DNA of 64,000 nt from Psammoneis japonica. Lineage: Eukaryota. The translations under genes were made by a program, and so were the position numbers. Numbering within the stretch: position 1 is the first letter of the stretch; each line of letters opens with the position of its first letter. Location: contig QPGO01000022.1 in the NCBI GenBank assembly GCA_008632985.1, positions 496,001 through 560,000 on the forward strand, in the 5' to 3' direction. The notes beneath the pieces are model-generated. The model did not search any database, was not told where the DNA came from, and worked only from the letters and a program-made list of their open reading frames with translations. Of the stretch, positions 1-64,000 are shown piece after piece.

Positions 1-3000
1 AACAGTGTGCCTGTCGCTGACTGAGCTTTGTGCTTCGGTTTAATCTTGAAATCTTTGTCTTTGTTCAGTTCGCGTCACTCCATCCTCTAGCAAATCCATC
101 TGCAAACATGGAAGACGACCATTCCTGCTCCTGTCGACCACCAACAGTTCAGATGGACTGTGTTTGGCATCATCTGATGAGAGTGATGAGTCCTTGTGGC
201 CACACATGTGGCCTGTGGTTTTTTCTGTTTTCTCTCTGCCAGTTTTTTTTTTCCAGTGCCTCTGAGCAGTGCCCCCCAAACAATGAAGGTGTGTGTCCAC
301 CCATCACCAGGGCTGTTGGTCCATCGCACAAGCTGCACGTGCCCAGAACCTGCAAATGTCAGACATCAGATTTGTTGCAGTTGCCACACTGCTGTGCTGG
401 AAAAACAGCCATTTTTTGCCAAGCAAAGCTGCCCTTCCTGTCACAAACAATTGGCCACAACTTCCAGGGATGAAATGGTTGCAACAACTGGCACTTGACT
501 GTCAACGTCCCTGGCTGCAGTTGCTGGAGCTCTCCAGGCTGTTGACCTCACACACATGGTTGCAACTGCCCAAAACAGATTCCATGTTTTCTCAAAAGCA
601 AAGCAAGAAGTTGCATCTGTTGCTCAGCTTTGTGGATTCCAAAAATGTCAAGCCCCAGACCATTGACTTGGTCCATCCTTGATGACACACACCGGCAAAC
701 ATGCCAACTTGGTGTTTTCTGGTGCAGCATGATGAGCAGCCTTTTTTCAGCAAAAATGATTGTCGTGTGTTTTGCCAGATGCCTTCCCCCCAGCCCCTTT
801 CTTGCAACCCTCAAAGTTTTCACCACACTGCAATGTAAGATCTGGCTGTCTTGGGTGCAAGTGCTGCAAAAGGTGGCAAAGTTGTGCACAAACTGGGTGT
901 GCAGCCACATGTTGAGGCCAGCTGACTCTCTTCCACCATTGTTTTGCATGGTCCAATTTGTGCCAAGCCAAACTCTCATCTTGCAGGTGTGGACAACAGC
1001 ACGTGCTGATTTAAACAGCTTGGCTGCATGCCTGCAGTTCCCAAATCTGTTGAGATGCAGCACAGAATTTGCACCATTGCCGCCACATTCTGCAGGTTCA
1101 GTGCTTGACACAGGCAAAGGAGAGCCATGCTCTGGCACAATGGACAATCTCACTTGTTTGACCAGAGCTCTTGTGATTTGCACCATGGCCACATCTGCAA
1201 GCCGCGTGCATCCAGGCCAGAATTTCTGTCCAACAGATTGAAAAAAATGGTGGAAAGACAGGGTTTGATGCTGGTGTCTTTCAGGTGCAAAAAAGGGCAT
1301 GTCATGCACAACCAATTTTGTTCTGCTGTGCAAATTCAGCCCTGTGCTTTTGTCTGACAGCCAAATTGTCTGCATTTTGACATCTCTTGTTCTTTTTGTC
1401 AGGTGGGTGAACAAAAGCTTCTGCTTTGCAAGCACATAAAATTTTCCACACAGGCATCAGAAAAATTGCTGAAATTGCAGCCATGCACTGGTTTTTGCTG
1501 CCATTTCTCATTTTTTTTCAACTTGGCTGTTGTTGCCACCAATCTGCAGTGCCATGTTGGGCTTCACATTGGCAAGATCATTGACTTTTTCTTTTCCCAC
1601 ACAACTTGCCTGTCACCTTCTGATGTGCCACCATTTCTCACCAACAAGAAAGCTCCAACACCTGCAGCTGCACTCACATTAATTTGACAACTCTCCTCAT
1701 TGGCTTGGTGTTTGCTCATTGCAGTGGTGTCCCTTGTGCCTCTGTGCTTTGGCCAAACAAACTCTCATCTCTGCTGTGCAACTCACAGCTTCAGCTGCTC
1801 CAGCTGATGATGGCCATGATCCCTTTTGCAATGGCTGTGTTTTGTGAGTCTTGTGGTGGGGCACCTTCAAAAGCACGGACCTTGCACAAGTGGTTCCCTC
1901 ATCTTTCAAAAACATTTTTCTGTCTCCTTTCCTTGCTGCAGAGCCCATGTGCCCTCCAGAAGTTGATGTTGTTGGAGCAGATGACTCAGCAAGTTACAGC
2001 ACTTTTCTGATTGATGATGGCCACAGCAACCTTGCTCCAACCAATCATGAGGGTTTTTGGTGGGGCTGGTGACAACCCCATTTCCAGAGAAGATGGCACA
2101 CAAGCACCATGCATCTTTGTCTCCACTTCAATTTTTTTGTCTTTGTTGATGATCCAGCATTTTTCCCAAGGAAGGGCTCAGTTTCTCAACAAAGCATTGG
2201 GGGCAGTGCACAAAGAAAGCATGCAGGCTTTGCACCACCACATCATGCACAAGCTGTGGTGCCAGTGAAGAAGAGAGACAATGCCACCCACACCCAACAT
2301 TGATGACTTCTCTCTGCTTGATGGTCAGGCACAGAGGCTGTCAAGCACATCACAGGATTTTTGTGGAGATGCAGGGTTGCATTGTTCGTTGTTCTTGCAA
2401 GACTGGTGTCAACCAAGTTGGCCCCAGCTCTTGTTGCGCCACAAAACCTTTTTGTTTTCATTGGCGACAAACAAAGAAAGAGCTCCACTGTGGTTGCAAG
2501 CCCTGTGGACCATTTGGGCCTGTGCCTTGTGCTCTTGATGCTTCAAAAGAGTGGCCTGTGTAGCATGCATGTGTTGACTGGTGACTTGCCAACTTCCACA
2601 GCATGCTCCAGGCACACTGTCAGACAGCTTCTGCTGCACACAGGAGAAACCTCAAATTTTGCAAAGAGAGTGGGGAACAAGTTGCGCAAATGTGTTTGAG
2701 CTTGACTTCTCCTTTGTTTTGCTTGTCTGGCTGGCAACATTCTCAGCCAGGAATGTGGATCTGTTCTCTTGCAAGATCAGTTATGCATCTGGTGCTGAGA
2801 GAGGCACAAATCTGAAAAAAGTGGTTTTTTGTCAACAATGTGCCATCTGACTGTGCTGCAGCAGCAGCCATGCTTGTGCCATCACCATTGCTTGTTGACA
2901 GCCAATCATGTGCTCCAAGTGCAGCAGTGGTCCAACACAAGTGACCAACACTTTGGAGCTGTGGTGTGCAAGTCTGGCTGATGCTTTTTGTTGCAGCTGG

Positions 3001-6000
3001 CAGACACTCTTTCAATGTTGGCGTGTTGTTCACAAAAGGCAGCTCAGCAAGGGCTCTTGATGCGCTGAGTGCAAATTTTCCATCAGCCCTTCATGAGTTT
3101 GATTGACCACCATCAAGAAGCCATCAAGCTGCATGAGCTGCACAACAAACATCATTGCAAATGAAAAGCACAGCTGCTTGAGCTGTTCAACCATCCAACC
3201 TGGATGTTAGAAAGGCTGTTGAAACAAATGCAATGAGCGACTTGCACTTTTCAAAGTTCAAAGTTTTCCCTGGTTGCTGTGGCAGAGGCTCAGGAAAGGA
3301 TGATTGGAGCCACAGACACCATGGCATGTTCAAATTTTAGTGCAGCTTGAGTGGAAGCTCCTGGATGAGTTGTTGCAAGACAGGAGGGCAGATCTTAAAC
3401 AGCCATGCGACAACTTTGGCAAGCACACAGTCATTTTGCTGTCATCTTGCCACTCTCTCATCTGAAAGTGTGTGCCAGGCACCACACATTGACATCAAAT
3501 TCTCACAATGAAGCTTGTTTTTTGGACAAACAACTTGACTTCAGTGGGAGCTTGCAGAAGCACATCTTCAACAAGATGGACACATGGATGTCAGCAAAAG
3601 AGCTCCCAGAGGAGATCAAAGAGATGGCTCTAAGGAAGCCAGCAAGGAAAACAAAACAGCCCGACAGGAAAGTGTCAGAAGGAAGACAACTGAGATGCAA
3701 AGCATGCAGGTTTGCTTGACATCATTGTGCCCATGCAAAGTGCTCAGACAACTTGAAGCTGTTCTTGGTTGTTGCTGCAGCAGCTCTTCAGAGCCCAAGC
3801 TTTGACATGTGGGCTGCCAAAGGCAGCTGATGTGTTAAAAAGGGGAGGAGGACAAGGAAACATGCACAGACAGCAAGCTGTTTGCAAAAGAACTTTGCCT
3901 GACATCGTCTGTGGACTGTGACCAGCTCATGAAGGAAGCTGCTGCCAACAACATTGACAGCTGAGCTGAACTTTATTGGAGGTGCCCACCCCTTCTTCTG
4001 TGCAACAATGGCAACAACCAGGCTGAAGACACTGTGCACTGAGAAGAAGCCAAGCACACAAGTGAGCAGCACCCAAGGGTGCCAGAAATCTGGCTGAATT
4101 TGCAGTGGGTGCAAAGCACACAGAGAGAGGCAAAGGCAAAACTGCAAAGATGAGCCAAGACAGACAAGCAACATGTGGCCAAACATGGAGCAACACCAGC
4201 CATTTGAGTGTCACACCTCCTCAACTTTGGTTGGTGCTTTCAGGAGGAGAGGAAAAAAGGAGGCAGTGCCTTGTGCAGACAAGAAAAAGAGGAAGAGGGA
4301 AGAGAGCAGGAAAGAGCTCTCAAGGAAGAAGGGGATGGGGAGCAGCCAAAAATGATGGCCTGTTGGTGGGAGCTGGCGACAGTGGTGGAAACAACAAGAC
4401 AAACAAGAAGAAGAATGACAAGAGCAAAAAAGCAAAAATGGCACATTGCTGAGGGTGACAAGAAAGACAAGAACAACAACAAACACATGTGCACATGTTG
4501 TTGGAGTTTTTTGGCTTGCAGACTGGCACATGATCAGTCTCGCCAACTCCCAACTCTCATTGTGTGGTTTGCAAACACAGCGCTGATGCTGTTGACCACT
4601 GCTGCCATGTCAACTGGGTGCAGAAGTTAAAAAGTGAGCACAAGACCCACAATCTGAGTTTCAAAGGCAAACTTGCCACATTGTCTGCAACCATCAACAC
4701 ATCTTTCAACTGCAACTTTGTCTGTCCCCCACAAAAACAGCCTCCAACCCCAATGTTGTTCCAACACACTCCTTTGCAATTCATTGGCCTCTTGTGCATC
4801 AAGCATGGGAGGATCACTTGGAACCCATGCCACTCAACATCATTTCAACTGTTTTGTTGATTCCCATGGTCTGCATCATCTGATTTGGCCAACAAATGAT
4901 CATTGTCAGGACAATCCCTCCTCAGACATCCAATCTTGTTGCATTTCCAGCATTTCATCTGCTTCTTGTTGCCCTGTGCAGAACTTGTGCTGTCATGTTT
5001 CCTTTTTGGTCCTGCAGATGCCCAACACCTGCAGTGCCTTCTCAGCTGAATTGGGGCAAATGTGAACCCCCAGTGTGAACTGCAAATTCAGGTCTCAAAA
5101 GACCTCCATTGCCGTTGCTGCTGGTGAATGGCAAATTGTTCCTTTCTTCATTCTGGGTGTCATCAGCATCTTTGCTGAACTCCCATCTTCTTTTTTCTTC
5201 CAGGATGATCCTGCTGCAAGATGTTTCTGCCACCCCAACCATCACACTCACAAAAAAATGGATCACAACAATCTTGGATCACCCCTTTTTCATCTTGACA
5301 AATGAGCGCCAACTGCTTCCAAGCCTTGACAGCCTGGACATGTGGGTTTGTCTTCTCATTTGTGTTGAACAAGATTGACTTGAGAATTTCCAGCAGCACT
5401 GCCATGTCCCACTCCTTTGCAACTCTCGCACCAAGCTCTGTCACTCCTTTGATCTTGGTTGTGCCAAATTCCCTTCTTTTTTGCACAGGGCAGGTGGCTT
5501 CTTCCTTGCAATCAAAGCCTGGGGGACATCTCCAGCTGGCTGCTGCCAAAAGAAACTTGTGTGTGGAATTTGTGCTGAAACAAGAGTGTGCTGGCCAGTG
5601 CATTTGGGGAGTTTGGCCAGATTTGGTGAATGCTGGACAGACCAGATTTCTTTCTTGCACGTAAAAATGCACTGGCAAAGCCCCCAAACACACTGATGGG
5701 CAGACTTTTTGCAGCCAGCCATCAAAATTTGTGCTTGATTTTGGACTTCTGCACTGGGCTTCTGACTCAGAGAACATTCATGCACTGACAAACATCTGGG
5801 CACTTTTGTTGTGCAGATGCCTCAATGATGAAAGGTGACACTGGGGTGCAAAACTTGGCACACCAACTTTGGAGCAAAACTCAGCATGCCAACTTTGGAA
5901 ACAAAAACTCAGCATGCCAGCTTTGGGGCAACTGCAAAACTCAGCAAACCAACTTTGGGATGAAATGGGTGTTGGAGCTTCGTGGCTTGCTGACAGCGTG

Positions 6001-6233
6001 CGCTCAGTCTTGTCATCTTTTGACTCACTCTGTGGCTTGCAAACACATCAACTGATGTCACTGGCTGTTGTCACTGTGTCAACTGGGTGTGGAAGCTAAA
6101 ACGTGAGCTCAGGACCCACAACTCAATCCAACTTGCAAGTGCAAACTTGCCACATTGTCCACAACTGTCAGCGTGTCTTGCACTGCAACTGCTCCATCTG
6201 TCTGTGCTTCAACAACTGCCACTGGACTGACCC
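1..6233. mobile_element. Field of old, heavily mutated transposon relics (mostly LTR-retrotransposon gag/pol-like fragments on the - strand), almost devoid of TpA and CpG
   Basis: Near absence of TA and CG dinucleotides. No coherent gene. 5163-5777(-) gives gag-like text (KIKGVTELGARVAKEWD..LLEILK) also seen at 13874-14338. Segment about 4555-5500 is repeated at 6005-6233 + 13342-14170. Confidence 0.7.
5855..5960. repeat. Short degenerate tandem repeats (AAACTCAGCATGCCAACTTTGG-like); related cluster at about 15765-15835
   Basis: About 4 degenerate 22-30 bp units seen directly. The same motif recurs at 15765-15835, probably subterminal repeats of a relic element. Confidence 0.6.
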
Positions 6234-6509
6234 TGACAGAAAATGAAGGCAAATGGCAAGAATTCAAACAACAACTCCTTGCTGCTGTCTAAACAGCAGA
6301 TGAGTCTCCGCTCAGAGACCGTTGCAGGAGCCGAAAGACGTGCAAGTCGGTGCAATCGGGCCACTGTCATTATTCTTGTGAGCCTTGTGGCTCGAAAGCA
6401 AACTACATCGCGCGTGAACGCGCGGAACTAAAGCACACAAAACTGTGCACGGTAAACTAAACAGCGCGCGACACTTCGCGCGCACCCAAATCCTGTTCAA
6501 ATCCTGTCA
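6234..6509 (-). repeat. 3' LTR of copia-1 (TpA-mutated copy)
   Basis: Aligns without gaps to 13066-13341 with 11 substitutions. Adjacent to the PPT. Confidence 0.97.
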
Positions 6510-9500
6510 CTCCCCAGTTTGCTTGAGGAGCCACAGAAACAGATTCGACTTCGGATGGAATGAAGTTCCAGAACATGAGGGGGCGGAGAAGGTCCCAGAT
6601 TTGGGAGCAACCCCAATGCTTGCTGAGAATGTCAGCAGGGTTGCGGGAGCCTTCGATGAAGTGGAACTCAAGGTGACCAGAGGCAATTGCCTCACGCACA
6701 CGGTGGAACGACAGTGCGGTGTGTCGCTTGTGTAACTTGGAGTGCGGGATGGTGGCACTGTCTACAACCGACTTGTTGTCACCGAACATGTAACTAACGT
6801 TACGGATCGGGACGCCAAGGTGGCGCAGGGTGATGCGCAGGTCGATAATCTGCTCAACACAAGTCCTTGCGGCAACAAATTCAGACCCGCAGGTCGCAGT
6901 CTCCACGGTGGCTTGTTTCTTAGAGAACCAATCAGCCGGGAATTTGTTGAGGAAGTGGAGCATTCCCATGACAGAGCGTCCGGTGAGCATGCAATGGTGC
7001 AAGTTTGCATCGACGCAGTGGGTGGTAGTGACGAACTTGCCAAGGGGCGGTGGAGCGTCCTTCGGGATCATCTCTTCTGCTTCACCACACACGGAATGCA
7101 TCCATTCATAGGCCGGAGCAGGGAGATCCGAACAGTCGGGCTCTTCCATACGAACGCGGAGAGCACCGTGTCGCATCTTGGAGAGGCACCCACAGACGCG
7201 TTTGGCACGATCCAAGTGGCCTTGACGGGGCGCAGCTCGGAAGCTAGAGAGTGACATGACGGCCGTGGTGATGTCAATTCGACCAAGAGACACTGCCCAT
7301 TGGAGTGAACCAACAAGGGACTGGAACTTGTGCATGCCATCGGGTCCCAGCAGTTCGGAAGTGTCCAGTTCGGGGTGGTCACCCTTCTCCAGAGGTGACA
7401 GGGCGTTGGTGGCAGGTTTCTCCCCAAACAGTCGGGTGCAGCTGTCGACCATGCGCTCGATGTACTTGCGCGGAGACAGGCTCAAGGTTCCGTTGGGTTC
7501 CCGGGAAAAGTCGCAACCCAGATGGAACTCAATGGGTCCCGTGCCCTTGAGCTTGAACTTGTGCTTTTCCGTGAGAGTGTCGACGAAAGATTGAGGGTCC
7601 TTCATGGCAATGGCGAGGTCATCCACATAAACGGCAATGCATTCACAGTGGTCGCCGTTCCTGCGCATCCAAATGTTGGGTTCGGCGCGGCAGGGGAAGA
7701 AGCCTTCAGCTCGCAGGCAGTCGGCGAAGCGCTCGTGCCAGCGGAGACTGGAGCTGCGCAGTCCATGCAGTGCCTTGTGGATGACAAGGATGTGTCCTTC
7801 GAGTTTGCCGAACTCGGGTCCAGCTACAATGTAAAGCTTCTCCTTGGTGGTGGCTTCAAGGTGGGCATTGCCAATGTCGGTGGCCCATGTCTCCAACTCG
7901 TTGAGTTCGGCCAGGAAAATCATCAGCCGAAGGCCACGGAGGGAGACTGCTCCGGAGCAGACACTGTCGACAGGTACGTCCGTGAGGTGCCCGTCGGCTA
8001 CGAGTCGTGCCTTGTGGCGACCGTCGTGTTTCACATCGTACACTGGGTGCACTCGAATCTTCTTGTGTCCCGCAGGAGGAGTGGAAGACTTGAAGGGCCC
8101 GCAGTCATGGAAGACTTCACATTCGTCGAGTTGGTCCATCTCGAGATTGGTTGCGTCTCCCCACTTGCGGTTGCCGTTGCGTTCGTCCAGTGACATGGCG
8201 TGTTTGTAGTTCCGGGGAACTTCGCATCCACACTTGCAGCGGGGTGCAGTGCGGAAGGAGCGAAGCTTGGCTTGGTTGGCCATGCGAAATGGCTTCTTTT
8301 GGCGCCTCGCGATGGTGCGGAACCGCTTCCAGCCATCCGTGTCGAGGAGTCCGTTCTCTCGTGCATAGATGGCACAGGTGACGGGGTCGTCCCTGGCGAT
8401 GATGGCAAGAGGCTCGGACGTGATCTCCCCACTTTCCCATTCAAGCATGATGTTGTAGCTGGAGCCTTTCCAGGTTGGGTCGTGAGGCTTCAGAGGTCCT
8501 TCGTGTGACACGATGCGTCGAAATTTCCAAACAGTGGTGTCTTCGTCTTCTTGCTCAATGTGATTCATGATGTCATTGCAGGCAAGGACTTCCTCGTATT
8601 CGTCATTGTTGACAGAGCAGACGAACTTAGTGAGCTCGGGATTGCCGTTCACTTTCCATTCGTGGTCTTCGACGGCCTTGACGATGCGAGCTCTGTGGCG
8701 TTGTCCGTCCTCTTGTGGCTGCATGAGGAAGGTACGTCCAATGATGTCTTGCGGATCGAAAACTGGCATCTTGGGTGTCCTGATCTCCCCATCAGGAGAG
8801 TCGACGGGGTTGTCGTCATGGCGAGATTTGATGATGGGTTCAGGTGGCTCCCCATCAGGAGGATCAAGACGCAGGTTTCGAACGGCAGGATCGGGGGTGG
8901 CGGAGCGGACGTTGGACCGGCAGAGGATCTTCTGAGTCTCATCAGATAGAATCTTGAAGGTCATCTGGTGGCCGACGTGCTCAGCAATGCCAACGAAGCG
9001 TCCACGCAACTCACGGGATTCAGACGGCCAATCGGAGTCATCGAGGTGGAAGCACACGGGTTCCCACCAGTGAAAGCGAAGCAATGGGCTGATGTCCGGG
9101 GTGGAGCCAGTGAGAGTCTCGAGGGGCGTGCGCCAGTGGAGACGTGGGGACGCTGCATGGTTGAGCATGAAGCACACGCACATGAGCGCCAGCAGCCATG
9201 TGTGGGCGGGCGAACCAAAACGATCCATGACAGTGTTCGCCATGCGCTTCACGGTCTGGTGTCGACACTCGGCAAAGTTTTGGTGTTGCTGGTGAGGCTC
9301 ACTTTGCCAGCTAGAGATGAAGAGGGCGCGCAGGATCCCGAGCACTTTGTTGCTGATCTCAACTTGAGCACGGTCGCTAATGAGTTTGGATGGGGCACCA
9401 CGTGCACGGATCTGATCCTCGAGTGTGTTGACAAACTCTTTGTCCATCTCAGTGCCGCAGACGTCAGTGATGGTAGACTCGGTGCCAACAAACAGTTGGG

Positions 9501-12126
9501 CGCTGGTGCAACCAGAGTCGACGGCCGGGGTGTCGGCACAAACGGTGTCAGTGGCGATGGGCTCGTTGCGGCGGTGCACATTAAGGGCGGGGTTGGGTGA
9601 TTTGTAGGCCTTGCGAAGGTGTGTGCCGGCGGGCATGCGGGCGTGCTGCGTGGTGCAGTCAAAAGTACGACGGACCGCATCGGTGGGTGGGAAGCCAAAG
9701 CAAGGCCGAAGAGACTCGAAGGGGGGGTCCTTGGGCTGTACAGTGCGCTCCGGAGGTGGAACGTCATCGCCCTGGGGGCCAATCGCATGCAGATGACACT
9801 CGCAGAACACGTCGTCGTTCGGAATGAGGTGATCATCGAGGGCGGACGCGTGATCGGCAGACAAGGAAGCGGACAAGATGGTCTCGTTGACAACGACACG
9901 ATGACGGCAGTTGCCGCATTCGTCAAACAGGTTGGCAGTGGGATCGTCCTGCAGGTCAGAGATCGCGTCGTACCACTGGTCGTCGTCAGTGACAGAGTGA
10001 TCGAGGACGGAAGGGTCCCATGTGTCATCACCGGTGAGGATGACATGGGGCAGGGTGTCCCATTCGGCGTCAGTGCAAGGTCGCATGGTGACACAAGGCA
10101 GGCCAGCCTTGATGTCAATGGGGATGACACAGCCATCAGGAGTGGCAATGCGTTGCAAGCCGTTGGGCACCTTGACAGAGCGATCGTTGACATCCTGTTT
10201 GCACCATTCGAGCTGGCCACAGGAATGGATGGTCTTGCCCTTTCCCGTGTGTGCGCACTGATGGAGGATGGCGATGACGGGACCACGCTGGGTCTCAATG
10301 ACGGCACCAGCGGTGACAATGGGGATGTCCACCAATTGATGATCGTCAATGCCCTGAACGTCGACTTGGCGAGAGGTGCGTGCAATGACGCGAACGTCGT
10401 CGCCAGCAATGCCGCCATTGGCCCCACGATCGACTAGAGCACCAGTGCGTGTGGATCGATGAGCAGAGGCAGAGCAAATGACATTGTGGTTGTTGACGCG
10501 GCGGCAAGTGCGGCCGTTGAGTTCTGTGTCATCTGCAGAAGCTGGCAGGGTAGAGGAAGCGGCGGATGGCCCCGGTCGACTGGCATTGGGGGCTTGGTTA
10601 GGAGACAACAGACGTTGCAGATCACCAGGTGGCAGTGGCTTGCACTTGGTGAGGTGCGCCAGGATGGGATTATCCGAAGTGGCATCCACATGTGGGGCGG
10701 AGTCACCAGAGTCAGCAGGAGTCGTGTTGGACAAGTTGACATCACCGTCACTCCCAAGGCGTTGGTCGTGAAGGTTGGCCGTAACAGACTCATGGCAGTT
10801 GTTGGCTCGCGGGTTGCGGGGAGGTGGACAAGAATGCTCAAGGATGATCGCCTTGGAGGAATCGGGCAACGAATCCCAGAGCCATTGGTGGTCGGGAGGG
10901 AGACGTCTCCATTGGACACCGGCGAGGCTGGGACCGCGGGTGCAGGCAGCATTGGCTTGAAGGACGTCAACGTCGCTGTCAATGTCGTAGAACACATCGT
11001 CGGACGGTTCCTCGGAGCAGACGTCGTGTGCGCACATGGCGCGTCGGGGAGCTCGAGGTGTCGTCTTGGGTTGAAATGTGCTGTCGCACTGAGCTGCCGC
11101 GGAGAGGAGCAAGCCACAGTGTTGATCGCATGTGAGGCTCTTGCCACTCTGCGCACGATGCTGATCAGCTTGGTTCTTGACAGCACGGAGTTCCTCGACA
11201 GGGTGCACGGCATTCTCGAGCATGACGCGCTTCTGTCCTTCAGAGAAGTGGTCACTGGCCGGGATGAGTGCCTCGCACTTGCGCAACTGATCTTGCCAAT
11301 GAAGGATGAACCCATGGGTCGGACCTTTCCAAGTGCCATCACCAAGACGCGCGGTGGTGAGGTGCGTGAGCAAGGTGGAGGACTCGACAGATGCGCGGGT
11401 GGAGGTGAGCGCGTGCTCAGACAAGGCGCGGCAGACGGTCTGTGCATCAGAAGACCCCACATTTTCGCGAATGAGAGCCTTGCCCTTGTCGGTGAGAAGG
11501 ATGCGTTCGAAGACGGCGAACATGCACTTTTGCTGTTCAGCAAAGAGCAGTTTGTCTTCGGGGCTGGTCGGTTTGTACGACGAGTCTAGAGTGCACTCGA
11601 CGTCTTGGGCACGGGCTTGTGCCACAAGTGAGGTGTGCCAAGTGTGCCACTGCTTGTCGGATTTGAGAGCCGTGAAAGCGGTGGGATCATGCTTGATGCC
11701 TCGCTTGAAGTCCCGCACCGGGTCGCGTGCCTTGGTCGGGTTGGTGACATGTGGAGGTGCAAGGGGTGAGCTGCCGATGGACACAGAAGACATGCAGTCG
11801 GGGCTGAGGCGGTGGGCAAGGAACTCGTCATGCGTGAACAAAGAGGAGTCATTGGCAACGTCAAGACCTTTGTGTGCTTTAACAATGTACAGACTGACTG
11901 GTGCTGCCAACATGTTCTTACAACCACGGGGCAAAGGGATCACATTAGCGCCATTGTCGCGCTCAAGCAAGTCGATTTGGGACGGCATGAACGTGAACAG
12001 TTCCTGACATGAGTCCGTGCCGTCTTGGGCCAAAGCCAAACGAAGAGGACTCCCAGCACCTTGGGCAAGCACGGTTCCAACCACGTGCTCGAAACCATCG
12101 GTTTGTTGCTGATGAGTGAGAACCAT
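6457..12126 (-). CDS. Copia Gag-Pol polyprotein (gag, aspartic protease, integrase, reverse transcriptase, RNase H); open but hypermutated
   Basis: Motifs LVDRGANGG (protease), IATDTV/LISDRAQ/NFAE (integrase DDE), KARLVADG, AVYVDD (RT), CVDANL..TGRS and NPADILSK (RNase H), in copia domain order. Likely start MVLTHQQ at 12126. Many expected Tyr appear as Cys/His. Confidence 0.93.
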   Translation of the reverse strand: MVLTHQQQTDGFEHVVGTVLAQGAGSPLRLALAQDGTDSCQELFTFMPSQIDLLERDNGANVIPLPRGCKNMLAAPVSLYIVKAHKGLDVANDSSLFTHDEFLAHRLSPDCMSSVSIGSSPLAPPHVTNPTKARDPVRDFKRGIKHDPTAFTALKSDKQWHTWHTSLVAQARAQDVECTLDSSYKPTSPEDKLLFAEQQKCMFAVFERILLTDKGKALIRENVGSSDAQTVCRALSEHALTSTRASVESSTLLTHLTTARLGDGTWKGPTHGFILHWQDQLRKCEALIPASDHFSEGQKRVMLENAVHPVEELRAVKNQADQHRAQSGKSLTCDQHCGLLLSAAAQCDSTFQPKTTPRAPRRAMCAHDVCSEEPSDDVFYDIDSDVDVLQANAACTRGPSLAGVQWRRLPPDHQWLWDSLPDSSKAIILEHSCPPPRNPRANNCHESVTANLHDQRLGSDGDVNLSNTTPADSGDSAPHVDATSDNPILAHLTKCKPLPPGDLQRLLSPNQAPNASRPGPSAASSTLPASADDTELNGRTCRRVNNHNVICSASAHRSTRTGALVDRGANGGIAGDDVRVIARTSRQVDVQGIDDHQLVDIPIVTAGAVIETQRGPVIAILHQCAHTGKGKTIHSCGQLEWCKQDVNDRSVKVPNGLQRIATPDGCVIPIDIKAGLPCVTMRPCTDAEWDTLPHVILTGDDTWDPSVLDHSVTDDDQWYDAISDLQDDPTANLFDECGNCRHRVVVNETILSASLSADHASALDDHLIPNDDVFCECHLHAIGPQGDDVPPPERTVQPKDPPFESLRPCFGFPPTDAVRRTFDCTTQHARMPAGTHLRKAYKSPNPALNVHRRNEPIATDTVCADTPAVDSGCTSAQLFVGTESTITDVCGTEMDKEFVNTLEDQIRARGAPSKLISDRAQVEISNKVLGILRALFISSWQSEPHQQHQNFAECRHQTVKRMANTVMDRFGSPAHTWLLALMCVCFMLNHAASPRLHWRTPLETLTGSTPDISPLLRFHWWEPVCFHLDDSDWPSESRELRGRFVGIAEHVGHQMTFKILSDETQKILCRSNVRSATPDPAVRNLRLDPPDGEPPEPIIKSRHDDNPVDSPDGEIRTPKMPVFDPQDIIGRTFLMQPQEDGQRHRARIVKAVEDHEWKVNGNPELTKFVCSVNNDEYEEVLACNDIMNHIEQEDEDTTVWKFRRIVSHEGPLKPHDPTWKGSSYNIMLEWESGEITSEPLAIIARDDPVTCAIYARENGLLDTDGWKRFRTIARRQKKPFRMANQAKLRSFRTAPRCKCGCEVPRNYKHAMSLDERNGNRKWGDATNLEMDQLDECEVFHDCGPFKSSTPPAGHKKIRVHPVYDVKHDGRHKARLVADGHLTDVPVDSVCSGAVSLRGLRLMIFLAELNELETWATDIGNAHLEATTKEKLYIVAGPEFGKLEGHILVIHKALHGLRSSSLRWHERFADCLRAEGFFPCRAEPNIWMRRNGDHCECIAVYVDDLAIAMKDPQSFVDTLTEKHKFKLKGTGPIEFHLGCDFSREPNGTLSLSPRKYIERMVDSCTRLFGEKPATNALSPLEKGDHPELDTSELLGPDGMHKFQSLVGSLQWAVSLGRIDITTAVMSLSSFRAAPRQGHLDRAKRVCGCLSKMRHGALRVRMEEPDCSDLPAPAYEWMHSVCGEAEEMIPKDAPPPLGKFVTTTHCVDANLHHCMLTGRSVMGMLHFLNKFPADWFSKKQATVETATCGSEFVAARTCVEQIIDLRITLRHLGVPIRNVSYMFGDNKSVVDSATIPHSKLHKRHTALSFHRVREAIASGHLEFHFIEGSRNPADILSKHWGCSQIWDLLRPLMFWNFIPSEVESVSVAPQANWGVTGFEQDLGAREVSRAV

Positions 12127-13050
12127 GGTGGACAAAATGGTGTCAGGACAATCAATTCTGGTTGGGAAGCGAAGGTGGACTCGAAACTTGGGTGAGAACA
12201 GACTTGACTTGAAATGGACTTGACTTGAAATCTTGAACTGTCTTAAAATCAGAAGTCGCCGGGCTTTGTCATCCCGTTCGTTGTTGAGTGCTAAACTTCC
12301 CATCCGGTCCGCAGAGTTGTGCCGGCACGTCCGAACCCGCAGCTGGCGGCGCTTTGGGTTGCTTGCGAGCGGAGCAGCGGGTTGTAAACCCCTGCAGGCA
12401 AGCTGACTAGAGGTGGACAAGACCCCCGAACCGTTCTTGTTTTACATCGGTTGGATTTCCCGATCAGGCTGGCCAGTTGACGCAGGCGTCAGGCGCTGTG
12501 GACGAACGAACAAACGCGGGAAAGCACCCTCGCCCCAACGCAGGCTGCAATCACGGCCACTTGCTCTCACAGTCGTCCTCGTGGACCTAGCAGAACTGTG
12601 GAGCACCAGTAGTCCGGGGTAGATCAGGTACAATGGACTCGGTGTGCTTGTAGAGTGGTGGCAAAACCGCAGTCCGAAGAGTGGGTACAGGTTCTTGGCC
12701 GTGAAGATATGTATATATACACATGTCTTCAGCGACGAAGATCCTTGAATATGTAGGGTTCTTGACCGTTAACCGATGAATGGGTATATCAAGGGATGAG
12801 GATCAAGGATAGACTTGGATATGACCGTTGAATGTATGTCTTCAGCGATCAAAGGTAGTATAATCAATCCAGATATCCAGCGGTAAGGAGACTTGACGGT
12901 GACGTTAACTTCCTGCCGATGCCCTGGTATTGAATGCGCGTAGACTTGCCGATGTATGTAGAATATATACGGAGGTCCACGTAGAATTAAAAATAGCGTC
13001 GTTGGTAAATCAACGACGACGATGGCGGTTGCTCAATGGGTTGACAATGA

Positions 13051-13065
13051 GCAAGACTGTTAATC
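13051..13065 (-). other. Putative primer-binding site of copia-1 (complementary to a tRNA-Asn(GUU) anticodon arm)
   Basis: The + strand reads GCAAGA-CTGTTAA-TC and abuts the 5' LTR. There is no TGG as required for a tRNA 3'-CCA primer. Confidence 0.55.
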
Positions 13066-13341
13066 TGACAGAAAATGAAGGCAAATGGCAAGAATTCAAA
13101 CAATAACTCCTTACTGCTGTCTAAATAGCAGATGAGTCTCCGCTCAGAGACCGTTACAGGAGCCGAAAGACGTGTAAGTCGGTATAATCGGGCTACTGTT
13201 ATTATTCTTGTGAGCCTTGTGGCTCGAAAGCAAACTACATCGCGCGTGAACGCGCGGAACTAAAGCACACAAAACTGTGCACGGTAAACTAAACAGCGCG
13301 CGATACTTCGCGCGCACCTAAATCCTGTTCAAATCCTGTCA
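13066..13341 (-). repeat. 5' LTR of copia-1 (TpA-intact copy)
   Basis: Pair of 6234-6509. Retains 17 TpA sites. Confidence 0.97.
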
Positions 13342-16300
13342 GACCCCAATGTTCCAACACACTCCTTTGCACAACAAGCCATCAATCAATTGACCTCATG
13401 TGCATCAAGCATGGGAGGATGACACTGCTTGGAAATCATGCCACCTGACACCACATCAACTTGTCCATCAACTCCCGTCATTCATCCGCATCATTGGATG
13501 CTGCCAACAGATGATTGCTGTCAGGAAAATCCCTTCTTGTGTGCCCAACTTTGTTGCACTTCCAGCATGAAAGCTTCTTCTTGTCATTCTGTGCAAAACT
13601 TGTGCCTTCAGGTCTTTTTTTGGTCCCGCACATGCTCAACACCTGCAACACCTCCTTGGCTGAATTGGGCCACATGTCAGCCTCCAATGTGAGCTGCCCC
13701 AATGCAGGTCTTTCAAGACATGCCAACAATCATTGGCACCTTCCATTGGCATCACCGCTGGTGACCTGTTCCTCTCTTTGCTCTGGGTGTCATCAACATC
13801 CTTGTTGAGCCCATCTTCTTTCTTGGCAAACTCCTCTTCTGGGACAATCCTGCCACAGGATGTTTCCACCATTTCAGCCATGCCCACAATCAGATTGCAA
13901 CAGTCTAAAGTGCTTCTCCTTCATCTTCTTGACAAATGAGCACCAGCTGTTTCCAGTCCATGCCTTCCTGGACATGTGGGTTTGTCTTCTCATTTGTGCC
14001 CAAACAAGATCAACTTGAGAGTGCTCAGCAGCCACCACGTCCCACTCCTTTGTGACTCTTGCAAGTTCTGCTGCTCCTTCAAGCTTGTGACAAATGACGG
14101 CCTTTGCACATTGCCCCACAATTGCATCCAATGCCCTCCCTTTCTGTGTTTTGCAGATCATGCTCTGCCTCACATGGTGATTGCATGTTTTGCCCCAGAT
14201 GGCCTCATCTTTCTCTGATGCTGTGGTGTCTCTTGACAGACAATCTGGCTCTCCTGACATGCTCTCCCACCTCAGAGAGGCACCAACTCCTGCATCTCTG
14301 GCCCAATCATTCTTCCAACATGTGTGTGCTTCACTCAAAGTCTTTCAAGAAATTGCCCTGGTGCATGTTCACAATCTGGAATTTTGGTCAAGGGGCACAT
14401 GCTCAAACACAGAGAATCTTGAATCCTGTTGCGGCAAATGCCTGGGAGAAGTCTGATGACAGAGCCAAGGCACCCCAAGCCTGACATGGAGAGGGTGTGT
14501 TTTTTGCCATGGCATCTAAGCAGCCCCCCTCAGCAAGTGGCAAGGCTGAGGCTGAGAGATGATTTCAAGGGCAGTTTTGCACACAGAGTTGCTCAACGGT
14601 GCTTTTTTGTTGAGTCCCTCATGCCTTCAAGATCAAACTGCACCTGCACCTGTTGCAGGTTGGAATGACAAAGCATGACAGCCGGCCTGAAAACCTCTGA
14701 CGGACGCTCATTTTGAGCTGTTGCCATCACAATGCCAGGCACAGTTTGTTTTTGTTGGGCATTGCTGCAGAACTGTAGATTGGATGGTTTGCAACATTTC
14801 AAAAGCATCTGACACAGTGTTTTGTGAAACAATTGACAAAAGTGATGACCCGCCAGGAATCCTCTAAGTTGTGCTCAAGAGTGCTGTGGAAAAAGATTTT
14901 GAGATTGATGAGAGTGAGATTGAAGCACTTTGTTTGCACTTGTCCATGGTGATTCCAAATGTCAAGTTCAACAAAGGGCATTTCAAAAAGTCATTGCCAG
15001 AGAGGGAGGATCAACAACAAACTTTTCAAGCAACAATGTGGCCAACAACTTGACAACAGCAGAAAAGAAGATCTTTCTTCTTTGAGCAAATTTTTTGGAC
15101 CAAGGCAATGATCCTTGGCATCAATTTTAAAACCAATGCTGCTGCACTGTTCTCAGTGTTCATTTGGCCAATGTTGCTGGACAACTCCTCATTGCCTGCA
15201 GCCTCTGCATTGAAAGTGGCAGCATCTTTGCTGCCATTTGCAGCTTCCCATTCCATTTTCAATTTGGTGGGCTCATCTCCATTGTTTTGCACGGGCACCA
15301 CATTTCCGTCATGCCAAACAATTGGAACAGAACAGGACAACAGATTTCACTGAAACTCAACATGTGGCACAACGGCTCCATGTGGGACATCAACCTCCAT
15401 GCCACCCCCCTCAGATCGTAAAAGGAGCACATCCTTTTGATGGCATGCTTCATGACAAATCCCATGAATCACGCCACTGCCAGTTGGGCCGGGGGCACAC
15501 CGACAATCTTGATGGCACCCTTTTCATAAAAGCCATTTGCTCCTTCTTGCAAAGGATCCAGGAAACCCTTCTCATTGCTCTCACTGTCATTTTGGAGACA
15601 GAAGCACATTTTGCCCAATGATGTTGTTGCGACCAGTGTTGTCATGGCCATGGTCTTGCCCTCATCATTGGCTTGAAACAGACAGGCAGCAAGAGCATAA
15701 AAGGCAGCTCCTCAACTTGCCAAATCATCCACTGAGTGAGGCTTGTCCACCTTTGCCATGGGTGAAACTCAGCATGCCAAATTTGGGGCAAAAGTTGGCA
15801 CACCAACTTTGGGGCAAACCTCAGCATGCAAACTTTTTTGGTGCAAAAGTTGGCAGGGTCTGCGGGAAATCGTGTTTTCAAGCAAAAAACAGAGAATCTC
15901 TGTGAGTTTCGACCATTTGCAACACCAACAGTGCAGCCGCACGTGCTTTTTCCATGTGATGAGCTCGCGCATTTTTGACACAACTTTGACACAAATCAAA
16001 GTTGTGCCACAGTTTCAAAAATGCACACCCGGGTGTTTTTAGAATTCCTGCGAGACTTCCAGTGCAAAATCCACACAAAAAAACATGACCCGGATGTGCA
16101 ATTTGAAAGTTGTGTCACACATTTTGAAAAATGTGCATGCGGGTCCTTTTGCATGTAGAAGCCTGGTGCATTCCCACACAACACAAAAAGTGGGACATTT
16201 TCAATTGTGCACATCCGGGTCTTTGCGCAGTTTTTCAGTCTCACACAGTTTTTTGCATCAAAAGTTGTGTCCAAAAATGTCTTTTCTGTGAAGTGGTGTC

Positions 16301-17300
16301 TGTGACAAATTTGTCTTGTCTGACAGATTTCATGCTGGCAGGCATGATTCACATCAATTTTGACACACACGCAGCCAGGTGGCAAAAATGGTGATTTCCC
16401 GCAGATTGCTTCCTGGCCTGCATTTTTGGATTCCTGATGGCTTCCCAGCCTTCTTCTTTGACAATGACTCCACTCCTTTGAGTGTTGTGCCACAACTTTT
16501 TGGCTTCTGTGTTGCAGTTTCATGGCTTGCCTGCTGGATGCTCAGTCTCACACTGACTCCAAACTCACTGTGTGGCTTGCAAACACACCTCTTAAATGCT
16601 GCCAAACACCATTGCCATGTCAACCGGGTGCAAAAGCCAAAAATTGAGCACAAGACCTGCGGCTCAACCCAAGTTGCGAGCGTGAATGCACTGCGTCATC
16701 CAAAATCATCAGCATGTCTTGCACTGTGACATTGTCTCTCTGTCCTGCAAAAACTGCTTCTGATCCTGATGTTCCAACACTGGTGGCTCCTCATGACCAG
16801 GTGGAAGAGGGGTGACAGGGCAAGCTGAAGAGGACATGGCATCTCTCTGGCCAAGGTGAGAAGGACATTCCCAGCAGAGTGTTGGTGGCTGCCCCCCACT
16901 CTTGTCCTTTTTCATTTGCTGCACTTGGCACATTTGTGTGCTTTTCAGTGGGGTGCATTGTTGCAACAAGCTCCACATTGCAAACAGAAAGTGGCAGCAA
17001 GGGCATCTTTGACAGGAAGCAATGGAGCCTTGAAAAAATGCACCTCAAACTGTTGATGCCACTTTGGTGCTTGCCTGGCTTCTTGGCTCTTGGCTTCTCA
17101 AAAAAGCAGCTGAAGAGAGAGAACACAAGAAGCAGAGCCAACAATTTTGTTCGGTCATGGCAAGTCTCAGCAGCCCCACACTCAACACTTGGATGTGCAG
17201 GCATGGTGGGCAGCAAGTCTTTGTGATGTGCTTGAGTTGACAAGGACAGAGAGAGGAGGTGAGTGGAGGGCAGGATGGACAGCACCAAAGAATCTGCACC
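13342..17300. mobile_element. Old TpA/CpG-depleted transposon relics (continuation of the relic interrupted by copia-1, plus others)
   Basis: 13342-13420 continues the unit seen intact at 4740-4830. Gag-like text at 13874-14338(-). Inverted CCCGGATGTGCA-type motifs at 16085-16221. A third copy of the unit lies at about 16540-16790. Confidence 0.7.
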
Positions 17301-17828
17301 ACGGCAACCAGTGCAGTGGCCAGCAGCTGAGAGCTGGCTCTGCAGTGGTGGCAAGAGCTGCTGTGGCTGCTGCCAGTGGAGAGCTCTCTGCACTGGAGCT
17401 CTGGCTCTCTAGAGTGGAGAGAGCAGGGCTGCACAGCAGCTGGCCAGCCAGCTGCTCGCTGCTGCTGGCAGCTGCCACTCTAGGGCCCTAGAGAGCAGAG
17501 AGAGCTCACAGTGTTCTCCATCCATCCACTGCCACTCTCCAGCTAGTGTGAGGTTACAGCCACCAGTGGAGAGACCCTCGCCTGCCTGGTAGAGGCCCAG
17601 CTCCGTGCGTCCGCCGTTGACTGACTCACGTCACCCAGCTCCAGCACGCGCGATCGCGAGCGTGCATCATCCATCATATCATACCGCGGCATCATCACTC
17701 ATCACAGATCACAGAATCATCACAGATCGAGCGCTTCACATCTGTCAACACGCACAACACCACCCATCACAATGCAAAAATACATTCAACCAAGAGAGAC
17801 TATTATAACAGCCTGTTAGATTTAGAAG

Positions 17829-19360
17829 ATGATGCGTGACCTAGTTTGCGGACTAATTTTACTCCTTTCTGAAACCCTTGAGGTAACTAGTGCCTTCTCG
17901 GCGACCCTGCCTTCTCGAAGGTTGTTTGTTTCGAAGTCACCCAGGATGCCGCAAACATCGTGGCGGCTCCATGAAGAACCTCCGAAAACAGGAGAAGCTG
18001 CCTTAGAAGAGCTCAGCGAAGAACGCCGCGCTAATCTCTTCCAATCTCTATTGCGGGACTTGCAAGTGGAAGGAGTACCTCTGCTTGGTTGTGATGCTCA
18101 GCAAGTAAACACGCTGAATGCTGCGGTTTGGACGACTGTCGCTGAAATCAGTGAACAGCCCGACGAGCAGAAAGTATGTATTGTGCTTGAGAGCATCCCG
18201 TTAGGAGCTCTCAAAGCTTTTGCCGACGATTTTCTCGTTCTCAAGACCCAAAAACGGCTCATGGACTACCTCCCTGAGCTAGAAAGGATCTCGATTTCCC
18301 TTCTCGGGAAAGGCGTTGGCCCAGCTCTCGTAATCGAAGCAAGCGCTCGAACCAAGGAGGAAGAGGAGGATGCTGCGGCTCGAGCGCAAGTTTCTGCCAG
18401 GGTAGACGAAACTAAGTGCACCAAGTCACTAAAGGCGTTTGTGGAAAGGATGGTGATAGGTGAAGAAGCTTGCCCCTATACTAAGGTGCGTCGACTTTTG
18501 TGACTTACTTTCATTTGCCAAACAATTTGAGCTTACCGAAGTGTGCTCCCTTACTCGAAGACTCCCGATATATCTGCGACTGGCCTCGAGGCGAAAGGAG
18601 TCACGCCTGGACCGGTAGGGTACCGATACTCACCATCGTCGGATGCCTGTGGTGCTCTCGCGGCCTTTTGGAACTGCGTGTGCGAGCTCATTGCTACTCC
18701 CGAAGAACAATTGAGCACCGTCGTCCTTAGCCTACCGGCTATTGGACCTGGAATGTCGGAAGAAGCGCACAATCGCTTTGCTACCGTCGTCGAACTGATT
18801 AGTCGAAACCTCTGTCTCTTTCGTGGCGATGCCTCCTTTGGATTGGTTCACTTTCACCCGGCGTACGCCCGAAACAAAATCAATCCCGTCGACAAGCCGG
18901 CGTGTGAGTAGCCCTTTTGTTCTGCAGCTGCATCTTGGAAAGCCTTCTGCAAGGCTGATCCATAGGCATCCGTCACAAACAAGACTCGCTCAACCTTTCC
19001 ATTGCCCCTTTTTCGTTCTTTTCGTTTCGTTCAGATGGACACTTGCCCCCGCATAGCTGGCTCCGTCCAATGATGCGTCTGAACGGTAATGAGGAGCAAG
19101 CTGACAGCATGACCGATGAACAGCTAGAGCAGTCCGATTATCAACGTCGTTCCCCACACACTGCTATTAATATTTTGAGAGTTTCCCAGCTGAACGCTGC
19201 AGCCGGCGCAAAATCGATTGTAGACTTGGACTTAGGCAATGGCGTTACAGAAAAGGCTAGTGGAATCACAACATATAGCAGAAATGCGATCCGGTTAGGA
19301 AACATTGATAAAGAACAGCTGGATTCAGCGGTTGCGGCTGAACGGGCAATGGAGCAATAG
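17829..19360 (+). CDS. Uncharacterised, probably plastid-targeted protein (DUF1415-like motifs); 3 exons, about 17829-18485, 18561-18903, 19035-19360
   Basis: Signal peptide followed by TSA-FSA (ASAF-like). GT-AG introns join three ORFs in frame. CPYT, HFHP and RRSPH motifs. Confidence 0.75.
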
Positions 19361-19426
19361 GCTAGAGGTTCACGTTTAAGAACTAGATCATTATATCGCA
19401 CCGAGTGAATGAATCGCAGAATGAAC

Positions 19427-21749
19427 TCAGCCATAGACAAGAGAAATAGGGAGGTTCCGACACTGCAGAAGTGATACGGGTTTCGCGGAAATCACAGCGC
19501 GATTGGAAACCAAATCGCAGTCCGGGTATAGCGAAGAAAAAGAAATGCCTTTTGGAGGCTCAACCTTGCTGCCCGAAGGGGCTGAAACGGTTTCATCTAC
19601 AAAACATCGCCAGACTTCCGGATTCCTTGATTGGTACTCGTACGGGTCAAAATTCGTGTCTTCAGGGATGATCCTTAGATTGCGATGGCGGATATGCTTG
19701 ACGGCGTCTTCTCCAAAACAGAAAGGCCCGAGTCTACATTCTCGCATACGAAAGTTGACCGCAAGTTCGTTGCTCCATATTCGAAGGAATGAAATTTGAG
19801 ACCGAGTAGCGTGCTGCAACCACTCAATCTCTCTATAGCATTGAGTGAACAAGCACACATGCAGGATTACTCCAAAAGAAGCGGGGCGGTTACTGGGACC
19901 TGGTTCATTGCGTTGTTTCTTGTTGGAAAATACAACAGCTAGCACCACAGACCTACCTCCGTCCGCTACGGAGACAAGGCTGTAGTGAAAGTCAACATTC
20001 ACAAGAACTGCAACATCACGAATCGATGTCCCCAAAAGCTTCTTTCTCCGTTTGAGAATATCGCTCAACAGAGCATCAACACGCAAATAGGCTTCATAAG
20101 CAATGTGTACGTCTTTTGTCTGCTCTACTGGGTCATCGCACGAAGAACCAGTAAAACAGTCCGACCAGCACTCATCCCATACGTTGTCTTCAGAATGTGT
20201 CACAATGTCATTTCGTTTTGGCATTATTGGGAATTTGGCTGACCTCTCTACAGGTGTCACGGGACAGGAAGCGCTCTGGTTGTTCCAATCGCCTGTAACA
20301 ACCCATGTAACCCGAAATCCGTCGTCCTCGTCATTGAGTAGGAGATAAGCTGGAATATGCAAAGTGAAGCGGCAGAGCAGATCGCCTTGAGATTTTTTCG
20401 GCTTCAACGGGATACAAGTACAACTCCAGAGTAAATTTCGCATTGTAAACGAGAGCCACCCGCCAATGCGTACGTTGGAACATTTGTAGCTCAAGATGCG
20501 CCTCGTCTTTCCTGTTGCATCTCCACGATGCGAGAAGCCGTTGGGTAGCGGAAATATCACTAGAGTTCCGAGCGTGTCTTCGTCCTATGAGTATTATTCA
20601 CAGTGAAAAGAAGATAAGAAGCTTAGACTCGTCGGCACAAAGTCTTGAAGCCAACAAAAGCCGTATAGAGAACTCACACGGGTTGCCGGTGCTTCTACAA
20701 GCGATGACCGTGGGAGAAGTGGGGTGCTATGAGATGTTGGGAATGCTGAGGTCGAGTGATGCAGAAAGGCGACACCCAAGATTGAGTCACTTGTCAATAG
20801 AAGCTGAACAGGTGTGGTAGCTGCTGGAGATGAAAAACTGTCGCCCAAGAGGGATGACGGGGCGGAAAAATTCCTATGCAGTTGAAGGCAAATGACAAGG
20901 AGGATGGTTCAGGATACGACGGGGAGGAAGCTTGACGTTCGTATGCAAAACTTTGGCGGAACGAGGAACGATACCTGTTGCGGGTTTCTGCATCATTTTC
21001 TTCCGTGAGAAGAGGAATTGTTTGCATTATGCGTGAAGCAGGAGCTGCAGATTGAGCAAGAGTTGCTGGAGCAGGTGTTGCTAAGGTTGGCCGGACCAAA
21101 GAGAGAGAGAGAGAGAGAGAGAGAAATAAGCGGAATGCAATATGCAATACCTTTCGGATCACAAAGGTATTACTAACGAGCACCAGTACTCACCGTAAAA
21201 GCGGAGTGCCAAAAGTGGTGTGTGTCCGAAAGCGTTTTCACCCCCTCCCGTAGTTCCAGCTTGTCGACCGCCGAGACATACAACGTACGCTGTTCAAGAA
21301 GAAGATGTTCCGGTGAGATTGTTCTCGCTTTCCGGTTCAGTATTTTCACGTCCAGAGCATGCACAGGGTGACTCACATCCATTTCTCTCTAGAGCCAATA
21401 CTGCATCAGACGAGGGCGTCCCCAGCTTTGAGAATTGAATCGATCGTCTCGCGTAGCTTCGCCAGACCTTACAGCCTTTCTTGTCGACTTTGTGAAGGAT
21501 GGTAGACTGCCAAGCACAGATTGATCTTGACCAAGTTCCACACTGACGCGCAGCAAGCAGAACCGGAATTGATTTGCTCTTCCTTATCTGCATGTTCGAC
21601 GACGGCAGAAGGTCTCCGTCCCAACCTGCAACTGGTTGTCTGTTGTGGCGCTTTGAAGGGAGTACGAGTCCATGAGTTTGGTGCCTCATACGACGCTTTC
21701 GAAGGAAACGTGCACGCCCCAAAGACGGTATATCTTTTTCACTTGTCAT
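19427..21749 (-). CDS. Uncharacterised multi-exon protein; exon structure uncertain
   Basis: 377-aa ORF 19427-20560 plus upstream - strand ORFs (20794-21029, 21294-21758) with GTGAGT donors. Normal TA content. Confidence 0.55.
21100..21124 (+). repeat. (GA)n microsatellite
   Basis: About 12 GA units seen directly. Confidence 0.9.
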
Positions 21750-22289
21750 AGCGTTCAACAGATGCCAATGGGAAGGATTCTATCAACGAATGATCATACC
21801 AAGTAGGATCAGCTTACTGTACATGTTATTCCAGAGAGAAGTGAGAATGTTCGTTGACTGTGTCGCAGAGGTCAAAAATGCTGCAGAAGCGAAAAATCAC
21901 GTGCACAGCTACTGTACCGGTAGCGCACGACACGACATACTCTTCTCTATCGGTACTCTAGCTAGAGTAGCCATAGAGTAGAGTATGGTACTCTCTACTA
22001 AGCCTTAGTAGAGAGTGGTGTTAGAGGTATTTCATTCCTACAGTATCTTGTCTCTTCTTCCGTCCACATACTCGATCGTCTCCACCGCACTCTCTCTCTA
22101 GAGAGAGACTCCACATAGCGAAAGCTTCTTTCTATACTAACTCTGTCCGAAACGCATCCAGTTAACGAAACCAATAAAAATTATCACTTTTAGATCTTAT
22201 CCAACACCATCCCTTGATGCAAACAACAAAAGTCATATACTAAAACAGATACAGCTACAGGTAGGGGGCACGCCGGGAGAGCGGCTGAA

Positions 22290-23594
22290 TCACAGCCACT
22301 GAACAGCGTCCAAAAGGAACTCTCCAAACTCGCTCTCTTCTTCCTCGTCCGTCAAAAGGCAGGGGACGGATTCTTGTTGAGCCGCCCCAACGGAATGAGT
22401 TAGGACGTTGACCGGTGCCAACTTGATTTCCGGTAGCTTGATCTCTGTCGACTGGCAGGTATCCGGCCTGGTCGAGCCAGCAAACATGGAATCTTCAGGA
22501 AGGAGGGGTGCAGAAGCGTCACCAGTGATCTTCACTGCTGGAAATGGTGATCTTAGAGGTCATAATGACGACACTTGAGTAAGTATCGTCGCGACCGTGA
22601 GCGACAAGGACTGTCCACAATTTCAACCACTTGACTCGATCAGACCTGCTCCAACAAACGCAATGGCAGCCCTTCGCTTCAACCTCGACGCCCCAATGCT
22701 GTCGCAGCTTGTAGCAAGCTACCGCATTATTTAGAACAAACAGATGCTAGATCTGTGTTGTTGAGAGGATTGGTGGGGGCAATAAAGTGTCGAGATTTTA
22801 GGAAGGGGAAACCATGCGGTTGCGCGACTTGTCGATCGAGCACGTGGTAGATCTTGCAGAAAGCCTTGTCAGCATCATAGGGTATGAAATCTGTACTATG
22901 CTGGTAGAGAGATCAAATTGATTAAGTGCTGCTTCTCGCCCTCTTCCATGGAGAGTTGATGATGCTGGCCTTCGGTGGCTTGGAACCTGCCTGTGTCAAC
23001 AAGAGAACAAGACGCAATGGGTGAAACTGTGGGTGAGGCACGCGGGGACGCACTTGGTGTAGAGGACGGGGAGACGATCGTCTTTTGCACTACAATATCC
23101 GGGAGGGAGGAAGAAAGATTCTCTGGAGAGACGTCGTGGCTTTGCTCTAGGCTTTTGATCTTTTCCATCACGTCGTTGAACTTTAGCTTCCACTCTTCGA
23201 CCTCGGCTTCGAGCTCGACGATGCGGTCACGCTGACGCTGTCGCGACGCCGCTGCGCTCTCTCGATTCCTCTTGCGTCTCTGCTCCCTCCTCCACACGGC
23301 TGCCTCTTCTTTCGTCATTGGCACATCGGGATCGTATTTCATTTGAGGCTTCTTGGCCTTGGTCGTCTTCTTGGACTTGGCGACCAAGGTAGATCCCGTT
23401 TTGACGAATTCCTCTGAAACCTTCCGTTTCACACGAGGCGGCTCCGCGACAATCGACGAGATCACATCGGGCGTGGACTGCGCATGGTCTGGAACTGCAG
23501 AACCACGTTGTGTCGAGAGGATCTCACGCCGGCGCTTGCGTGCTAGCGCAGAGGAATCATTCATGTGTGGAGGAGGAGCAACAGCGGCTGTCAT
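22290..23594 (-). CDS. bZIP transcription factor; exon 1 23594-22901 and a C-terminal exon 22537-22290 (candidate HAC1/XBP1-like)
   Basis: Basic region RRKRNRESAAASRQRQR followed by a leucine zipper. The downstream ORF ends in acidic/hydrophobic EEEESEFGEFLLDAVQWL. The unspliced ORF stops at 22896. Confidence 0.85.
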
Positions 23595-23811
23595 GGTGCA
23601 GTAGCTAACTCGTAGAAAGGATTCGAGACGCTCAACGTGAGTTGTGTGGGATTCGCTCCGTTTCTTTCGGAGGGAAGTGATGTGCCGTGCGCAGCGTGCG
23701 AACACTTCAACCTGAAATATGTACCAGAATCGCAGTAGAATCTACCTTGCAGTAGGACTCACCTTGATCTTCGTACTGAGGAATTTGTGGCTCTCGAAGA
23801 GTTTCCATTCA

Positions 23812-23925
23812 TGATGACGTAGATCCAACTTAGGACTTACTCATTCCAGCGAACCCAGTACTACGGAGTACAAAAGAAAAGGCAATAGCTGATGTCATCA
23901 GGATCCGATCGACCAATGACGTCAG
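23812..23925. promoter_or_regulatory. Cluster of CRE/UPRE-like TGACGT motifs and a CCAAT box upstream of the bZIP gene
   Basis: GATGACGTAG at about 23813, TGATGTCATCA at about 23890, CCAATGACGTCAG at about 23913. Confidence 0.4.
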
Positions 23926-24563
23926 TCTCTTTCGTCCGTTGAGGGAGTTGAAGTGGTGTTGAACGAATCTTGAACACAGTAGAGTAGGGCCCTACCGTAT
24001 GGTAATCTGAATCTGAAGATGATTCGCTGTTGGTGGTGCGATCTTCTCAAGAGGCAGAGGACCACCTCTACAGTACAAGCTAAGACTGAAGTACTGCAAT
24101 CTACTCTCTAGACATTTTCACAATCAGCCTCTCGACGTACTGTTACATTTTATCTTTGTCGACTCGCTCTACTCTCTAGTTGTTCCCTCTAGAGAGAACG
24201 AAAGGGTGTATTCATGCCGTGGCACAATAAATCAAGAGATTCCGTTTTTTTGCTCGAGATGCAGGCGGGCATGTGAAACTATGTACCCTGTTGTCTGACT
24301 CCACTAGTTTCTTACAAATCCACCATTCAAAGACAAAAGATCTTGGAATGGAAAGCGAAGAGGCGGTCGTTCAAGGCTGCTGATCCCGATGACATTACGC
24401 CGCACTCGCAATGACACATGACGTCAGAAATACTAGTATGAGCTCCAACAAATCCAGTAAGACAAGGTTTCCGCAAAATATCAAGCATCGGCGACCATTC
24501 TCTGGCGCGAAATACGTTGTACAAAGAATCATCAAAGGCATGCACCCGGCAGCATTGATGCGA

Positions 24564-25751
24564 TCAAGATGTATTGCCAGCACCGGTTGCTTGTTCCAAC
24601 GTCAACACTCCCGAATGATCAGAGTCCATCAACTCGAACTGCTTCTTTAGTAGCTTCAGTGTCGCAAGGGAAGTCTTTCCTTGGCGCAAAAAGTGTAACA
24701 CAATATAGTCGGACAGATGAACAACAGAATCCGTCGTACAAAGATGCTTAGCAAACTCGAACTCTTCCAGAGAGAGAGGCTTTGATATGGCTTCCTGCTC
24801 TACGTCTCTTGCTTGGGTTTCGACCAGTAACCGTGCAAAATGACCGAGCGTCAGGTAGAACAACGGAATCCCAAACAAACAGAAGACTCCACAAAAGATT
24901 GCCGCCCTTGCCGGTAGTACGCCGTCTTCTCCAACCGCAGGCGCGGTTAAGCCACCCGTAGCAAGGGCAGAGACTGCAAAATGCGTAGCAGTAATAGGGT
25001 CCCAGTGTTGTTCTCTCATACCCCATGTGACTCCCATTGCAATCCACAACAAAAACACTACATAGATTCGATACTCAATACTGCACAAAGTCTTAAGCAG
25101 TTCCCACGCCTGAGCTGCAGTCCTCTTGAACTTGTTCTTACTATACAGTGCGCCAGATGTCTTCATGAGCTTGTGGATACCTCGGTATCGACCAATAAAC
25201 TTCTTGTAGTCAATGACCCCTCGATTCTTTCGATCGAATTTCCTCCACAAGAGTTGGAACTCCTCTTGACTGAGGTTGTAGCCACCCCACTCGAGAAGCT
25301 CGTGGAACTCGTCTAGTGTTAATTTTCCCGTGTCATCCTTGTCCGCTCTTCTGAACGCATCCTGCTCTAGAAGCAGTTTATACTCTCTGTGGGCTGTCTC
25401 GTCTATTCCCTCTAGCGCATCGTCCATAAACATGTAGAGCGCTCCGCCAACACAAGAAGCTCCGAGCAGAATGTAAACAATTGTGAAGGCGCGACTTTTG
25501 ACCTCGGTTTCTCCTACTTCGGTACAGAATCCAATGGACATACCAGCACTGCATTCAAGCGAATTGGAATTGATACGTGAGAGAAACTTGGTCAGTGCTA
25601 TAGGAAAAGAATGATAAAAACGCATTGACTTTTCCACTTACTCTACTGCGTAAAAGAAGCTCTGAGAAACCGGCCATTTGTAGAACCAAGTATAAAATAA
25701 AGTACCGGTTGAAATCCATGCCAGTACAATCGCCATGCAGGCCGCATACAT
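24564..25751 (-). CDS. Two-pore-domain K+ channel-like protein with EF-hands; intron about 25549-25641, 5' end uncertain
   Basis: Two pore-loop-like segments (FYAVD-AGMSIGF; HFAVSALATGGL), each flanked by TM helices. EF-hands DKDDTGKLTLDE, DRKNRGVIDYKK and DSDHSGVLTLEQ. Confidence 0.8.
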
Positions 25752-26480
25752 TTTTAATCGTTTCTGGTACCGACGCGTTGGTGTCGCAGTGATGTGTTCC
25801 GATTCTTGAGCCGCCTCACAGAAGCTATGTTGTGTTGAGCAACGGTTTCTGCTTCGCCTCCTCCTCGAACCTTTCTCTGTGCAAATGACTCGAGCGCCTT
25901 TTCACCGCTCAAGTAGTGAACTCTTCGCGATGCACTGGGGTCTTGAAACGACATGACCCGAATGCAGGTTCTCCAAAGCAGAACGCAGCAACAACAGCAA
26001 ACGCCAACTTTGATATCAGTTCTACCATTCTGTCATTGTTACAGCATACAGCATAGATGCCAATATCTTGGTGCACGCCCTTTGTCGATATATGATTTCG
26101 ATCCTTTTTCTCTAACCGGAAGGATGGGAGAGATACAATCCGCAACTTCACGTTGCTGGAAAAGATGTTTGTCACTTGTCGAAGATTCAAACAAAAGACA
26201 GGATGATTCAGGATTCAAAAATAGATTCCACAAAAGCTTCAAAATACCCCGCACCTGTAACGGGTAACAAGAACATAAAACGCTCACATCGGTCACCACA
26301 ACCACAACCACAACATCTCCTTTTGCGTTCGTACCGGTAGTTGGCATTGCTGCGATCTGCGCCGCGCGCGCGGCCAGCAGTCGCCTCGCTATTGTACGCC
26401 CGTCACCCGCCGCCGCGTTGTAGTCCATAGTTTTTGCTTCCCTGAGCGTGTTGTTGGTTGTTGGCTCTTCGTCGTCAACC

Positions 26481-27522
26481 ATGTTGAAGGAGTTTTTTGC
26501 TGACGCGTCGGATTATCTCAATTCTTTGACTGGAATCGAAGGATTTACTGGGGTAAGTGTAATAGGATTTGAAAGTGGAAAAGAACCTCGCTCGAGCCTA
26601 AGTTGTCGAATCTTTTGTCTCACTCGTTCTTCTTTATCACAGTACGTTGTTATTGTTGGTGTTGTACTGGTCGGTTATAGAATGATGAATGGAGAATCTC
26701 CCCACCACGCACACGCCTCCAAGCATGGAGAGCAGAACATGAATGAGGAGGCGGAAGAAGAACCGGACAAACCCAGAAACTTCACTGCAATCCAACTAAA
26801 GGAATTTGACGGCAAGTTGGACCCAAAGTCGAACGAGCCAAAGCCTGTTTATCTTTCGTTGAATGGAACTGTGTTCGATGTTAGCAAAGGTCGTGATTAC
26901 TATGGTCCAGGTATGTATTTTGACACAACTTACTTTGATCTTTCCGTATTCCTCAAGCTCACCTATCGCGTTCGCAGATGGCCCTTACGAGATGTTTGCT
27001 GGGCATGAATGTGGTGTTGCACTGGCAAAAATGAGTTTTGATACGACATACCTTGACAACATGAAAATGTGCGAATCTCTCAACTTCGGAGAAAAGAACG
27101 AGCTAGATGGATGGATTGAGAAATTCAAATACTATCGTTGTTATCCGGTCTTGGGGCGGTTGATTCCGGATGATGAGCTCCCATCTTCAGATCGGATTCT
27201 TTCGGTAGAAGATTTGGCACCCTACAATGGTTCTGGAGATACTCCCAAGGGGTATGCAACCGCACCTATCTATCTTGGCGCAGGCGACAAGGTCTATGAT
27301 GTTTCATTTGGTGGTGTCGACTTTTATGGCCCGGGTTGCTCGTACAACCGATTTGCGGGAAAGAACGCCTCGAGGGCCTTGGCAAAAATGAGTTTTGAAC
27401 CAGATGATATTGAGAATAGCGATCTCTCGGATTTGACTGAGAAAGAAAAGAAAATTTTGAGTGATTGGATTAAAACCTTTGAAGAAAGGAAGAAGTATCC
27501 TTGTGTAGGTCGTCTTGCTTGA
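26481..27522 (+). CDS. Membrane-associated cytochrome b5-like heme/steroid-binding protein (MAPR family, two domains); 3 exons
   Basis: N-terminal TM segment. VFDVSKGRDYYGP/GPYEMFAG and VYDVSFGG..FYGPG.SYNRFAGKNASRALA. Introns about 26553-26642 and 26911-26977. Confidence 0.9.
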
Positions 27523-27906
27523 AGTCCAAGGTCGAGGGGACTCCAAACAGACGATGCCACGGCTGTTTCGATAAATCGCTTCAGTAGGCTAGACACACTC
27601 TGTTTTGTGTACTCGTAGAAACTTTTAAATTGTGTCCTCCGTCAAATAAATCTTCCTACTGTACCTTTCTCCATGATCGCGACAACTCACGCAAATAAAA
27701 GTCACGGTGTGACGTGTGCTCGGTCGGTCCGCCTGCCGCCCGGCGGCCTGGCGTCTTGCGTTGATTTGGCATTTTTTTACCTGGTGTGGGCAAAGCTTTT
27801 TGATTAACTCGACTCGAGCGAAGCGAGAGTCAGCACGCCAAAGTAACCCGGATTTGAAAATAGACACAAAACCGCTCTCACACTTGCGTGAAGCACCCAT
27901 GTCACC

Positions 27907-30900
27907 ATGGGCGGAACCGGCAGCGGCGGCAATAGAAAGGGGTCTGGCAGGCCAGTCTCCCATGTTAAAGGACAAGGAACCATGTTTGGAGCCAAGTGTG
28001 ATCGAAGTGAAGAATTGGCTCGAAAGCAGAGTGCTCAGCCGGCGTTGACGGTTGCAGAAGCTCGGCGCAAGCGAGAAGCCGAGCAGCAGAAAGCAGCAGA
28101 AGCGGAGCTGCAAGCAGCCAGAACAAGGGAAAGACAAGAGGCTCTGGAGCAAGAACGTCTTAACAAACAGAAGAGAGAAGAGGAAAAACAAATTCAGGCG
28201 CTGGAGAGGCTCACTGCAGCGGCAGATGTTGCGAGAAATGGGTCGGCACCAGGACAGGAGGAAGGCGACGACGACGACGAGGCGTATTTTAGCGACGACG
28301 ATGAAGACTACGATGAAGACACTGAAGATGACATCAGTGAAGCAACAAAAAAGAAGCGTGAGTCGTCTCGTTGTAAGCCACCTCCGGGCTCACGGCTGTC
28401 GAATTGCTTGGAAGGAGTCAAGAATGCCATCAACAGCTCGAGCAACGCAATCGCACGAAAGAACGGCAAGCAGTGGCATCCGCCCGATTTTTCAGCTGTG
28501 TCACTTCCAACTCTTGATCCATTTAATTGGGCAAAAGAGGCTGCATGGGTGTTTCATTTTGATCCATTTGGGCACAATGGGAAATCCACAAGATTGGCTC
28601 TGAATGAGCACAAATGCATCCACTGCGGCAAGTGTGGCACTCTTGAGTCCAATGGGTGGCATTGTCGGCCAATGCATCTTTATTTGATTACTTCTTGGGT
28701 TCTTCATCGGAGAATTCGTTGCAGAGGAGAGGACAGGAACAAACAGGGGTGTGGCAGAACGTTTGCAGAGTTCCATCCGAAGTTTGTGGCCCAGTTGCCA
28801 AATGTTGTTTCCGAGCGATTTCCATTTCTCGTCACCGCCAGTGGTGTCGGCATGCATGAGTCAATGATGTGCCAGTTTCTCCACTTGTGTGTGAAGGGCA
28901 TGCTGTTTGGCACATGTTGCTCCAGTGTCAATGAACCGAAGCATGCGCAATGTTGGAAGGACAATCTTTCACATCTCGATGTGCTTTCCGACAAGGTGGA
29001 TGGTCGGGTGGCTTCATTGTCAGCTGCTGCAGCAACTGACACATTTGTCCCCCAGCCATTCTTTCCCCATCAGTCTGTGGGTGAATGCAATGGTGTGCTG
29101 TTAAAACCACGACTTTTAAAGACGCTCTTTCTACAGGTGCGTGTCGTCTCGGTTGTCACTGTCAACTGTGTGCTGTCATTCTCACCAGCTCTTTGCATTG
29201 CATCTTGTCAGGCAATGTCCACTCTAGAGCCACATTTTCAAATCAGCCACCAATTGCACCCTGATGAGTCAGAGAGCAGTGATCATTCGTTCAAATTCGC
29301 GAAGGTGACATCGGCATCGAAACAATTTGGGAAAGCGTTCCTTGCAACATAAAACTCTCTATCTCTTAGAGGCATGGTCACCTTCAATCGTTTGACCCAT
29401 GCCAAATCTAATGATGAGTTGAGGCCGCTATTTCAACAGCACAAAACCGTGAGAATCAACAGCGGAGCTGCCGAACTGAAAAGGGTGGAAGGCGATGGTG
29501 GTGGCGACCGTGGGTTGTGGCCCGAGGTTTTCAAAGAGCTCCTACAGAAAGTGAGACCTTGGCGAAAGAAGTCTCACAATGGTCTCCCTCGGGCTTCTCT
29601 GGCACGAGACAAACATGTTGTGTTCTCGACTTACACTGAGGCTCAGAACTGGGCCCTTTCTCTTGCTGCAAAAGTTGCTTCTCTCGAGGGTGAGATTGTG
29701 TGCGGCATCGACTCGGAGTGCAACCTTGATGAAACACGGTCGACTGCACGGGCAATCCAGTTGTGCTTTCCGTCTGAGCTCTGTGACAAAGTCGTGATTC
29801 TTGACTTGACAGAAATGGGTCTTTTTGATGCATCCGACGTGCCGCCAGCTTTGAAGCACCTTTTGGAAAATAAGAAGCTCGTCCCTGCTGCCGTGAATGT
29901 CTCATTCGACATTGCAAGATGCCAGGCTCTTGGAATCAACATGCTTCGTGCAATTGAAACAATGGAGTTAGCGAAACAGCTGGAGCCAAGTCATCCAGAG
30001 GGATGTGGCATGCAGAAACTCTGCGCTCGACTTCTTGAGCTTTACGTTGATGAGTTTGGCCAGAATGCAGACTGGAGGGGATTGAAAGACAGTGACAGCT
30101 TAAAGGAGCATGCGGCATTGGATCCACACTTACATTTGCGGCTTTGTGTGATGCTGCAGTCACGGATTGCAGATGCAAGGCGGACAGGGAGCATGTCAGC
30201 ATCCACTCTGTCGGATGGCAAGAACGTGCACCCAACGCACCGCAATCAAGTTTGTGCCACGGGTGAGCTTGTGTTTGTGGGTGGTGCAGGTGGTGAGATT
30301 CGGAAGTGGGGTCAAATGACTGTTGGGAAAAACAACAGCATTGTGAAGATCAATCGTGTCATTGTGCGAAGTGTTGGACCAGCGTTCAGCTGCAATGTTG
30401 CTGCAGAGGAGCACGCAGCCGGTGTCACGGGTTGGAGCCATGCAGAAGTTCCACTGTGTGATGAATTTGAGAAACGCAAAACCTTGGAAGGCATGGCAGT
30501 TGCATGGCCCACCGATCGTGTTCGTGTGCATTTAGAACCAGCGGCAACTGTCGACTCCGTTGAACCTTCAGCTCGTTCTGATGATGACATGGATGATTCG
30601 GCAGACGGGGCACCAAGAGACAAACCAGAAGAAGTGGTGGGTGCTGGCGATGGTGGCAATGATGTGAACAATGTGGTGGATGATTGCTTGGGCGATGATG
30701 CCACAGGAGAAGCGGTGGGTGGCATTGACTCGGAGGCACCGACTGCTGCGGCTGATGCAAATGCGAACGAGTGGCTCTGTGATGCTGGTGACTTTGAGGA
30801 CGAGAATGACACTGTTGACCTTCCAAGAACACGTCAATCAATGGATCGGTTCCACATGTTCGATGACATTCCGTCCTCGTCAAATCCCAAAACCAAAAAT

Positions 30901-32467
30901 GTGTTGAAGTTGGTTCGTCAATTGGTGGTTCAAGCCACCATTGAGTTTGATGCAGATGGCTGGCATGACATGACGAGATTCCTTGCCGACCATCGTGGCA
31001 TTGCTTCCATGGAGGACACACTTGACCACTTCTGCTTCAACCGAGAATTTTGGTGCCAGCGAGTCCAGACATGCCCCCCTGCCGCAAAGAAAGGAGCTGA
31101 CAACATTCGTGCTGTCCGGGACATGGTGCAATCTAATCCTGTCCTGAAAGAGTGCTGGAGTTCCAACCTGGAACAATGCTTCAACCGGTTGGAAGAAATG
31201 CACCAGAAAGGTCAACTCGAGGAATCTCGAGATGTGGCAATGCATCAGTGGGACGGCAAGGACAAGCATGGGTTGAATCTTTGGCTGCGTCAACGGGGAT
31301 CAAATCGGTCGGAGAATTTGCATCAGAAGATGCGGGTGGCGTTTGGACCCCATGGCATTGGTGCAAAGGTGGGGCACTTCTTGCTTCTCCTTGTCACGTG
31401 TCGACACAGTGTCAATGCTGGGGTGCGACGCAGTGGTTTCCATGACTTTGGCATGCCGCATCATGACATTGTTGATCGAATGCAACTTCGCATGACAAAG
31501 TTGTTTGCGTGCGATCCATTTCCCCATCACACCAACCAGTTGTTGTTTGAGCCAGCAAAGGATTTTGTTGCGGTTGGTGTGGGGCCATTAAATTATGATG
31601 CCAAGTTTGTTGAGCACCAAGACTCACCGGATCCCAAGCTCACAGGTGACTTGAAGTTTCTTGCTGGTGAGTGGCACCGTGCATTTCTTGATGACGTCGC
31701 TCTTGCAAATCTCACAGGAACGTTGCTCGGTCGCACTAGAACGCATGAAACTGAGAGGCCCCCCATTGCACATTAGCCATCCAAATGAAAAGCGAACATA
31801 CAATGATTTTCTAAAGGATCACCCGAAACCCACGTGGAAAACGTGGGTTGATTTGGCAAGCTTGTTCAAAATGAAAGCAGACTGTGTCACGATTTTTCCC
31901 AAGCTCCCTTCCATGCTCAAAAGCTGCTGCAACAAGTGGAAAGTCACACAGGAGTTGGTAATGCTCAAGGATTCTATTGGAGTGGACTGCTGTGGACTGT
32001 TAAAACAATTTGCTTGGCCAAGTCGGGAAGAACAGAACAAAAATCCGGCTGCTGTTTTTCAGAAAAATTCCAGCAAGCCCACCTTGGAGACAGCAGCAAA
32101 CGTGTTGGAGCAGACCATCACAGAGGCTGCATTCGACAATGATGATGCCATTTCCACCAACCCAATGCCAGTGGCACCATTGGTTGCTCCCACTCAAGCC
32201 ACCTGCATTGTCAGCGCCGACAAGGATGGACGCGGGGCAGACCGACGATGCTGCAGCGCCGCTCCTTTTGGATGCCCCAACCTTGCCAAGGACTGTTCAT
32301 GGCGGGGATGGCAACATTGCTCATTGGTCAAACGCAAGAGTGTTCTAGTGAATGCACCTGACTCAGAAGGGGAACGGAAAAGGTTGAAACGTGAGTGCAA
32401 CAAAAAGCGGTTGTCAGAGAGAATGGCAGAACTCAGAAAGAAGAAGGGAGCAGCAAGCAACAAGTGA
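27907..32467 (+). pseudogene. Transposase with inserted DEDDy 3'-5' exonuclease; introns about 29137-29211 and 31667-31739; in-frame TAA at 29350-29352; hypermutated
   Basis: Cys-rich Zn-finger region. DHSFK (first D), DRFH (DxxH) and RGSNRSENLH (E). Exonuclease motifs GIDSE, FDI and HAALD (expected YAALD) lie between the second D and DxxH. Confidence 0.75.
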
Positions 32468-32669
32468 GCAGCAATAACAACACTTCTATTACACCATAAT
32501 GTCATCATATTTTATCCCTGTAGACCAATGTAGACTGCCCTTACCGGCATTGTGCCATTGCTCTCATCGCACCGTAGGTCATCTTTGGACCGCCGAGTTT
32601 TTTGAGAAGTAGTTGGAAGTGCTGTGTGTGAATTGACTAATTTGATTCAAATCTCAAATGAAAATGACT

Positions 32670-32830
32670 CTCCTTATGTGTGATGTAACCTGAACCTAAT
32701 GTGCGGTATAAACTGATGACTCCTAGACGTCATCAGCGCCTTATGTGCGGTATAAATTTTATACCGCACATAAGGACAACGTATTTAACGAATGACCGTA
32801 AATGTCCATGGGGTCCTTATGTGCGGTATC
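32670..32830. repeat. Subterminal repeats CCTTATGTGCGGTAT, including a perfect 37-bp palindrome (32739-32775)
   Basis: Four to five copies in both orientations. The 18-bp arms CCTTATGTGCGGTATAAA surround a single T. Confidence 0.9.
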
Positions 32831-32923
32831 CCACACTGTTTGACGACCTGCCGTTGATTTCGGTCGATTTGCGGTACATTCCGTTGCGATAACCACTCTC
32901 CTGAAGCCTCACAGTACAGTAAA

Positions 32924-33187
32924 ATGACAAGGCGGTCGGTCGCTGCATTGGCTAAGCAAGGCGGTCGCACTGTGGTACGGGATCCAAGAAAGAAGCGTCT
33001 TCCAACTGTTGTGCCGCAGGGGCCACCTTCCGAACAACAGCCAGCTCACCCCTGGAGACAACAAACACTTCCGTTTCAGCCTAGCGATCAAAATCAGCGT
33101 GCAGTAGGATCATCCTTGGGTTCTTACGTCTTAATGGGAGCTGGAGTCGCTATTGGATTCACATTGATCGGCGCAATATTTGGTTAG
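32924..33187 (+). CDS. Small (87 aa) protein with a basic N-terminus and a C-terminal Gly-rich TM helix; copy 1
   Basis: AAAATG start context. The ORF is conserved in the duplicate at 49155-49418. Confidence 0.65.
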   Translation: MTRRSVAALAKQGGRTVVRDPRKKRLPTVVPQGPPSEQQPAHPWRQQTLPFQPSDQNQRAVGSSLGSYVLMGAGVAIGFTLIGAIFG

Positions 33188-33439
33188 AATGTAGCTACTG
33201 ATCCCTCTTTGTTTGACACGGAAAACGGATGTGTGATGAACTACCGCTGTGGTACAAGGCATTAGAATGAGTGAATTTAATGTCTATTCGCCACATTATT
33301 TCTAAGTTATGATTGTTTGTATGTGGATCTTCCATTTGCTTCTCCAGCAGCACCTTTGCAGCAGTAACAAAACTTTGCAAAGGTAGCCTAGTCCCACGTT
33401 GTTGCTTTCAAGCAGTAGCAAAGTCGTCTCCATGGTGCT

Positions 33440-34520
33440 TCAACGATCTCCAAAACGAGCAAGCGCTCGGCCATGCTCGTCTTTATTGCTGATAAAAAGT
33501 TAATGTACCTCGATCCCATTGAGCTCTTATGCAGTCCCATCGCACGTTTCGATTCATCGGGATCCATAAAAGCAACGTACCCTTCCCCAGTTGCTCTTCC
33601 GTCACTTCGGTATGTGAGGACAATGGATTCCTCAATAATGTTGTAGTCCTTGAAGAAGTCCTCGATATCTTTCTTCGTTGAACTAAATGGTAGGCCTCTC
33701 ATTCGAAGATAGCCAGTGTGCTCCCCGACCTGGATACCACCCCCAGTTCTACGGGTCCCGACCCCGCCGCCACCGCGGCCGCTCCTAATTGTTTGCTGTG
33801 GCACAGCCCCTTTGCCTCGAGTACCAGTGTTCCCCATACCGGTATTGCTAGTGCTGGCACCTGTGTACCCCTCCGTTTCTCCCACCATCTGGGTGGCGCT
33901 TGGAAGCCCTGCCCATGACTGTGGGACCGCTTCTGAGGGTGCTAGTAGCGATTCTCCCATACCGGCCTCTCCAGCTTGTTGCTGTTCTTGCGAGTGTTGA
34001 TGCCAATGTTGCTGAAAGAAACGCAGAACATCGGAAATTGAAAGAACAAGCGTCAGCCACGAATAATAGAGTGAGTCGTACTCACGAGTGGAGCGTGGAA
34101 CACTCACCGCTGCAATCGCCGCATAGTAGTCAGAACGTTTCCCCTGTAGCACTTCGATAAAGCGACGACCAATGCTTTGGCGGTCCCTCTGCATGAAAGA
34201 AGCGGCGCAGAAGCAAGGTGTTTGAGACCGGCAGGCGTTTCCACGTCCAAAGATGCGACGTGACGTTCCTAAACGTACCGTTGCAGCGCCATCTGAAAAT
34301 CCATTGGATTCGCAAAGACAACAAAAGCCTCACCACCAACATGAAGAACAACATCAATAACAACGAGGCCTTGGAAAAATACAAGTACGTCCTCGAGAGT
34401 TACTTCAAACGGCAGACCACGCAGCCTCGCACAAGGGAATGGCCCAAGAACCGACTCCAGCGGATCCGTCGACGACCCGAGCCCCGGAAGACCAGGCGGC
34501 AATGGAATTCCGTCCATCAT
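33440..34520 (-). CDS. hnRNP F/H-like (qRRM) RNA-binding protein, copy 1; 1-bp deletion near the C-terminus relative to copy 2
   Basis: ARLRGLPF, LRMRGLPFS, GEAFVVF and GRATGEGYVAF motifs. AAAAGTTAATG here versus AAAAGTTCAATG in copy 2 shifts RYIELF out of frame. Confidence 0.8.
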
Positions 34521-34630
34521 CGCGCCGTGGAGGTGGAGATACCTGCGGTATAAACACAAACACAACGCAGACTATCGAAAGTCACGGTAGACTTCCAGCA
34601 CGCAGACTTGATGTGTCCTCGCCTGCCGTG

Positions 34631-35503
34631 CTACCTGCCGCCCGGCCCATTGACAAGCTTGCCAAAGGGAGCTTGCGTTGATATGACTTCAGTCGATTCG
34701 AGATTTGCATTGCGATAATAACAACTACCTGAAGCCTCACAGTACAGTAAAATGATAAGGCGGTCGGTAGCTGTTGCTTGATGTTCTGGATTAAAGCCAT
34801 GCATTTTCCTCGCGTAAAGTGGATTCGTATCAGGTTCTTTCACCTTTTCTTCGTCGACAGGATCCTGTTTTTCTTGTTGAGCGACGACTTCTGTCATGGT
34901 GTCCGCATTTGCCACTTGAGAGTCCGGGACTGAGGAGGAAGCATCGTTAGTTGCATTTACTTCTGGTGTTGGAATTGCTCCCTTAGCGACACACGGTATG
35001 TCTGGAGCTTGTTGGTTTTTCAGAAACGACCTCACTGAAGCAAAAATATCTTCTTCCTCGTTACCAGAATAATCTTGGGCCTGTGAGTCGTCGTATTGGT
35101 TGTGACTCTGACGCGGTATGGGCTGCGCACGTTGCCGTTTTCTAGCCCGTCGCGGTTGCAATGAAGAAGCAGGCAGGTGCTGCTGGGATGCTTGAAAGTT
35201 ACTGTGGTTGACGTCTTGACTGAGGTTCAATGACAACTTTTGTTCGTAGACACTCGTTTCGTTGTTTGTTGAACCGAGTTCCTCCGGATAAACTTGAAAG
35301 TTACAGTGGTTGACGTCTTGACTGAGGTTCAATGACAACTTACGTTCGTAGACATTCGTTTCGATCTTTGTCGCATCGAGTTCCTCCGGATAAACAACTT
35401 CTTCCGCTTCTTCATCAGCCCAGAACACGTAGTTGCGAGGATCAAAGTCATCATAGGGATCGTCCATCATCTTGCTTTGTAGCAATGACAACCGAGATAA
35501 CAC
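34631..35503 (-). CDS. Hypothetical acidic protein with a 102-bp (34-aa) internal tandem duplication
   Basis: 290-aa ORF with the repeat VYPEEL...KLSLNLSQDVNH.NFQ twice. Its 3' end runs into a partial duplicate of the small-gene promoter. Confidence 0.45.
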   Translation of the reverse strand: MLSRLSLLQSKMMDDPYDDFDPRNYVFWADEEAEEVVYPEELDATKIETNVYERKLSLNLSQDVNHCNFQVYPEELGSTNNETSVYEQKLSLNLSQDVNHSNFQASQQHLPASSLQPRRARKRQRAQPIPRQSHNQYDDSQAQDYSGNEEEDIFASVRSFLKNQQAPDIPCVAKGAIPTPEVNATNDASSSVPDSQVANADTMTEVVAQQEKQDPVDEEKVKEPDTNPLYARKMHGFNPEHQATATDRLIILLYCEASGSCYYRNANLESTEVISTQAPFGKLVNGPGGR

Positions 35504-35604
35504 TCTACAGGTGCCATTTCAGGTCAGACGGCCGGTCAGTGATGATGTGCGTCAGGGGGGTATACGGTAGCGTAATAGGGGACTAGCAAGCGCGCCGGCA
35601 TGGT

Positions 35605-36060
35605 TCGGACAAATTGACCAGGAGTTTATGGTGGGGGTCGATTTGTCCACTATCGATTTTAAGAACACGTAAACATGGGGTGGACAAATCTACCAGGAGT
35701 TTATGGTGGGGGTCGATTTGTCCACTATCGATTTTAAGAACACATAAACATGGGGTGGACAAATCTACCAGGAGTTTATGGTGGGGGTCGATTTGTCCAC
35801 TATCGATTTTAAGAACACATAAACATGGGGTGGACAAATCTACCAGGAGTTTATGGTGGGGGTCGATTTGTCCACTATCGATTTTAAGAACACATAAACA
35901 TGGGGTGGACAAATCTACCAGGAGTTTATGGTGGGGGTCGATTTGTCCACTATCGATTTTAAAAGAACACATAAACATGGGGTGGACAAATCTACCAGGA
36001 GTTTATGGTGGGGGTCGATTTGTCCACTATCGATTTTAAAAGAACACATAAACAAGGGGT
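35605..36060. repeat. 75-bp minisatellite, about 6 near-identical copies with internal dyad symmetry
   Basis: Units start at 35617, 35692, 35767, 35842, 35917 and 35994. GATTTGTCCAC/GTGGACAAATC and GTTTATG/CATAAAC are inverted pairs. Confidence 0.95.
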
Positions 36061-36177
36061 CGAACCCGGCCAGCCACGCACGTACATAACATTTCGCGCG
36101 TTCCATCCAAGCCAACAGCAATCTTTCGTGCGCTGCGCGAGCGTACCCGGTACTGTACAGCAGTTTGCGCTCTCACC

Positions 36178-37741
36178 ATGACATCGGCTCCCAAGGTTTC
36201 CCTGGTTATCGACATGGCTGGAGGAAGAGGACCTCATCGCCACGGCACATACTATTTGTACCGAGTTGGCGTCGAAATTTGGCCTGTTTGATTCGAGCGT
36301 TCGATCTGCGAGTATTCCTTTCGAGCGTTTGGCTAAAACTCAAGAACCAGCAGTGTTGTGTGTACCTTGGCACTGCTTCGGAACAAGGTTCACGATTAAT
36401 ATCGGCGTTGGAGAATGAAACTCCTGTACCAGTGTTGAAAATCAAAGAACCTTCTCACGACGCAGCGTTGGAAATCGCCAAATGGTGTGGGCTTGCGGAT
36501 GAGCAGGTTCGACGGTGTCTACGCGAGTCTCTTGCAAAACGCAAGCAGAGCCGTCTGGTCGATGATGCTCAGCTGCAGACGAAATCTGCTAAGTACGCTC
36601 AAGCCATTGCACAGGCATACGATAGAAATGATCAAATCACCGGCGACAACATTGCTGGAGCAGCGTTGCCAGAGCGGATGAGGGGAAAGGTTCGTGATCG
36701 GTATGCTGGTGCTGGTGCAATGGTATTGGTGACGACGGACCGCCAATCAGGGTTCGATCGACACTTGGCATCCGTGCCTTACAAGGGAGCAGTGTTGAAC
36801 TTGACTAGCGCCTTTTGGTTTGAAAAGACGAAGCACATTATTCCGAACCATCTCGTGGCGGTACCTCATTCCAACGTGAGCATTGTGAAACGGTGCAAGT
36901 AAGTTATTTCTTATTGGCTGGAAACAGTTTTTCATTGCCTACCACTCATTTCTTATCTCTCTTTTCGCATGGCATCAGTCCCTTTCCGATTGAATTTATA
37001 GTCCGGTAGGTTTCCTCATTGCTCGGCTCATCTCGCTTAGGAGTAAAAATCATTGTTGTTCGATTGCAACTCATACTAATGTTCTTACCTCTCTGTAGTT
37101 CTTACGTGACGGGATCCACTTCGACCTCCATCTGGAAGAATTATCAGAATGGAGTGCGGAACTACTGCGGTCGTGAGTTGCCAGAGGGCTTGACGAAGAA
37201 CGAAAAGCTGTGGGCGAACCTCCTGACACCCACAACAAAAGAGGAAGACCACGATCGCCCTATTTCTCCAGATGATTTCGTCGCAGAGGGATGGATGACA
37301 CAAGAAGATTGGGATGTTTGCGCGTCAGCCGCTCTAGAGGTATTCACTCTCGGACAAGAAGTAGCTTCAGACCACGGTTTAATTCTCGTCGACACCAAAT
37401 ACGAGTTTGGGAAAGACGAAAGTACTGGTGAGATCTTACTGATTGATGAGGTACACACACCGGATTCATCGCGGTATTGGCTAGCCAGTACATACGAACA
37501 ACGTATGAGCGAGGGAAAGGAGCCGGATAATATCGACAAGGAATTTTTGCGGTTGTGGTTTCGAGACCATTGCAACCCATATGAGGACGAGACTCTGCCT
37601 GAAGCACCGCGTGAATTAGTTCTTGAGTTGGCAAGAAGATACATTTTACTGTATCAGTTGATAACATGGGAAGATTTTGATTTCGATGGTGTAACTGGGG
37701 AAGAGGATATCGCGAAAGCCATTCAAGATTATATTATGTGA
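36178..37741 (+). CDS. purC: SAICAR synthetase (phosphoribosylaminoimidazole-succinocarboxamide synthase) with N-terminal extension; introns at about 36899-37098; start uncertain
   Basis: GKVRDRY, TDRQSGFD, YVTGS, TPTTK, ILVDTKYEFG, DEVHTPDSSRYW and DKEFLR motifs. Confidence 0.93.
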
Positions 37742-37828
37742 TTTGCTTGGTTTTCTGACGCAAAGCCAACTGTCATATTAAAATTTGATTATGCGTCGAC
37801 CTTTCCATGTCTCTGCACCCACAACTTC

Positions 37829-39479
37829 TTAATTATCCATTTCTCTAGACATACGAACTGCGCCTTCTGGTGATGCTGTTGAGCTTAGGGCAAAACAAAT
37901 TGCAGATATCAAATACCCTCCTACAACTCCTGTAGAGAGAAGATCTGACAAAGCAGCAGAAGAATCAGTATCAGATGATGTTGCCTGGCCGTAAAGAAAT
38001 CCAAGTAAGCTTGGTGCTAGATTTCCAATCGCTCCAGTAAGAGTAAAAAGACCTTGTGCAGTCCCACCGATGGTTGGACCGACTGCAGATTGCAGGACAT
38101 TAATGGTAGGACCAAACCATACCTCCGCGACCAGGTACTCTGCTGCTAACCAGATCATAGCAGTTTGAAACGATTCTACCGAATGAATTGACATGTACCA
38201 AGCTGGAGCGGCCAAGATGGACCCAACGACTGGGATCCACAACTTCTTTCCGGTGGGATCATCGCTATCGTGTAGCAGATGACACCCAGTCAGCCGCGAC
38301 TCCTCCCAACAAACCGCTAGTTATCCCGAAAGCAGAAGTGATGAAAGCTTGGGCAAATGCATAGTCGGACTCGTTGTCTGGAAACATCATTCGATAATAT
38401 GGTGCCGACCAAACTCCGATACAAAGACCGGAGCAAAAGCGAAAAAAACTTGCTAGAAACAGCCACTTGACCCTCGGCGATTCCATGACAGCCAGTACCT
38501 CATCAATAACAGATGACGAGGCCTCTTCTTGTTGAACCGTTTTCTCGTCGTTCTCTTCCACGAGCTTTGGGTCATTCGGCAGTAGAATTGTGGACAAGGC
38601 GCAAGACGCAACCCCAAACACAGCTATCGCTAACAAGGCATTGCGCCAACCCAATTGCGAATCCAACAGAACAGACAACGCAGCCAACCCCCCACCAAGG
38701 CTTACTCCGGTGAAATTTAGACTAGAGACTAGAGCTGCTCTTTCTTTTGGAACAAATTGAGCCAACAGCGTATAAGCTGTTGGCGTGGAAAAGGCACACG
38801 CCAAGCCCATCGCAATCCTCCACCCGACCACTTGACCGTACGACGACGAGAATGCTGTGCCGAGAGTTGCAACGGTCCATGATGCAACACTGACAATGGT
38901 AAGTACCTTTCGATAGGACCTATCGGATGCAACACCAGCAGCCAAAGAGGCGATAGCAAACAACGATGTAAAGGCCACCGAAGCCAACAATCCATACTGA
39001 GACTCGCTAAAATTCAAATCAACATTCATTGCGCGGAATGAGTCGACGTCACCGGATGAGAAATCAACCAGATAGTATATCGATGACCTACTCCACTGAT
39101 TTGACACATAGACCAGCCATAAAGGGAGAAGCAAGGACAGTATCCACGACCGCGACGTTGAATCCGGCTTAGCAGCATCGTCGAAATCATTACCATCTTC
39201 AGAAGAACCTTTTACCCAGAGGTTTGACTTCTTCGGGATCAACCCAACTCTTTGATAGAACACACCATGAGATGAATTCACCAAATTATCCTTAGGAGAA
39301 TCATTTGTCAGGAGGTTGAACCTACTCGGAATAAATCAATTGCGGCAACTTTGGGAGAACTTCTTGAAGGAATCGAAAATCGTCGCTGAGTGTACGAACG
39401 AAGCAACTGGTTCCAAGAGATGGCTTAGAAGCGCCAAAGTGAGTGCCACAGCCACTTGCAGAGACATGCAGTATTTCAT
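37829..39479 (-). CDS. MFS transporter (spinster-like), probably plastid-targeted; apparent 1-bp frameshifts near 38270 and 39340
   Basis: Multiple TM helices. MFS motif A-like GVASDRSYRK. Signal peptide MKYCMSLQVAVALTLALL..VASF. Confidence 0.8.
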
Positions 39480-39779
39480 TTCGAGCTGGAAGTGCTGTAT
39501 GCACACTATCGCATTGAACCAACGGCGGGCAACAGCTTTCTCAGGGTCGCAGCGTTCAGCTCACACCATCGTGGCTTGTGTCGGGAGGAGCGGAGGAGGA
39601 GTCGGATCGGTCGCGTACGCCGTCGCGTGTCGTTGCGGCTGGGAAGAAGCGTTTCACCACATTCAACGCAACGGTCACGAATCTGATCATTAAAAAGATT
39701 ACCCTGCAGGCCCTCTCTCTGCTGGCAGTGGTCGCAGAACTGGGGATAAGACTGCATAAAAGAAAGACTTGTAACATCG

Positions 39780-40003
39780 TGCGATAACTCTCGTCTGAGA
39801 GTCAGGGGAAGTCGACTGAGGTCGAGTAATGGATGTATCGCTAGCGAAGAGGGCCAACGATAACGGTATGATTGGTAAAGCTGCTAATGTCTTGTTACAC
39901 TAGATGTTGTAATTGTGAGAAAAGTTGAAAAAGACCGATGGCGGGAAATCGCATACGCAAGTGAGCGCGCGCGTATCGCGCATGAGTTCGTACTGTGTTG
40001 ACA
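39780..40003 (-). repeat. 3' LTR of copia-2 (TpA-intact copy)
   Basis: Aligns without gaps to 47245-47468 with 17 substitutions. Confidence 0.96.
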
Positions 40004-40009
40004 CTCCCT

Positions 40010-43000
40010 CTCGAACGAAGAAGCTGCCAACCGCAAAGCAACTTTCGAATAGCCTCGAATTTAACCGTAACGAGACCTTTAGTCAGAATATCAGCGCGTT
40101 GCAAGTCTGTTGCGATCTTGGACACAGTAACTCGATTTGGTTTGAGCTGTGAACGGAACCAATGACATTTGATTGCGCAGTGCTTGGACCTTGGCGTCAC
40201 TCGGCCAGGTTCCACATCAGCCAGAGTCAAAGCCCCAGCATTGTCCTCCCACACAGTGGTGCGAATGGTTTTGGTGGTCCCCAGACCAACTCCAATGCCT
40301 TGAGAGATGGCTTGTACAGTGCGCAGAAAGGGAAGGACAGTTTTCATGCAAGTGGAAAGAGCGTTGCACTCTGCTTCCATTGTTGAGAGAGCAATTTCAG
40401 GTGCAAGCTTGCTGGGCCAAACAACAGGACAGTTGGAAATGCAAACGACAAAACCTGTTCGGCTTTTGACACAAGCCGGGTCATGCTTGTCTTCGTGTGG
40501 CCACAGTCCAGCAAAATCTGAGTCAACAAACACGTCAATGTTGAAGTCCCCAGATGGCTTGAGGATCAAGCCTTCATCCAGAGCACCATTCAGGTGTCGA
40601 CCTGTCCGTTCAAGGGCTGGTTCATGCGAGTGACGAGGGCCATGAACAAATCTGGCTGCTGAGCTAACGGCGCAGGTGATGTCTGGCCTGGAGTGGCCTT
40701 GAAGATGTTGGAGCATGCCAACCACACTGGCACAATTGTGGGCTCCATTTGGTGGGTCTCCATCGGTGTCCTTGACCAACGGAGCGGCCAGTGCGGGCGT
40801 TCGGGCCTTTGGCAGATGGCCCACGTCAAGGGCTTCGACGACACGTTTGGACAAACCGCTCTGAGTGAGCTTGACAGCACCATTGTCGGTGTCGCGTTCG
40901 ATGTGGACCCCTGAAAAACCTGCGACGGAATCTTCAACTTCGATGGCCAGACCGCCATCAATTTTGAGTTTGTTGATCACTTCGTCAATGTGCTCTTGTT
41001 TCGGAGAGAAGAACAATGTGTCATCAACATGCACGAGGCAGATGACTTTGTCGGATGCAAACAAACACGGATCAACATCGTCTTGCGATTGAAATCCGGC
41101 GTCTTCGAGTTTTGACTTGAGGTGCAGGAAAAAGTTACGAGGTCCTTGCTTGAGACCATGCACGGTCCGTTTGAGTTTCAGCACTTTGCCGGGCTTGGTG
41201 CATCCGCGAGGCATCTGCACAAAGATGCCAGAGCGTTCTCGCTCTTCGGGTGTCATGGTGTCCCATTTGGGATCCTTGTCAATCGGAGCATGGACGAAAG
41301 CGGTGACATGATCAACTTGTTTCGTCGACAGTTCCAAAATTTGAGAAAGTGTGAGCACAAGCCGTGCGGTCGTCCAATTGACAACTGGAGCAAAGGTGTC
41401 AAAGCAGTCGACACCTTCCAATTGCTTGTCTCCACGGACGCAAAAGCGGGCTTTACATTTGCGGATCGACCCATCAGGGTGTCGTTTGCACTTGAAGGCC
41501 CAAGTGGATGGTAAGACGTTCATCCAATCTTGGCGGTCTGCTTCTTCCCAGGCGTCTTTGCCTTTGACTAGAGAATCGATTTCGACGTCGCAAGCTTTCA
41601 GACAAGCTGCTCGATCAGGACCATTCATTGCTTCTTCCCAAGTTGGATTGTCAGCGGAATTTGCATTCGCTGCGAGGGCAAGAGGGTGCATTTCTTCGAG
41701 TGTTCCGTGAACTTGATCGGTGTTTTTGTTGAAAAGGTCAAGCATTGCGCGCAAATCTTTAGACCGGAGTGCATTTGTGATGCTGTCCCAACGCAAGGCC
41801 ATCAAGAACTGTTTGTTCAGTGTTTCTGACTTGACAGTGCGTTTGGGATTCTTGCAGGCATTCGGCAACTCGTTGGGCGGAATGCGGATGTCGGCATGCA
41901 TGGCTTCGATCAAGCGTTCCGGCTTCTTGACGGAACGACCGCTTCGAGTCCGAGTGGGTGGTGTGGCAGCATTCGGAGCAGGTTGAGGTTGCTCAGCTTC
42001 GGCAGGACCCAGGTCGAGGTCTTCAGGTGAGTCGTGATGATCGACAAGCGACAATTCGTCGTCGCTGTCATCGCTGAACTCATTGATCTCGACTCCCTCT
42101 GGAGCCTCTGAAGTTGCAGATTCTAGATCGTCAGCAGATGATTCAGGCAATGTGGGAAGTGAAGTGACAATTCGTCGTCGCTGTCATCGCTGAACTCATC
42201 GATCTCAACTCCCTCTGGAGCCTCTGAAGTTACAGATTCTAGATCGTCAGCAGATGATTCAGGCAATGTAGGAAGTGCTCCCTCTGGAGCTGTGACGGAA
42301 GAGGTTGAAGGAGGGACGGCGGGAGGGGCTGTTTTGGAGTTTTGAAGATGACGTTGACGGGGGTCGTGTCGAAGATTAGCGTGATGACGGCGCTCTGCGG
42401 GTGTCAACCAATCATTGTGTAAAGCCGGCAAGTGACGGCAAGGGTCATCGGCTGTGTCGGAAGGCTCAGGCGGAGCATTGTGTGCCAGCGAGTTGGCGGT
42501 GAGGAGGGATTCCCAAAGGTCGGCAGTGAAGGGAACACCCTGGAAGAAACCGCCAGAGTCGCCATTGGGCACTGTTGCAAAGTGGTCATTGTAGACCACG
42601 TGATGCTGAGGACTAACGTGGCCCATCGAGAGATTCAAAATGAGGCCAATGTCAGTTGAATGATCCGGTGAGATGCCGAGATGTTGGCCACGGCGACTCC
42701 TGGGGTCCCACTTGGGTGGTTTCTTTCCGTCTTGTAACTTGGGATCAAGAACACATGCAGGGCAACCCCACACTTGTAAGCGCTGCAGGTGCGCACAGGT
42801 GTCGAAGCGTTGCTTGGAAAAAATTCGACCGGCGCGGTACGAGTGTCAGACTTCGGGACATGGTTCCACAAGTGGGTCGCATGGGTCATGGCAAAAGGCC
42901 ACAACTCAAGGTTGGCGGCATCAGGCCACATGAGAATGGCGTGCAGGAGCACAGCTCGTGCCCATGAAGTGATGGTTTGGATGGAGCGCTCGGCTGCGCC

Positions 43001-44094
43001 GTTCTGATGATGAGCGCCAACACCAGAAAAATCAACAGTCTGGTTGTTTTCTTCTGGGTCGTCCATGAAAGCCTTGGTGCCAAACGGGACGTTGTCAGCA
43101 AGGTGGGACTTGATGCGGACCCCAAATTGGTCACTAAGCTGCTCGAAGGATCACTTGGCACGAACAGTTTCACCTGCGGTGAGACCAACTTGATGGGTCA
43201 GACAGACGCAGGCAGAAGCATGATCAACAAAAATTGTGCCTCCACAACACTTGTCTTTCTTGGGTTCGCGTCCCTTGGACGTCGGAAGACGGCCAGGGAC
43301 ATGGCTGATGTGCTGATCAACGGAGACGCGTTGACCAGGCGCCAAATCTCCCTGTCGCAAAGTCAACGGCGGATGATTGGAGGTGCCGCGACGGTCAGGT
43401 GTTCGTCGTTTCTGCTTTGCGAGTTGACAGGCAGCACATGAAGGTGCAGTGCAACTGGAGACGGCTTGTGTTGAAGGCTTGACAATGTGGGATTTGGTGG
43501 GATCCCGTGGTGTTGCACACAAGCATTGAATGTGTTGGAAGCCGGCATGACCAAGTTTCTGATGGAGTGAGAGAAGCTCCTTCTGGCCGGGTGTTAGATT
43601 CTGATTGGTCTGAGAAGCAACTGAAAGAAACGAAGTGAGGCGTGCTTTGGTGCTGACGGGAGCCAAATTGCATTGTGTGACTCCGGCTGAGATTGGTTCG
43701 GACATCATCACAAAAGGCAAGTTGTTTTCTTTGTTGCACGGGAACTCGAGTGCATCCCCTTTCAGAAGAGTGAGGGTTGCTTTGTTTCCTCGTACACGAC
43801 ATTCACCTTGGTTTCCATTCTCTTGAAAACAGGCTTGTGGGCTAAAGAGTCGAATGGAAGCGTCGGGAACACAGTGGGCTCGCGTTCGGACGGTCCGGAT
43901 ACATTCCAACAATCGATTGCGTCCCATTCCACGAAACCTTGACCAACTGCTCGGGTGCTGGAGGACAATCCGTTGATGGCAGTGGTGCCAACGGGTTCCA
44001 GCGGTCCTGTAAAGTCACTTGAGTGGGGTGTGAGCGACGAAGATGCTCCTGTGTCAAGAACAATGGGTGCGTCAACAGGCAAGCACGATGTCAA
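40010..44094 (-). pseudogene. copia-2 pol (protease, GAG-pre-integrase, integrase, RT, RNase H), broken into several frames
   Basis: VLDTGAS, HQKLGHAGF..C..CQLAK, HQNGAAER, WGCPACVLD, KARFCVRGD, VHGLKQ, LVHVDD (expected YVDD), FVDSDFAG and QRADILTKGL motifs. Confidence 0.92.
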
Positions 44095-45182
44095 TGCTTG
44101 ACATTGGCGGCCTTGAGATCTCTTGCATCATTGAAGGATTTGACATGCTGCGTTGGATCGTCGGTCAACCATGGTGGGTCCGACTCGGATGCAGCAACGT
44201 GAGATGGACCTGTCATGGTCTGGTGAGAGAACACAGCCACTCCACCGAAACCACTCGTAAAGGTTGCTGTTGTCGTGCGTGACAGGTCAGTTGCGATGCA
44301 AGAGAGCATCGGCGCTTGACCACAAGCTCGCAACATTTCGGAAGAGGCAAGTGTTTTGATCAAATGGAGCTGTTCTAAAGGATCAATGCCTTGAACAAAT
44401 TCGTCTGACGAATGACCGCACTGCATGTCGCACATGATCCAGGTTTGGTGTAACAGTCGGTGCTTGATGCGGTAGAACTCTTCCAGTTCGGAAGCTTCAG
44501 GGTCGTCTGGAGGTGCAAAAGGTGAGGGCTCCGTTCGTGTCGCGGAGCTACGAGGTTTGGTCCTCAGGCAGTCACCTGGAGGATCAAGCAAAGTGACGAA
44601 ATCAGTTAAAGTCGCACCATGAGGAAACTCGTACATCTCGGAAGGCAGATGCAACAGGCGATGTTTGATTTGAGAATGGGCTTCTGTGGCCTCTTGTTGA
44701 GGATCGACGCAGGCAAATCTAGGTGGTCTCGTTTTCCTGGGTTTGAATTGACGTCTCGATCTTGAGAGTTTCCACGACTTGGATTTTCGACAGGAGCGAT
44801 CCGGATCGGCTGCCGTTGTGTTGTCCGGAACAGGCGTTCGGCGCTGTTTACGCCAAGTCGTTGGATGAAGGAAGGACCACAAGGGGTCTCTGCTTGGGAT
44901 TCGAACTGAGCGCCGATCCAAGCGGCGAACCTGAGAATGATGTGTCATCCGAGTTCGATCAGGAGGACGACGAAATGAGGTCAGTTCGAAAGTGGGAACA
45001 ACAACAAAGTCGGGAAGATCGTCGTATGAAAGCGAAGGATTCTTGGAAAAGAGAAGCAAGCAGAACAAAAATCCACCTGCCAAAACAAACAGCAACTGAC
45101 AAATCGACGAAACTGCTTCGATCCCTCCCTCTCCAAGAATCTGGAGAGTGAACCACAGGAGCAAAAAGTGACCAACCGACAA
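44091..45182 (-). CDS. copia-2 ORF between gag and protease with two N-terminal hydrophobic segments
   Basis: 363-aa ORF. FLLLWFTLQIL and ICQLLFVLAGGFLFCLLLFS segments. Duplicated IKHRLLH motif. Confidence 0.5.
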   Translation of the reverse strand: MSVGHFLLLWFTLQILGEGGIEAVSSICQLLFVLAGGFLFCLLLFSKNPSLSYDDLPDFVVVPTFELTSFRRPPDRTRMTHHSQVRRLDRRSVRIPSRDPLWSFLHPTTWRKQRRTPVPDNTTAADPDRSCRKSKSWKLSRSRRQFKPRKTRPPRFACVDPQQEATEAHSQIKHRLLHLPSEMYEFPHGATLTDFVTLLDPPGDCLRTKPRSSATRTEPSPFAPPDDPEASELEEFYRIKHRLLHQTWIMCDMQCGHSSDEFVQGIDPLEQLHLIKTLASSEMLRACGQAPMLSCIATDLSRTTTATFTSGFGGVAVFSHQTMTGPSHVAASESDPPWLTDDPTQHVKSFNDARDLKAANVKH

Positions 45183-45275
45183 ATGAGCCTGGATGTCCCT
45201 TCCAGGAACGGACGGTTGGTTGAAAAGGAAAGAAGAGGGGGCTGCACGCTCAGGAGAGGAGGCGCGCCCGAAGCT

Positions 45276-46765
45276 TCAGGTGAAGGAGGCGAAGAGGCCG
45301 GACACAGTTTTGACCATCTCCTTCTTGGCATTGGCAATGGCGAGGTCCCGATCCGTGACGGGAGCGGAAGCCGGTGCCGGAGCGGGCGCAGCGGCCGGAG
45401 TGGGAGAAGGTGCAGCGGCAGGAGCGGAGGCAATGTTCCCCGTCTCAGTCACCGGGCGCCAGCGCTTGGTTTTGCAATGACAGCAATGATCCTCACCATC
45501 GATGTTGCGGTGACTGTTGTTGTTCTTTTCGGCTTCAGTCGGTGGCTGCCATTTCTCAGGAATGGGTTTGGCAGAGGGACCGGAAGAGGAGGATCCCGAA
45601 GAGTTGTTCTTGCGTTGAGCTTGTTTCGCGTCAAAGAAGAGCTTCTTGTCAGCACGAACACGAGCGTCGTCGACCGGTGTCTTGCAGTTGGACAAAGAAT
45701 GAGGGCCGCCACAGTTAAAACAAGTGATGACTCCCGCAACGAACGAAGTTGCTTGTTTCTTGGCAGACACGCCGGACCACTTGTCGGAGGAGACAAGAGC
45801 GAGACACTCGCCTTCGGCAAAGGATAAAATGTCATCCACCGCAGCAGTCGTTGCAGCAGTCGTCGAGCCCGATTGCTTGAGTTTGGAGGTCTTGGAGTCC
45901 TTGGCAAGGTGCTCGAAGAGAGAATTGAACTCGGGAACACTCGACGTTTGAAAGACTTTGGCGAGATTCTCCAGAAAATCAGTGGGAATGACAGACTGTC
46001 CTTTCTGATCCTGGAGATTAGTGAGGCGAGAACAGCCACCGCGAATGAGAGATGCAACTTTGCTTGCGTCTTCTCCATCGAAGTCAGTGATCTTGAGGTT
46101 GGTTGTGTTGGAAACCAAACAACGAGCAGCCTCTTCGGAGTTGCTCTGAAGGAGTTTCATCATGAGAACGAAGAAAAGAGGTCCGCCCTGTTCTTCCTGA
46201 TCACATTTGAGGTGCGTCTGTTGACTTTCTTCTGCAGTGCAATGGACGCGTTCCGCTCGAAGCAGTCGTGAGTAAGACGAAGGTTTTGGCTCGCCCAAGT
46301 CCCATCGGGGTCCTCGAGCATGGTTGAATGCCATTTGTTGCTTGCGGCGACCTCCGTTGCGGTGATCGTGGAGTGTTCCTTGTAAAGATCGCGCGTCGTG
46401 AATTTATCCGGGTCGATGATGGTGAAGACGTCATCCATGTCATGCTTGACATGGTTCGAACGCATGGTTGAAATGGACATCGCGAGGTCACAAGCATCCT
46501 CGAGCTTGTCAGGATCGTTGATGTTGACGTTGAGGAGGTCAAATTTTGTCTGCTGTTTCGAAGTCGCCTTCAGAAAGAGATCGTTGAGCTTGTCAGGATC
46601 CAGCCTGTTCCTCTGCTCCTCAGTGTAGAGGGCAGCAAGAGTGTCTTGCGACGCTTTCGGCATCGCGCGCACTTTCACCTTCCGTCCATCAATGGTCACC
46701 TCGGACATGCTGGCTGGCAGAGAAGGAGGGAGTGGAATGCTCGCTGCTTTGCTCGGCATGCGCAT
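45276..46765 (-). pseudogene. copia-2 gag with CCHC zinc knuckle (frameshift near 46210)
   Basis: CFNCGGPHSLSNC. ORFs 46160-46765 and 45276-46334 overlap at a frameshift. Confidence 0.85.
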
Positions 46766-47130
46766 TACGCAAGAAAGCGCAGATTCTTCGGATGACGGTT
46801 GGTTGAATTACCGCCATCCGTGCGGATGTGTGCATGTTGTTCTGCAATGCAAAAGACAGTTGCTTGACGGTCTTGGACAGCAACGGAGCATCGAAAGTTC
46901 CGGATTTCGTTAGTTGTGACGACTCGGTCGCCCACACGAAAATCCGCGACGGTTGGCTCCCGTGTGGTTGAAGTAGAAGTGCGAGCGGTTCCGGCTCGCG
47001 TTGTCGCAGCAAGGCGATTCTGCCGTTCTCTTTCCGCGGCAATGCGACGAACAAGCTCTGCTTCTTGAAGTTGCAGGGCTTGCAGTTGTTCAACAAGGTC
47101 GTCAAGTGTCGCAGAGTTCCTTTCGGACAT
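46765..47130 (-). CDS. copia-2 small upstream ORF (coiled coil plus KOW/SH3-like FRVGDRV motif)
   Basis: About 121 aa. Its stop codon overlaps the next ATG (TAATG at 46763-46767). Confidence 0.55.
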   Translation of the reverse strand: MSERNSATLDDLVEQLQALQLQEAELVRRIAAERERQNRLAATTRAGTARTSTSTTREPTVADFRVGDRVVTTNEIRNFRCSVAVQDRQATVFCIAEQHAHIRTDGGNSTNRHPKNLRFLA

Positions 47131-47230
47131 GTGCAACACTCACGTAGAATTGCATGCAAAGAATGTGTGGAGCTCACTTCTCGTCCACCGGAGAGAAAGA
47201 GATGAGCGCAGGAGTGATCAAGCGTGACAC

Positions 47231-47244
47231 TTGGGCTCCTAACC
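47231..47244 (-). other. Primer-binding site of copia-2, complementary to the 5' half of initiator tRNA-Met
   Basis: The - strand reads GGTTAGGAGCCCAA right after the 5' LTR, one mismatch from GGTTATGAGCCC and close to the half-tRNAiMet PBS of Drosophila copia. Confidence 0.8.
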
Positions 47245-47468
47245 TGCGACAACTCTCGTCTGAGAGTCAGGGGAAGTCGACTGAGGTCGAGCAATGGATG
47301 TGTCGCTAGTGAAGAGGGCCAACGACAATGGTGTGATTGGCAAAGCTGCCAATGTCTTGTTGCACTGGATGTTGCAATTGTGAGAAAAGTTGAAAAAGAC
47401 CGATGGCGGGAAATCGCGTGCGCAAGTGAGCGCGCGCGCATCACGCATGAGTTCGCACTGTGTTGACA
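47245..47468 (-). repeat. 5' LTR of copia-2 (TpA-mutated copy)
   Basis: 13 of the 14 TpA sites in the sister LTR are CpA/TpG here. Confidence 0.96.
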
Positions 47469-47473
47469 CATCG

Positions 47474-48960
47474 TGGTGCTTTTCTAGAAGTGAGATCCAA
47501 ACCTGAGGCACCGCTTTGCGCCAAATCGCCAATGACACAGCACACTGAACCAACTTGAATGGATCACATGGTGAATTCTAAATTCTTCAGTCCCCTCAAG
47601 TCGATGAACTGAACAACGAGTCGGCTTGACCCAACTTGCTCTCCAGCCACATTTGATCACTTCAACATGACAAGGGAACCCTGGCAACCTGCACCAAAAA
47701 CCCCAAAAGGGGCAAAAGGGAACCGGGTGTGAAAGACAACTGGTCTTCACAGATGTCGTGGGGAAGATCATCATCCCCACAAGTCCACCTCACTTCATGC
47801 CGCCACACATGATCTTGGCTGTGAGATCCACCAGATTGAATTCCAAACACATGTGTCCAGTGAGTGACTCGCCCATTGACACCAACTCCCTCATGGCGTG
47901 GCGGCAAACAGAGTTTGACTTCTTCTTCAAAGTGGACTCTGGACTCTGCGTGTTGTGGATGGCTGGCATGTTGTCCCCACAGATGCAGGATGGACCAGTC
48001 AATGGCATGCCCATCATCCTCAACTTGTGTCCCAAGCTGTGCAAAGACTCCATTCCTTGCTTCATGGCTGCAAACTTGGCTCCAAAAACCATGCAGATGA
48101 AGAAGCCGGTGTGTGAGTGCCTCATCAACTCATCATTTGCATGGTCCAAGTCAATGAATGAGTGCAGATCTGCCTTCAAGCCCAGAGGTTCTGGTGCATT
48201 GGATGAGATTGCTTCCTGCATGTCCCCACAAAATGACTTCCAGCTGCATTCCTTAAAGTCAGAAGTGTCAATGTGTTGGGATGTGTCAGGTCAAACACCA
48301 ACCTGGCATTGTGTCTTGCCTTGAGGCAGCCACACACATGGAGTGCAGCTGCGAGGTGACCCTCCCTGGGCATGGCAAGAAACAAGGCAAGCTTGGAAAC
48401 CTCAATTGTCAGATCAACACAACCAAGTTCTGCTGTCCATCGCAGGACGCCTGCCTGTGACTGGTGGGGCTGGGCATCTTCTGCTTCAAGCTCAGGCAAC
48501 ACATCCAACTCAGGACAACAATCCCATCACTCACAACCACAGGTCCATTGAGGAAAATTGCTTCAGAAGCACGACACATGTCATTGGCAGGAGCATCAAA
48601 GTCCACAGTGGAAATGCCAAATTGACTCGTGATGCCCGCATGCAAGGATGTGATGCAAATGCACAACAGATTTTTCCATTTCTGGTGTCCCACTTCGCCT
48701 TCATGGCCCACGCTCTGTCGGAACATGCATCGTCAGAAATGGATTCAAAAGGAGCATTCAAAGTGACTTCACAACTTTCCCGTGCATGGAGAAACATTTG
48801 AAAGTCTGTTTGAGATGAACACGTGGACACTTCAATCACGTTTCCATTGCCCGCTGCACTGCACCACACTCCGCGGTGCGTCACATCGGCTCCATTGATG
48901 CCATCAAAGGTGTGTTGCATTGCATTGATCATGTGTCCCACTCATGTGGGACCATTCAAG
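47474..48960 (-). mobile_element. Old copia relic (RT C-terminus and RNase H), TpA- and CpG-depleted
   Basis: GVLRW..ELG.VD...EVS, PREGHL, CGDNM and ESTLKKKSNS motifs in ORFs 48176-48508 and 47790-48221. Confidence 0.85.
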
Positions 48961-49154
48961 ACTGATGGTTCCGCGTCTGCAACAGTGGACTTCTAGCACG
49001 CAGACTTGATGTGTCCTCGGTCGGTCCGCCTGCCGCCCGGCCCATTGACAAGCTTGCCAAAGGGTCAAAGGGAGCTTGCGTTGATGTGATTTCAGTCAAT
49101 TTGAGATTTGCGCTGCGATGACAACAACTGCCTGAAGCCTCACAGTGCAGCAAA

Positions 49155-49418
49155 ATGACAAGGCAGTCGGTCGCTGCATTGGCCAAGCAAGGCGGTCGCA
49201 CTGTGGTGCGGGATCCAAGAAAGAAGCGTCTTCCAACTGTTGTGCCGCAGGGGCCACCTTCCGAACAACAGCCGGCTCACCCCTGGAGACAACAAACACT
49301 TCTGTTTCAGCCCAGCGATCAAAATCAGCGTGCAGTAGGATCATCCTTGGGTTCTTACGTCTTAATGGGGGCTGGAGTCGCCATTGGATTCACGTTGATC
49401 GGCGCAATGTTTGATTAG
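49155..49418 (+). CDS. Small 87-aa TM protein, copy 2 (carries TpA/CpG substitutions)
   Basis: Paralog of 32924-33187 with R4Q, P->L, I->M and G->D changes. Confidence 0.6.
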   Translation: MTRQSVAALAKQGGRTVVRDPRKKRLPTVVPQGPPSEQQPAHPWRQQTLLFQPSDQNQRAVGSSLGSYVLMGAGVAIGFTLIGAMFD

Positions 49419-49677
49419 AAGTCAAAATGTAGCTACTGATCCCTCTTTGTTTGACACGGAAAACGGATGTGCGATGAACTACCGCTGTGGTACAAGGCAT
49501 TAGAATGAGTGAATTTAATGTCTATTCGCCACATTATTTCTAAGTTATGATTGTTTGTATGTGGATCTTCCATTTGCTTCTCCAGCAGCACCTTTGCAGA
49601 AGTAACAAAACTTTGCAAAGGTAGCCTAGTCCCACGTTGTTGCTTTCAAGCAGTAGCAAAGTCGTCTCCATGGTGCT

Positions 49678-50758
49678 TCAACGATCTCCAAAACGAGCAA
49701 GCGCTCGGCCATGCTCGTCTTTATTGCTGATAAAAAGTTCAATGTACCTCGATCCCATTGAGCTCTTATGCAGTCCCATCGCACGTTTCGATTCATCGGG
49801 ATCCATAAAAGCAACGTACCCTTCCCCAGTTGCTCTTCCATCACTTCGGTATGTGAGGACAATGGATTCCTCAATAATATTGTAGTCCTTGAAGAAGTCC
49901 TCAATATCTTTCTTCGTTGAACTAAATGGTAGGCCTCTCATTCGAAGATAGCCAGTGTGCTCCCCGACCTGGATACCACCCCCAGTTCTACGGGTCCCGA
50001 CCCCGCCGCCACCGCGGCCGCTCCTAATTGTTTGCTGTGGCACAGCCCCTTTGCCTCGAGTACCAGTGTTCCCCATACCGGTATTGCTAGTGCTGGCACC
50101 TGTGTACCCCTCCGTTTCTCCCACCATCTGGGTGGCGCTTGGAAGCCCTGCCCATGACTGTGGGACCGCTTCTGAGGGTGCTAGTAGCGATTCTCCCATA
50201 CCGGCCTCTCCAGCTTGTTGCTGTTCTTGCGAGTGTTGATGCCAATGTTGCTGAAAGAAACGCAGAACATCGGAAATTGAAAGAACAAGCGTCAGCCACG
50301 AATAATAGAGTGAGTCGTACTCACGAGTGGAGCGTGGAACACTCACCGCTGCAATCGCCGCATAGTAGTCAGAACGTTTCCCCTGTAGCACTTCGATAAA
50401 GCGACGACCAATGCTTTGGCGGTCCCTGTGCATGAAAGAAGCGCGCAGAAGCAAGGTGTTTGAGACCGGCAGGCGTTTCCACGTCCAAAGATGCGACGTG
50501 ACGTTCCTAAACGTACCGTTGCAGCGCCATCTGAAAATCCATTGGATTTGCAAAGACAACAAAAGCCTCACCACCAACATGAAGAACAACATCAATAACA
50601 ACGAGGCCTTGGAAAAATACAAGTACGTCCTCGAGAGTTACTTCAAACGGCAGACCACGCAGCCTCGCACAAGGGAATGGCCCAAGAACCGACTCCAGCG
50701 GATCCGTCGACGACCCGAGCCCCGGAAGACCAGGCGGCAATGGAATTCCGTCCATCAT
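49678..50758 (-). CDS. hnRNP F/H-like (qRRM) RNA-binding protein, copy 2 (intact); introns at about 50245-50340 and 50430-50515
   Basis: Two qRRMs (ARLRGLPF..GEAFVVF..RFIEV and LRMRGLPF..GEGYVAF..RYIELF). Normal stop codon at 49678. Confidence 0.88.
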
Positions 50759-51309
50759 CGCGCCGTGGAGGTGGAGATACCTGCGGTATAAACACAAACA
50801 CAACGCAGACTATCAATGGATATGCTTCAAACTCACAGGCTGCAACAACAATGAGGTCATCTGTTGGAACGGGGCGTTGGCCCCACGCCAGCGTGCTCCT
50901 CTCCACAATTTTTGGCTTCCTGCCGCTCCTCCCGATCATGCTTCTTTTCACGCCGGGCCCACGGGAACGACCAGTAAAACAACTACGTACGAACAACCCG
51001 CGTAAGGAACGTACGGACAGTCAAATCAAAAGTCGCGCCATCGAAACGATGCGTTACGTACAACCACCAACGAATAAGTAAATGTGAAAAACAAATTATT
51101 CAACTTCGAATAAATATTACGGCAGGACAGTCGTGGATTTCGTAAGTGATGAGTAGAAATCAACGCAGAACACTTATCAAAATATTCATATACAGCATTG
51201 AATGACTAATTCTCAGATTTATGTCAACATGTTCTCGAGCTCTGCGAGCTACAAAAAACACGAAAGCCATAGTCTGTCCACCCACCCGCAAAAAATCGCA
51301 GCGACGAAA

Positions 51310-51694
51310 AATGCCAAGCGCTGAAAAACAGCGACGACGCCAACGAACGCTCACCCGTGGTGATGATGTATCGGTATCATCTGACCGCCCCACGACGGGT
51401 CCATTGGATACCCATACATTACATGCTGCGGTGGTATTGGGGCTTGCATTGGCTGCTGCGGTGGATGAGGAGCCTGATGCCCTTGAGGCGGTGCACCTCC
51501 TGGGGCACTCTCCTTCTTCCCCTTCTCCATCGTCCTTCGTGGATGAAGACGTCAACCTTGTTTCTGTTTATGTTTTGAGTAATGTATATATCTTTGCGCA
51601 TGCCGGTATGTTTTTACCTTCAAATCACGTAGAAAATGCTTTTGCTCTCCTCTCAAATATATCAAGAATTCATGTTCCATACGAGTTGGCGTAG
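51310..51694 (+). CDS. Possible hypothetical protein (first exon?)
   Basis: ORF with AAAATG start and hydrophobic stretches. No recognisable motif. Confidence 0.25.
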
Positions 51695-52638
51695 GACTTG
51701 CGTACGCAGGTCGCAGTAGGGTTTGTACTGAGCTTCAACACCCTGGCGTGCCTACTCGCGGTCAGACGTGGAACGGGTGTACAGGTTGACAGCAACCGAG
51801 TCCCACATTGTTCACTTCAAAAATTCATGTTGCCGGCGAACTCGACAATAACTTGATCGGCATACTCGTGTACTGTCATAATAATTGAAGAGGTACCTAA
51901 AAGCGATGTAGATATAAGCAGTGTCAAATTGAGCGATATCTGGGCTTGTACATAGAAATTGGTGGTCAAAACAACACAGCCGCATAGGCAAGCCCATTTC
52001 GAGCGTGTGCTCTCGTTTTCTCCATCTCCATATCATAGCAAGAGGTGTTTTGCCAGTGACCTGCATTCTGCTTTCTATGGAGACTGACTGTGCAACATTA
52101 CGACGCTTCAAAGGACTACACCTGTTGAAACAGGCCCTGCTTGATAAAACCCGACTACATTATGGACTTACTGCTCATTCTTCGATTTCTTTAGTCGATT
52201 TCTTTAGTGCCGAGAGTCGGTATATCTATTGTTTCGACAGCTTGTCCAGTCTCTCTTCGGCTTGCAACGAGTCGACAACAACAACAACGCGAGACGAGGT
52301 GATTCGGTGTACCATCCTCGTTGTAAATGAATTGATGCAGCACCGTAAGTAATTCCTACTAGCTAGTTGCAGCTGGGGATTTTTCAAATTATCTGTATCT
52401 TATTCAGATTTCATAGTTGAGATGATGGCGAAAGACGAAGAAGCTGCACATGCAGTTCGGCTGCGGCGATGCTCACGCTTTGCCCTTTGCCCCTCATGCT
52501 TTCATTCTGAACATGCTGTCCGTGCCATCAAGGAGCTCTTGGAAGGATGCGTTGAGTTCACTTTCGCCGAATGGAAGATTCTGCCTATCGGCTAATGCCT
52601 TACTTTAAGACTTCGTTTAGAGTCACATATCAAATTGT

Positions 52639-55600
52639 TTAGATTACTTCTTTCAGACCCAGTTCTTTACCTGCCTCTGCGGCGGCTTCGAACGAAGCCT
52701 TTGAGCTAACAACTGCAACTGACGGGTTCTTCATATGCCTAAGCCGCTCCGCGAAATCACGGAAGTCGGAAGGCTTTGTGTCCATAATCTCGTCTCTGTA
52801 CGACTGCCGCCGTTCGGCACTTTGACGAACGAGCCATTGATTGAAGGAGGTGAACCCCTTTTGGTCGGGAGAAAGAGCTCCGTCCAAATCACCTACTGCA
52901 CCAATGATTGCAGTTGCCAACGCTTCTGGATCTTTTTCCAAATCATCTGCGGCAGCCATCAATGCGTCGGCCGTGGCATCGTAGACATCAAGGGTGGTCG
53001 CTAAGTTGGGATCGCGGTAACTTAAATAGGAAAAGAAACCATTTCCTGGGTTGAAGGTGCAGAAGCCACCGTACGCCCCACCAATGACTCGTACGTTGTC
53101 CCACAAGTAACCCGTTCGAAGGAAACGCGACACCACTGCAGTCGAACCGTCGACTTTTTCACCAACATCGTACAACAAACCTCCTTTTCCAACGTATGAG
53201 ACTTGAGTTGGCACAACGAAGCCTTCATCGGCCAGAGGAGCAACCGCCTTCATTTCCTCCTTGGCTTTGGCGACCCAAGGATGCTCTTCGACGTAAAAGT
53301 CCGGGAGTTTCTTGCCATTGCTATCTCCAGGGAGGTCATTCAGGAATGCTTCCAGGCTAGGTTGGATTTTCTCTAGGACTCGTTGGTCACCTGTAATGTC
53401 AACAACCATTCCGTCCCTACACGTGCTTTCGTCCAGGATGGTGCTCCTCATGCGTTCGAGACGTGAATGCACAGATGGCCAGTCTTCTTCCGCCTGCTTC
53501 AGGAGATTTTTAACTGTGTCCAACGCAGAAATACCTCCCATTTTCTCTTCAATATAGCCTGGTACATCGTAGCGAGCTTTAAGACGCGTGTTTGCGTAGG
53601 AGTGCCCCGATCCCTGGATGCTAGATTCCAAACGAGATCGGGTCTCTTTCAGCATTTCGACGACCTTGCTCTGGGAGTCGAGGTTGGCTTCGGTGAGGAT
53701 AAGCTTGAATAACGAGAAAAGCTCGCCAGTATTGTCACTAGTGGCCTTCCCCTTGATGAGTAGCTTTGCCACCATGTTGTTTCCGTCCATCACCAAACCA
53801 TCCGAGAGACCATCTGGCCTCACCGGGGATGCAAAAATATCAACGTTTATGCCGCCGGTGTGGGTACCGATTCTGCGAGATAATGCAACATCTGAGAGTT
53901 CTCCCGCACCAGTCTCAAGCATGATACGCGAAAATAGAGAAAGCAGTGGGGTGTCTTCGAGATCCAAGCTGGAGATATCGACAGCAAAATTGACGTACGC
54001 GATTCCAGACGTGGATCCTAGCTCATGGCGAATTACAGTGACACCAGAATCATTCTCATTTTCCGTCACTGCAATGGGATACTCAGTCGCCTCTCGTTTC
54101 AAATCTTTAAGCTCCAAGCTAGGAATTGTAGCGCGAGCCTCGGGAGGATCCTCAGTCGCCTGCAGCTTCTTCAGCTCGATCGTTTTGTCGATGATGTCTT
54201 GAAGTTCGTCGTCACTCAAAGATGATTTGATTGACGCTAGGCGTTCCTCTTCGTCCTGCAGGTTGTGGACGACGAGACAGCTTGTGAGGAAGAGGGAGCT
54301 AAGGGGCAAGAGGGAACGACATATTCCACTCAATAAGACTTACCTTTAGTTGTTCGGCCTCCAGAGTCTTAGACGGCACCATTTCAACCGTTGTGCGGTG
54401 AGAGTTCTCGAGCAGAAGGTTCTTAATCATATCCTGGAACACCTTGGATCCAGATTTGGCAATCTCAGCCTTGAGTTCTGCAAGAGGCTCTTCGAATTTG
54501 AGTGCATCAGTCGGTTTCATGTCATACAACCACTTTGACATAGAACCGAGCATGAACGAAAGACCTCTTGGAAAGGATCCGGTGTTGAATTCACGCATCT
54601 ACAAAAATAGCAAAAGCGCAACAATTCAGCGAAAACGGACACTCAATAGGCGAGGGAAGCAACGACGAACGTCATACCTGAAATTCGATGGTATTCATAG
54701 ATGATGCAATCGCATCGTCAGTAAATCCCTCTTCCGCTGCTTTCGTTAGTGTGTCAATAATGAGGTCCTGCACAGCTTTGGTGTTCTCAGGCTGTACACC
54801 CTTCAGTCCCATGCTGAAGGTAGCCTGCAGCAACTCATCGGAAAGACCACCTCCGGTAATGGCTTCTCCAAGGCCGCTCTCCATTAGCGATTTGCGCAGA
54901 ATACTCGAAGGGGTGCCCACCAACAAGTGATCCAAGATATTCACAGTCAATTCCTCCGTCGGAGTGAACGGCTTGTCGTTCAATAACCAATTCATCATGA
55001 CCATGTGGGTTGAGGGTTGGTCAGCGCCGGCAGGGTAAAATTGGCGGGAGTCTCTTGGTTCTGCAAATTTCTTCTCTTGCCAGCCGATTAGGCTGGCGGG
55101 TTTGCTTTCTGGAGATTCGTCAAACTCAGAGAGATACTCATCCATAAGCTCCAACCGAGTGTAAACATCGTCGTCACCAGAAAAGTAAATACGAGAGTTA
55201 CTAGGATGGTAGAACTTGGCGTGAAAATCCGCAAACTGCTCAAACGATAAATCTGGGATCACGGAAGGGTCTCCGCCGCTGTCAACAGAATACGTGTTGT
55301 CCGGAAAAAGAGACCGTTGAGATTCCCGGTTCAAGAGAGAATCGGGAGAGGAGTAAACGCCCTTCATTTCATTGTACACTACGCCCTTGTAGGTGAGTGG
55401 CTGCTCCTTGTCTTCGAGCTCTAAATGCCACCCCTCCTGAGCATGAACCATAGGGTCGTCAATAGCACGTGGGTGGTAGACAGCATCCGTGTAGACGTTA
55501 ATGAGGTTGTAGAAATCCTTCAGGTTCTGACTGGCCACAACGTAGCATGTACGATCTGGGTAAGTGAAGGCGTTGAGGAAAGTTTGAAGACTACCTTGAA

Positions 55601-56216
55601 GGAGTTGAACAAATGGGTCCTTGGTTTTGTATTTGCGACTACCACACAGAACAGAATGCTCTAGAATGTGAGGAACTCCCGTTGAATCAGAGGGCGGTGT
55701 ACGGAAAGTGATACCAAACACCTGGACAAAGAAAGAGGACGACACAGGTTCAACTTGTAAGATACAGTCTCCCGATAACTTCTACCGACCGTGTGCAATC
55801 ATTCTCACCTTGTTGTCGTCGTCACATGCTACCGAAAGAAGCTCGGCGCCACTTTTCTTGTGCTTGTATCGCGTACAATAGGCTCCGTACTCTGTAACCA
55901 CGTCCTTTTCAATGACCTCATACGCAGGATGCGTCACATCCAAAGCCTTTTCAAGCTCCGTTACGGCCAAAGTGCTCTGCTTGAGAGATGTGATCGTCGA
56001 AGAAGACCGTTCTGACCGTTCTGACTGCAACGAGCGTCGTCCAAAGAAAGCAAGAGGGGGAGAAGCATTACGTGTATTTTTCGAATAAAAGAGCCCCTTG
56101 TTGGAGCGAGTGGCAGCAATGCGAGCAGAGGAGCTAAATGTAGCGAGTGAAAAGGCGGTAGCCGTAGTGGCGGAACCACGTCGTGCCACAATTGCAAGGC
56201 TCGCCAAGAGCGCCAT
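52639..56216 (-). CDS. PREP: Presequence protease (PreP/pitrilysin, peptidase M16C), organelle-targeted; 4 exons
   Basis: Inverted zinc-binding motif HILEH in STGVPHILEHSVLCGSRKY. FLNAFTYPDRT, GVVYNEMKG, VRVIGGAYGG and SYRDPN motifs. Introns about 55722-55808, 54599-54677 and 54257-54343. Confidence 0.96.
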
Positions 56217-57302
56217 TTTCTTGGCAAACAGCCTGTTTTCGCCGTGCACGCAAAGCAGAAGCAAACACAAACATGAGAACATACCTGAGCAGTGTTTTGA
56301 ACGGAATTAGTGCCCAGTTGAATTGCCATAAATGTCATGGCCAGGATTACCACGAGAATCATGAAGCACTTGGACGTGATCATCGTACCAAGCCAGTGAC
56401 GATGAGTCAGACGTCTTGAAGCACCTTTTCTTGATTTCACCGGTGCGCGAACTTGAACCATCGAAGAAAAAGTTGCAACAACGCCAGGAACAGGGGAAAA
56501 TAAACGAGATAGAGTAGACAACTGGATCACCGGTGAAACGATCCCAATCCTACCTTGAAGCCTTTGGTAATGACATTCGTCAAGTCCAGTGAAATAGTGA
56601 AAGATCGCGGGAGAAGCGGGGAGAAAACGCCGTGTTGGTTGCTTTTCTGTTTTTGAGGCCTGGGACGGAATCTCCAAAAGCATTGCGTGAGATTGATTTT
56701 GCGCGCGACAAATTACTCAGCGAAACTCCGTCAGCGGCGCCGACACAACCGCTTGAAGTCAACGATTGATGACGCGATCAGGAATTCTGGTTGCGCCATG
56801 TCAGAATTCCAAGGAGTCCATCATCTGCTTGACACGTCGGCAAAGTTTGCTCTATCTCTCATGGGCGCTAGAGTTCAGAGGAAAGCCATCATGATTCATT
56901 CTTGTCTGTCCACCAGCCCGGTTGTCTCTTGGCGTTGCTGTGCTAGCGCCGTTTATTTGGCATGCTCTCTACTAGCTAGAGGGCTAAACGAGGACTCAAA
57001 CACTGGATTTCGTAATTCAGACTCTAGGTACCTTTCCGCCATGATATTTTGTATCGGAGCTACTGTATCCAAACGAATACTGTAATCTCAAGTTATGCCG
57101 TACATACGCCCTACCAGGTAGGTCAGGTACAAGTCGAGACCGAAGGTGAGCAAAGCGAGCTTAAAAATTGTTCAGTGTTGTTTTCTATGGCATGGTTGTC
57201 ATTTTTATAGTTTTTTTGTTGTTGAGATTGATAGCCTGGTGAATACTCGCAAGGCAGTACGGTGGAACTGTACAAAAAATACTGAACGCCCAGCTGCGCT
57301 CG

Positions 57303-58007
57303 TCACATCATGACGCTGTGGTCTCTCCTGAACTGCTGCAAGGACGCAGTAGCACACGCAACAGCGACATTGGATACCTTCTTCTTGGATGACCTTGTCG
57401 TCGCTGCCTTTTTGGAGTGATGGTTCTTTGGCTTGTTGGGGACGATCCTTGCTGACCTTGATGGAGATGCAGCACCTGCTGCAATAGCCGCTGCAGCCGC
57501 AGTTGCCGCCGCTGCCTTCTTCATGAGTTTCATCTTCTTTCTCCGCTTCTTATTGGACAGACGACTTGAGCCCCTCGATGATGGCCTGGATTGAGTAGGT
57601 ATGCGTTGCATCCTAACGACCATGGGAGTCTGAGATAGTAACGCTTGCTCTGTTGGTTTGATCTCCTCTGTACCGGTATGGACAGCAGCGAGTTCTATTT
57701 CCTCCTCTAGTTTTCCTAAAGAGATATCGTCAATGTCCACGTCAAGCGAGACAATGGTGCTACTCTCCGTTTCCTCCAACGCCGCGTCGATGTTGTCGAA
57801 CGACACCGAGTTGGAACACAAGGAAAAAGACGACGACGAAGAGGATGGAAAGGGAGAGTTCGTGCGAAAAGCGTCGTCGCAGTAGTCGTATTCCTCATCT
57901 CTCTCGTCCACGTCCATATCGTCTTCAACGAGCACGTATTCTGATTCTTCTTCGACGATGTGAGATGATTCGTCATTGAGAGCAATGGATTCCATCATGG
58001 TTGACAT
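57303..58007 (-). CDS. Hypothetical protein (acidic N-terminus, basic C-terminus)
   Basis: 234-aa ORF with AAAATG start. SNKKRRKKMK and NVAVACA motifs. Confidence 0.7.
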   Translation of the reverse strand: MSTMMESIALNDESSHIVEEESEYVLVEDDMDVDERDEEYDYCDDAFRTNSPFPSSSSSSFSLCSNSVSFDNIDAALEETESSTIVSLDVDIDDISLGKLEEEIELAAVHTGTEEIKPTEQALLSQTPMVVRMQRIPTQSRPSSRGSSRLSNKKRRKKMKLMKKAAAATAAAAAIAAGAASPSRSARIVPNKPKNHHSKKAATTRSSKKKVSNVAVACATASLQQFRRDHSVMM

Positions 58008-58645
58008 TTTGTGATTGAGTAGGTACTTTCGTAAAGTTCAATTCAAGAATCTCAAAAGTGGTGCGATGAAGCAGTGGTAAAGCTGTTCGGAATAGTGATA
58101 GCTATCTCTTCCGTAAGAGTAGTTGTCGAAATATAATGCCGGTGAATGTTAGCGAATCTCGGTGCGTGGTCTTCTGCCAATCAGCGACAACCGACAACCG
58201 AAAAAGAATTCTCGCTTCCGTACATACCGGTAGCATAGTTCAAAACGATGATGATGTCACAAAACCATGATGTTCCGATCGCATTGTTCTTTTTGAATCG
58301 CGTGACGCAACCAAAACAAGACTCAACATCGCGCGAGAAGCCCAATGTTCGCGCGAATACTGTATGTCTGCCAGACGTCCGTTTTCGAGCGTGCGTTGAA
58401 CGTTGGTCAGTTACAGTACGGTAGTTAGTCCCGACAGTTTCACAAGACGACGAGAACAACGGCATGTTGGACGTTGATCGAACTGGGATCGGTATTTTAT
58501 TGCACAAAACCATGAAGCTGATGTATGAGATAGTATGTGTTGTCTTGCTTTGTATTGTTGGGGCTCGAGGCGCTCGTCTGCAAACGAATAAGGAGGACCG
58601 GTGTGCAAAGTATACATCGTGTAAGTCGAAAGGCTGTTTTCAGTT

Positions 58646-60381
58646 TTGTTTCTCAAATCGCACGATGCGTCTTACGGAATTCTTACTATTGCCATTATAG
58701 GTGCCGCGTGTACTGGAGCTCATTATCAAAATGACTATATGATAAGCGAGGATACGTTAGTGTCAGAAACGTCGCAGTCACGCGGTTTGCTTCGCAATTC
58801 TTTGGCGTGGCCGCACCCGCACCTCCGTCCCACTTGTGAGTGGTGTCCTTTAGACAAGACCTGCTCTTCAAAATCAGAGCCCACCGAGTGCGAAAACGAT
58901 AGCAATGTTACAGTGTCGCTTACGTATGAGTATGATTGTCCCTTGGGTCCTGATCCATATCCGGACGAACCTCCGTCGTTGCTGCCCGATTGGATGGGAA
59001 GCCTTAGGGCATCTGGCGGTATGGACCACTTGGCTCTTGTCGATCTATCACTCCCAGGGACCCATGATTCATTGACGTATGATTTGTCTCTTACTGTTTC
59101 GGACGATGGTCTTGATCAAGTGAGAAGAATTGCTGAGATGCTACACACACTTTCTGGTGGCGCCATTCGGCTCCTACCGGGGGAACTTGAAGAGTTCTTT
59201 CGGCTTCAAGCAAAAACTCAACATCTCACCGTCTCGCAGCAACTCGACAATGGAGTGCGTTTTATAGATGCTCGTATCATGATGGATCATGAAAGTAAGA
59301 CGTGGTACTCAATCCATTTTATGCAATCGAGAAATCCGATTCATCACTACTTCAACGAGATTCGGGAGTGGTTGGATGATCATCCAGAGGAAGTCGTGGT
59401 GGTTTGGTTGTCTCGTCATGGCAGTACTAAAGACACTGGAGATACCCAGTATCCTGGTGTTTCGACGGAGGACAAACGGATCATGTGGAATAATTACACC
59501 TCCATCTTTGATGGGCTGATGTTGGATACAAGGACCAGCAGTATTCACACCACGCCTGTCGCAGATTTGGTGGATCGTGGACACCGCTTGGTAACGTTCG
59601 CCACAGACTATGTGGACTTCACAGATTCGTCTCCATTGGCATTGAATGGCGCGAAAATTCAAAACTACTACAAAGGAGGTGGCGCATTTGATTTACCGGT
59701 TGCCATGACGTCTCATTTGTCCTACCTGAAAAACGCAACTGCCAACAATGCTGCAGTTAGGGAACAGTCGGGCTTCTCTTTAATGTCCATGAACACAGAA
59801 GGGACTGGCTGGCAAGTTACAGATGCGGCCAAGGAACGCTTCGTTCACTGGTTAGGTGCAACGTTAGCAATGATGAAGCTGTTGCTGCAGTTGAGGGACT
59901 ATTCAAGTCATGTGCCAAGCACACTCAGATTCCCGGACTAAATCATTGGTGCCCACAAACGCTGTTGGACATCGGGCAGCTCACTAGTTTCTACAATCAA
60001 ATCATACTCCACACCGCTTACCAACTGCTGGATGTTAATCCACACGTGGCTTTTCCGAATGCTTTCTATCTCGATGCACTCGATTATTCCGGGACAATAC
60101 GTACGGGAACACAAACGCTCTTTGGAGCTGAACGAAGTCCCCATGGAGCCTCTCACAAGAACTCGAAGTATGCTTATGTTGACACGGTGTTGGCTTACAA
60201 CGCTCGGAAAGCCTGTCAGGTAGTTCAGCAACAGCTTGAAGACTCAAACTCAGCCTTACACTCCTGTAACAGCACCTTTATGCAAACTGTGGTCGAACGA
60301 ATGTCTCACCATCCTCTTCAAAGGTGGGAAGAACCTGCGTATGGTCGCCGTGTTGATTGGCCATTCCTGTATGGTAATTGA
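58646..60381 (+). CDS. Secreted PI-PLC X-domain (PLC-like phosphodiesterase) protein; small frameshift or intron near 59850-59960
   Basis: LSLPGTHDS, QQLDNGVRFIDAR and HPEEVVVV motifs. Signal-peptide-like N-terminus. Confidence 0.85.
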
Positions 60382-60447
60382 TCAGCTTGTTATTGTACAT
60401 CTCGAATATTCTGATTAGATAATTTTAAAATCATTATTCTGTCGTTA

Positions 60448-63400
60448 TTAATCATAATGCTTTCTGCGATACTTGAAGTACTCTCGGCGTGCGCTAACAC
60501 TAACAAGTCGTTTCTCTGGAAGAATGCACGCTGTAAGCCGACCACCGTACACGCAACCCGTGTCGAGGCCTATCGCGTGTTCGTACTGCTGCAAGCCTCT
60601 GTCGGCATCATGGCCGAACAAAACCGTTTGGGGTCCGTCCCAGAGCCTTGCCCATGGCCAATTATTGAAGAACTTTGAAGTGACGGTGCCATCGGGCAAA
60701 ATACTTCTCATATTCATCATGAGACGAGGATTCTGTTTTGCTAACCGGATACCTGAAACAAACCCAGCGTGAACAAATAATGCGCCCAAATCTCTGCTTG
60801 AAATGTACCAGGGTAAGCTATACAACCATTTCATATCGGCCATTGAGAGACAAGATGCAATGTGGAAGTGTTCAGAGCCGACGACAGGCGGTTCGACACC
60901 TGCCAACGGAAAAAAGAGAAATTAGAACGCAGAGACATACGACTACGATGCGATTGTAGAAGTCCGACTGACCTGATTTGATTGCCTGGTGCCACCGCAC
61001 GACCTCGAAGTCATGATTCCCACGGACGCCTATCGCCCCGATCTCTCTTGCGAGCTGAACAACAGATATACTGTCCGGGCCTTTGCTGACGAGATCTCCC
61101 AGGAAACAGACAAGATCGCCTGGTTGATAGTCGCAGCGGCGGAGAAGATCTTGAAGTTCGTCAATGCAACCGTGGACATCACCAATTGCGATAACTCGCG
61201 GGTGCCTCTCTCTCGCACGGGCTACTGCAGCGTCCACCAGTATTGGACCGAGCAATCCCTTGAATGGTGACTGGTCAACACTGGCTTCTGAGTAGTCACT
61301 GAATACCCCACCATTACCGCGACCAAGGAAGATATCATCCTTGGCATAAACTGAGCACCCTGGCATGCCAAATGGGCCATCGTATCCTCCTTCTAAGGAA
61401 GCATTGCTCGTGTCTCCATCCGTCTCAGACGGTCCTCTCGAACTTCCACTGTAATCAGAAACAACGGAATCTTCACGTTGAAAGCCTTCTCCGTACAACA
61501 CTGGTTGGTTTGGCTCATCTGCGTCGTCTTCTTCAAAAAGTAGCTCTTCCACGACCCGAGCTCTAACCTTGGACGGCCAAGCCTTTTCTTCCTTTGCTGC
61601 AGCTGCAATTGCCAACAGCACACTGCCGTCCTCAACAACTTCTGCCACGGCCATACTGCTTCTCGCGGCAATACGATCCGCAAGGTCGCCACCTTCGATT
61701 TTAAACTCCAATGTGAACTGTACCTCTACGAAAGTGGCACCGGCGTCTTCTTCTCTCAATTTAATCTTGGTACCACCAATACGAAAGAAACAAAAGTCCC
61801 TCAGTTCTGATCGAAGGGCCTTTTCAAGACCCCGTTGTATGACACGGCGAAATATTGCTCCTCCGACACCCCTGTGCCCTGATTCTAGTTCGGCCCGGGT
61901 AACGCCGATCAGAAACATAAGCTCTCCGTGGGCATTTAGCACGTTCTCCTCTTCGCGCGTTGTGCTGGAATTACCAGGTTTCTTCTTATGTGACTTCTTG
62001 CTCTTTCCGAATCCTACGCCAGATGTGTTTTCAGTCGGCTTCTGCTGTGATTCGACTGTGTCGGTATTTTCACTAGAGGTGATTGGTCCGTCGTCCTTGC
62101 CTGGTATCGCGTTTAAGGAAGCCTGCATGTTGCTTGTTGATGGCAAATCATCGTAAGAGTCGAAACGTAATAAATCACTGGGCGCCTGTTTCTCCTTTTT
62201 CATTGCGTTGATATTGTCCTGTATCATTTGCTCCAACGTGTACGCCTTGACAATACCTTTCAGATCTTTCGGGCAAACATCCCACTTCATTGCCGCGTTC
62301 ACGAAATGTTCACAGTACAGTCCTTGTTCAGCTGGTGTTAGAAGACCGACACTGGCTGTGTGAAGAATTGGTCCAAATGCACGTGAATTAAGCGTTATCA
62401 CCCTGCTCCAATCTGTTTCATTCTTTGCATGTTTGTAGGACAGCTCAATCGAACGCTGTGGTGGATCAGCGTTGACCGGCTCGCCTCCGATAAGCATTTC
62501 CATTCCGCGACGGACCATCTTACGCCCTCTGCCCTTTCTCTTTCGCTTGCTACTGGACTTTCGTGAGGAGGCCACAGCTACCGAGGATGCCATTTGCTCC
62601 ACGAGTTTGTCGTGCTTTTGAGATTTTGCTCGATTGCGACGAATCGTGACCTTGCCGTCGTCAATCATGAGCTGATCCGACTGTTCGGCAGAAAAGGGTA
62701 GCTCTTCGTCATCCACGATATCTCCTCTTGATTTTCCTTCGGATAACTCCTCGGCTTCACTCTCATTCTCGTCTTGAGCCGATATCGCTTGCGACGATCT
62801 GTAAAACAACTCGCTGACGGGCAAGACACCTTCAAGCGCTGTATTCTCCAGTCCTTCTGCTTCAGACGACGCGGGATCCGGAGGAAATAGATCCCTGATT
62901 GAAGGCAGATAAGAGTCGACATCGTCTTTTAGATTGTCTGCACTGGTTTTTTTCTTTCTGTCGACTTTTGGAGAAGGAGACTTTTTCGTCGGTTTTTGTT
63001 TTCGCTTCTTCCTTTTTCGCGAAGCCTGTCCTCCCAGAAATTCTTCCCAGGAGGACAAGCCATTAGGTACTGCTGAGTCTTCTCCACTTCCTTTTTTTTC
63101 TGACCCTAAGCTTGGAAGAGGCGGAGGAAGTAGAGAGGAATAAGATGATGCCGATTTGCTTCGTGTGCTACCGCTAGAGGAGGATGTATTCCTGTCGGGT
63201 TTCGAATGGGGCGGTTGTTGGGCATACGGAAGATCAAAGTCCCCTGAAGATGGTGGCGGAAGCAACGATGAAGACCCCTTTTTTCTCTGCTTTTGTTTTC
63301 GACGCCCTTCTCTGTTGTCTTTGGTGGGTGTACTATCCTCACCTCCTTCGCTTTTGGGTTGTGAGAGTGCGGAGATTGCGAGATCTTTTGACACAGACAG

Positions 63401-63682
63401 GCGTTGCGCTATATCATCCTCTAAGTGGTGCTTCGACTCTTCGGCTTGCTTTTTTCTTTCTGATGGATTCTCCTCGTCGGACTCTGTGGCTGATCGGCTT
63501 GTCAATGGCACCGAAACTTGTGACGCATGTGTATCTCTTGCCGGTATGTAGCAACCGTGCCGAGCCCTTGAGAGTGGCAACCGACGTGGAAAGCGCGATC
63601 CAAAGGCGCGAACCTCCACCAAGAACGCTCCGAAGAAAAGTAGGAGTACCCGGTGGACCAATATCGATAACTGAAGACGCAT
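60448..63682 (-). CDS. Calcineurin-like metallophosphoesterase (ApaH/Ppn2-like) with a long low-complexity N-terminus; intron about 60902-60972
   Basis: GDVHG, GDLVSKGP, RGNHD, VHAG, FGH and LDTGCVYGGRL motifs. Signal peptide followed by RAF. Confidence 0.9.
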
Positions 63683-64000
63683 CACCCTTATCTCCTTTAA
63701 TATTCTAAAGCTGAAGGAAACCGCATGGCCATTATTACTGTTTGGAGATTGTCGTCGGTCGTCGGCTGTTGTCACAGAAGAGAACAAAAAGAAGTGAGCA
63801 GGTGCGTCACTTCGCGCGCACTCTCCATCGTGAGTCTATGCGTCGACCGTTCTTCGCGCGCGCGCTCGCACGCACCCGAAGGTCTCCTCATAGACTCTCG
63901 CGGAAGTAAGACGGACGCTGGCTCAAAATTTAAGACTGGCCAGATAGAAAGGCACACCCGGAGCTCGAAATAGCTCGTATGGTCGATTTTGAGGTATGGA

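Follow-up and report, generated by a model that had tools for sequence, protein, structure and literature searches.

To our knowledge, the classical genome-defence mutators, i.e., RIP, APOBEC and the decay of 5-methylcytosine (5mC), all act on cytosine, and we know of sequence-specific deamination of DNA adenine mainly from laboratory-evolved TadA. Apart from a single preprint of 2026 on the alga Bigelowiella natans, no natural mutator aimed at chromosomal A:T pairs was found in the literature. In that preprint, two viral insertions acquired 231 de novo mutations, of which 230 were A-to-G or T-to-C changes, all of them at TpA (Mettrop et al., bioRxiv 10.64898/2026.01.13.699255). According to its accessible text, the targets are integrated giant-virus and virophage DNA, followed by mutation accumulation; the TpA rate, obtained with Illumina sequencing, is ~1000-fold above background, and reverse-transcriptase and DDE domains are over-represented among TpA-poor coding sequences (10.64898/2026.01.13.699255). 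The same text names an ADAT2 homologue as candidate enzyme, attributes DNA activity to ADAT2 of amphioxus and trypanosomes, and gives a 5' U as the preference of ADAR (10.64898/2026.01.13.699255).

The window discussed here, i.e., the whole stretch of 64,000 nucleotides that was analysed, displays this TpA signature as well, now in a distantly related algal lineage, on ordinary LTR retrotransposons and at near saturation. An earlier note on this DNA had not recognised it as a described system. By now, the signature has been reported de novo in B. natans (10.64898/2026.01.13.699255); thus, this kind of TpA hypermutation has already been described, by a single report (2026) on an alga unrelated to the present host. 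No literature report of a TpA signature in diatoms or in LTR pairs was found. Probably, a DNA-level mutator turns TpA into TpG or CpA in integrated chromosomal transposons and other repeats, by a process of the same kind as that in B. natans. With a second lineage, what was an oddity of one species becomes a candidate for a widespread defence.

Hypermutated elements and depleted blocks

The element copia-1 lies on the minus strand between two identical, unstranded copies of the 5-bp target-site duplication (TSD) GACCC (6229-6233 and 13342-13346). It carries the hallmarks of Ty1/copia elements, i.e., RVT_2 (PF07727, E = 3.9e-26 in Pfam), LTRs of 276 bp each with TG...CA ends, the 5-bp TSD and a polypurine tract before the 3' LTR. 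The Ty1/copia LTR retrotransposons of diatoms, known as the 'CoDi' lineages, have the same features and are the closest known elements. No integrase or gag domain was detected in copia-1 with Pfam. The stop-to-stop ORF of copia-1 (6457-12441, minus strand, 1994 aa) aligns over its full length to relatives of ~1900 aa (59-71% identity), which are abundant in aquatic metagenomes.

The two LTRs of copia-1 differ at exactly 11 sites, without indels. At these sites, the left LTR (6234-6509, minus strand) has CA (8) or TG (3), and the right LTR (13066-13341, minus strand) has TA throughout. The right copy thus retains 17 of 17 TpA and the left one 6, i.e., 11 of 17 ancestral TpA were lost, while the 20 CpG in each copy are all unaltered. 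These counts agree in full with the earlier note, which had listed 11 sites, all TA vs. CA/TG, in a 276-bp pair with 11 of 17 TpA changed and intact CpGs. The note had also taken the TA-bearing LTR for the 5' LTR, and this assignment stands, because the minus strand encodes the ORF and GGGGAG, a purine run, adjoins the left LTR in the sense orientation. If 11 transitions are placed randomly on the 276 LTR positions, of which 46 are positions where CA/TG becomes TA, the probability that all of them fall on those 46 is 2.8e-9. The polarity of 11:0 has a p-value of 0.001, and the probability of finding 0 of 17 TpA changed in the 5' LTR at the rate of the other LTR is 2e-8. Ordered by 5' neighbour, A-to-G changes affected 11/34 adenines in TpA, 0/47 in ApA, 0/33 in CpA and 0/32 in GpA.

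In the ORF, the observed/expected ratio (o/e) of TpA is 0.13-0.25, and depletion is strongest at the 5' end (0.13 at 11-12 kb vs. 0.25 at 6-7 kb). The step from depleted to normal TpA is found at ~12375-12625, and the 5' leader (12376-13065, minus strand) is spared, with a TpA density like that of host genes. The TA-bearing part has a TpA o/e of 0.68, which is similar to that of host genes and not >1. Despite its TA loss, copia-1 retains CpG at an o/e of 0.7-1.0; its G+C content is 0.55-0.58 vs. 0.47-0.50 around it. Since TA loss erases TAA and TAG stops, the 'intact' ORF of 1994 aa is no sign of a young active copy; copia-1 is a mutational relic that owes its long open frame largely to the removal of stops. 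The spared 5' LTR and leader form a 1-kb island that is flanked on both sides by mutated DNA. Such an island would also result if a fresh copy had served as donor in a gene conversion, and the LTR differences of copia-1 would then not be strictly in situ.

In copia-2, also on the minus strand and with the TSD CATCG at 39775-39779 and 47469-47473, the 3' LTR (39780-40003), which abuts host genes, is spared, and the 5' LTR (47245-47468) is hypermutated: 13 of its 14 TpA are now CA (8) or TG (5), and 4 CpG transitions are added. Thus, 13 of the 17 differences in this pair are TA vs. CA/TG with one polarity, and the other 4 are CpG transitions. In the internal region (40004-47244), the frames are broken and match RVT_2, SH3_retrovirus and, weakly, gag_pre-integrs; Tyr is at 0-0.9% and the TpA o/e is 0.06-0.22. 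A-to-G changes in the copia-2 LTRs hit 13/28 adenines in TpA and 0/28 in ApA; pooled over both pairs, the figures are 24/62 in TpA, 0/75 in ApA, 0/65 in GpA and 1/60 in CpA, the latter a CpG-type site. There are no transversions inside either LTR pair, and the spared LTR shows no TpA change in either copia-1 (0/17) or copia-2 (0/14). With two LTR pairs between intact TSDs, and CA as well as TG present, the claim that the changes were post-insertional and on both strands has been borne out.

The signature extends beyond these two elements. A third hypermutated element (27900-32400, plus strand), with ORFs that contain a 3'-5' exonuclease domain, has a TpA o/e of 0.07-0.20, and at the 28 Tyr of its only homolog it has 10 Cys, 9 His and 2 Tyr, with none reversed. 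At the edge of a segmental duplication (49087-49414, unstranded; partner at 32855-33183), there is spill-over: all 8 TA-to-CA/TG changes are in the copy that adjoins a depleted block, and the remaining 1.4 kb of the duplication has only 1 difference of the reverse type. The block right of copia-2 (47469-49250, unstranded) is nearly saturated and poor in TA and CpG. The old repeat block into which copia-1 was inserted (1-6228 and, of like composition, 13347-17375, both unstranded) is also near saturation, with o/e values of 0.01-0.09 for TpA, 0.05-0.19 for CpG and 1.7-2.1 for CA and TG (1-6 kb and 14-17 kb: TpA 0.01-0.09, CA and TG each 1.65-2.06); it gives way to normal DNA at ~17375-17500. 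Overall, the TpA o/e is 0.01-0.25 in five blocks vs. 0.43-0.78 in gene regions, and it steps at the block edges within 125-250 bp. In the younger elements, TpA is below a B. natans-type cut-off, but CA and TG are each at 1.1-1.8. Between the repeat copies at 4499-5457 and 5970-6233 plus 13347-14087, CA<->TG accounts for 36 of 105 adjacent double differences, with 8 in the next class. This predominance of CA<->TG marks the composition of the old repeats as derived rather than native.

Direction, context and rate of change

Whether CA/TG might be ancestral was assessed at 36 columns with at least 80% conservation of Tyr among 60 relatives of the copia-1 ORF. At these columns, copia-1 has 22 Cys (TAY to TGY), 6 His (TAY to CAY) and 5 Tyr; at other conserved columns, it retained His at 27/28, Phe at 30/31 and Trp at 22/24 (Fisher p = 4e-19). 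The reverse replacement, with Cys or His in the relatives and Tyr in copia-1, was not seen at conserved columns. The Tyr content of the copia-1 ORF is 0.75% vs. 3.85% in relatives, with values of 2.9-4.5% in 120 of 120 relatives, and the TpA o/e in 80 related metagenomic loci is 0.41-1.01 (median 0.72). In the host gene PreP, used as a control, Tyr was kept at 9/9 positions. Other copies of the family do not polarise the copia-1 LTR sites, as none of the matches listed lies in an LTR. A majority rule within the family is ambiguous, because most copies have TG/CA at some sites where the copia-1 ORF has TA, e.g., 6796 and 7150. Together, the alignments to relatives show TA to be the ancestral state; the change runs from TpA to CpA/TpG, is post-insertional, affects both strands and is aimed at repeats. 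The ancestral-state check proposed in the earlier note thus came out for TA (Cys/His at 28 of 36 Tyr columns, TpA-normal composition in 80 related elements), and its statement that RIP and 5mC deamination run the opposite way fits with the one-way loss of Tyr and with 0 of 63 CpA cytosines altered in the two LTR pairs.

Which adenine of a TA is mutated is set by its 3' neighbour and not by the transcribed strand, with a preference of TAT > TAC > TAG >> TAA. At 32 polarised sites, the base 3' of the mutated A was T in 11, C in 13, G in 7 and A in 1, and that of the spared A was A in 16, G in 3, C in 8 and T in 5. Where a choice between pyrimidine and purine was offered, the pyrimidine was taken 26 times and the purine 5 times (LTR sites, duplication sites and Tyr codons pooled; p = 2e-4). 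Relative to normal density, surviving TAs range from 0.48 for TTAA down to 0.00 for ATAT. In the Tyr codons of copia-1, sense-strand A-to-G changes prevail by 22 vs. 6 (p = 0.004); the 3'-neighbour rule accounts for the greater part of this bias, though perhaps not for the whole of it, and codons with a 3' pyrimidine at both options split 10:4 in a hand count. The rule can equally well be expressed for the T, by its 5' neighbour, as for the A, by its 3' neighbour.

In the copia-1 LTR pair, 0 changes at 242 non-TA positions vs. 1.04 hits per TA site give a rate ratio of at least 84. The TpA mutation rate is at least ~80-fold above background, and probably several hundred-fold.

Proposed mechanism and alternative explanations

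The mutator favored here, to which the directly observed signature, direction, post-integration timing, restriction to repeat domains and context rule all belong, would target the A of 5'-TA-3' in either strand, replacing its A:T pair by G:C. It would act in kilobase-scale domains with sharp edges and leave neighbouring genes alone. TA loss would outpace CpG decay, so that young insertions would lose most TAs before other substitutions show, and old repeats would end up nearly free of TA and CG and rich in CA/TG. In chemical terms, a TadA/ADAT2-type deaminase may turn adenine in DNA into hypoxanthine, a step to which we give somewhat less than an even chance. What attracts such a deaminase might be the silenced condition of a domain, through heterochromatin, DNA methylation or small RNA, rather than duplication as such, and the enzyme may serve in genome defence, much as RIP does in fungi, but with the chemistry reversed and G+C enriched as a result. 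More tentatively, and on balance doubtfully, diatoms could carry a heritable, chromatin-domain-guided defence in which the adenine of T-A-Y is deaminated in duplex DNA, as a mirror of RIP; it would be homologous to the Bigelowiella system, hence old in the SAR supergroup, and would rely on a natural DNA adenine deaminase with sequence specificity.

Similar changes could arise without a deaminase if a modified base at the palindromic TpA of silenced DNA, e.g., a 5-hydroxymethyluracil/base-J-type thymine, or N6-methyladenine with subsequent deamination, pairs wrongly during replication, with T-to-C or A-to-G as the result. The palindromic target with both strands affected, the choice of strand by local context, as for an enzyme reading duplex DNA, and the domain-wide action, which suits an epigenetic mark, are all compatible with this explanation, and in dinoflagellates, 5-hydroxymethyluracil is enriched at TpA and TpC. 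Nothing relevant on hydroxymethyluracil at TpA in diatoms was found among the papers listed, and the context rule does not discriminate, as it fits a reading of T or of A alike; we consider mispairing of a modified base unlikely. Modification might also have misled the sequencing itself, if true TA (and CG) were misread as CA/TG by native-DNA long reads, and both palindromic steps do appear turned into CA/TG in the old repeats. However, copia-1 combines its TA loss with retained CpG (see above), TA-to-CG double changes, some of which should result from conflicting strand calls, are absent from 24 LTR sites and 36 Tyr columns, and the identical signature of B. natans was obtained by Illumina sequencing of mutation-accumulation lines (10.64898/2026.01.13.699255). 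Furthermore, contigs from run X1, one of four sequencing runs from one sample that is possibly the assembly's own source (library type of the runs and platform of the assembly are not on record), cover the TA-free flanks in pieces of 155-462 bp, each with 0-8 deviating letters, at word depths of ~32-81 in the eight flank pieces listed for this run, which suggests accurate reads. An artefact is therefore unlikely, with a very slight chance in our estimate; the concern is reduced, not closed.

The retrotransposon RNA (A-to-I) or single-stranded cDNA might have been deaminated before integration, as by APOBEC3, with the LTR asymmetry reflecting the order of strand synthesis. The layout of copia-1, with exactly the 5' LTR and leader spared and the ORF and 3' LTR mutated, is what a model of minus-strand exposure, known from the HIV/APOBEC3 literature, expects, and the Tyr codons are biased to sense-strand A-to-G. 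However, RNA edits would leave the LTRs identical, and edits of minus-strand cDNA predict sense T-to-C, whereas sense A-to-G is seen in 8 of 11 LTR and 22 of 28 Tyr changes. In addition, the polarity is opposite in copia-2 (5' LTR mutated, 3' LTR spared), depletion in the copia-1 ORF peaks at the 5' and not the 3' end, and non-retroelement DNA is affected as well (duplication edge, old repeats, third element). As the sole cause, pre-integration editing is refuted by this evidence on strand, LTR polarity, ORF gradient and non-retroelement DNA, and we hold it to be highly improbable. Error-prone repair synthesis of the Pol eta type (WA-to-WG), which the earlier note had put forward as a mechanism, and GC-biased gene conversion in heterochromatin both yield A:T-to-G:C changes, and Pol eta has a TA/AA hotspot. 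The WA motif is not supported by the ApA adenines, of which 0/47 and 0/28, together 0/75, were changed vs. 11/34 and 13/28 in TpA, and GC-biased gene conversion has no dinucleotide specificity and could not clear 93% of the TAs with all other A:T pairs intact; either process is even less probable than editing before integration. Finally, two LTRs alone leave the direction undetermined, and CpA-to-TpA is the textbook signature of RIP; the element could then be natively poor in TA, with CA/TG ancestral and C-to-T changes of a RIP-like or 5mC type at CpA in the TA-bearing LTR. This is the least credible explanation of all: conserved Tyr was replaced by Cys/His and never the reverse, Tyr and TpA contents are normal in relatives, the TA-bearing part is not enriched in TpA above expectation, G+C was gained in the blocks, as in copia-1, and one LTR of each pair is untouched.

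Implications and comparison with known systems

The LTR pairs are usable as internal clocks, the domain edges are sharp enough for comparison with methylation or histone maps, and the preference T-A-T > T-A-C > T-A-G >> T-A-A can be tested on candidate deaminases. Loss of TpA distorts the dating of transposable elements by LTR divergence, conceals transposons from homology searches and lifts local G+C, and depleted blocks mimic long open reading frames because TAA and TAG vanish. A natural duplex-DNA adenine deaminase, if true, would be of interest to the base-editing field.

As far as the accessible text of the preprint goes, the B. natans process has in common with the present one that changes are near-exclusively A-to-G/T-to-C, at TpA only and on both strands, that they occur solely in foreign or selfish DNA, where the rate exceeds the background by orders of magnitude, that they leave TpA-poor, CpA- and TpG-rich clusters of several kb, and that they are all-or-none, there in some lines and here in one LTR per pair. 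The host there is a chlorarachniophyte (Rhizaria), whereas it is a diatom or a close relative of diatoms (Stramenopila) here, and viral insertions are replaced by LTR retrotransposons and unclassified repeats. TpA depletion is far deeper here (o/e of 0.01-0.25 vs. a Rho of 0.45 in the B. natans NCLDV region) and is accompanied by CpG decay in old repeats. De novo events were recorded there, and standing sequence differences only are available here, where LTR pairs with TSDs place the changes after integration. The 3'-neighbour rule was seen here, and no mention of it was found in the accessible text of the preprint.

APOBEC3 and ADAR resemble the present process in that retroelements are hypermutated in the manner of a deaminase, with a preference for the 5' neighbour. 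However, they act before integration on RNA or single-stranded cDNA and on one strand, which leaves identical LTRs or G-to-A changes, whereas here both strands of integrated DNA are affected, including non-retroelement DNA. TadA, ADAT2-ADAT3 and the TadA-derived adenine base editors share the A-to-I chemistry with the 5' U/T before the target. The natural substrate context of TadA is U-A-C-G, which resembles the T-A-Y preference. The natural enzymes act on tRNA, and activity on DNA comes from engineered TadA and, according to the accessible text of the preprint, ADAT2.

RIP in ascomycete fungi is likewise a dinucleotide-specific transition mutator that ruins chromosomal transposons, can leak into adjacent unique DNA and leaves compositionally aberrant blocks. 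It requires a RID-type DNA methyltransferase and the sexual cycle. However, RIP runs C-to-T at CpA, thereby making TpA and AT-rich DNA, whereas here TpA is destroyed and G+C is enriched. RIP marks both duplicate copies, but in each pair only one LTR is affected here, and RIP makes stop codons, whereas here TAA and TAG are removed and reading frames are opened.

LTR pairs and other duplicated sequences

The LTRs of copia-1, a Ty1/copia element on the minus strand, were recovered by a repeat search of the window as a direct repeat pair at 6233-6516 and 13065-13348. Alignment places the LTRs proper, each 276 bp long, starting with TGACAG and ending with CTGTCA, at 6234-6509 and 13066-13341, within an identical 5-bp target duplication, GACCC (6229-6233 and 13342-13346). 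They differ at 11 positions, without indels, and in all cases TA in the right LTR faces CA (8) or TG (3) in the left one; the right LTR contains 17 TpA steps and the left one 6, while none of the 20 CpG steps present in each differs. Every detail of these differences described in the earlier note is thus upheld. The sole long frame of the element, of 1994 codons and with an RVT_2 match (E = 3.9e-26), lies on the minus strand (6457-12441), and a GGGGAG purine run adjoins the left LTR in the sense orientation. Because of this frame and purine run, the right, TA-bearing copy is the 5' LTR, as was claimed before.

The probability that 11 random transitions would all land on the 46 CA/TG positions that yield TA is 2.8e-9. 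When the adenines of the copia-1 LTR are sorted by their 5' neighbor on either strand, 11 of 34 are changed in TpA, and none in ApA (0/47), CpA (0/33), or GpA (0/32). In the mutated LTR, there were 1.04 changes per TA site vs. none at 242 non-TA positions, which puts the rate ratio at no less than 84 (95% bound). In the spared LTR, no TA was changed (P = 2e-8 if both LTRs shared one rate); the response is all-or-none, with one partner devoid of any change. The spared island of copia-1 covers ~1 kb (12.4-13.34 kb) and is flanked on both sides by mutated DNA. It might be due to protection of the LTR promoter in an active state, to patchy events at the kb scale, or to gene conversion from a fresh copy, of which the genome has many.

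The pattern is replicated in copia-2, a second such element, also on the minus strand, with LTRs at 39780-40003 and 47245-47468 and target duplication CATCG. Its LTRs show 17 differences, i.e., 13 one-way differences with TA in the left vs. CA or TG in the right LTR, plus four CpG transitions. Here, 13 of 14 TAs were changed, and it is the 5' LTR that carries the mutations; the spared 3' LTR adjoins host genes. With CpG changes at 0 of 20 sites in copia-1 and at four in the copia-2 LTR pair, the change at TpA is faster than CpG decay. Since both LTR pairs differ after integration, the post-insertional nature of the changes proposed earlier is confirmed. Within copia-2, a 116-bp tandem duplication (42046-42277; 96% identical) was also noted.

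Sequences of other kinds are affected as well. A third, unclassified element on the plus strand (27892-32467) contains ORFs of 486, 807, and 270 codons and a DNA_pol_A_exo1 3'-5' exonuclease domain. Its only homolog in a collection of 5.8 billion proteins is a protein of 1097 aa with 57% identity, encoded on a 5.5-kb contig; opposite 28 aligned tyrosines of this homolog, the element has 10 cysteines, 9 histidines, and 2 tyrosines. In a 1.7-kb segmental duplication (32855-34576 and 49087-50814; 97.5% identical, with an RRM-domain ORF in each copy), eight changes of TA to CA or TG are all found in the copy that adjoins a TpA-depleted block, within its first 330 bp, and further inside there is one difference of the reverse type. 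This pair also shows 14 CpG transitions, in both directions. The old repeat that hosts the copia-1 insertion (1-6228 and 13347-17375) provides a copy pair in which 36 of 105 adjacent double differences are CA vs. TG, the next class numbering 8. Such doubles are expected if a palindromic step that was originally TA or CG was resolved independently to CA or TG in each copy; judged from this copy pair, the CA/TG richness of the old repeat is acquired and not native.

Direction of the change

Two LTRs alone leave the ancestral state undecided, and CpA to TpA is the classic RIP change; therefore, outgroups were sought. Copies of the copia-1 family are extremely abundant in the sample that was sequenced. 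Summed word depth was 50,000-196,000 over the element vs. 50-1,100 in its flanks (largest run, X1; window 6002-13349), and since this depth is far above that of the flanks, the family amounts to the order of a thousand copy-equivalents. The copies vary by 295 transitions vs. 32 transversions in this run. Among the 40 variable places listed (295 more exist), none of which lies in an LTR, many are TA vs. CA/TG, in both senses relative to the window copy. At others, the family has CG and the window copy CA or TG, with CG in most copies at 13 of the 40; ordinary CpG decay is also present in the window copy of copia-1. Because the copies mutated independently and TG/CA may descend from either TA or CG, majority rule across about a thousand or more copy-equivalents is a confounded polarizer.

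A protein search with the copia-1 ORF yielded 1181 relatives at E ≤ 0.001; among the best 120 of these (59-71% identity, plus one at 45%), tyrosine content is 3.85%, with a lowest value of 2.86%, vs. 0.75% in copia-1, and cysteine content is 0.95% vs. 3.26%. When 60 relatives of more than 1700 aa were aligned with it, 750 columns were at least 80% conserved, and copia-1 departs from 90 of them; 22 of these departures are Tyr to Cys and six Tyr to His, with none in the opposite direction. Tyrosine is retained at only 5 of 36 conserved columns, the 28 changed codons being TGY or CAY, vs. 27/28 for His, 30/31 for Phe, 22/24 for Trp, and 5/6 for Cys (tyrosine loss against other residues, Fisher p = 4e-19). 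At the DNA level, TpA observed/expected (o/e) ratios in related metagenome loci range from 0.41 to 1.01 (median 0.72; 80 of 463 confirmed loci), resembling the spared 5' part of copia-1 (0.68), unlike its ORF. In the PreP ORF, a host gene used as a control, all nine conserved tyrosines are kept. The best named relatives of PreP, 62-71% identical, all belong to diatoms or derive from them (Attheya, 69%; Odontella, 67%; Cylindrotheca, Nitzschia, and Thalassiosirales), which makes the host a diatom or a near relative among the ochrophytes, itself absent from the protein set searched. The ancestral state is thus TA, with CA/TG derived: conserved tyrosines were lost to cysteine and histidine, the DNA relatives are TpA-normal, and host PreP keeps its conserved tyrosines. 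The direction claimed earlier is thereby sustained, the normal tyrosine and TpA contents of the relatives giving no sign of an ancestral CA/TG.

None of the 80 metagenome loci kept (of 463 confirmed) was TA-depleted, but one of the two search patterns holds a tyrosine and could miss mutated copies, and this count is weak evidence as a guide to the spread of the process. Five metagenome copia loci (L028, L017, L002, L007, and L035) are strongly depleted in CpG (o/e 0.10-0.24) and have raised CA/TG with only mildly low TpA (0.41-0.57), as if methylation decay of the usual kind had occurred and the TpA process had not.

Depleted domains and sequence context

A dinucleotide profile of the window, taken in 1-kb steps, revealed a pattern far larger than the LTR pair, which makes up only a little of it. 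Gene regions (18-28, 32-40, and 49-64 kb) have TpA o/e of 0.43-0.78 and CpG o/e of about 1. TpA o/e is 0.13-0.25 in the copia-1 ORF (6-12 kb), 0.07-0.20 in the block at 28-32 kb, 0.06-0.22 in that at 40-48 kb, and 0.01-0.09 in the blocks at 1-6, 14-17, and 48-49 kb, where CpG o/e is 0.05-0.36 and those of CA and of TG are 1.65-2.06. The depleted sequence is complex and devoid of microsatellite structure, and its edges are sharp, within 125-250 bp (~12375-12625, inside copia-1; 17375-17500; 27900; 32400-32500; 40100; 49250-49400). CpG is lost along with TpA in the oldest repeats (1-6228, 13347-17375, and 47469-49250; o/e 0.05-0.36) and is kept in copia-1 (0.73-1.00) and copia-2 (0.70-1.13). Together with the CG places at which the copia-1 copy has CA or TG, this points to methylation of cytosines in these very domains, with a slower decay. 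Two local peculiarities were observed: at one domain boundary, 125 bp (17625-17749) contain 24 CA but only 2 TG steps and are perhaps a strand-asymmetric simple repeat, and an otherwise normal gene region contains a tandem array of a 75-bp unit (35524-36050; six overlapping 150-nt copies reported, 63-100% identical).

Tyrosine makes up 0-0.9% of all fifteen translated ORFs of depleted blocks beyond copia-1 vs. 1.6-4.1% of eight host ORFs. Of 14 ORFs submitted to Pfam (E ≤ 0.1), five came from the old repeat; four of these five had no match and one had a weak match to DUF4769 (E = 0.022), below the cut-off of that family. The loss of TA also removes TAA and TAG, and the depleted blocks carry many long open frames, on both strands and in more than one frame (6457-12441; e.g., 9249-11589). 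As stops are lost in this way, the 1994-aa ORF of copia-1 is no sign of an active copy. Such blocks would mislead gene finders, as well as any attempt to recognize active transposons by an "intact ORF".

The window is covered by four public runs from one study and one sample. Contigs from the largest run over the TA-free flanks contain 0-8 other letters per piece of 155-462 bp; the eight flank pieces that were listed have a word depth of ~32-81. We read these flanks as accurately sequenced, from a sample that may be the assembly's own source and a library whose type is not on record.

At 32 polarized non-coding sites, the base 3' to the changed adenine is T (11), C (13), G (7), or A (1), and the base 3' to the unchanged adenine of the opposite strand is A (16), G (3), C (8), or T (5). 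Where a pyrimidine competed with a purine at the 3' side, the pyrimidine was taken 14:3 in non-coding DNA and 12:2 in tyrosine codons (26:5 pooled, p = 2e-4). A second test compared the density of surviving TA in depleted and normal DNA by flanking bases. Survival relative to normal was 0.48 for TTAA, 0.36 for A/G, 0.24 for G/G, 0.11 for C/C, and 0.03 for C/T, and 0 of 87 expected-type ATAT sites remained. Both tests agree on the order TAT > TAC > TAG >> TAA. This 3'-neighbor rule accounts for most of the sense-strand bias at tyrosine codons (22:6); where both options were pyrimidines, the split was 10:4 by hand count, which is not significant. Double changes of TA to CG were found neither among the LTR sites nor in the tyrosine columns.

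Mechanism and relation to a known system

The process acts after integration, on both strands of the duplex, converts A:T to G:C specifically at TpA, and is confined to repeat domains. Editing of RNA or cDNA would fit the shape of copia-1, where the 5' LTR and leader are spared, but four observations speak against it: the strand of the changes, the opposite LTR polarity of copia-2, the lack of a 5'-to-3' gradient in the window profile, and the change in targets that are not retroelements. The earlier argument against RNA editing therefore holds, and exposure during reverse transcription was likewise set aside, as the gradient it implies is absent. RIP runs in the opposite direction, as noted before and as follows from ancestral TA, and was discarded. 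Synthesis by a Pol eta-type polymerase, a candidate in the earlier note, does not fit its WA motif, as 0 of 75 ApA adenines were changed. GC-biased gene conversion was set aside as a cause, and so was the idea that the copia family is TpA-poor by nature, through its codon usage or composition.

The favored chemistry would be adenine deamination by a TadA/ADAT2-like enzyme, a tentative choice that has somewhat less than an even chance of being correct. TadA acts on tRNA in the context U-A-C-G, which recalls the T-A-Y preference in the window. Its chief competitor as a mechanism, a route via a modified base (a 5hmU- or J-like T, or 6mA), seems unlikely. The putative deaminase, or whichever activity is responsible, may be guided by a chromatin or silencing signal; this is favored over homology sensing, because the changes follow domains, extend ~300 bp into the unique DNA next to them, and leave one of two duplicates untouched.

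The phenomenon is genuine and striking, and the earlier note read it essentially right, except that the signature is not without precedent: the same kind of process is described in a 2026 preprint on Bigelowiella natans, and the observation is thus not categorically new. In that work, 231 of 302 new single-nucleotide mutations in mutation-accumulation lines occurred in one integrated giant-virus and one virophage region, and 230 of these 231 were A-to-G/T-to-C, all at TpA (Mettrop et al., bioRxiv 10.64898/2026.01.13.699255). The rate was ~1000 times background and the mutations were seen in some lines only; 124 TpA-poor, CpA+TpG-rich clusters were reported, TpA-poor coding sequences were enriched in reverse-transcriptase and DDE domains, and an ADAT2 homolog was proposed as the enzyme (10.64898/2026.01.13.699255). 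The main text of the preprint contains no mention of diatom, stramenopile, retrotransposon, or LTR (10.64898/2026.01.13.699255), and a literature search, with subscription journals and preprint supplements outside its scope, found no other report of this signature in diatoms or elsewhere. Compared with the B. natans system, the process in the window operates in a different eukaryotic supergroup, on LTR retrotransposons, and to a much greater depth. Furthermore, the LTR pairs of the window demonstrate action after integration, and the 3'-neighbor rule seen here does not appear in the sections of the preprint examined.

Follow-up and report, generated by a model that had tools for sequence, protein, structure and literature searches.

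Probable TpA hypermutation of mobile-DNA blocks in a 64-kb window of a diatom genome

Analysis of a 64,000-nucleotide stretch of the genome of the diatom Psammoneis japonica (here referred to as the window) indicates, with a probability that we put at roughly 85%, that blocks of mobile DNA were hypermutated in the chromosome after insertion, TA being changed to TG or CA by a host activity resembling that of Bigelowiella natans. This explanation is drawn from end states in that one window. It involves A:T-to-G:C transitions at TpA on either strand, in DNA tracts having fairly sharp edges that are not necessarily located at element ends, with no need for repeat homology across the whole target. 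In coding sequences, Tyr is replaced by Cys or His and NTA codons are lost. The activity may be a genome defense of the host or may be linked to silent chromatin, akin to the TpA hypermutation of B. natans.

Table 1. Features of the window (positions are those of the window; a dot indicates that no strand applies)
Feature	Positions	Strand	Basis
Older repeat, left part, TA 2.9 per kb, CG almost absent	1..6233	.	Dinucleotide counts
Copia-1, complete Ty1/copia LTR retrotransposon, 7108 bp	6234..13341	-	LTR pair and ends TGACAG..CTGTCA, RVT_2 domain
Copia-1 3' LTR, mutated, 6 TA remaining	6234..6509	-	LTR comparison
Copia-1 Tyr-poor polyprotein frame, 1889 residues plus stop	6457..12126	-	ATG at 12126, stop at 6457-6459
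Copia-1 RT domain	7441..8076	-	Pfam RVT_2, residues 1456-1667 of P0001, E 3.9e-26
Copia-1 spared tract, most of leader plus 5' LTR	12451..13341	-	TA density
Copia-1 5' LTR, unmutated, 17 TA	13066..13341	-	TA at all 11 TG/CA sites of the 3' LTR
Older repeat, right part, TA 3.4 per kb, CG almost absent	13342..17500	.	Dinucleotide counts
Third TA-poor element	28000..32450	+	TA density, exonuclease domain
Copia-2 LTR retrotransposon	39780..47468	-	LTRs, target-site duplication CATCG, RT frame
Copia-2 3' LTR, unmutated, 14 TA	39780..40003	-	LTR comparison
Copia-2 RT frame, HVDD	39898..42183	-	RVT_2, E 1.6e-22
Copia-2 5' LTR, mutated, 1 TA	47245..47468	-	LTR comparison
Old TA-poor, CG-poor block beside Copia-2, TA 2.2 per kb	47469..49250	.	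Dinucleotide counts
Host duplicate edge, copy B, adjoining TA-poor block	49087..49420	.	Comparison with copy A, 32855..33190

Copia-1 (Table 1) is bounded by a direct pair of 276-bp LTRs with TG..CA ends and by the 5-bp target-site duplication GACCC (6229-6233 and 13342-13346). It is inserted into an older repeat, whose left and right parts are contiguous by the target-site duplication. A domain search returned no integrase family at an E value of 0.01, and full-length relatives could be aligned across the entire polyprotein. The family is very abundant, with a summed contig depth of 70,000 to 165,000 in a public run versus ~60 for single-copy sequence. The element is present in four sequencing runs, all from one sample, and no RNA run was listed among those containing it.

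The original prediction of about 15 Tyr in about 1,890 codons was confirmed by counting, which gave 15 Tyr (3 TAT and 12 TAC) in the 1,889 residues of the Copia-1 frame, together with 62 Cys and 88 His. The stop-to-stop frame (12441..6457; 1,994 codons) contains the same 15 Tyr, amounting to 0.75% versus a mean of 3.86% and a minimum of 2.86% in 120 relatives, and its Cys content is 3.26% versus 0.97% in relatives. NTA codons were also scarce (9 of 1,889 versus 118 of 2,935 in host frames), and the observed/expected ratio of TA was 0.18 in positions 6457 to 12441 versus ~0.6 where the window carries genes. The motifs on which the prediction was based were all present, both in Copia-1 (SVCSG at 7965, KALHGL at 7776, HCVDANLHH at 7020, and ATCGSEF at 6897, minus strand) and elsewhere (HVDD at 41031 and VHGLKQ at 41163, minus strand, in Copia-2; HAALD at 30109, plus strand). 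At the Copia-1 sites, the consensus of 20 relatives reads DSVYSG, KALYGL, THYVDANLFH, and ATYGSEF; YVDD is still intact in Copia-1 itself (7629, minus strand). Thirty-one of the 36 conserved Tyr columns, defined by the presence of Tyr in at least 80% of 70 relatives, were altered in Copia-1 (22 Cys, 6 His, 2 Phe, and 1 Trp), as against 0 to 19% of the conserved columns for all other residue types in the same relatives.

Could this composition be native, TA being avoided because of a TA-cutting nuclease or of TA-targeting insertions and Cys and His being the normal residues? Modest TA avoidance is general, as indicated by the background ratio of ~0.6. However, the 70 relatives have Tyr rather than native Cys or His at the changed columns, and the TA observed/expected ratio is 0.49 to 0.99 at 68 loci of this Copia lineage in metagenomes. 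The lost residues include catalytic and structural Tyr, which is incompatible with selection for function, and the LTR pairs described below show recent one-way TA loss. Native composition is hardly credible under these circumstances.

The two LTRs of a new copy derive from shared template stretches and are identical at insertion. Comparison of the Copia-1 LTRs revealed 11 differences, all 11 of which oppose TA in the 5' LTR to TG or CA in the 3' LTR (17 versus 6 TA, 20 versus 20 CG). In Copia-2, which has 224-bp LTRs and an intact 5-bp target-site duplication (CATCG), 13 of 17 differences are of the TA type, with TA always retained in the 3' LTR (14 TA versus 1 in the 5' LTR), and the remaining 4 are CpG transitions. 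The two pairs together therefore display 24 TA-type and 4 CpG differences out of 28, and none of any other kind. Conversion affected 11 of 17 and 13 of 14 TA sites in Copia-1 and Copia-2, respectively (24 of 31 in all), in comparison to 0 of 20 and 4 of 19 CpG sites and to none of the ~360 other non-CpG positions of the two pairs. These counts suggest a mutation rate at TA at least about 100-fold higher than at other sites. Since the LTR differences, CpG aside, all oppose TA to TG or CA in one direction, the change was made in DNA after insertion. Codon alignment with the closest relative with DNA (L001; 62% nucleotide identity) showed that the 250 TA of L001 correspond in Copia-1 to 19 TA, 55 TG, and 72 CA, the reverse direction being rare (TA in Copia-1 at 1 of 273 TG and 5 of 401 CA of L001). 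Pooling of eight relatives indicated that TA is retained at 6.4% of positions versus 26 to 50% for the other 15 dinucleotides. Thus, the proposed polarity, from TAY to TGY or CAY, is upheld by three independent lines, namely, the relatives, the LTRs of the element itself, and the codon alignment. Among 40 of the 1,017 listed differences between family copies in the public run, 13 were of the TA type, 14 of the CpG type, and 13 of other types; this mixed set was left out of the mutation spectrum.

ADAR and APOBEC enzymes also generate deaminase-type transition clusters in parasitic nucleic acids, and ADAR- and TadA-type enzymes favor U or T before A. Their substrates are RNA and single-stranded intermediates of replication, in which they introduce strand-coordinated changes. 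The action of these enzymes would also leave the LTRs identical, whereas in the window the changes arose after integration, on either strand and without coordination. The related possibility that transposon transcripts were subjected to A-to-I editing by an ADAR- or ADAT-like enzyme and that the changes were fixed by reverse transcription would be in keeping with the retrotransposon nature of two of the elements and with the U preference of ADAR- and TadA-type enzymes reported in a preprint (10.64898/2026.01.13.699255). It is contradicted as the sole cause by the 11 and 13 TA sites at which the LTRs of one copy differ, and it conflicts with the intermingling of TG and CA outcomes on both strands. 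Flanking host DNA was mutated too, and this spill-over, combined with the LTR pairs, indicates that the changes were not edits carried in by reverse transcription, leaving RNA editing highly improbable.

We also considered that modified TA in silent DNA may lead the base caller of long reads to write G for A, so that the assembly rather than the genome would lack TA; nanopore assemblies are known to contain systematic errors at modified motifs. Contigs of the public run carry the TA-free sequence of an older block at single-copy depth (47 to 64, with 1 to 11 other letters per 500 to 850 bp), although these reads may be the very data from which the assembly was built. Tyr-poor Copia proteins with CVDD or HVDD are also found in independent public assemblies, and ~75 to 95% of the sites are converted with clean alternatives per site, unlike stochastic miscalling. 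An artifact is accordingly very unlikely.

The same recoding had been proposed for the other TA-poor elements. In Copia-2, all 6 of the 6 conserved Tyr columns were changed; as to integrase, this element gave only a weak gag_pre-integrs match (E 0.0021) that falls under the Pfam cutoff. The third element contains a frame (29353-31773) encoding a 3'-5' exonuclease domain; the ExoIII motif of this domain is HAALD, versus YAALD in the homologue. That homologue was the only one detected in a large protein search, and 26 of its 28 Tyr are changed in the element. HAALD is present as predicted, but the designation of the element as a DNA transposon found no support, the element displaying an exonuclease domain only. 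An atlas provided a lead for this element in the form of eukaryotic clusters combining DNA_pol_A_exo1 and DUF6729.

Five blocks contain 2.2 to 9 TA per kb versus 40 to 43 per kb in three gene regions, or 0 to 6 TA per 250-bp bin versus ~10. Depletion is nearly total, with TA observed/expected ratios of 0.01 to 0.25 in mutated blocks, and block edges lie at most a few hundred bases from element ends. The apparent link between TA loss and mobile DNA is thus drawn from five blocks in one 64-kb window. Tracts and elements do not coincide exactly, since one end of each Copia element is spared (60 TA per kb in the spared tract of Copia-1 versus 9 in the remainder) and ~330 bp of flanking host DNA is mutated. 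The latter belongs to a 1.7-kb host duplicate (97.5% identity) within the window. Its copy B edge of ~330 bp differs from copy A by 8 TA-to-TG/CA changes; the other 1,390 bp contain one TA-type difference, with TA retained in copy B. Mutation of this flanking host DNA indicates that the process acts on a region and that repeat homology does not drive it. Simple spreading from the flanks fits poorly with the spared 5' end of Copia-1, since fully mutated stretches lie on both sides of it; this end could instead result from gene conversion, with an unmutated member of the abundant family as the donor.

RIP of ascomycetes resembles the pattern observed here: mobile DNA is inactivated within the chromosome by massive transitions at a specific dinucleotide, and a diagnostic dinucleotide skew is left behind. 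RIP converts CpA/TpG to TpA, thereby enriching TA and creating stop codons, and is triggered by duplication. In the window, TA is lost, the change can create no stops, and the 1.7-kb duplicate is not targeted as such. Fungal RIP itself was rejected based on the reversed direction and on the duplicate, which is not mutated over its length. A RIP-like process recognizing duplicates and mutating them at TA would be in agreement with the resemblance of all heavily mutated blocks to mobile elements, with the extreme abundance of the Copia-1 family, and with the occurrence in many diatoms of DNMT4, which is related to RID, the enzyme of fungal RIP, and has no known function (PMC9998398). Such a process should not confine mutations of the duplicate to the 330 bp touching the TA-poor block, nor should it treat differently the two LTRs of one element, which are perfect repeats. 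Its chemistry would also be the opposite of that of RIP (C to T, making TA), and the main B. natans target is single copy. We therefore regard homology-triggered mutation as quite improbable.

In the old blocks, CpG decay was added on top of TA loss, probably as a result of 5-methylcytosine deamination, so that TA and CG both collapsed onto TG and CA. The CpG decay of methylated transposons is likewise regional, affects silenced repeats, and yields TG and CA products. Unlike TA conversion, it acts on CG and is far slower here, as indicated by the LTR counts.

Polarized events (34 of 46 TA sites converted) were used to define the target. The base located 3' of the hit A was T in 11, C in 14, G in 8, and A in only 1 of the 34 events, versus A in 17, C in 9, T in 5, and G in 3 at the same position of the strand that was not hit. 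Surviving TA were enriched in TTAA (3.2-fold) and depleted in ATAT (0.09-fold). Thus, T-A is targeted when the next base is not A, an A being rarely found after the hit A. Comparison with the distant relative L001 gave no clear signal for a flank preference, as expected at this level of nucleotide identity. A runs test on 127 events gave 64 runs versus 63.4 expected, so that the choice of strand appears independent from one site to the next; this result ruled out kataegis-like, strand-coordinated clusters. A transcription-linked bias for the sense strand was hinted at by the ratio of 22 Cys to 6 His and by the LTR events. An effect of the flanking base, namely, the avoidance of A after the hit A, was preferred. 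TA from the entire coding region gave 55 TG versus 72 CA in comparison to L001.

Because TA is its own reverse complement, a damaged A cannot be distinguished from a damaged T. If the process is real, our leading candidate for its chemical step is that a TadA/ADAT2-like enzyme deaminates adenine in DNA, yielding hypoxanthine, a tentative assignment to which we give a little less than even chances. The regional process could instead involve thymine in V-T-A, a modified T being mispaired or misrepaired to give T to C, for example, following oxidation to 5-hydroxymethyluracil or 5-formyluracil by a TET/JBP-type dioxygenase or following another thymine hypermodification. Every event is equally readable as T>C at V-T-A, owing to the palindromic nature of TA. 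In kinetoplastid telomeres and dinoflagellate DNA, TpA is a preferred site of base J and 5-hydroxymethyluracil, a preference that lends support to this view. 5-Hydroxymethyluracil pairs normally with A, however, and this predicts no near-complete, purely transitional outcome. The presence of 5-hydroxymethyluracil at TpA on both strands has been discussed as a source of instability (PMC11804724). The sole published case of TpA hypermutation favors adenine deamination, also without proof, and we consider thymine damage unlikely.

That case is provided by mutation accumulation lines of B. natans, in which two integrated viral regions accumulated A>G/T>C changes at TpA only, at a rate of ~6e-7 per site and generation, i.e., ~1,000 times the background, and for which an ADAT2-like deaminase was proposed (Mettrop et al., bioRxiv 2026, 10.64898/2026.01.13.699255). 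Both systems change TpA only, to TpG or CpA, in regions of foreign DNA and at rates orders of magnitude above background, with long-term TA depletion and CA plus TG enrichment; reverse transcriptase and DDE domains are overrepresented among the TA-poor genes of B. natans. TpA-only transitions (CpG aside), confinement to blocks, and a high rate, estimated indirectly, were all found in the window. The systems differ in the host, a rhizarian there and a stramenopile here, and in the main targets, proven to be integrated giant-virus and virophage DNA there and consisting of LTR retrotransposons and other repeats here. Depletion is mild in B. natans (TA 3.3% of dinucleotides, rho 0.45) in comparison to that of the window's mutated blocks, and the events were watched arising there, in contrast to the end states analyzed here. 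Tract edges within elements, spill-over into host DNA, the preference against a following A, and CpG decay in old blocks are seen here in addition. The words "diatom," "stramenopile," and "retrotransposon" do not occur in the available portions of the preprint, and a full-text literature search, the coverage of which excludes subscription journals, returned no report of TA-specific hypermutation in diatoms or retrotransposons. So far, the pattern has been described only once, in this unrelated alga.

If our main reading is correct, TpA hypermutation is no quirk of one chlorarachniophyte but a wider means of disabling mobile DNA, present in one of the main groups of oceanic primary producers and nearly complete in its effect on retrotransposons. 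This would provide a natural setting for discovering the editing of adenine (or thymine) in DNA and for identifying the enzyme. We further speculate, with clearly less than even confidence, that diatoms and chlorarachniophytes, perhaps much of SAR, share a DNA base-editing defense aimed by silent chromatin or small RNAs. Such a defense would act as a natural adenine base editor that rewrites T-A-(not A) to T-G until the invader is dead, and would be the chemical mirror of fungal RIP, raising GC and preserving open frames, which RIP would fill with stops. Dating of transposons by LTR divergence would be badly inflated, because every non-CpG LTR difference here results from hypermutation. A simple screen based on the TA observed/expected ratio or on the Tyr content of transposon proteins could map the process.

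The argument from the genetic code that TA-to-TG/CA changes never turn a sense codon into a stop is correct. The accompanying claim that they erase TAA and TAG holds for TAG and for part of TAA, but TAA to TGA remains a stop and TGA is untouched. Likewise, the expected opening of all six frames was partial: TAA plus TAG, counted across six frames, drop from 33 to 39 per kb to 4.5 to 12 per kb, but TGA stays at 37 to 56 per kb. Owing to the loss of TAG and TAA and to the lack of new stops, dead copies keep very long frames that extend through the old stop into the LTR, as verified for Copia-1, the frame of which crosses the polypurine tract, enters the 3' LTR, and stops at a TAG that survived there. 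Frames of up to 2,000 codons in mutated copies are already called as Tyr-poor, Cys/His-rich "proteins," in agreement with the anticipated behavior of gene callers: public Copia proteins of 333 to 2,061 residues contain 0.05 to 0.9% Tyr and CVDD or HVDD. Searches for DNA relatives of two of these Tyr-poor database proteins returned none, for P0362 among genome contigs or for P0364 among viral contigs. The mean open run is 32 to 92 codons in mutated blocks versus 27 in the background, and CpG decay in the older blocks can create new TGA.

At integration, the two long terminal repeats (LTRs) of a retrotransposon, both copied from the same stretches of template, have identical sequences. The LTRs of Copia-1 now differ at 11 positions, all of them TA in the 5′ LTR and TG or CA in the 3′ LTR, with no other substitution (TA counts of 17 in the 5′ LTR and 6 in the 3′ LTR; CG counts of 20 and 20). 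The 17 differences of the Copia-2 pair comprise 13 TA-type differences, 4 CpG transitions, and no other change, and TA was always retained in the 3′ LTR (14 TA versus 1 in the 5′ LTR). For both pairs, 24 of the 31 TA sites had changed versus 0 of ~360 other non-CpG positions, indicating that TA sites changed at no less than about a hundred times the rate of these other positions. The hypermutation is chromosomal and occurred after insertion. Since LTRs that were identical at integration now differ at TA sites, RNA editing before reverse transcription is excluded as the sole cause.

The window is diatom nuclear DNA. Its ordinary genes encode a presequence protease, a SAICAR synthetase, a bZIP factor, an EF-hand channel, and an MFS transporter, and the named relatives nearest to these are from diatoms (for the presequence protease, Attheya at 70%, then Odontella, Thalassiosira, and Nitzschia). 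The mobile elements and other features are listed in the table.

Features of the window, with coordinates on the forward strand
Feature	Position	Strand	Details
Copia-1, complete Ty1/copia retrotransposon	6234-13341	-	276-bp LTRs; ends TGACAG..CTGTCA; 5-bp target-site duplication GACCC
Copia-1 leader, 5′ LTR to polyprotein ATG	12127-13065		~940 nt, unusually long; natively rich in TA (maximum, 23 TA per 250 bp)
Older repeat hosting the Copia-1 insertion	1-6233 and 13342-17500		
Third element	28000-32450		3′-5′ exonuclease domain
Frame upstream of exonuclease frame	27901-29349		483 codons; directly upstream, one surviving TAA between
Exonuclease-bearing TA-poor frame	29353-31773	+	807 codons; 3′-5′ exonuclease domain
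Host-derived duplicate	32855-34576 and 49087-50814		97.5% identity
Duplication including ends	32855-34773 and 48982-50814		~1.7-1.9 kb; ~190 bp permuted between the ends of the copies
RRM-domain gene within duplication	33388-34194 and 49678-50592		
Tandem repeat, unmutated intergenic or genic DNA	35191-35395		102 bp x 2
Tandem repeat, unmutated intergenic or genic DNA	35524-36063		75 bp x ~7 (93-97% alike)
Copia-2	39780-47468	-	Target-site duplication CATCG
Tandem duplication within Copia-2	42046-42277		116 bp; 5 differences (2 TA-type, 3 CpG-type)
Additional old block	47469-49250		

The original prediction described the Copia-1 polyprotein frame as tyrosine-poor, and this was confirmed: between its ATG at 12126 and its stop at 6457, the frame encodes 1889 residues, of which 15 are Tyr, 62 are Cys, and 88 are His, and it remains open as far upstream as 12441 (1994 codons). 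Copia-1 also encodes a Copia-type reverse transcriptase domain. In comparison to 120 relatives retrieved by a search of 5.8 billion proteins, Copia-1 contains 0.75% Tyr versus a mean of 3.86% (minimum, 2.86%) and 3.26% Cys versus a mean of 0.97%. The motifs quoted in the prediction were each found in place, with Cys or His where the consensus of 20 relatives contains Tyr (DSVYSG, KALYGL, HYVDA, and ATYGSEF). At the nucleotide level, the observed/expected ratio for TA was 0.18 in this frame versus ~0.6 in gene regions, with elevated CA and TG; NTA codons accounted for 9 of 1889 codons versus 118 of 2935 in host frames, and T-A codon junctions for 21/428 versus 128/795.

Alignment of Copia-1 with the 70 of the 120 relatives that have at least 1750 residues provided 739 columns occupied by one residue in at least 80% of the relatives. 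The proposed direction of change, from TAY to TGY or CAY, was borne out, with 31 of the 36 conserved Tyr columns changed in Copia-1 (22 Cys, 6 His, 2 Phe, and 1 Trp); each of the other residue types was changed at no more than 19% of its own conserved columns. In a codon alignment with L001, the closest Copia-1 relative with DNA (62% nucleotide identity), of the 250 TA of L001, 19 are TA, 55 are TG, and 72 are CA in Copia-1; in the reverse direction, Copia-1 has TA at 1 of the 273 TG and 5 of the 401 CA of L001. Retention in eight pooled relatives was 6.4% for TA versus 26 to 50% for every other dinucleotide. In 68 metagenome loci encoding Copia-1 relatives, the TA observed/expected ratio was 0.49 to 0.99, these loci being the best-scoring ones and, since Tyr was part of one of the two patterns searched for, a sample biased against mutated copies. 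On these comparisons, the Copia lineage is not natively TA-poor. The changes at conserved columns, the one-way codon changes with respect to L001, and the TA-normal relatives all point to TA as the starting state. An explanation by native composition is contradicted by the ratios of the 68 loci and by the one-way loss of TA within LTR pairs.

Four comparisons could be polarised, namely, the two LTR pairs, the edge of the host-derived duplicate, and the 116-bp tandem repeat, in which 34 of 46 TA sites were converted. The base located 3′ of the A that became G was T (11 sites), C (14), G (8), or A (1); on the opposite strand of the same sites, the base 3′ of A was A (17), C (9), T (5), or G (3). 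Among TA surviving in mutated blocks (n = 182), in comparison to the background (n = 1366), TTAA and CTAA were enriched 3.2-fold and 2.5-fold, respectively, and ATAT and ATAC were present at 0.09 and 0.21 of the background. The process thus targets T-A-(not A), which reads (not T)-T-A when viewed from the complementary strand. Because of this flank rule, Tyr (TAY) mostly becomes Cys, and a transcription-strand bias is unnecessary. For all coding-region TA of Copia-1 compared with L001, the 55 TG and 72 CA outcomes followed each other in random order (64 runs versus 63.4 expected in a runs test), thereby ruling out strand-coordinated clusters of the type generated by deaminases acting on exposed single strands.

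In 250-bp bins, mutated blocks contained 0 to 6 TA and gene regions ~10 (2.2 to 9 TA per kb in five blocks versus 40 to 43 in three gene regions). The edges of the mutated tracts and the ends of the elements did not match exactly. The final 890 bp of Copia-1 (12451-13341), comprising most of the leader and the 5′ LTR, retained 60 TA per kb, and the 3′ LTR of Copia-2, which adjoins unmutated host DNA, was spared. The spared 5′ end of Copia-1, which lies between two mutated stretches, may have arisen by gene conversion from an unmutated copy of the family. The host-derived duplicate carried eight TA-to-TG/CA changes within the 330 bp adjoining the old block; its remaining 1390 bp contained a single TA-type difference, which runs the other way. 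The process is regional and not homology-driven. RIP-like repeat sensing predicts equal treatment of the entire duplicate and of both LTRs, and it is contradicted because the duplicate was altered mainly in 330 bp and because the LTRs of one element were treated differently.

In the old blocks (1-6233, 13342-17500, and 47469-49250), TA was reduced to 2 to 3 per kb, with observed/expected ratios of 0.05 to 0.3 for CG and ~1.8 to 1.9 for TG plus CA. Since CG is intact in the young Copia elements and both TA and CG have been lost in the old blocks, TA loss is much faster, and CpG decay comes later. Such decay is expected from the methylation of diatom transposons described in PMC9998398. Copia-2 encodes 1 Tyr in 762 residues, versus 3.24% in 107 relatives, with all six conserved Tyr columns changed and a catalytic motif reading HVDD. 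The exonuclease-bearing frame contains 0.37% Tyr. It had one homologue of similar length (443-1413 residues; 57% identity) in the search of 5.8 billion proteins, and 26 of the 28 Tyr of the homologue differ (10 Cys and 9 His), among them the ExoIII-motif Tyr. Eukaryotic clusters pairing a 3′-5′ exonuclease domain with DUF6729 provided an atlas lead for this element.

The frames of Copia-1 and Copia-2 both extend beyond their old ends. Among the listed relatives of Copia-2, all those reaching the C terminus stop at residue 719, and the following codon in Copia-2 is CAG. Copia-1 relatives end opposite residues 1966 to 1984, where the copy has CAA (1973), TGG (1976), and CAG (1983), one of which would be the old stop; read-through into the LTR, as described in the prediction, ends at a surviving TAG inside it. 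In the genetic code, TAG can become TGG or CAG, and TAA can become CAA or TGA. Thus, the claim that TA-to-TG/CA changes never create a stop from a sense codon was correct, but TAA is not always erased, since it may yield TGA. The related claim that all six frames open up also held in part: counted across six frames, TAA plus TAG dropped from 33-39 per kb to 4.5-12 per kb, and the mean open run increased from ~27 to 32-92 codons in mutated blocks, but TGA was not reduced, remaining at or above background (37 to 56 versus 34 to 37 per kb).

Exact-word contigs from a public run, which may be the assembly's own data, showed few differences from the old block that lacks TA and covered it at a depth of 47 to 64, the level of single-copy DNA. 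A base-calling artefact is contradicted by the TA-free block in these contigs and by the Tyr-poor Copia proteins of other assemblies. Four of 150 cluster representatives related to Copia-2 contained 0.05 to 0.9% Tyr, with elevated Cys and His. These Copia polyproteins of public collections (database proteins P0364, P0362, P0272, and P0341; 333 to 2061 residues) trace to ENA assemblies and a single NCBI record, and one 2061-residue "protein" has only one Tyr. All but P0272 display CVDD, HVDD, or SLCGLRQ in place of the YVDD and SLYGLKQ of relatives. The four probably represent hypermutated copies that were taken for genes, as anticipated for annotation pipelines, in other assemblies that are not necessarily from other species. 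Thus, the recoding extends to further public assemblies, and frames of this type are indeed output by gene callers.

The changes observed in this 64-kb window were made in the DNA after integration; they are regional and TA-specific and affect both strands, one site at a time. Four rival explanations (a RIP-like trigger, RNA editing, native composition, and a base-calling artefact) each conflict with one or more of the tests. These end states, in one 64-kb window, suggest that the host acts against DNA that is silenced or foreign. The leading guess for the chemical step, to which we assign a probability of about 0.4, is that a TadA/ADAT2-like enzyme would deaminate adenine to hypoxanthine; enzymes of this family naturally act on the A following the invariant U33 in the anticodon loop. 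Thymine-directed modification as the damaging step receives a lower probability, as the palindromic TA target cannot separate a damaged T from a damaged A; an unknown chemistry takes the remaining probability.

A full-text literature search retrieved one close precedent, a preprint on Bigelowiella natans (Mettrop et al. 2026, 10.64898/2026.01.13.699255), and no report of the signature in diatoms. According to the preprint, 231 of 302 new single-nucleotide mutations in mutation-accumulation lines were in two integrated viral regions, where, with a single exception, they were A>G or T>C, every such change being on TpA, at a rate of ~6e-7 per site per generation. The B. natans genome contains further TA-poor, CA- plus TG-rich clusters, in which reverse transcriptase and DDE domains are overrepresented, and the authors propose an ADAT2-like DNA adenine deaminase; diatoms, stramenopiles, and retrotransposons are unmentioned in the preprint. 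The present case joins this very recently described kind of hypermutation and adds a second eukaryotic lineage, retrotransposon targets, near-complete conversion, edges within single elements, spill-over into host DNA, and the flank rule.

In four public sequencing runs of one sample (X1 to X4), the summed contig depth for the Copia-1 family (6001-13800) was 70,000 to 165,000 versus ~60 for single-copy DNA, and run X1 yielded 15,780 contigs over positions 1-18000. In the contigs of the run, the first 4.2 kb of the window now occurs as a single copy.

Follow-up and report, generated by a model that had tools for sequence, protein, structure and literature searches.

One-sided loss of TpA from the long terminal repeats of two unrelated copia elements in the diatom Psammoneis japonica

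In the genome of the diatom Psammoneis japonica, two unrelated copia elements have each lost TpA dinucleotides from one long terminal repeat (LTR) and retained them at the other end, and the spared end is the 3' LTR in one element (copia-2) and the 5' LTR in the other (copia-1). The two LTRs of a retroelement are identical at insertion. The twin LTRs thus form a built-in control: equal in sequence and age and 7 kb apart, they have met opposite fates. The change arose after insertion, on both strands, specifically at TpA and away from TA, and its borders ignore the limits of the elements. A DNA-level mutator that converts A to G with a preference for TAY probably covers silent chromatin and spares promoter and transcribed zones. 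The window analyzed here is the whole 64,000-nt stretch of contig QPGO01000022.1 (assembly GCA_008632985.1, positions 496,001-560,000, forward strand), and all coordinates are positions within it.

Structure of copia-2 and its flanks

The copia-2 element and its surroundings comprise the following features:

37793-39479, minus strand: MFS transporter gene of the host, probably starting at the ATG at 39479, which lies 300 bp from the 3' LTR
39691-39779, minus strand: probable gene-side remnant of an older relic; 5 TpA in 89 bp; X1 loose end at 47468; left end provisional
39775-39779, no strand: left target duplication CATCG; identical 5-mer at 47469-47473
39780-47468, minus strand: copia-2 element, with LTRs and an intact 5-bp target duplication
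39780-40003, minus strand: 3' LTR, spared; 14 TpA, 19 CpG
40004-40012, minus strand: putative polypurine tract adjoining the 3' LTR, from its sequence and position
40004-40134, minus strand: 3' tail of pol, for the most part spared, with 6 TpA (46/kb versus 6.6/kb in the body)
40024-40026, minus strand: CAG at the place where homologue C-termini predict a stop for pol; a TpA was probably lost here, within the spared tail
40027-42183, minus strand: RT-RNase H frame (RVT_2); 1 Tyr in 762 aa, catalytic YVDD now HVDD
40135-47244, minus strand: hypermutated body of 7110 bp with 47 TpA left and CpG retained at 63/kb
42046-42277, no strand: internal tandem duplication of 116 bp whose copies differ at 5 sites, 2 of them TpA
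42231-44073, minus strand: protease/integrase portion of pol, spread by frameshifts over three frames, from tblastn of homologues
47225-47244, minus strand: primer-binding-site-like stretch, by position directly after the 5' LTR
47245-47468, minus strand: 5' LTR, hypermutated; lost 13 of 14 TpA and 3 of 19 CpG
47469-47473, no strand: right target duplication CATCG, matching the left 5-mer
47469-48980, minus strand: older copia relic with remains of RT/RNase H, almost free of TpA; right end approximate

The architecture is that of a Ty1/copia element, with direct 224-bp LTRs that have TG...CA ends, a 5-bp CATCG duplication, an RVT_2 domain (PF07727, E=1.6e-22), and an integrase part ahead of RT-RNase H (homologue residues 264-873 at 44073-42231 and 863-1541 at 42102-40027). 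The right LTR is identified as the 5' LTR by the minus-strand pol frame, the purine tract at 40004-40012, and the primer-site-like stretch beside 47244. We take the stretch at 47225-47244 to resemble the half-tRNA primer sites of copia-type elements, and the protease and integrase labels are presumptive, drawn from motifs in the homologue consensus.

Contigs of two sequencing runs, X1 and X2, were compared with the 32-51 kb interval. The element seems to be nested in the older relic, which would then adjoin both LTRs, since four X1 contigs run left past 47468 into sequence like the left flank (agreement 0.73, by eye). The earlier note had set the mutated 5' LTR beside a relic; that LTR is indeed the mutated one, but the relic appears to touch its spared twin as well. 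The flanks of the insertion match no other relic in the window. CpG density in the older relic is 26/kb beside the insertion versus 8/kb further out (p=0.014), as expected if a protected zone fixed to the MFS gene predates copia-2. One X2 contig covers the MFS gene (37788-39534) and ends short of the 3' LTR; it lends no support to LTR-driven MFS transcription, and contigs cannot show transcription starts. X2 contigs also leave the body of copia-2 uncovered, and such absence of cover is no sign of silence.

Mutation spectrum of the copia-2 LTRs

An exact recount reproduced the tally first noted for this element: the 224-bp LTRs differ at 17 sites, 13 of which are TpA losses (8 TA>CA and 5 TA>TG), and the sole survivor of the 14 TpA, in the right LTR, lies within CTAG. 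All 13 losses are confined to the 5' LTR (sign test p=2e-4). Elsewhere in the LTR, differences occur at 1/89 other A/T sites and 0/69 non-CpG C/G sites (Fisher p=2e-14). The remaining four sites had been described as CG versus TG/CA. This holds for three of them, at which the 3' LTR has CG, lost from the LTR that was also stripped of its TpA (3/3 clear sites). At the fourth, LTR position 174, the 3' LTR carries A rather than CG; since other family copies in run X1 have the same A (loose end at 39967), an A>G change in the 5' LTR is the probable origin of this difference. Change in the 5' LTR is much faster at TpA (13/14) than at CpG (3/19) or at all other sites (1/158). LTR divergence amounts to 7.6%, and at most one of the 17 differences lies at neither TpA nor CpG. 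Transversions are absent from the LTR pairs of both elements. Both strands are mutated (8:5 in the LTR; 10 His and 8 Cys in the body).

The earlier note also held that the 3' LTR and about 140 bp of pol keep their TpAs. The 14 TpA of the LTR and 6 in the pol tail are retained, the latter where the rate of the body predicts 0.87 (p=3e-4), and a hidden Markov model (HMM) places the boundary between spared and depleted DNA at 40135 (5-95%: 40089-40198). However, the tail probably lost its stop codon at 40024-40026. The pol C-terminus bears GW in 110/120 homologues, and among 71 metagenome loci GW is followed by a stop in 41/41 matches (TAA 24, TGA 14, TAG 3).

Direction and sequence context of the change

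A comparison of two sequences has no direction, and the same LTR differences could in principle come from a process resembling repeat-induced point mutation (RIP) that added TA to the seemingly spared LTR at CA/TG. This reading has virtually no chance of being correct. In the homologue alignment of copia-2, His or Cys now stands at 18/21 conserved Tyr columns; in copia-1, 52 such columns comprise 37 His or Cys, 9 Tyr, and 6 other residues. The reverse change, from His or Cys to Tyr at conserved columns, was found at 0/30 and 0/46 in the two elements, and reverse polarity was rejected on this ground. In addition, the TA-rich LTR lies near genic TpA density, against 6.6/kb in the body. The neighboring MFS gene has His or Cys at 0/13 conserved Tyr and keeps Tyr at 12/13. 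X1 copies restore TA at 4 of the 8 listed differences from copia-2 inside the element. As fixed by comparison with homologues, the direction of mutation is away from TA.

Loss of TpA depends on the flanking base (p=5e-7), with relative rates of 0.11 for TAA, 0.30 for TAG, 1 for TAC, and 1.32 for TAT, a strand-wise preference of TAT >= TAC > TAG > TAA. Once context is fitted there is no overall strand bias (p=0.56), and in copia-1 the sense strand carries a weak excess of changes (factor 1.8; two-factor model p=0.06).

An unrelated element spared at the opposite end

The second element, copia-1, and the DNA beside it include:

6234-13341, minus strand: copia-1 element of an unrelated family; target duplication GACCC, conserved Tyr columns largely turned into His or Cys
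6234-6509, minus strand: 3' LTR, mutated; lost 11 of 17 TpA
12569-13333, minus strand: spared island of 765 bp, the 5' LTR and about 500 bp of leader, with depleted DNA around it
13342-17467, no strand: block of old relic DNA separating copia-1 from the following host gene; 2.9 TpA/kb and 10 CpG/kb

The two families were said to be unrelated, and the pol proteins, 22% identical, and a single 16-bp blastn match (E=0.046) bear this out. Also as claimed, the mutated LTR of copia-1 is the 3' one: all 11 TpA differences between its LTRs are losses there. With 6/17 TpA remaining, all six of which are present in the 5' LTR too, this 3' LTR falls short of the saturation seen in the copia-2 5' LTR, although the corresponding difference at Tyr columns (37/46 versus 18/19) is not significant (p=0.26). 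TpA density is 71/kb in the island versus 6/kb around it. The right edge of the island coincides with the edge of the element and is uninformative on the shape of the zone. No tRNA or Rfam family in the window explains the island. A sigma-70 promoter scan, inapplicable to a eukaryote, found nothing.

Position of the borders

Of the seven main TpA boundaries, five are 356-656 bp away from the start or stop codon of a host gene. The spared zone at 39.5-40.1 kb spans host upstream DNA, the probable relic remnant, the LTR, and pol. Mutation also extends beyond retroelements: copy B of a duplicated host segment is changed at 8 of its first 12 TpA, and a non-retro block at 27.9-32.5 kb is TpA-mutated.

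The earlier note had argued that targeting depends neither on the replication cycle nor on LTR sequence. Both points stand, since one twin lost 13/14 TpA on both strands while the other lost none, and the opposite LTR is mutated in an unrelated family. The positive part of its argument, targeting by position or chromatin, gains indirect support from the boundaries near host genes and from the zone that crosses element limits. Its contrast between a relic side and a gene side is not borne out as a complete rule: depleted relic flanks copia-1 at both ends, and the spared one lies 4.5-5.3 kb from the nearest host ATG. Distance to a gene was rejected as a sufficient rule, and a test built on it would fail on copia-1, which it would misclassify.

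Proposed mechanism and alternatives

The probable course of events is that chromosomal DNA in silenced domains would be mutated after insertion, A to G at TpA on either strand, yielding TG or CA. The target would be the silent chromatin domain, in which active transcription units, promoters above all, are holes. The 3' LTR of copia-2 may have been spared by landing in protected DNA upstream of the MFS gene, and the 5' LTR and leader of copia-1 may be its own putative promoter, still open. The chemistry could, speculatively, be adenine deamination by a TadA/ADAT2-like enzyme of the kind proposed for Bigelowiella. Recoding of Tyr to His or Cys and loss of stop codons would disable the element with its frames unbroken. 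Several findings count against this account: the copia-2 5' LTR would have been silenced despite a spared twin identical at insertion, whereas the copia-1 5' LTR escaped; the probable stop codon loss at 40024-40026 implies leaky protection; one A>G falls outside TpA; the skew is absent from the LTR pairs of 71 metagenome loci; and 14 relatives from Nitzschia inconspicua are free of Tyr>His/Cys.

The same positional targeting with another chemistry, either oxidized T mispairing with G or an error-prone polymerase in methyl-cytosine mismatch repair, is rather unlikely. TpA and CpG losses do share an LTR and the old blocks, and A>G in TAY is indistinguishable from T>C in RTA from sequence alone, but TpA loss far exceeds that of CpG and is seen where CpG has been preserved (63/kb in the body). 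For a sloppy polymerase the record is too clean, with zero transversions in the LTR pairs and 1/89 other A/T sites changed. Protection by host genes only, over about 350-650 bp, is unlikely; it accommodates five of the seven boundaries, and would ascribe the copia-1 island to another cause, for instance a domain that has not yet spread over it or recent 5' gene conversion by an unmutated family member. The lower saturation of copia-1 (11/17 TpA, and the Tyr columns with p=0.26) agrees with this, but the island is sharp, takes in only the 5' LTR plus leader, and shows no partial loss, all 6 TpA left in the 3' LTR being found in the 5' LTR.

Very unlikely is a mosaic origin of the spared ends, by recombination or conversion between hypermutated and unmutated alleles or copies, or by an assembly that joined them. 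X1 family copies are about 10% diverged with transitions both ways, no read or contig spans the element, and activity of the Bigelowiella natans process in only 11/15 lines (10.64898/2026.01.13.699255) implies that unmutated alleles can coexist. On the other hand, the target duplications are intact in both elements, the spared zone runs past the target duplication into the probable relic remnant and host DNA, the spared tail itself seems to bear a TpA loss, and boundaries recur at similar distances from genes. Editing within the retroelement cycle, ADAR-like on RNA or by a deaminase on cDNA, is hardly credible and was rejected, being contradicted by one-sided LTR pairs with intact target duplications. 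A>G after T does resemble ADAR preferences (as given in 10.64898/2026.01.13.699255), and the sense-strand excess of copia-1 leans the same way. Yet reverse transcription gives matching LTRs, ADAR or APOBEC editing would be strand-specific and common to both, and here both strands of one LTR are mutated, as is non-retro DNA. With opposite ends spared in two unrelated elements, RNA editing, reverse transcription, and homology drop out as explanations.

Comparison with known systems

The closest precedent for a silent-chromatin mutator of TpA, and the sole description of the signature that was found, is a preprint on B. natans (Mettrop et al., 2026 bioRxiv, 10.64898/2026.01.13.699255), whose available text leaves the guide unstated. 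It describes TpA-only hypermutation of silent, integrated NCLDV and virophage DNA, proposes an ADAT2-like deaminase, allows transposable elements as potential targets, and reports enrichment of TE-type Pfams among TpA-poor coding sequences. The process is ongoing and line-specific, at about 1000x the background rate in mutation-accumulation lines. Its target is single-copy, so that homology is dispensable there (10.64898/2026.01.13.699255). The P. japonica changes are alike in being regional TpA to TpG/CpA transitions in genomic DNA, restricted to TpA (13/14 versus 1/89 other A/T sites), on both genomic strands (8:5 in the LTR, 10:8 at Tyr codons), and not triggered by homology alone, one twin LTR being spared per element. 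They differ in occurring in a diatom rather than a rhizarian; in affecting copia elements, relics, and part of a duplicated host segment rather than viral inserts of 25-186 kb; and in near saturation as against mild depletion (rho 0.45). In the available text of the preprint, in which a rate was measured, no sub-element borders or flanking-base preference beyond TpA are reported, and the words diatom, LTR, retrotranspos-, promoter, and boundary are absent. No report of TpA hypermutation in diatoms was found in the literature.

RIP in ascomycete fungi, which is C>T creating TpA, is duplication-triggered and affects both copies. It too inactivates genomic transposons through hypermutation of a specific dinucleotide. 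The polarity here is opposite, TpA being removed rather than made by C>T at CpA, and the changes fall in a single LTR (13/13 and 11/11) rather than in both copies. Transposable elements of Phaeodactylum are covered by repressive histone marks. Diatom Ty1/copia (CoDi) elements, which copia-2 resembles in its LTR structure and RVT_2, are also CG-methylated there by DNMT5 (PMC9998398). In mouse ETn/IAP elements near promoters, the two LTRs are differentially methylated and the promoter-proximal LTR is unmethylated (Rebollo et al. 2012, PMC3491417). As in that account, a promoter environment would shield the LTR next to it and leave its partner to be silenced, but mammalian methylation is reversible, and here the sequence is changed permanently.

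It is possible, though tentative, that diatoms have a chromatin-guided adenine-deaminase defense related to that of Bigelowiella, perhaps SAR-ancestral, which saturates silenced TpA before neutral divergence and is excluded from active promoters, the element's own 5' LTR included. The TpA map would then preserve past chromatin state permanently and base by base, with spared LTRs marking elements that still transcribe or lie inside host promoters. If the TpA border is a methylation or accessibility border, diatoms have a RIP-like defense of opposite chemistry; ages read from LTR divergence (7.6% here) would be badly inflated in such genomes, and a natural TAY-preferring DNA adenine mutator would still be to be found.

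Named relatives of copia-2 come from Cylindrotheca closterium and Nitzschia inconspicua. Unlike copia-2, 89/120 relatives have no His or Cys at the 21 conserved Tyr columns, and a N. inconspicua cluster has 0 Tyr>His/Cys in 14 members. Among the 71 metagenome loci, which served as the sample for replication outside the window, 15 have direct repeats more than 3 kb apart (16 alignments), none with more than one TpA-type difference. Many direct repeats in those 15 loci look like identical assembly overlaps. Low observed/expected TpA in two loci (L024, 0.21; L049, 0.35) is not convincing. At 19 conserved Tyr columns, His or Cys occurs once in 10 of the 71 loci, twice in 4, and at no column in the other 57.

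TpA differences between paired LTRs

The right-hand repeat of copia-2, a minus-strand copia element at 39780-47468, is its 5' LTR because the pol frame runs leftward and this repeat adjoins a primer-site-like stretch, with a purine tract beside the opposite LTR.

39780-40003 and 47245-47468, minus strand: copia-2 LTR pair, a direct repeat with target duplication CATCG

The two copies differ at 17 of 224 sites (eight TA to CA, five TA to TG, and four CG versus TG or CA). Counting confirmed the earlier note's 13 differences at TpA and its survivor in CTAG: there are 14 TpA in the left LTR and only that one in the right. All 13 losses lie in a single LTR (p=2e-4); the other A/T sites differ at 1 of 89 positions, and the non-CpG C/G sites at 0 of 69 (p=2e-14). 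Of the four sites described as CG, three lost a CpG in the 5' LTR; at the fourth, the 3' LTR reads A, as do four contigs from sequencing run X1 (loose end at 39967). The fourth site is probably an A-to-G change outside TpA, and all 17 differences can therefore be derived in the 5' LTR.

In copia-1 (6234-13341, minus strand), all 11 TpA differences between the LTRs are losses in the 3' LTR. The opposite LTR is thus mutated in the two elements, as had been claimed, and their pol proteins, 22% identical, bear out that the families are unrelated. TpA loss is post-insertion, affects both strands, is TpA-specific and domain-like, and ignores both element limits and the identical twin.

Direction and sequence context of the changes

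Conserved tyrosine columns of copia-2 are those with Tyr in at least 60% of 120 homologues (n=21); in copia-2, 10 of them are His, 8 Cys, 2 Phe, and 1 Tyr, and its catalytic YVDD reads HVDD. The 52 such columns of copia-1 hold Cys (28), His (9), Tyr (9), and others (6). No conserved His or Cys column has turned to Tyr in either element, and the MFS gene, a host transporter gene (37793-39479, minus strand) beside the copia-2 3' LTR, retains Tyr at 12 of 13 conserved columns, with His or Cys at none. Among the differences listed between X1 and the window (40 of 2420), four of the eight inside copia-2 are TA in X1 for CA or TG in the window. Judged from this one-way Tyr replacement and the X1 letters, TA is the ancestral state at the changed sites.

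Across three repeat pairs, the changed fractions per strand are TAT 9/13, TAC 11/20, TAG 5/15, and TAA 1/20; a fit with Tyr codons added gives relative rates of 1.32, 1, 0.30, and 0.11, respectively (context p=5e-7). The low TAG rate accounts for the CTAG survivor. Strand has no overall effect in the fit (p=0.56); opposite biases of the two elements (1.8 and 0.57) are only a hint (p=0.06 against none). Once context is corrected for, the excess of Cys over His in copia-1 gives a slight hint of a sense-strand bias; despite heavy recoding, this element keeps a single open frame of 1994 codons (6457-12441) reaching into its 3' LTR. The copia-2 body has 63 CpG but 6.6 TpA per kb, and TpA loss therefore runs well ahead of CpG decay.

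Speculatively, the chemistry would be adenine deamination by an ADAT2/TadA-like enzyme; chemistry centred on T instead of A is also possible from the sequence. An engineered TadA editor shares the preference for TAC/TAT and disfavours 3' purines; the likeness is weak, because its authors ascribe this preference to their selection substrate (10.1101/2025.05.14.653640).

Surroundings of copia-2

The pol tail next to the 3' LTR keeps 6 TpA in 131 bp versus 0.87 expected (p=3e-4). A C-terminal GW is present in 110 of 120 pol homologues, and a stop codon follows the motif in 41 of 41 matches from 71 metagenome loci, TAG being the least frequent stop (3/41). The window has CAG at this place (40024-40026), one step from the rarest stop; loss of the pol stop codon by TpA change is therefore probable, not certain. 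The tail had been described as spared, which agrees with the six retained TpA but not with this probable loss.

The 5' LTR had been taken as the end adjoining the relic, older copia remains flanking the element. However, left of 47468 four X1 contigs continue with a sequence similar to the left flank (0.73 agreement, by visual comparison), ending in CTTGCA where that flank has CTTGTA. Copia-2 thus seems to be inserted inside the relic, with relic pieces on both sides. TpA number 5 in 89 bp of the gene-side piece and 2 in 532 bp of the far-side piece. The relic keeps 14 CpG in the 532 bp adjoining the insertion and 5 in the 620 bp beyond (p=0.014), which fits a protected zone anchored at the MFS gene and older than the copia-2 insertion. 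On the minus strand, 47590-47600 is a purine stretch with TG after it, which may be the polypurine tract and the start of the 3' LTR of the relic itself; in that case copia-2 would lie within this LTR.

Boundaries and host genes

A two-state HMM gave seven main TpA boundaries, leaving out a 394-bp low segment (23150-23543). Five are close to host genes, whose landmarks are reading frames, Pfam matches, and homologues rather than transcripts. Three of the five precede a start codon: 17468 by 361 bp, 32458 by 466 bp, and 40135, at the MFS gene, by 656 bp. The other two follow a stop codon, 27894 by 372 bp and 49324 by 356 bp.

The omitted segment, a CpG-rich stretch among genes with 3 TpA, is probably a composition effect. 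TpA is kept in a tandem array of about six 75-bp units (35524-36050), and repetition alone is therefore no attractant.

A contig of run X2, which is filed as DNA yet has GT-AG joints, spans the MFS gene (37788-39534), which hints weakly at transcription of this gene. Named relatives of the MFS protein, from Seminavis, Cylindrotheca, Nitzschia, and Epithemia, identify the host as a diatom. Over this interval the X1/X2 allele differs from the window by about 4% (70 substituted letters and 21 gaps over 1730), exceeding the divergence of neighbouring genes. The MFS N-terminus (39420-39479) resembles a signal peptide with an ASF motif at its end, like those of diatom plastid-targeted proteins; there is a similar one at 17829.

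Another block is poor in TpA:

27894-32457: third TpA-poor block, 8 TpA/kb, with long frames of 486 and 807 aa on the plus strand

The 807-aa frame has a 3'-5' exonuclease domain (PF01612), and the block resembles a DNA transposon of no assigned class. The 35-bp motif at 27710-27744 has a further copy at about 49007-49041 and an altered one near 34610. Two genes, a small one on the plus strand and an RRM gene, are duplicated at 32855-34576 and 49087-50814 (97.5% identical). Copy B starts about 70 bp before the ATG of the small gene, and 8 of its first 12 TpA, up to 49408, are changed (seven to TG/CA, one at a gap).

Targeting

The paired LTRs are valuable as an internal control and restrict the targeting cue to position, as the earlier note proposed; sparing of the LTR nearest a gene is inadequate as a rule, given copia-1, which has TpA-depleted relic on both sides and whose spared part is an island.

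12569-13333: copia-1 spared island (5' LTR and leader), bounded by two HMM boundaries, 4.5-5.3 kb from the nearest host ATG

Sparing of promoter or transcribed zones is the better formulation. The target domain would be silent chromatin from which such zones are left out: the MFS promoter zone would save the copia-2 3' LTR, and the element's own putative promoter the copia-1 5' end. Conversion or incomplete spreading is a possible alternative source of the latter; no tRNA or Rfam match was found in the island. In line with silent chromatin as the target, Phaeodactylum LTR-copia elements carry CG methylation and repressive histone marks (PMC9998398). In mouse, one LTR of a pair can be methylated and the other, near a promoter, remain free of methylation (PMC3491417).

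Known systems and occurrence elsewhere

The process works like RIP but shows neither RIP hallmark: C to T at CpA, which creates TpA, or mutation of both copies of a duplication. The mutation signature is common to a Bigelowiella natans preprint, whose available text makes no mention of diatoms, LTRs, promoters, or boundaries; no report of TpA hypermutation in diatoms was found in the literature searched. The window pattern is real and, as far as the available preprint text goes, a variant of a process described once before.

Against generality, none of 71 metagenome copia loci has a TpA-skewed LTR pair, and none of 14 N. inconspicua relatives shows Tyr to His or Cys. Recoded copia proteins from ENA count for it: P0095 (9 of 21 columns), P0067 (6 of 21), and P0199 (14 of 52). 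Among 97 substitutions in the 11-member P0067 cluster, Tyr to His (12) and Tyr to Cys (7) are the two commonest, with 5 in reverse. These proteins and P0040 may reflect the TpA process in other assemblies; P0040 is very low in Tyr (0.8%), yet only 2 of 21 columns are recoded. Two metagenome copia loci are weak candidates, with low observed/expected TpA: 0.21 in L024:1-1693 (CpG 0.54) and 0.35 in L049:1-7247 (CpG 0.45).

Follow-up and report, generated by a model that had tools for sequence, protein, structure and literature searches.

The locus and its features

The window, by which we mean the whole stretch of 64,000 nucleotides of Psammoneis japonica that was analysed, contains five blocks poor in the dinucleotide TpA, two of which are Copia elements; together these blocks make up 30,178 bp with 5.7 TpA/kb, and the other 33,631 bp hold 41.6 TpA/kb. 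A unit of two convergent genes, one for an 87-aa protein and one for a protein with two RRMs, lies at the right-hand margin of a depleted domain (copy C), and is found elsewhere in the window as a duplicate (A) and as partial copies (B and D). The features on which the argument depends are the following:

6233..13348, minus strand: Copia1; LTRs 6233-6516 and 13065-13348; 6233-12440 depleted, O/E 0.19
~27700-27770: fourth partial copy, D
32855..34576, plus strand: duplicate copy A; TpA-normal, taken as the reference state
32924..33187, plus strand: 87-aa ORF of copy A; ancestral residues kept
34584..34773, plus strand: partial copy B; upstream region and start of the unit; TpA O/E 0.90; carries changes of its own
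39780..47468, minus strand: Copia2, LTR retrotransposon (RVT_2); LTRs 39780-40004 and 47245-47469; TG..CA ends; TSD CATCG
40130..49420, no strand: TpA-depleted domain, continuous; 52 TpAs among the 9206 bp that end at 49335 (O/E 0.10)
47474..48981, no strand: older block; TpA O/E 0.03, CpG O/E 0.36, exhausted of both
48982..49420, plus strand: part of copy C inside the depleted domain; upstream region, 5′UTR and most of the 87-aa ORF
49155..49418, plus strand: 87-aa ORF of copy C; still open, with R4Q, P50L, I85M, G87D and 7 synonymous changes
49421..50814, plus strand: remainder of copy C, outside the domain
49528..51500, minus strand: two-RRM gene of copy C, which converges on the 87-aa ORF; stop codon at 49678; spliced frame open

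Copia2 has the traits of the Ty1/Copia type, namely an RVT_2 match (E=1.5e-22), LTRs in direct orientation that begin with TG and end with CA, and a TSD of 5 bp; its RT motif is HVDD, and its LTRs are 92.4% identical over 225 bp. To its right lies the block that the earlier note had called a TE relic, a name that we do not retain, since its six stop-to-stop ORFs gave no Pfam match at E<=0.01, and a purine/pyrimidine-coded BLAST against the window, which is blind to transitions, returned only matches of 63-64 columns at 82-84% that were judged to be noise. As a warning for annotation, depleted blocks without TAA and TAG stops carry long spurious ORFs in all frames. Among 28 ORFs of the old blocks at 1-6232 and 13349-17420 the sole match was to HCMV_UL139, and it was rejected because it scored 18.5 bits where the cut-off is 25.

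The 87-aa product is small and conserved, has a hydrophobic segment at its C-terminus, and matches 10 homologues at 44-66% identity; no Pfam family scores above its cut-off, DUF2076 being the best (E=0.0099, 13 bits against a cut-off of 38) and rejected. The two-RRM gene has introns at 50251-50346, 50425-50515 and 50779-51352, with GT..AG borders on the minus strand, and a spliced contig of run X2, from which all three introns have been removed, equals C exactly from 49528 rightwards, so that the right edge of the depleted domain lies near an expressed gene. In the RRM part of copy A, which has no 5′ exon, the frame is broken by a 1-bp shift at 33501.

Comparison of the copies

Copies A (32855-34576) and C (49087-50814) align over 1732 columns with 97.5% identity. 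In the 5′ part (32896-33187 in A, 49128-49418 in C) all 13 substitutions are transitions, and seven of them read TA in A and TG or CA in C (49147, 49151, 49184, 49208, 49313, 49382 and 49409), as had been claimed earlier for the copy that adjoins the older block; over the remaining ~1390 bp there are 8 substitutions and 2 one-base indels (99.4% identity). When the 67 TpAs of A at 32896-34576 are taken as the reference and their fate is scored in C, 5/5 are converted at 49128-49335, 2/6 at 49336-49420, which is a transition zone, and 0/56 at 49421-50814, where C thus keeps all of them; in other words, 7/11 on one side of the edge against 0/56 on the other (Fisher test, p=3.8e-7), counts that bear out the earlier account of five TpAs lost at first, two more afterwards, and retention beyond about 49430. 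In the reverse direction 1/61 TpAs of C reads TG in A (49878/33639), and in the first 290 bp the asymmetry is 7:0, A keeping TA and C having changed. The alignment, which the earlier note had itself proposed, therefore finds the changes neither uniform along the duplicate nor equal in both copies. Transitions at CpG turn 5 of the 101 CpGs of A into CA or TG in C, and 3 of the 98 CpGs of C into CA or TG in A.

The composition of the two copies differs accordingly: C holds a single TpA (at 48994) in the 354 bp of 48982-49335 (O/E 0.06), and A holds 11 at 32896-33187 (O/E 0.66), host DNA being at 0.61-0.66. That the changes in C are of the kind seen in the TpA-free block next to them, and that they then end, is supported. 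Further upstream, the loss of TAs that had been read from a comparison with copy B (34590-34730) stands in part: 0/10 of the TpAs of B at 34584-34773 read TA in C, although only some can be polarised, two being common to A and one more, of the pair 34716/34719, also backed by A; another two are specific to B when judged by A, and the one at 34632 is derived in B because copy D agrees there with C, so that a share of these differences arose in B and not in C.

The direction of change in C is given principally by the protein. The two products differ in four residues, which in C are Q, L, M and D; among the 10 outgroup homologues these positions are R in 9/10, P in 10/10, I or L in 10/10 and G in 10/10, and copy A has the outgroup state at all four; the amino-acid changes noted earlier in the 87-aa ORF are therefore real and derived in C in 4/4 cases, which makes C the derived copy. 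The 7 synonymous and 2 UTR differences are polarised indirectly, by their signature, by the agreement of A and B at three sites, and by the four amino-acid sites. The host-gene evidence comes from this single locus.

The edge of the domain

A 7-bp indel at 49419-49425 separates the last conversion (49409) from the first retained non-coding TpA (49430). The earlier note had seen a gradient in this region; however, the profile of 5/5, 2/6 and 0/56 fits a step instead. The four TpAs that survive at 49336-49418 belong to the stop codon and to the codons of the invariant residues V61, Y68 and L70. Selection may thus have produced an apparent decay, and the true edge may be between 49409 and 49430. 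Selection also shapes the visible pattern at the converted sites of the ORF, where, whenever a single synonymous path was available, it was the one taken (4/4, hand-calculated p=0.06). From the arrangement of the letters, then, the right edge looks like that of a domain rather than the tail of a gradient, possibly sharpened by selection.

An alternative explanation is that the 5′ 300-440 bp of the duplicate are simply older, and that 49421-50814 of C was homogenised later by a gene conversion ending at the 7-bp indel, with purifying selection acting in addition on the RRM gene. The indel falls precisely in the gap that separates the last conversion from the first retained TpA, a place where such a tract could end; the differences other than those at TpA number 6 over the first 290 bp and 8 over the next 1390 bp, a density ~4 times higher in the 5′ part; and B is more diverged than A. 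However, gene conversion cannot make a TpA asymmetry of 7:0 or a ratio of transitions to transversions of 13:0, and the TpA O/E of C itself jumps from 0.06 to normal at the edge, whatever the history of A. Nor is the retained part protected by selection, since 15/15 non-coding TpAs are intact in C at 49430-49654; A is no possible donor across 49740 once its frameshift had arisen, and equally sharp edges of depletion are found elsewhere in the window where there is no paralog at all. We consider this alternative unlikely, and at most it weakens the estimate of rate, since the excess of change at TpA over background, ~100x by hand (7/11 TpAs against 8/1390), is valid only if there was no gene conversion.

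Character of the mutation process

The transposons of the window bear the same signature. Between the two LTRs of each element, the differences that are TA against TG/CA amount to 11/13 in Copia1 and 13/17 in Copia2, with 0 in the opposite direction, and transitions to 11/13 and 17/17, mainly A:T->G:C in the depleted copy. The LTRs of an element are identical at insertion and now differ one-sidedly, which demonstrates action after integration. At the 11 columns where 40 relatives have a conserved Tyr, Copia2 has Tyr in 0/11 (6 His, 4 Cys and 1 Phe), against 62-100% kept in its other conserved residue classes; the change from Tyr to His or Cys in 10/11 settles which way the process runs in this genome. 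The share of Tyr in ORFs is 0.13-0.75% in depleted blocks and 1.65-3.2% in host DNA. The LTR asymmetry and these Tyr changes led to the rejection of the idea that the TE families are TpA-poor by nature; GC-biased gene conversion was rejected by reasoning, as it is not dinucleotide-specific and would not yield one-sided LTR differences.

It is very improbable that the polarity is the reverse, with A and B having gained TpAs through RIP-like C->T changes at CpA/TpG in a repeated locus at 32.8-34.8 kb. A and B are indeed adjacent partial repeats, which at two sites have in common a TA that is TG/CA in C, and if they are sister copies these two sites cannot be polarised by parsimony; but the amino-acid differences are derived in C, the TpA O/E of A is host-like and that of C is not, none of the 1-kb windows shows an excess of TpA (highest O/E 0.78), and the lost tyrosines of Copia2 point the same way.

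The 31 conversions in the three polarised comparisons comprise 11 TG and 20 CA, and both strands are therefore affected. Depleted copies also carry four A->G changes in a CpA or GpA context, which suggests a specificity for TpA that is strong, perhaps not absolute.

The conversions enter one of the two copies of a small host gene and break off sharply there, from which it follows that the process acts on chromosomal DNA, after duplication, and by position rather than by repeat homology. Duplication alone does not trigger it, as the earlier note had held: TpA is at its normal level both in the remaining 1.39 kb of the duplicate and in the tandem repeats at 35.2-36.1 kb. The domain is likewise not set by the ends of the TE, since the TSD of Copia2 fixes these at 39780/47468 and the depletion extends over ~40130-49420. 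On the left it begins 350 bp inside the element; on the right it reaches 1.9 kb beyond the TSD-defined end, through the older block and ~350-440 bp into the host unit. Simple outward leakage, which the earlier note had supposed to come from TE chromatin, is argued against by the left LTR of Copia2, spared although inside or beside depleted DNA, and by the 5′ LTR and leader of Copia1 (12443-13348), spared at an O/E of 0.93 and flanked by depletion to left and right.

A pre-integration editing of the RNA or cDNA of the TEs, in the manner of ADAR or APOBEC, with the changes in the host gene as an unrelated coincidence, is scarcely to be credited. ADAR, in the accessible text of the B. natans preprint, typically makes A->G changes with a 5′ U/T preference (10.64898/2026.01.13.699255), and editing of cDNA could make two LTRs unlike; against this, non-TE DNA with an unmutated paralog bears the same changes, on both strands, the domain is unbroken across the end of the TE and its TSD-defined insertion site, and the block at 28.0-32.47 kb is depleted without a reverse transcriptase match.

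The letters of C have support of their own. Contigs of run X1 equal C exactly over 48884-49238, which covers 4/7 conversions, and are without any difference from the window at 47580-47932, 48062-48323, 48884-49058 and 49035-49238, at a single-copy depth of ~61-67. Over 49239-49628 the only one among the X1 contigs listed is A-like, and the letters of C come here from the assembly alone; as contigs drop variants, this is not read as absence of the C sequence. Contigs of run X2 begin no further left than 49506, a blank that was not counted as evidence. Variant letters of X1 at 46580-48704 have no consistent TpA pattern, and are probably from other copies. An artefact of assembly or base-calling at modified bases in heterochromatin, for which the stretch of C unmatched among the X1 contigs listed might speak, has a very small probability, given the four identical stretches in 47580-49238 and the same signature in two environmental contigs, L060 and L017, with no close DNA match to the window.

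Proposed explanation

We consider it probable that a TpA-specific A:T->G:C hypermutation, acting after integration, on both strands and within position-defined domains that hold transposons, overran copy C. The domain of ~40130-49420 would take in most of the young Copia2, the older, exhausted block, and the first ~350-440 bp of the two-gene unit, that is, the promoter region, the 5′UTR and most of the 87-aa ORF; it would end at or just before the stop codon of this ORF, ahead of the region where the convergent RRM gene is matched by its spliced contig, and the untouched paralog A would preserve the ancestral letters. The chemistry could be that of an enzyme which deaminates adenine in DNA to inosine, the latter being read as G, and the domain a silent-chromatin domain whose edge would be set by the active neighbouring gene.

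A wider reading is possible, if somewhat doubtful: a genome defence common to ochrophytes and chlorarachniophytes, working at the DNA level by TpA-specific deamination of adenine and aimed by chromatin state and not by homology. Its rate would be 100-1000 times the background, the edges of its domains would move when new TEs land, and host genes beside insertions would be silently eroded and eventually may be killed, with gene duplicates letting the damage persist long enough to be noticed. The spared LTRs and the stop before the contig of the expressed RRM gene would mean that transcriptionally active DNA is immune.

Relation to known systems and significance

RIP is a dinucleotide-specific transition hypermutation of TEs that is triggered by duplication and makes TpA from CpA. 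The process described here likewise degrades TEs by dinucleotide-specific transitions, but its chemistry is the mirror image, A:T->G:C changes destroying TpA where RIP makes C:G->T:A changes; the 99.4%-identical repeat of 1.39 kb is untouched, only C being altered in the 5′ part, and the lineage is not fungal. In ascomycetes RIP can leak into adjacent single-copy genes, with selection limiting the damage (Rouxel et al. 2011, PMC3105345, in its accessible text), to which the ~350-440 bp of host unit overrun here can be compared by analogy only.

Other processes share some of these traits. APOBEC is said to edit LTR elements before their integration. Deaminase editing of retroelements by APOBEC or ADAR also gives clustered transitions, ADAR with a preference for 5′ U according to the accessible part of the preprint; here, in contrast, the changes reach non-TE chromosomal DNA 1.9 kb past the end of Copia2, on both strands, and the LTRs of one element differ by chromosomal position. 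The decay of methylated CpG occurs in silenced TEs and is unable to remove TpA. It is paralleled by the CpG O/E of the oldest blocks (0.11-0.36), and by the 5 CpG->TpG/CpA changes in C against 3 in reverse, yet the young Copias are TpA-poor with near-normal CpG (0.83-0.90).

The closest counterpart is the chlorarachniophyte Bigelowiella natans, in whose integrated viral DNA, according to the accessible text of a preprint, changes are nearly exclusively TpA->TpG/CpA on both strands, appear de novo in mutation-accumulation lines at ~1000x background, and have an ADAT2-like candidate deaminase, RT and DDE domains being enriched in clusters poor in TpA and rich in CpA and TpG (Mettrop et al., bioRxiv 10.64898/2026.01.13.699255). 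Its authors extended the NCLDV region by ~21 kb on the basis of mutation rate (10.64898/2026.01.13.699255), so that domain and insert need not coincide there either. As far as that text goes, the two cases have in common the almost exclusive A->G/T->C change, the target base within TpA, the action on both strands, the discrete domains of foreign or mobile DNA and, provided that no gene conversion took place here, the very large excess. They differ in that the present organism is an ochrophyte, a diatom, and belongs to a different supergroup; that the targets are LTR retrotransposons and old relics rather than inserts of giant viruses and virophages; that depletion is deeper (O/E 0.03-0.19 against 0.45 for the B. 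natans NCLDV); and that the evidence is historical, from paralogs and LTR pairs, where in B. natans de novo mutation was observed. The spill-over into a conserved host gene and the sparing of LTRs are not described in the Results and Discussion of the preprint. In the literature covered, which leaves subscription journals aside, this preprint alone matches the phenomenon, and no report from diatoms was found.

A TpA-erasing mirror image of RIP would thereby be known from two lineages, the present one being the second and the first in which it strikes LTR retrotransposons. The locus adds three things which mutation accumulation by itself does not supply: the proof, by means of a paralog, that resident chromosomal DNA rather than a TE intermediate is acted on; evidence that the target is set by neither repeat homology nor the ends of the TE; and a case in which a conserved host gene has been damaged in passing. 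It also offers a domain edge resolved to the base pair (49409-49430 at its tightest), across which chromatin marks, methylation and transcription can be compared.

Genomic setting of the depleted blocks

Read from its sequence, the window is nuclear DNA from a diatom or a close relative; the best matches of a PreP peptidase ORF (52639-54333, minus strand) come from diatoms such as Attheya and Odontella, with identity near 70%, and Cylindrotheca and Nitzschia are among the Copia relatives in the protein comparison. Across the whole window, 1-kb windows form two classes by TpA content. The depleted blocks, made TpA-poor by TpA to TpG or CpA change, hold 172 TpAs in 30,178 bp, or 5.7 per kb when summed over set block limits (TpA O/E 0.04-0.19; CpA and TpG O/E 1.3-1.9), and the remaining 33,631 bp hold 1,398, or 41.6 per kb (TpA O/E 0.61-0.93).

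Depleted blocks and LTR pairs
1-6232: depleted block, also CpG-poor (CpG O/E 0.11)
6233-12440: depleted block, Copia1
13349-17409: depleted block, also CpG-poor (CpG O/E 0.18)
28000-32470: depleted block, one ORF of which encodes a 3'-5' exonuclease domain (DNA_pol_A_exo1)
40130-49335: depleted block
6233-6516 / 13065-13348: LTR pair of Copia1 (minus strand), Ty1/Copia, RVT_2 domain
39780-40004 / 47245-47469: LTR pair of Copia2 (minus strand), Ty1/Copia, RVT_2 domain

The block at 28000-32470, with near-contiguous plus-strand ORFs and an abrupt end at 32475, may be a DNA transposon with a spared terminus; the nearest Atlas clusters to its exonuclease ORF are fungal hypothetical proteins, some carrying DUF6729. 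To the right of this edge lies TpA-rich DNA with palindromic TGTGCGGTATAAA copies (32700-32830), followed by copy A of the duplicated unit.

Direction and timing of the mutation

The Copia2 element ends in TG..CA and is flanked by the target duplication CATCG. Its reverse transcriptase ORF was aligned with the best 40 of 120 listed relatives, from 343 matches, and relative to those 40 tyrosine is kept in none of the 11 columns where at least 70% of them have it (6 His, 4 Cys, 1 Phe), while every other residue class is 62-100% retained. This loss reveals the direction of change, because TAY to CAY or TGY is exactly TpA to CpA or TpG. The usual reverse transcriptase motif is Y-x-D-D; Copia1 has YVDD, and Copia2 HVDD. 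Tyrosine content is 0.13-0.75% for ORFs of depleted blocks and 1.65-3.2% for host ORFs, and just one of the 120 relatives listed (P0169) is comparably poor in it.

The mutation process is, from the comparison of LTRs, one that acts after integration and by position. The Copia1 LTRs differ at 13 sites, 11 of them TA in the right and TG/CA in the left, and those of Copia2 at 17, of which 13 are TA in the left and TG/CA in the right, with none in the opposite sense in either pair; the other Copia2 differences are three CpG to TpG/CpA and one CpA to CpG in the depleted copy. As LTRs are identical at insertion, the depleted domain must cut through single elements. Spared DNA runs from 39780 to about 40128 in Copia2, including its 3' LTR (TpA O/E 0.81), and in Copia1 forms an island of about 900 bp (12443-13348; 5' LTR and leader; TpA O/E 0.93) with depleted DNA on both sides, so that these two elements follow no consistent rule of element polarity.

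The edge within the duplicated unit

The depleted domain overruns Copia2 into copy C (49087-50814) of a unit comprising an 87-aa ORF and a convergent RRM gene, 97.5% identical to copy A (32855-34576). The earlier note had counted seven TA to TG/CA changes in C, and these were recovered by pairwise comparison: of the 67 TpAs of A, all 5 at 49128-49335 are converted in C, 2 of 6 at 49336-49420, and none of the 56 beyond (p=3.8e-7 for the contrast with the affected part). The changes are thus as uneven along the duplicate, and between copies, as had been claimed, since A has TG at just one of C's 61 TpAs. In the affected part the copies differ at 13 sites, every time by a transition, seven of them at TpA; the other six comprise two CpG to CpA/TpG in C, two with CpA in A and CpG in C, one GA to GG and one GG to GA. 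TpA O/E is 0.06 at 48982-49335 in C (one TpA in 354 bp) and 0.66 in the counterpart in A.

That C is the derived copy and A the ancestral one, as proposed, follows from 10 homologues of the 87-aa ORF (MMETSP and environmental sources; 44-66% identity). Where the copies differ in amino acid, these outgroups have R (9/10), P (10/10), I or L (10/10) and G (10/10); A agrees at all four positions, against Q, L, M and D in C, in line with the amino-acid changes that the note mentions. Seven of the 11 differences in the ORF are synonymous (pN/pS 0.19), and two more lie in its 5'UTR. The two-gene unit (32855-34576 and 48982-51500) shows reciprocal decay: locus A has the ancestral 87-aa gene and an RRM copy with no 5' exon, frameshifted by 1 bp at 33501; locus C has an intact, spliced RRM gene and the four replacements, of which P50L and G87D fall at near-invariant positions.

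The earlier note read the right edge as a gradient leaking from TE chromatin into the host gene; the survivors do not establish a gradient, and the part of TE chromatin is putative. The codons of V61, Y68 and L70, invariant in the family, and the stop codon hold the four TpAs left at 49336-49418. Where a converted ORF site could have changed either synonymously or non-synonymously by one path each, it changed synonymously in 4/4 (hand-calculated p=1/16), and the apparent decay may therefore be a product of selection on copy C. The mutational edge itself may be no wider than 49409-49430; the 15 non-coding TpAs at 49430-49654 are all intact, and similarly abrupt edges occur at 12443/12588, 17410, 32475 and 40128/40315.

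Over 49528-50781 a contig from sequencing run X2 is identical to C, except that three segments are removed (50251-50346, 50425-50515, 50779-51352), each GT..AG on the minus strand. Since these are canonical introns, the simplest reading is that the contig would be of RNA origin. The joined exons encode a two-RRM protein in an open frame ending at 49678; the 5' exon, from 51353 onward, lies outside the duplicate, which leaves A's RRM copy truncated. As the match starts at 49528, which need not be the true transcript end, the domain stops ahead of the covered part of this intact convergent gene.

DNA to the left of the unit

The upstream loss of TpA, seen by the earlier note against 34590-34730, holds in part. 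The partial copy B (34584-34773) aligns to C 48982-49176 with 84% identity, and none of its 10 TpAs is TA in C. Three of these are backed as ancestral by A and three are owed to changes in B, the rest being without polarity: a further partial copy, D (about 27700-27770), equals C over the 22 nt where B departs, a stretch spanning the TpA at 34632, and two others are B-specific when compared with A. The scarcity of TpA upstream in C stands regardless of B, and D, as a fourth partial copy, makes this segment a small repeat family within the window.

Before the insertion of Copia2, as its target duplication shows, 39779 was next to 47474. The left flank is TpA-normal (O/E 0.48) and the right, 47474-48981, is exhausted (TpA 0.03, CpG 0.36). 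Being more decayed than Copia2, whose domain overall has TpA O/E 0.10 and CpG O/E 0.83, this block is probably the older; no Pfam match, and no transition-blind homology within the window, backs its labeling as a TE relic. Mutation of the gene may be driven either by this block or by the young Copia2.

Trigger, target and chemistry

That duplication is not the trigger, as had been proposed in contrast to homology-sensing RIP, is supported by the duplicated remainder of C, which retains every TpA of A, and these sequence comparisons argue against homology as the signal. Tandem repeats at 35191-35395 and 35607-36060 (units of about 102 and 75 bp, 91-98% identical), in and beside an ORF at 34631-35470 (minus strand), have normal TpA content, a further sign that repetition alone is not the target. 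Spill-over into adjoining genes is a likeness to RIP leakage as described in PMC3105345; in its chemistry, however, the process is RIP in mirror image.

If the 3' 1.39 kb of the duplicate (8 differences) dates the duplication, conversion of 7/11 TpAs on one lineage would be an excess of about 100-fold per site, a figure that fails if gene conversion later homogenized that part; the existence and polarity of the C edge are independent of this dating. Among surviving TpAs in depleted blocks, TTAA, CTAA and TTAG are 2.3-3.3x over-represented and ATAT, ATAC and GTAT stand at 0-0.2x; in polarized comparisons TpA with a 5' A on either strand was converted in 14/15 cases and others in 17/27, which points to (A)TA / TA(T) as a preferred context.

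Among 80 metagenome loci with relatives of the Copia2 reverse transcriptase (median TpA O/E 0.64), two carry the same CA/TG-rich signature, TpA-free in L060 (1-1789; TpA O/E 0.04, CpG 0.20) and with TpA O/E 0.21 in L017 (1-1693); neither is closely similar to the window in its DNA. Hypermutation in B. natans has the same signature, as described in a preprint (bioRxiv 10.64898/2026.01.13.699255) that puts forward adenine deamination as a hypothesis; this chemistry is putative here too.

Erasure of TAA and TAG stops from depleted blocks, including 6457-12420, leaves overlapping ORFs in several frames, 200-390 aa long apart from one of 1987 aa; these spurious long ORFs are a pitfall for gene callers.
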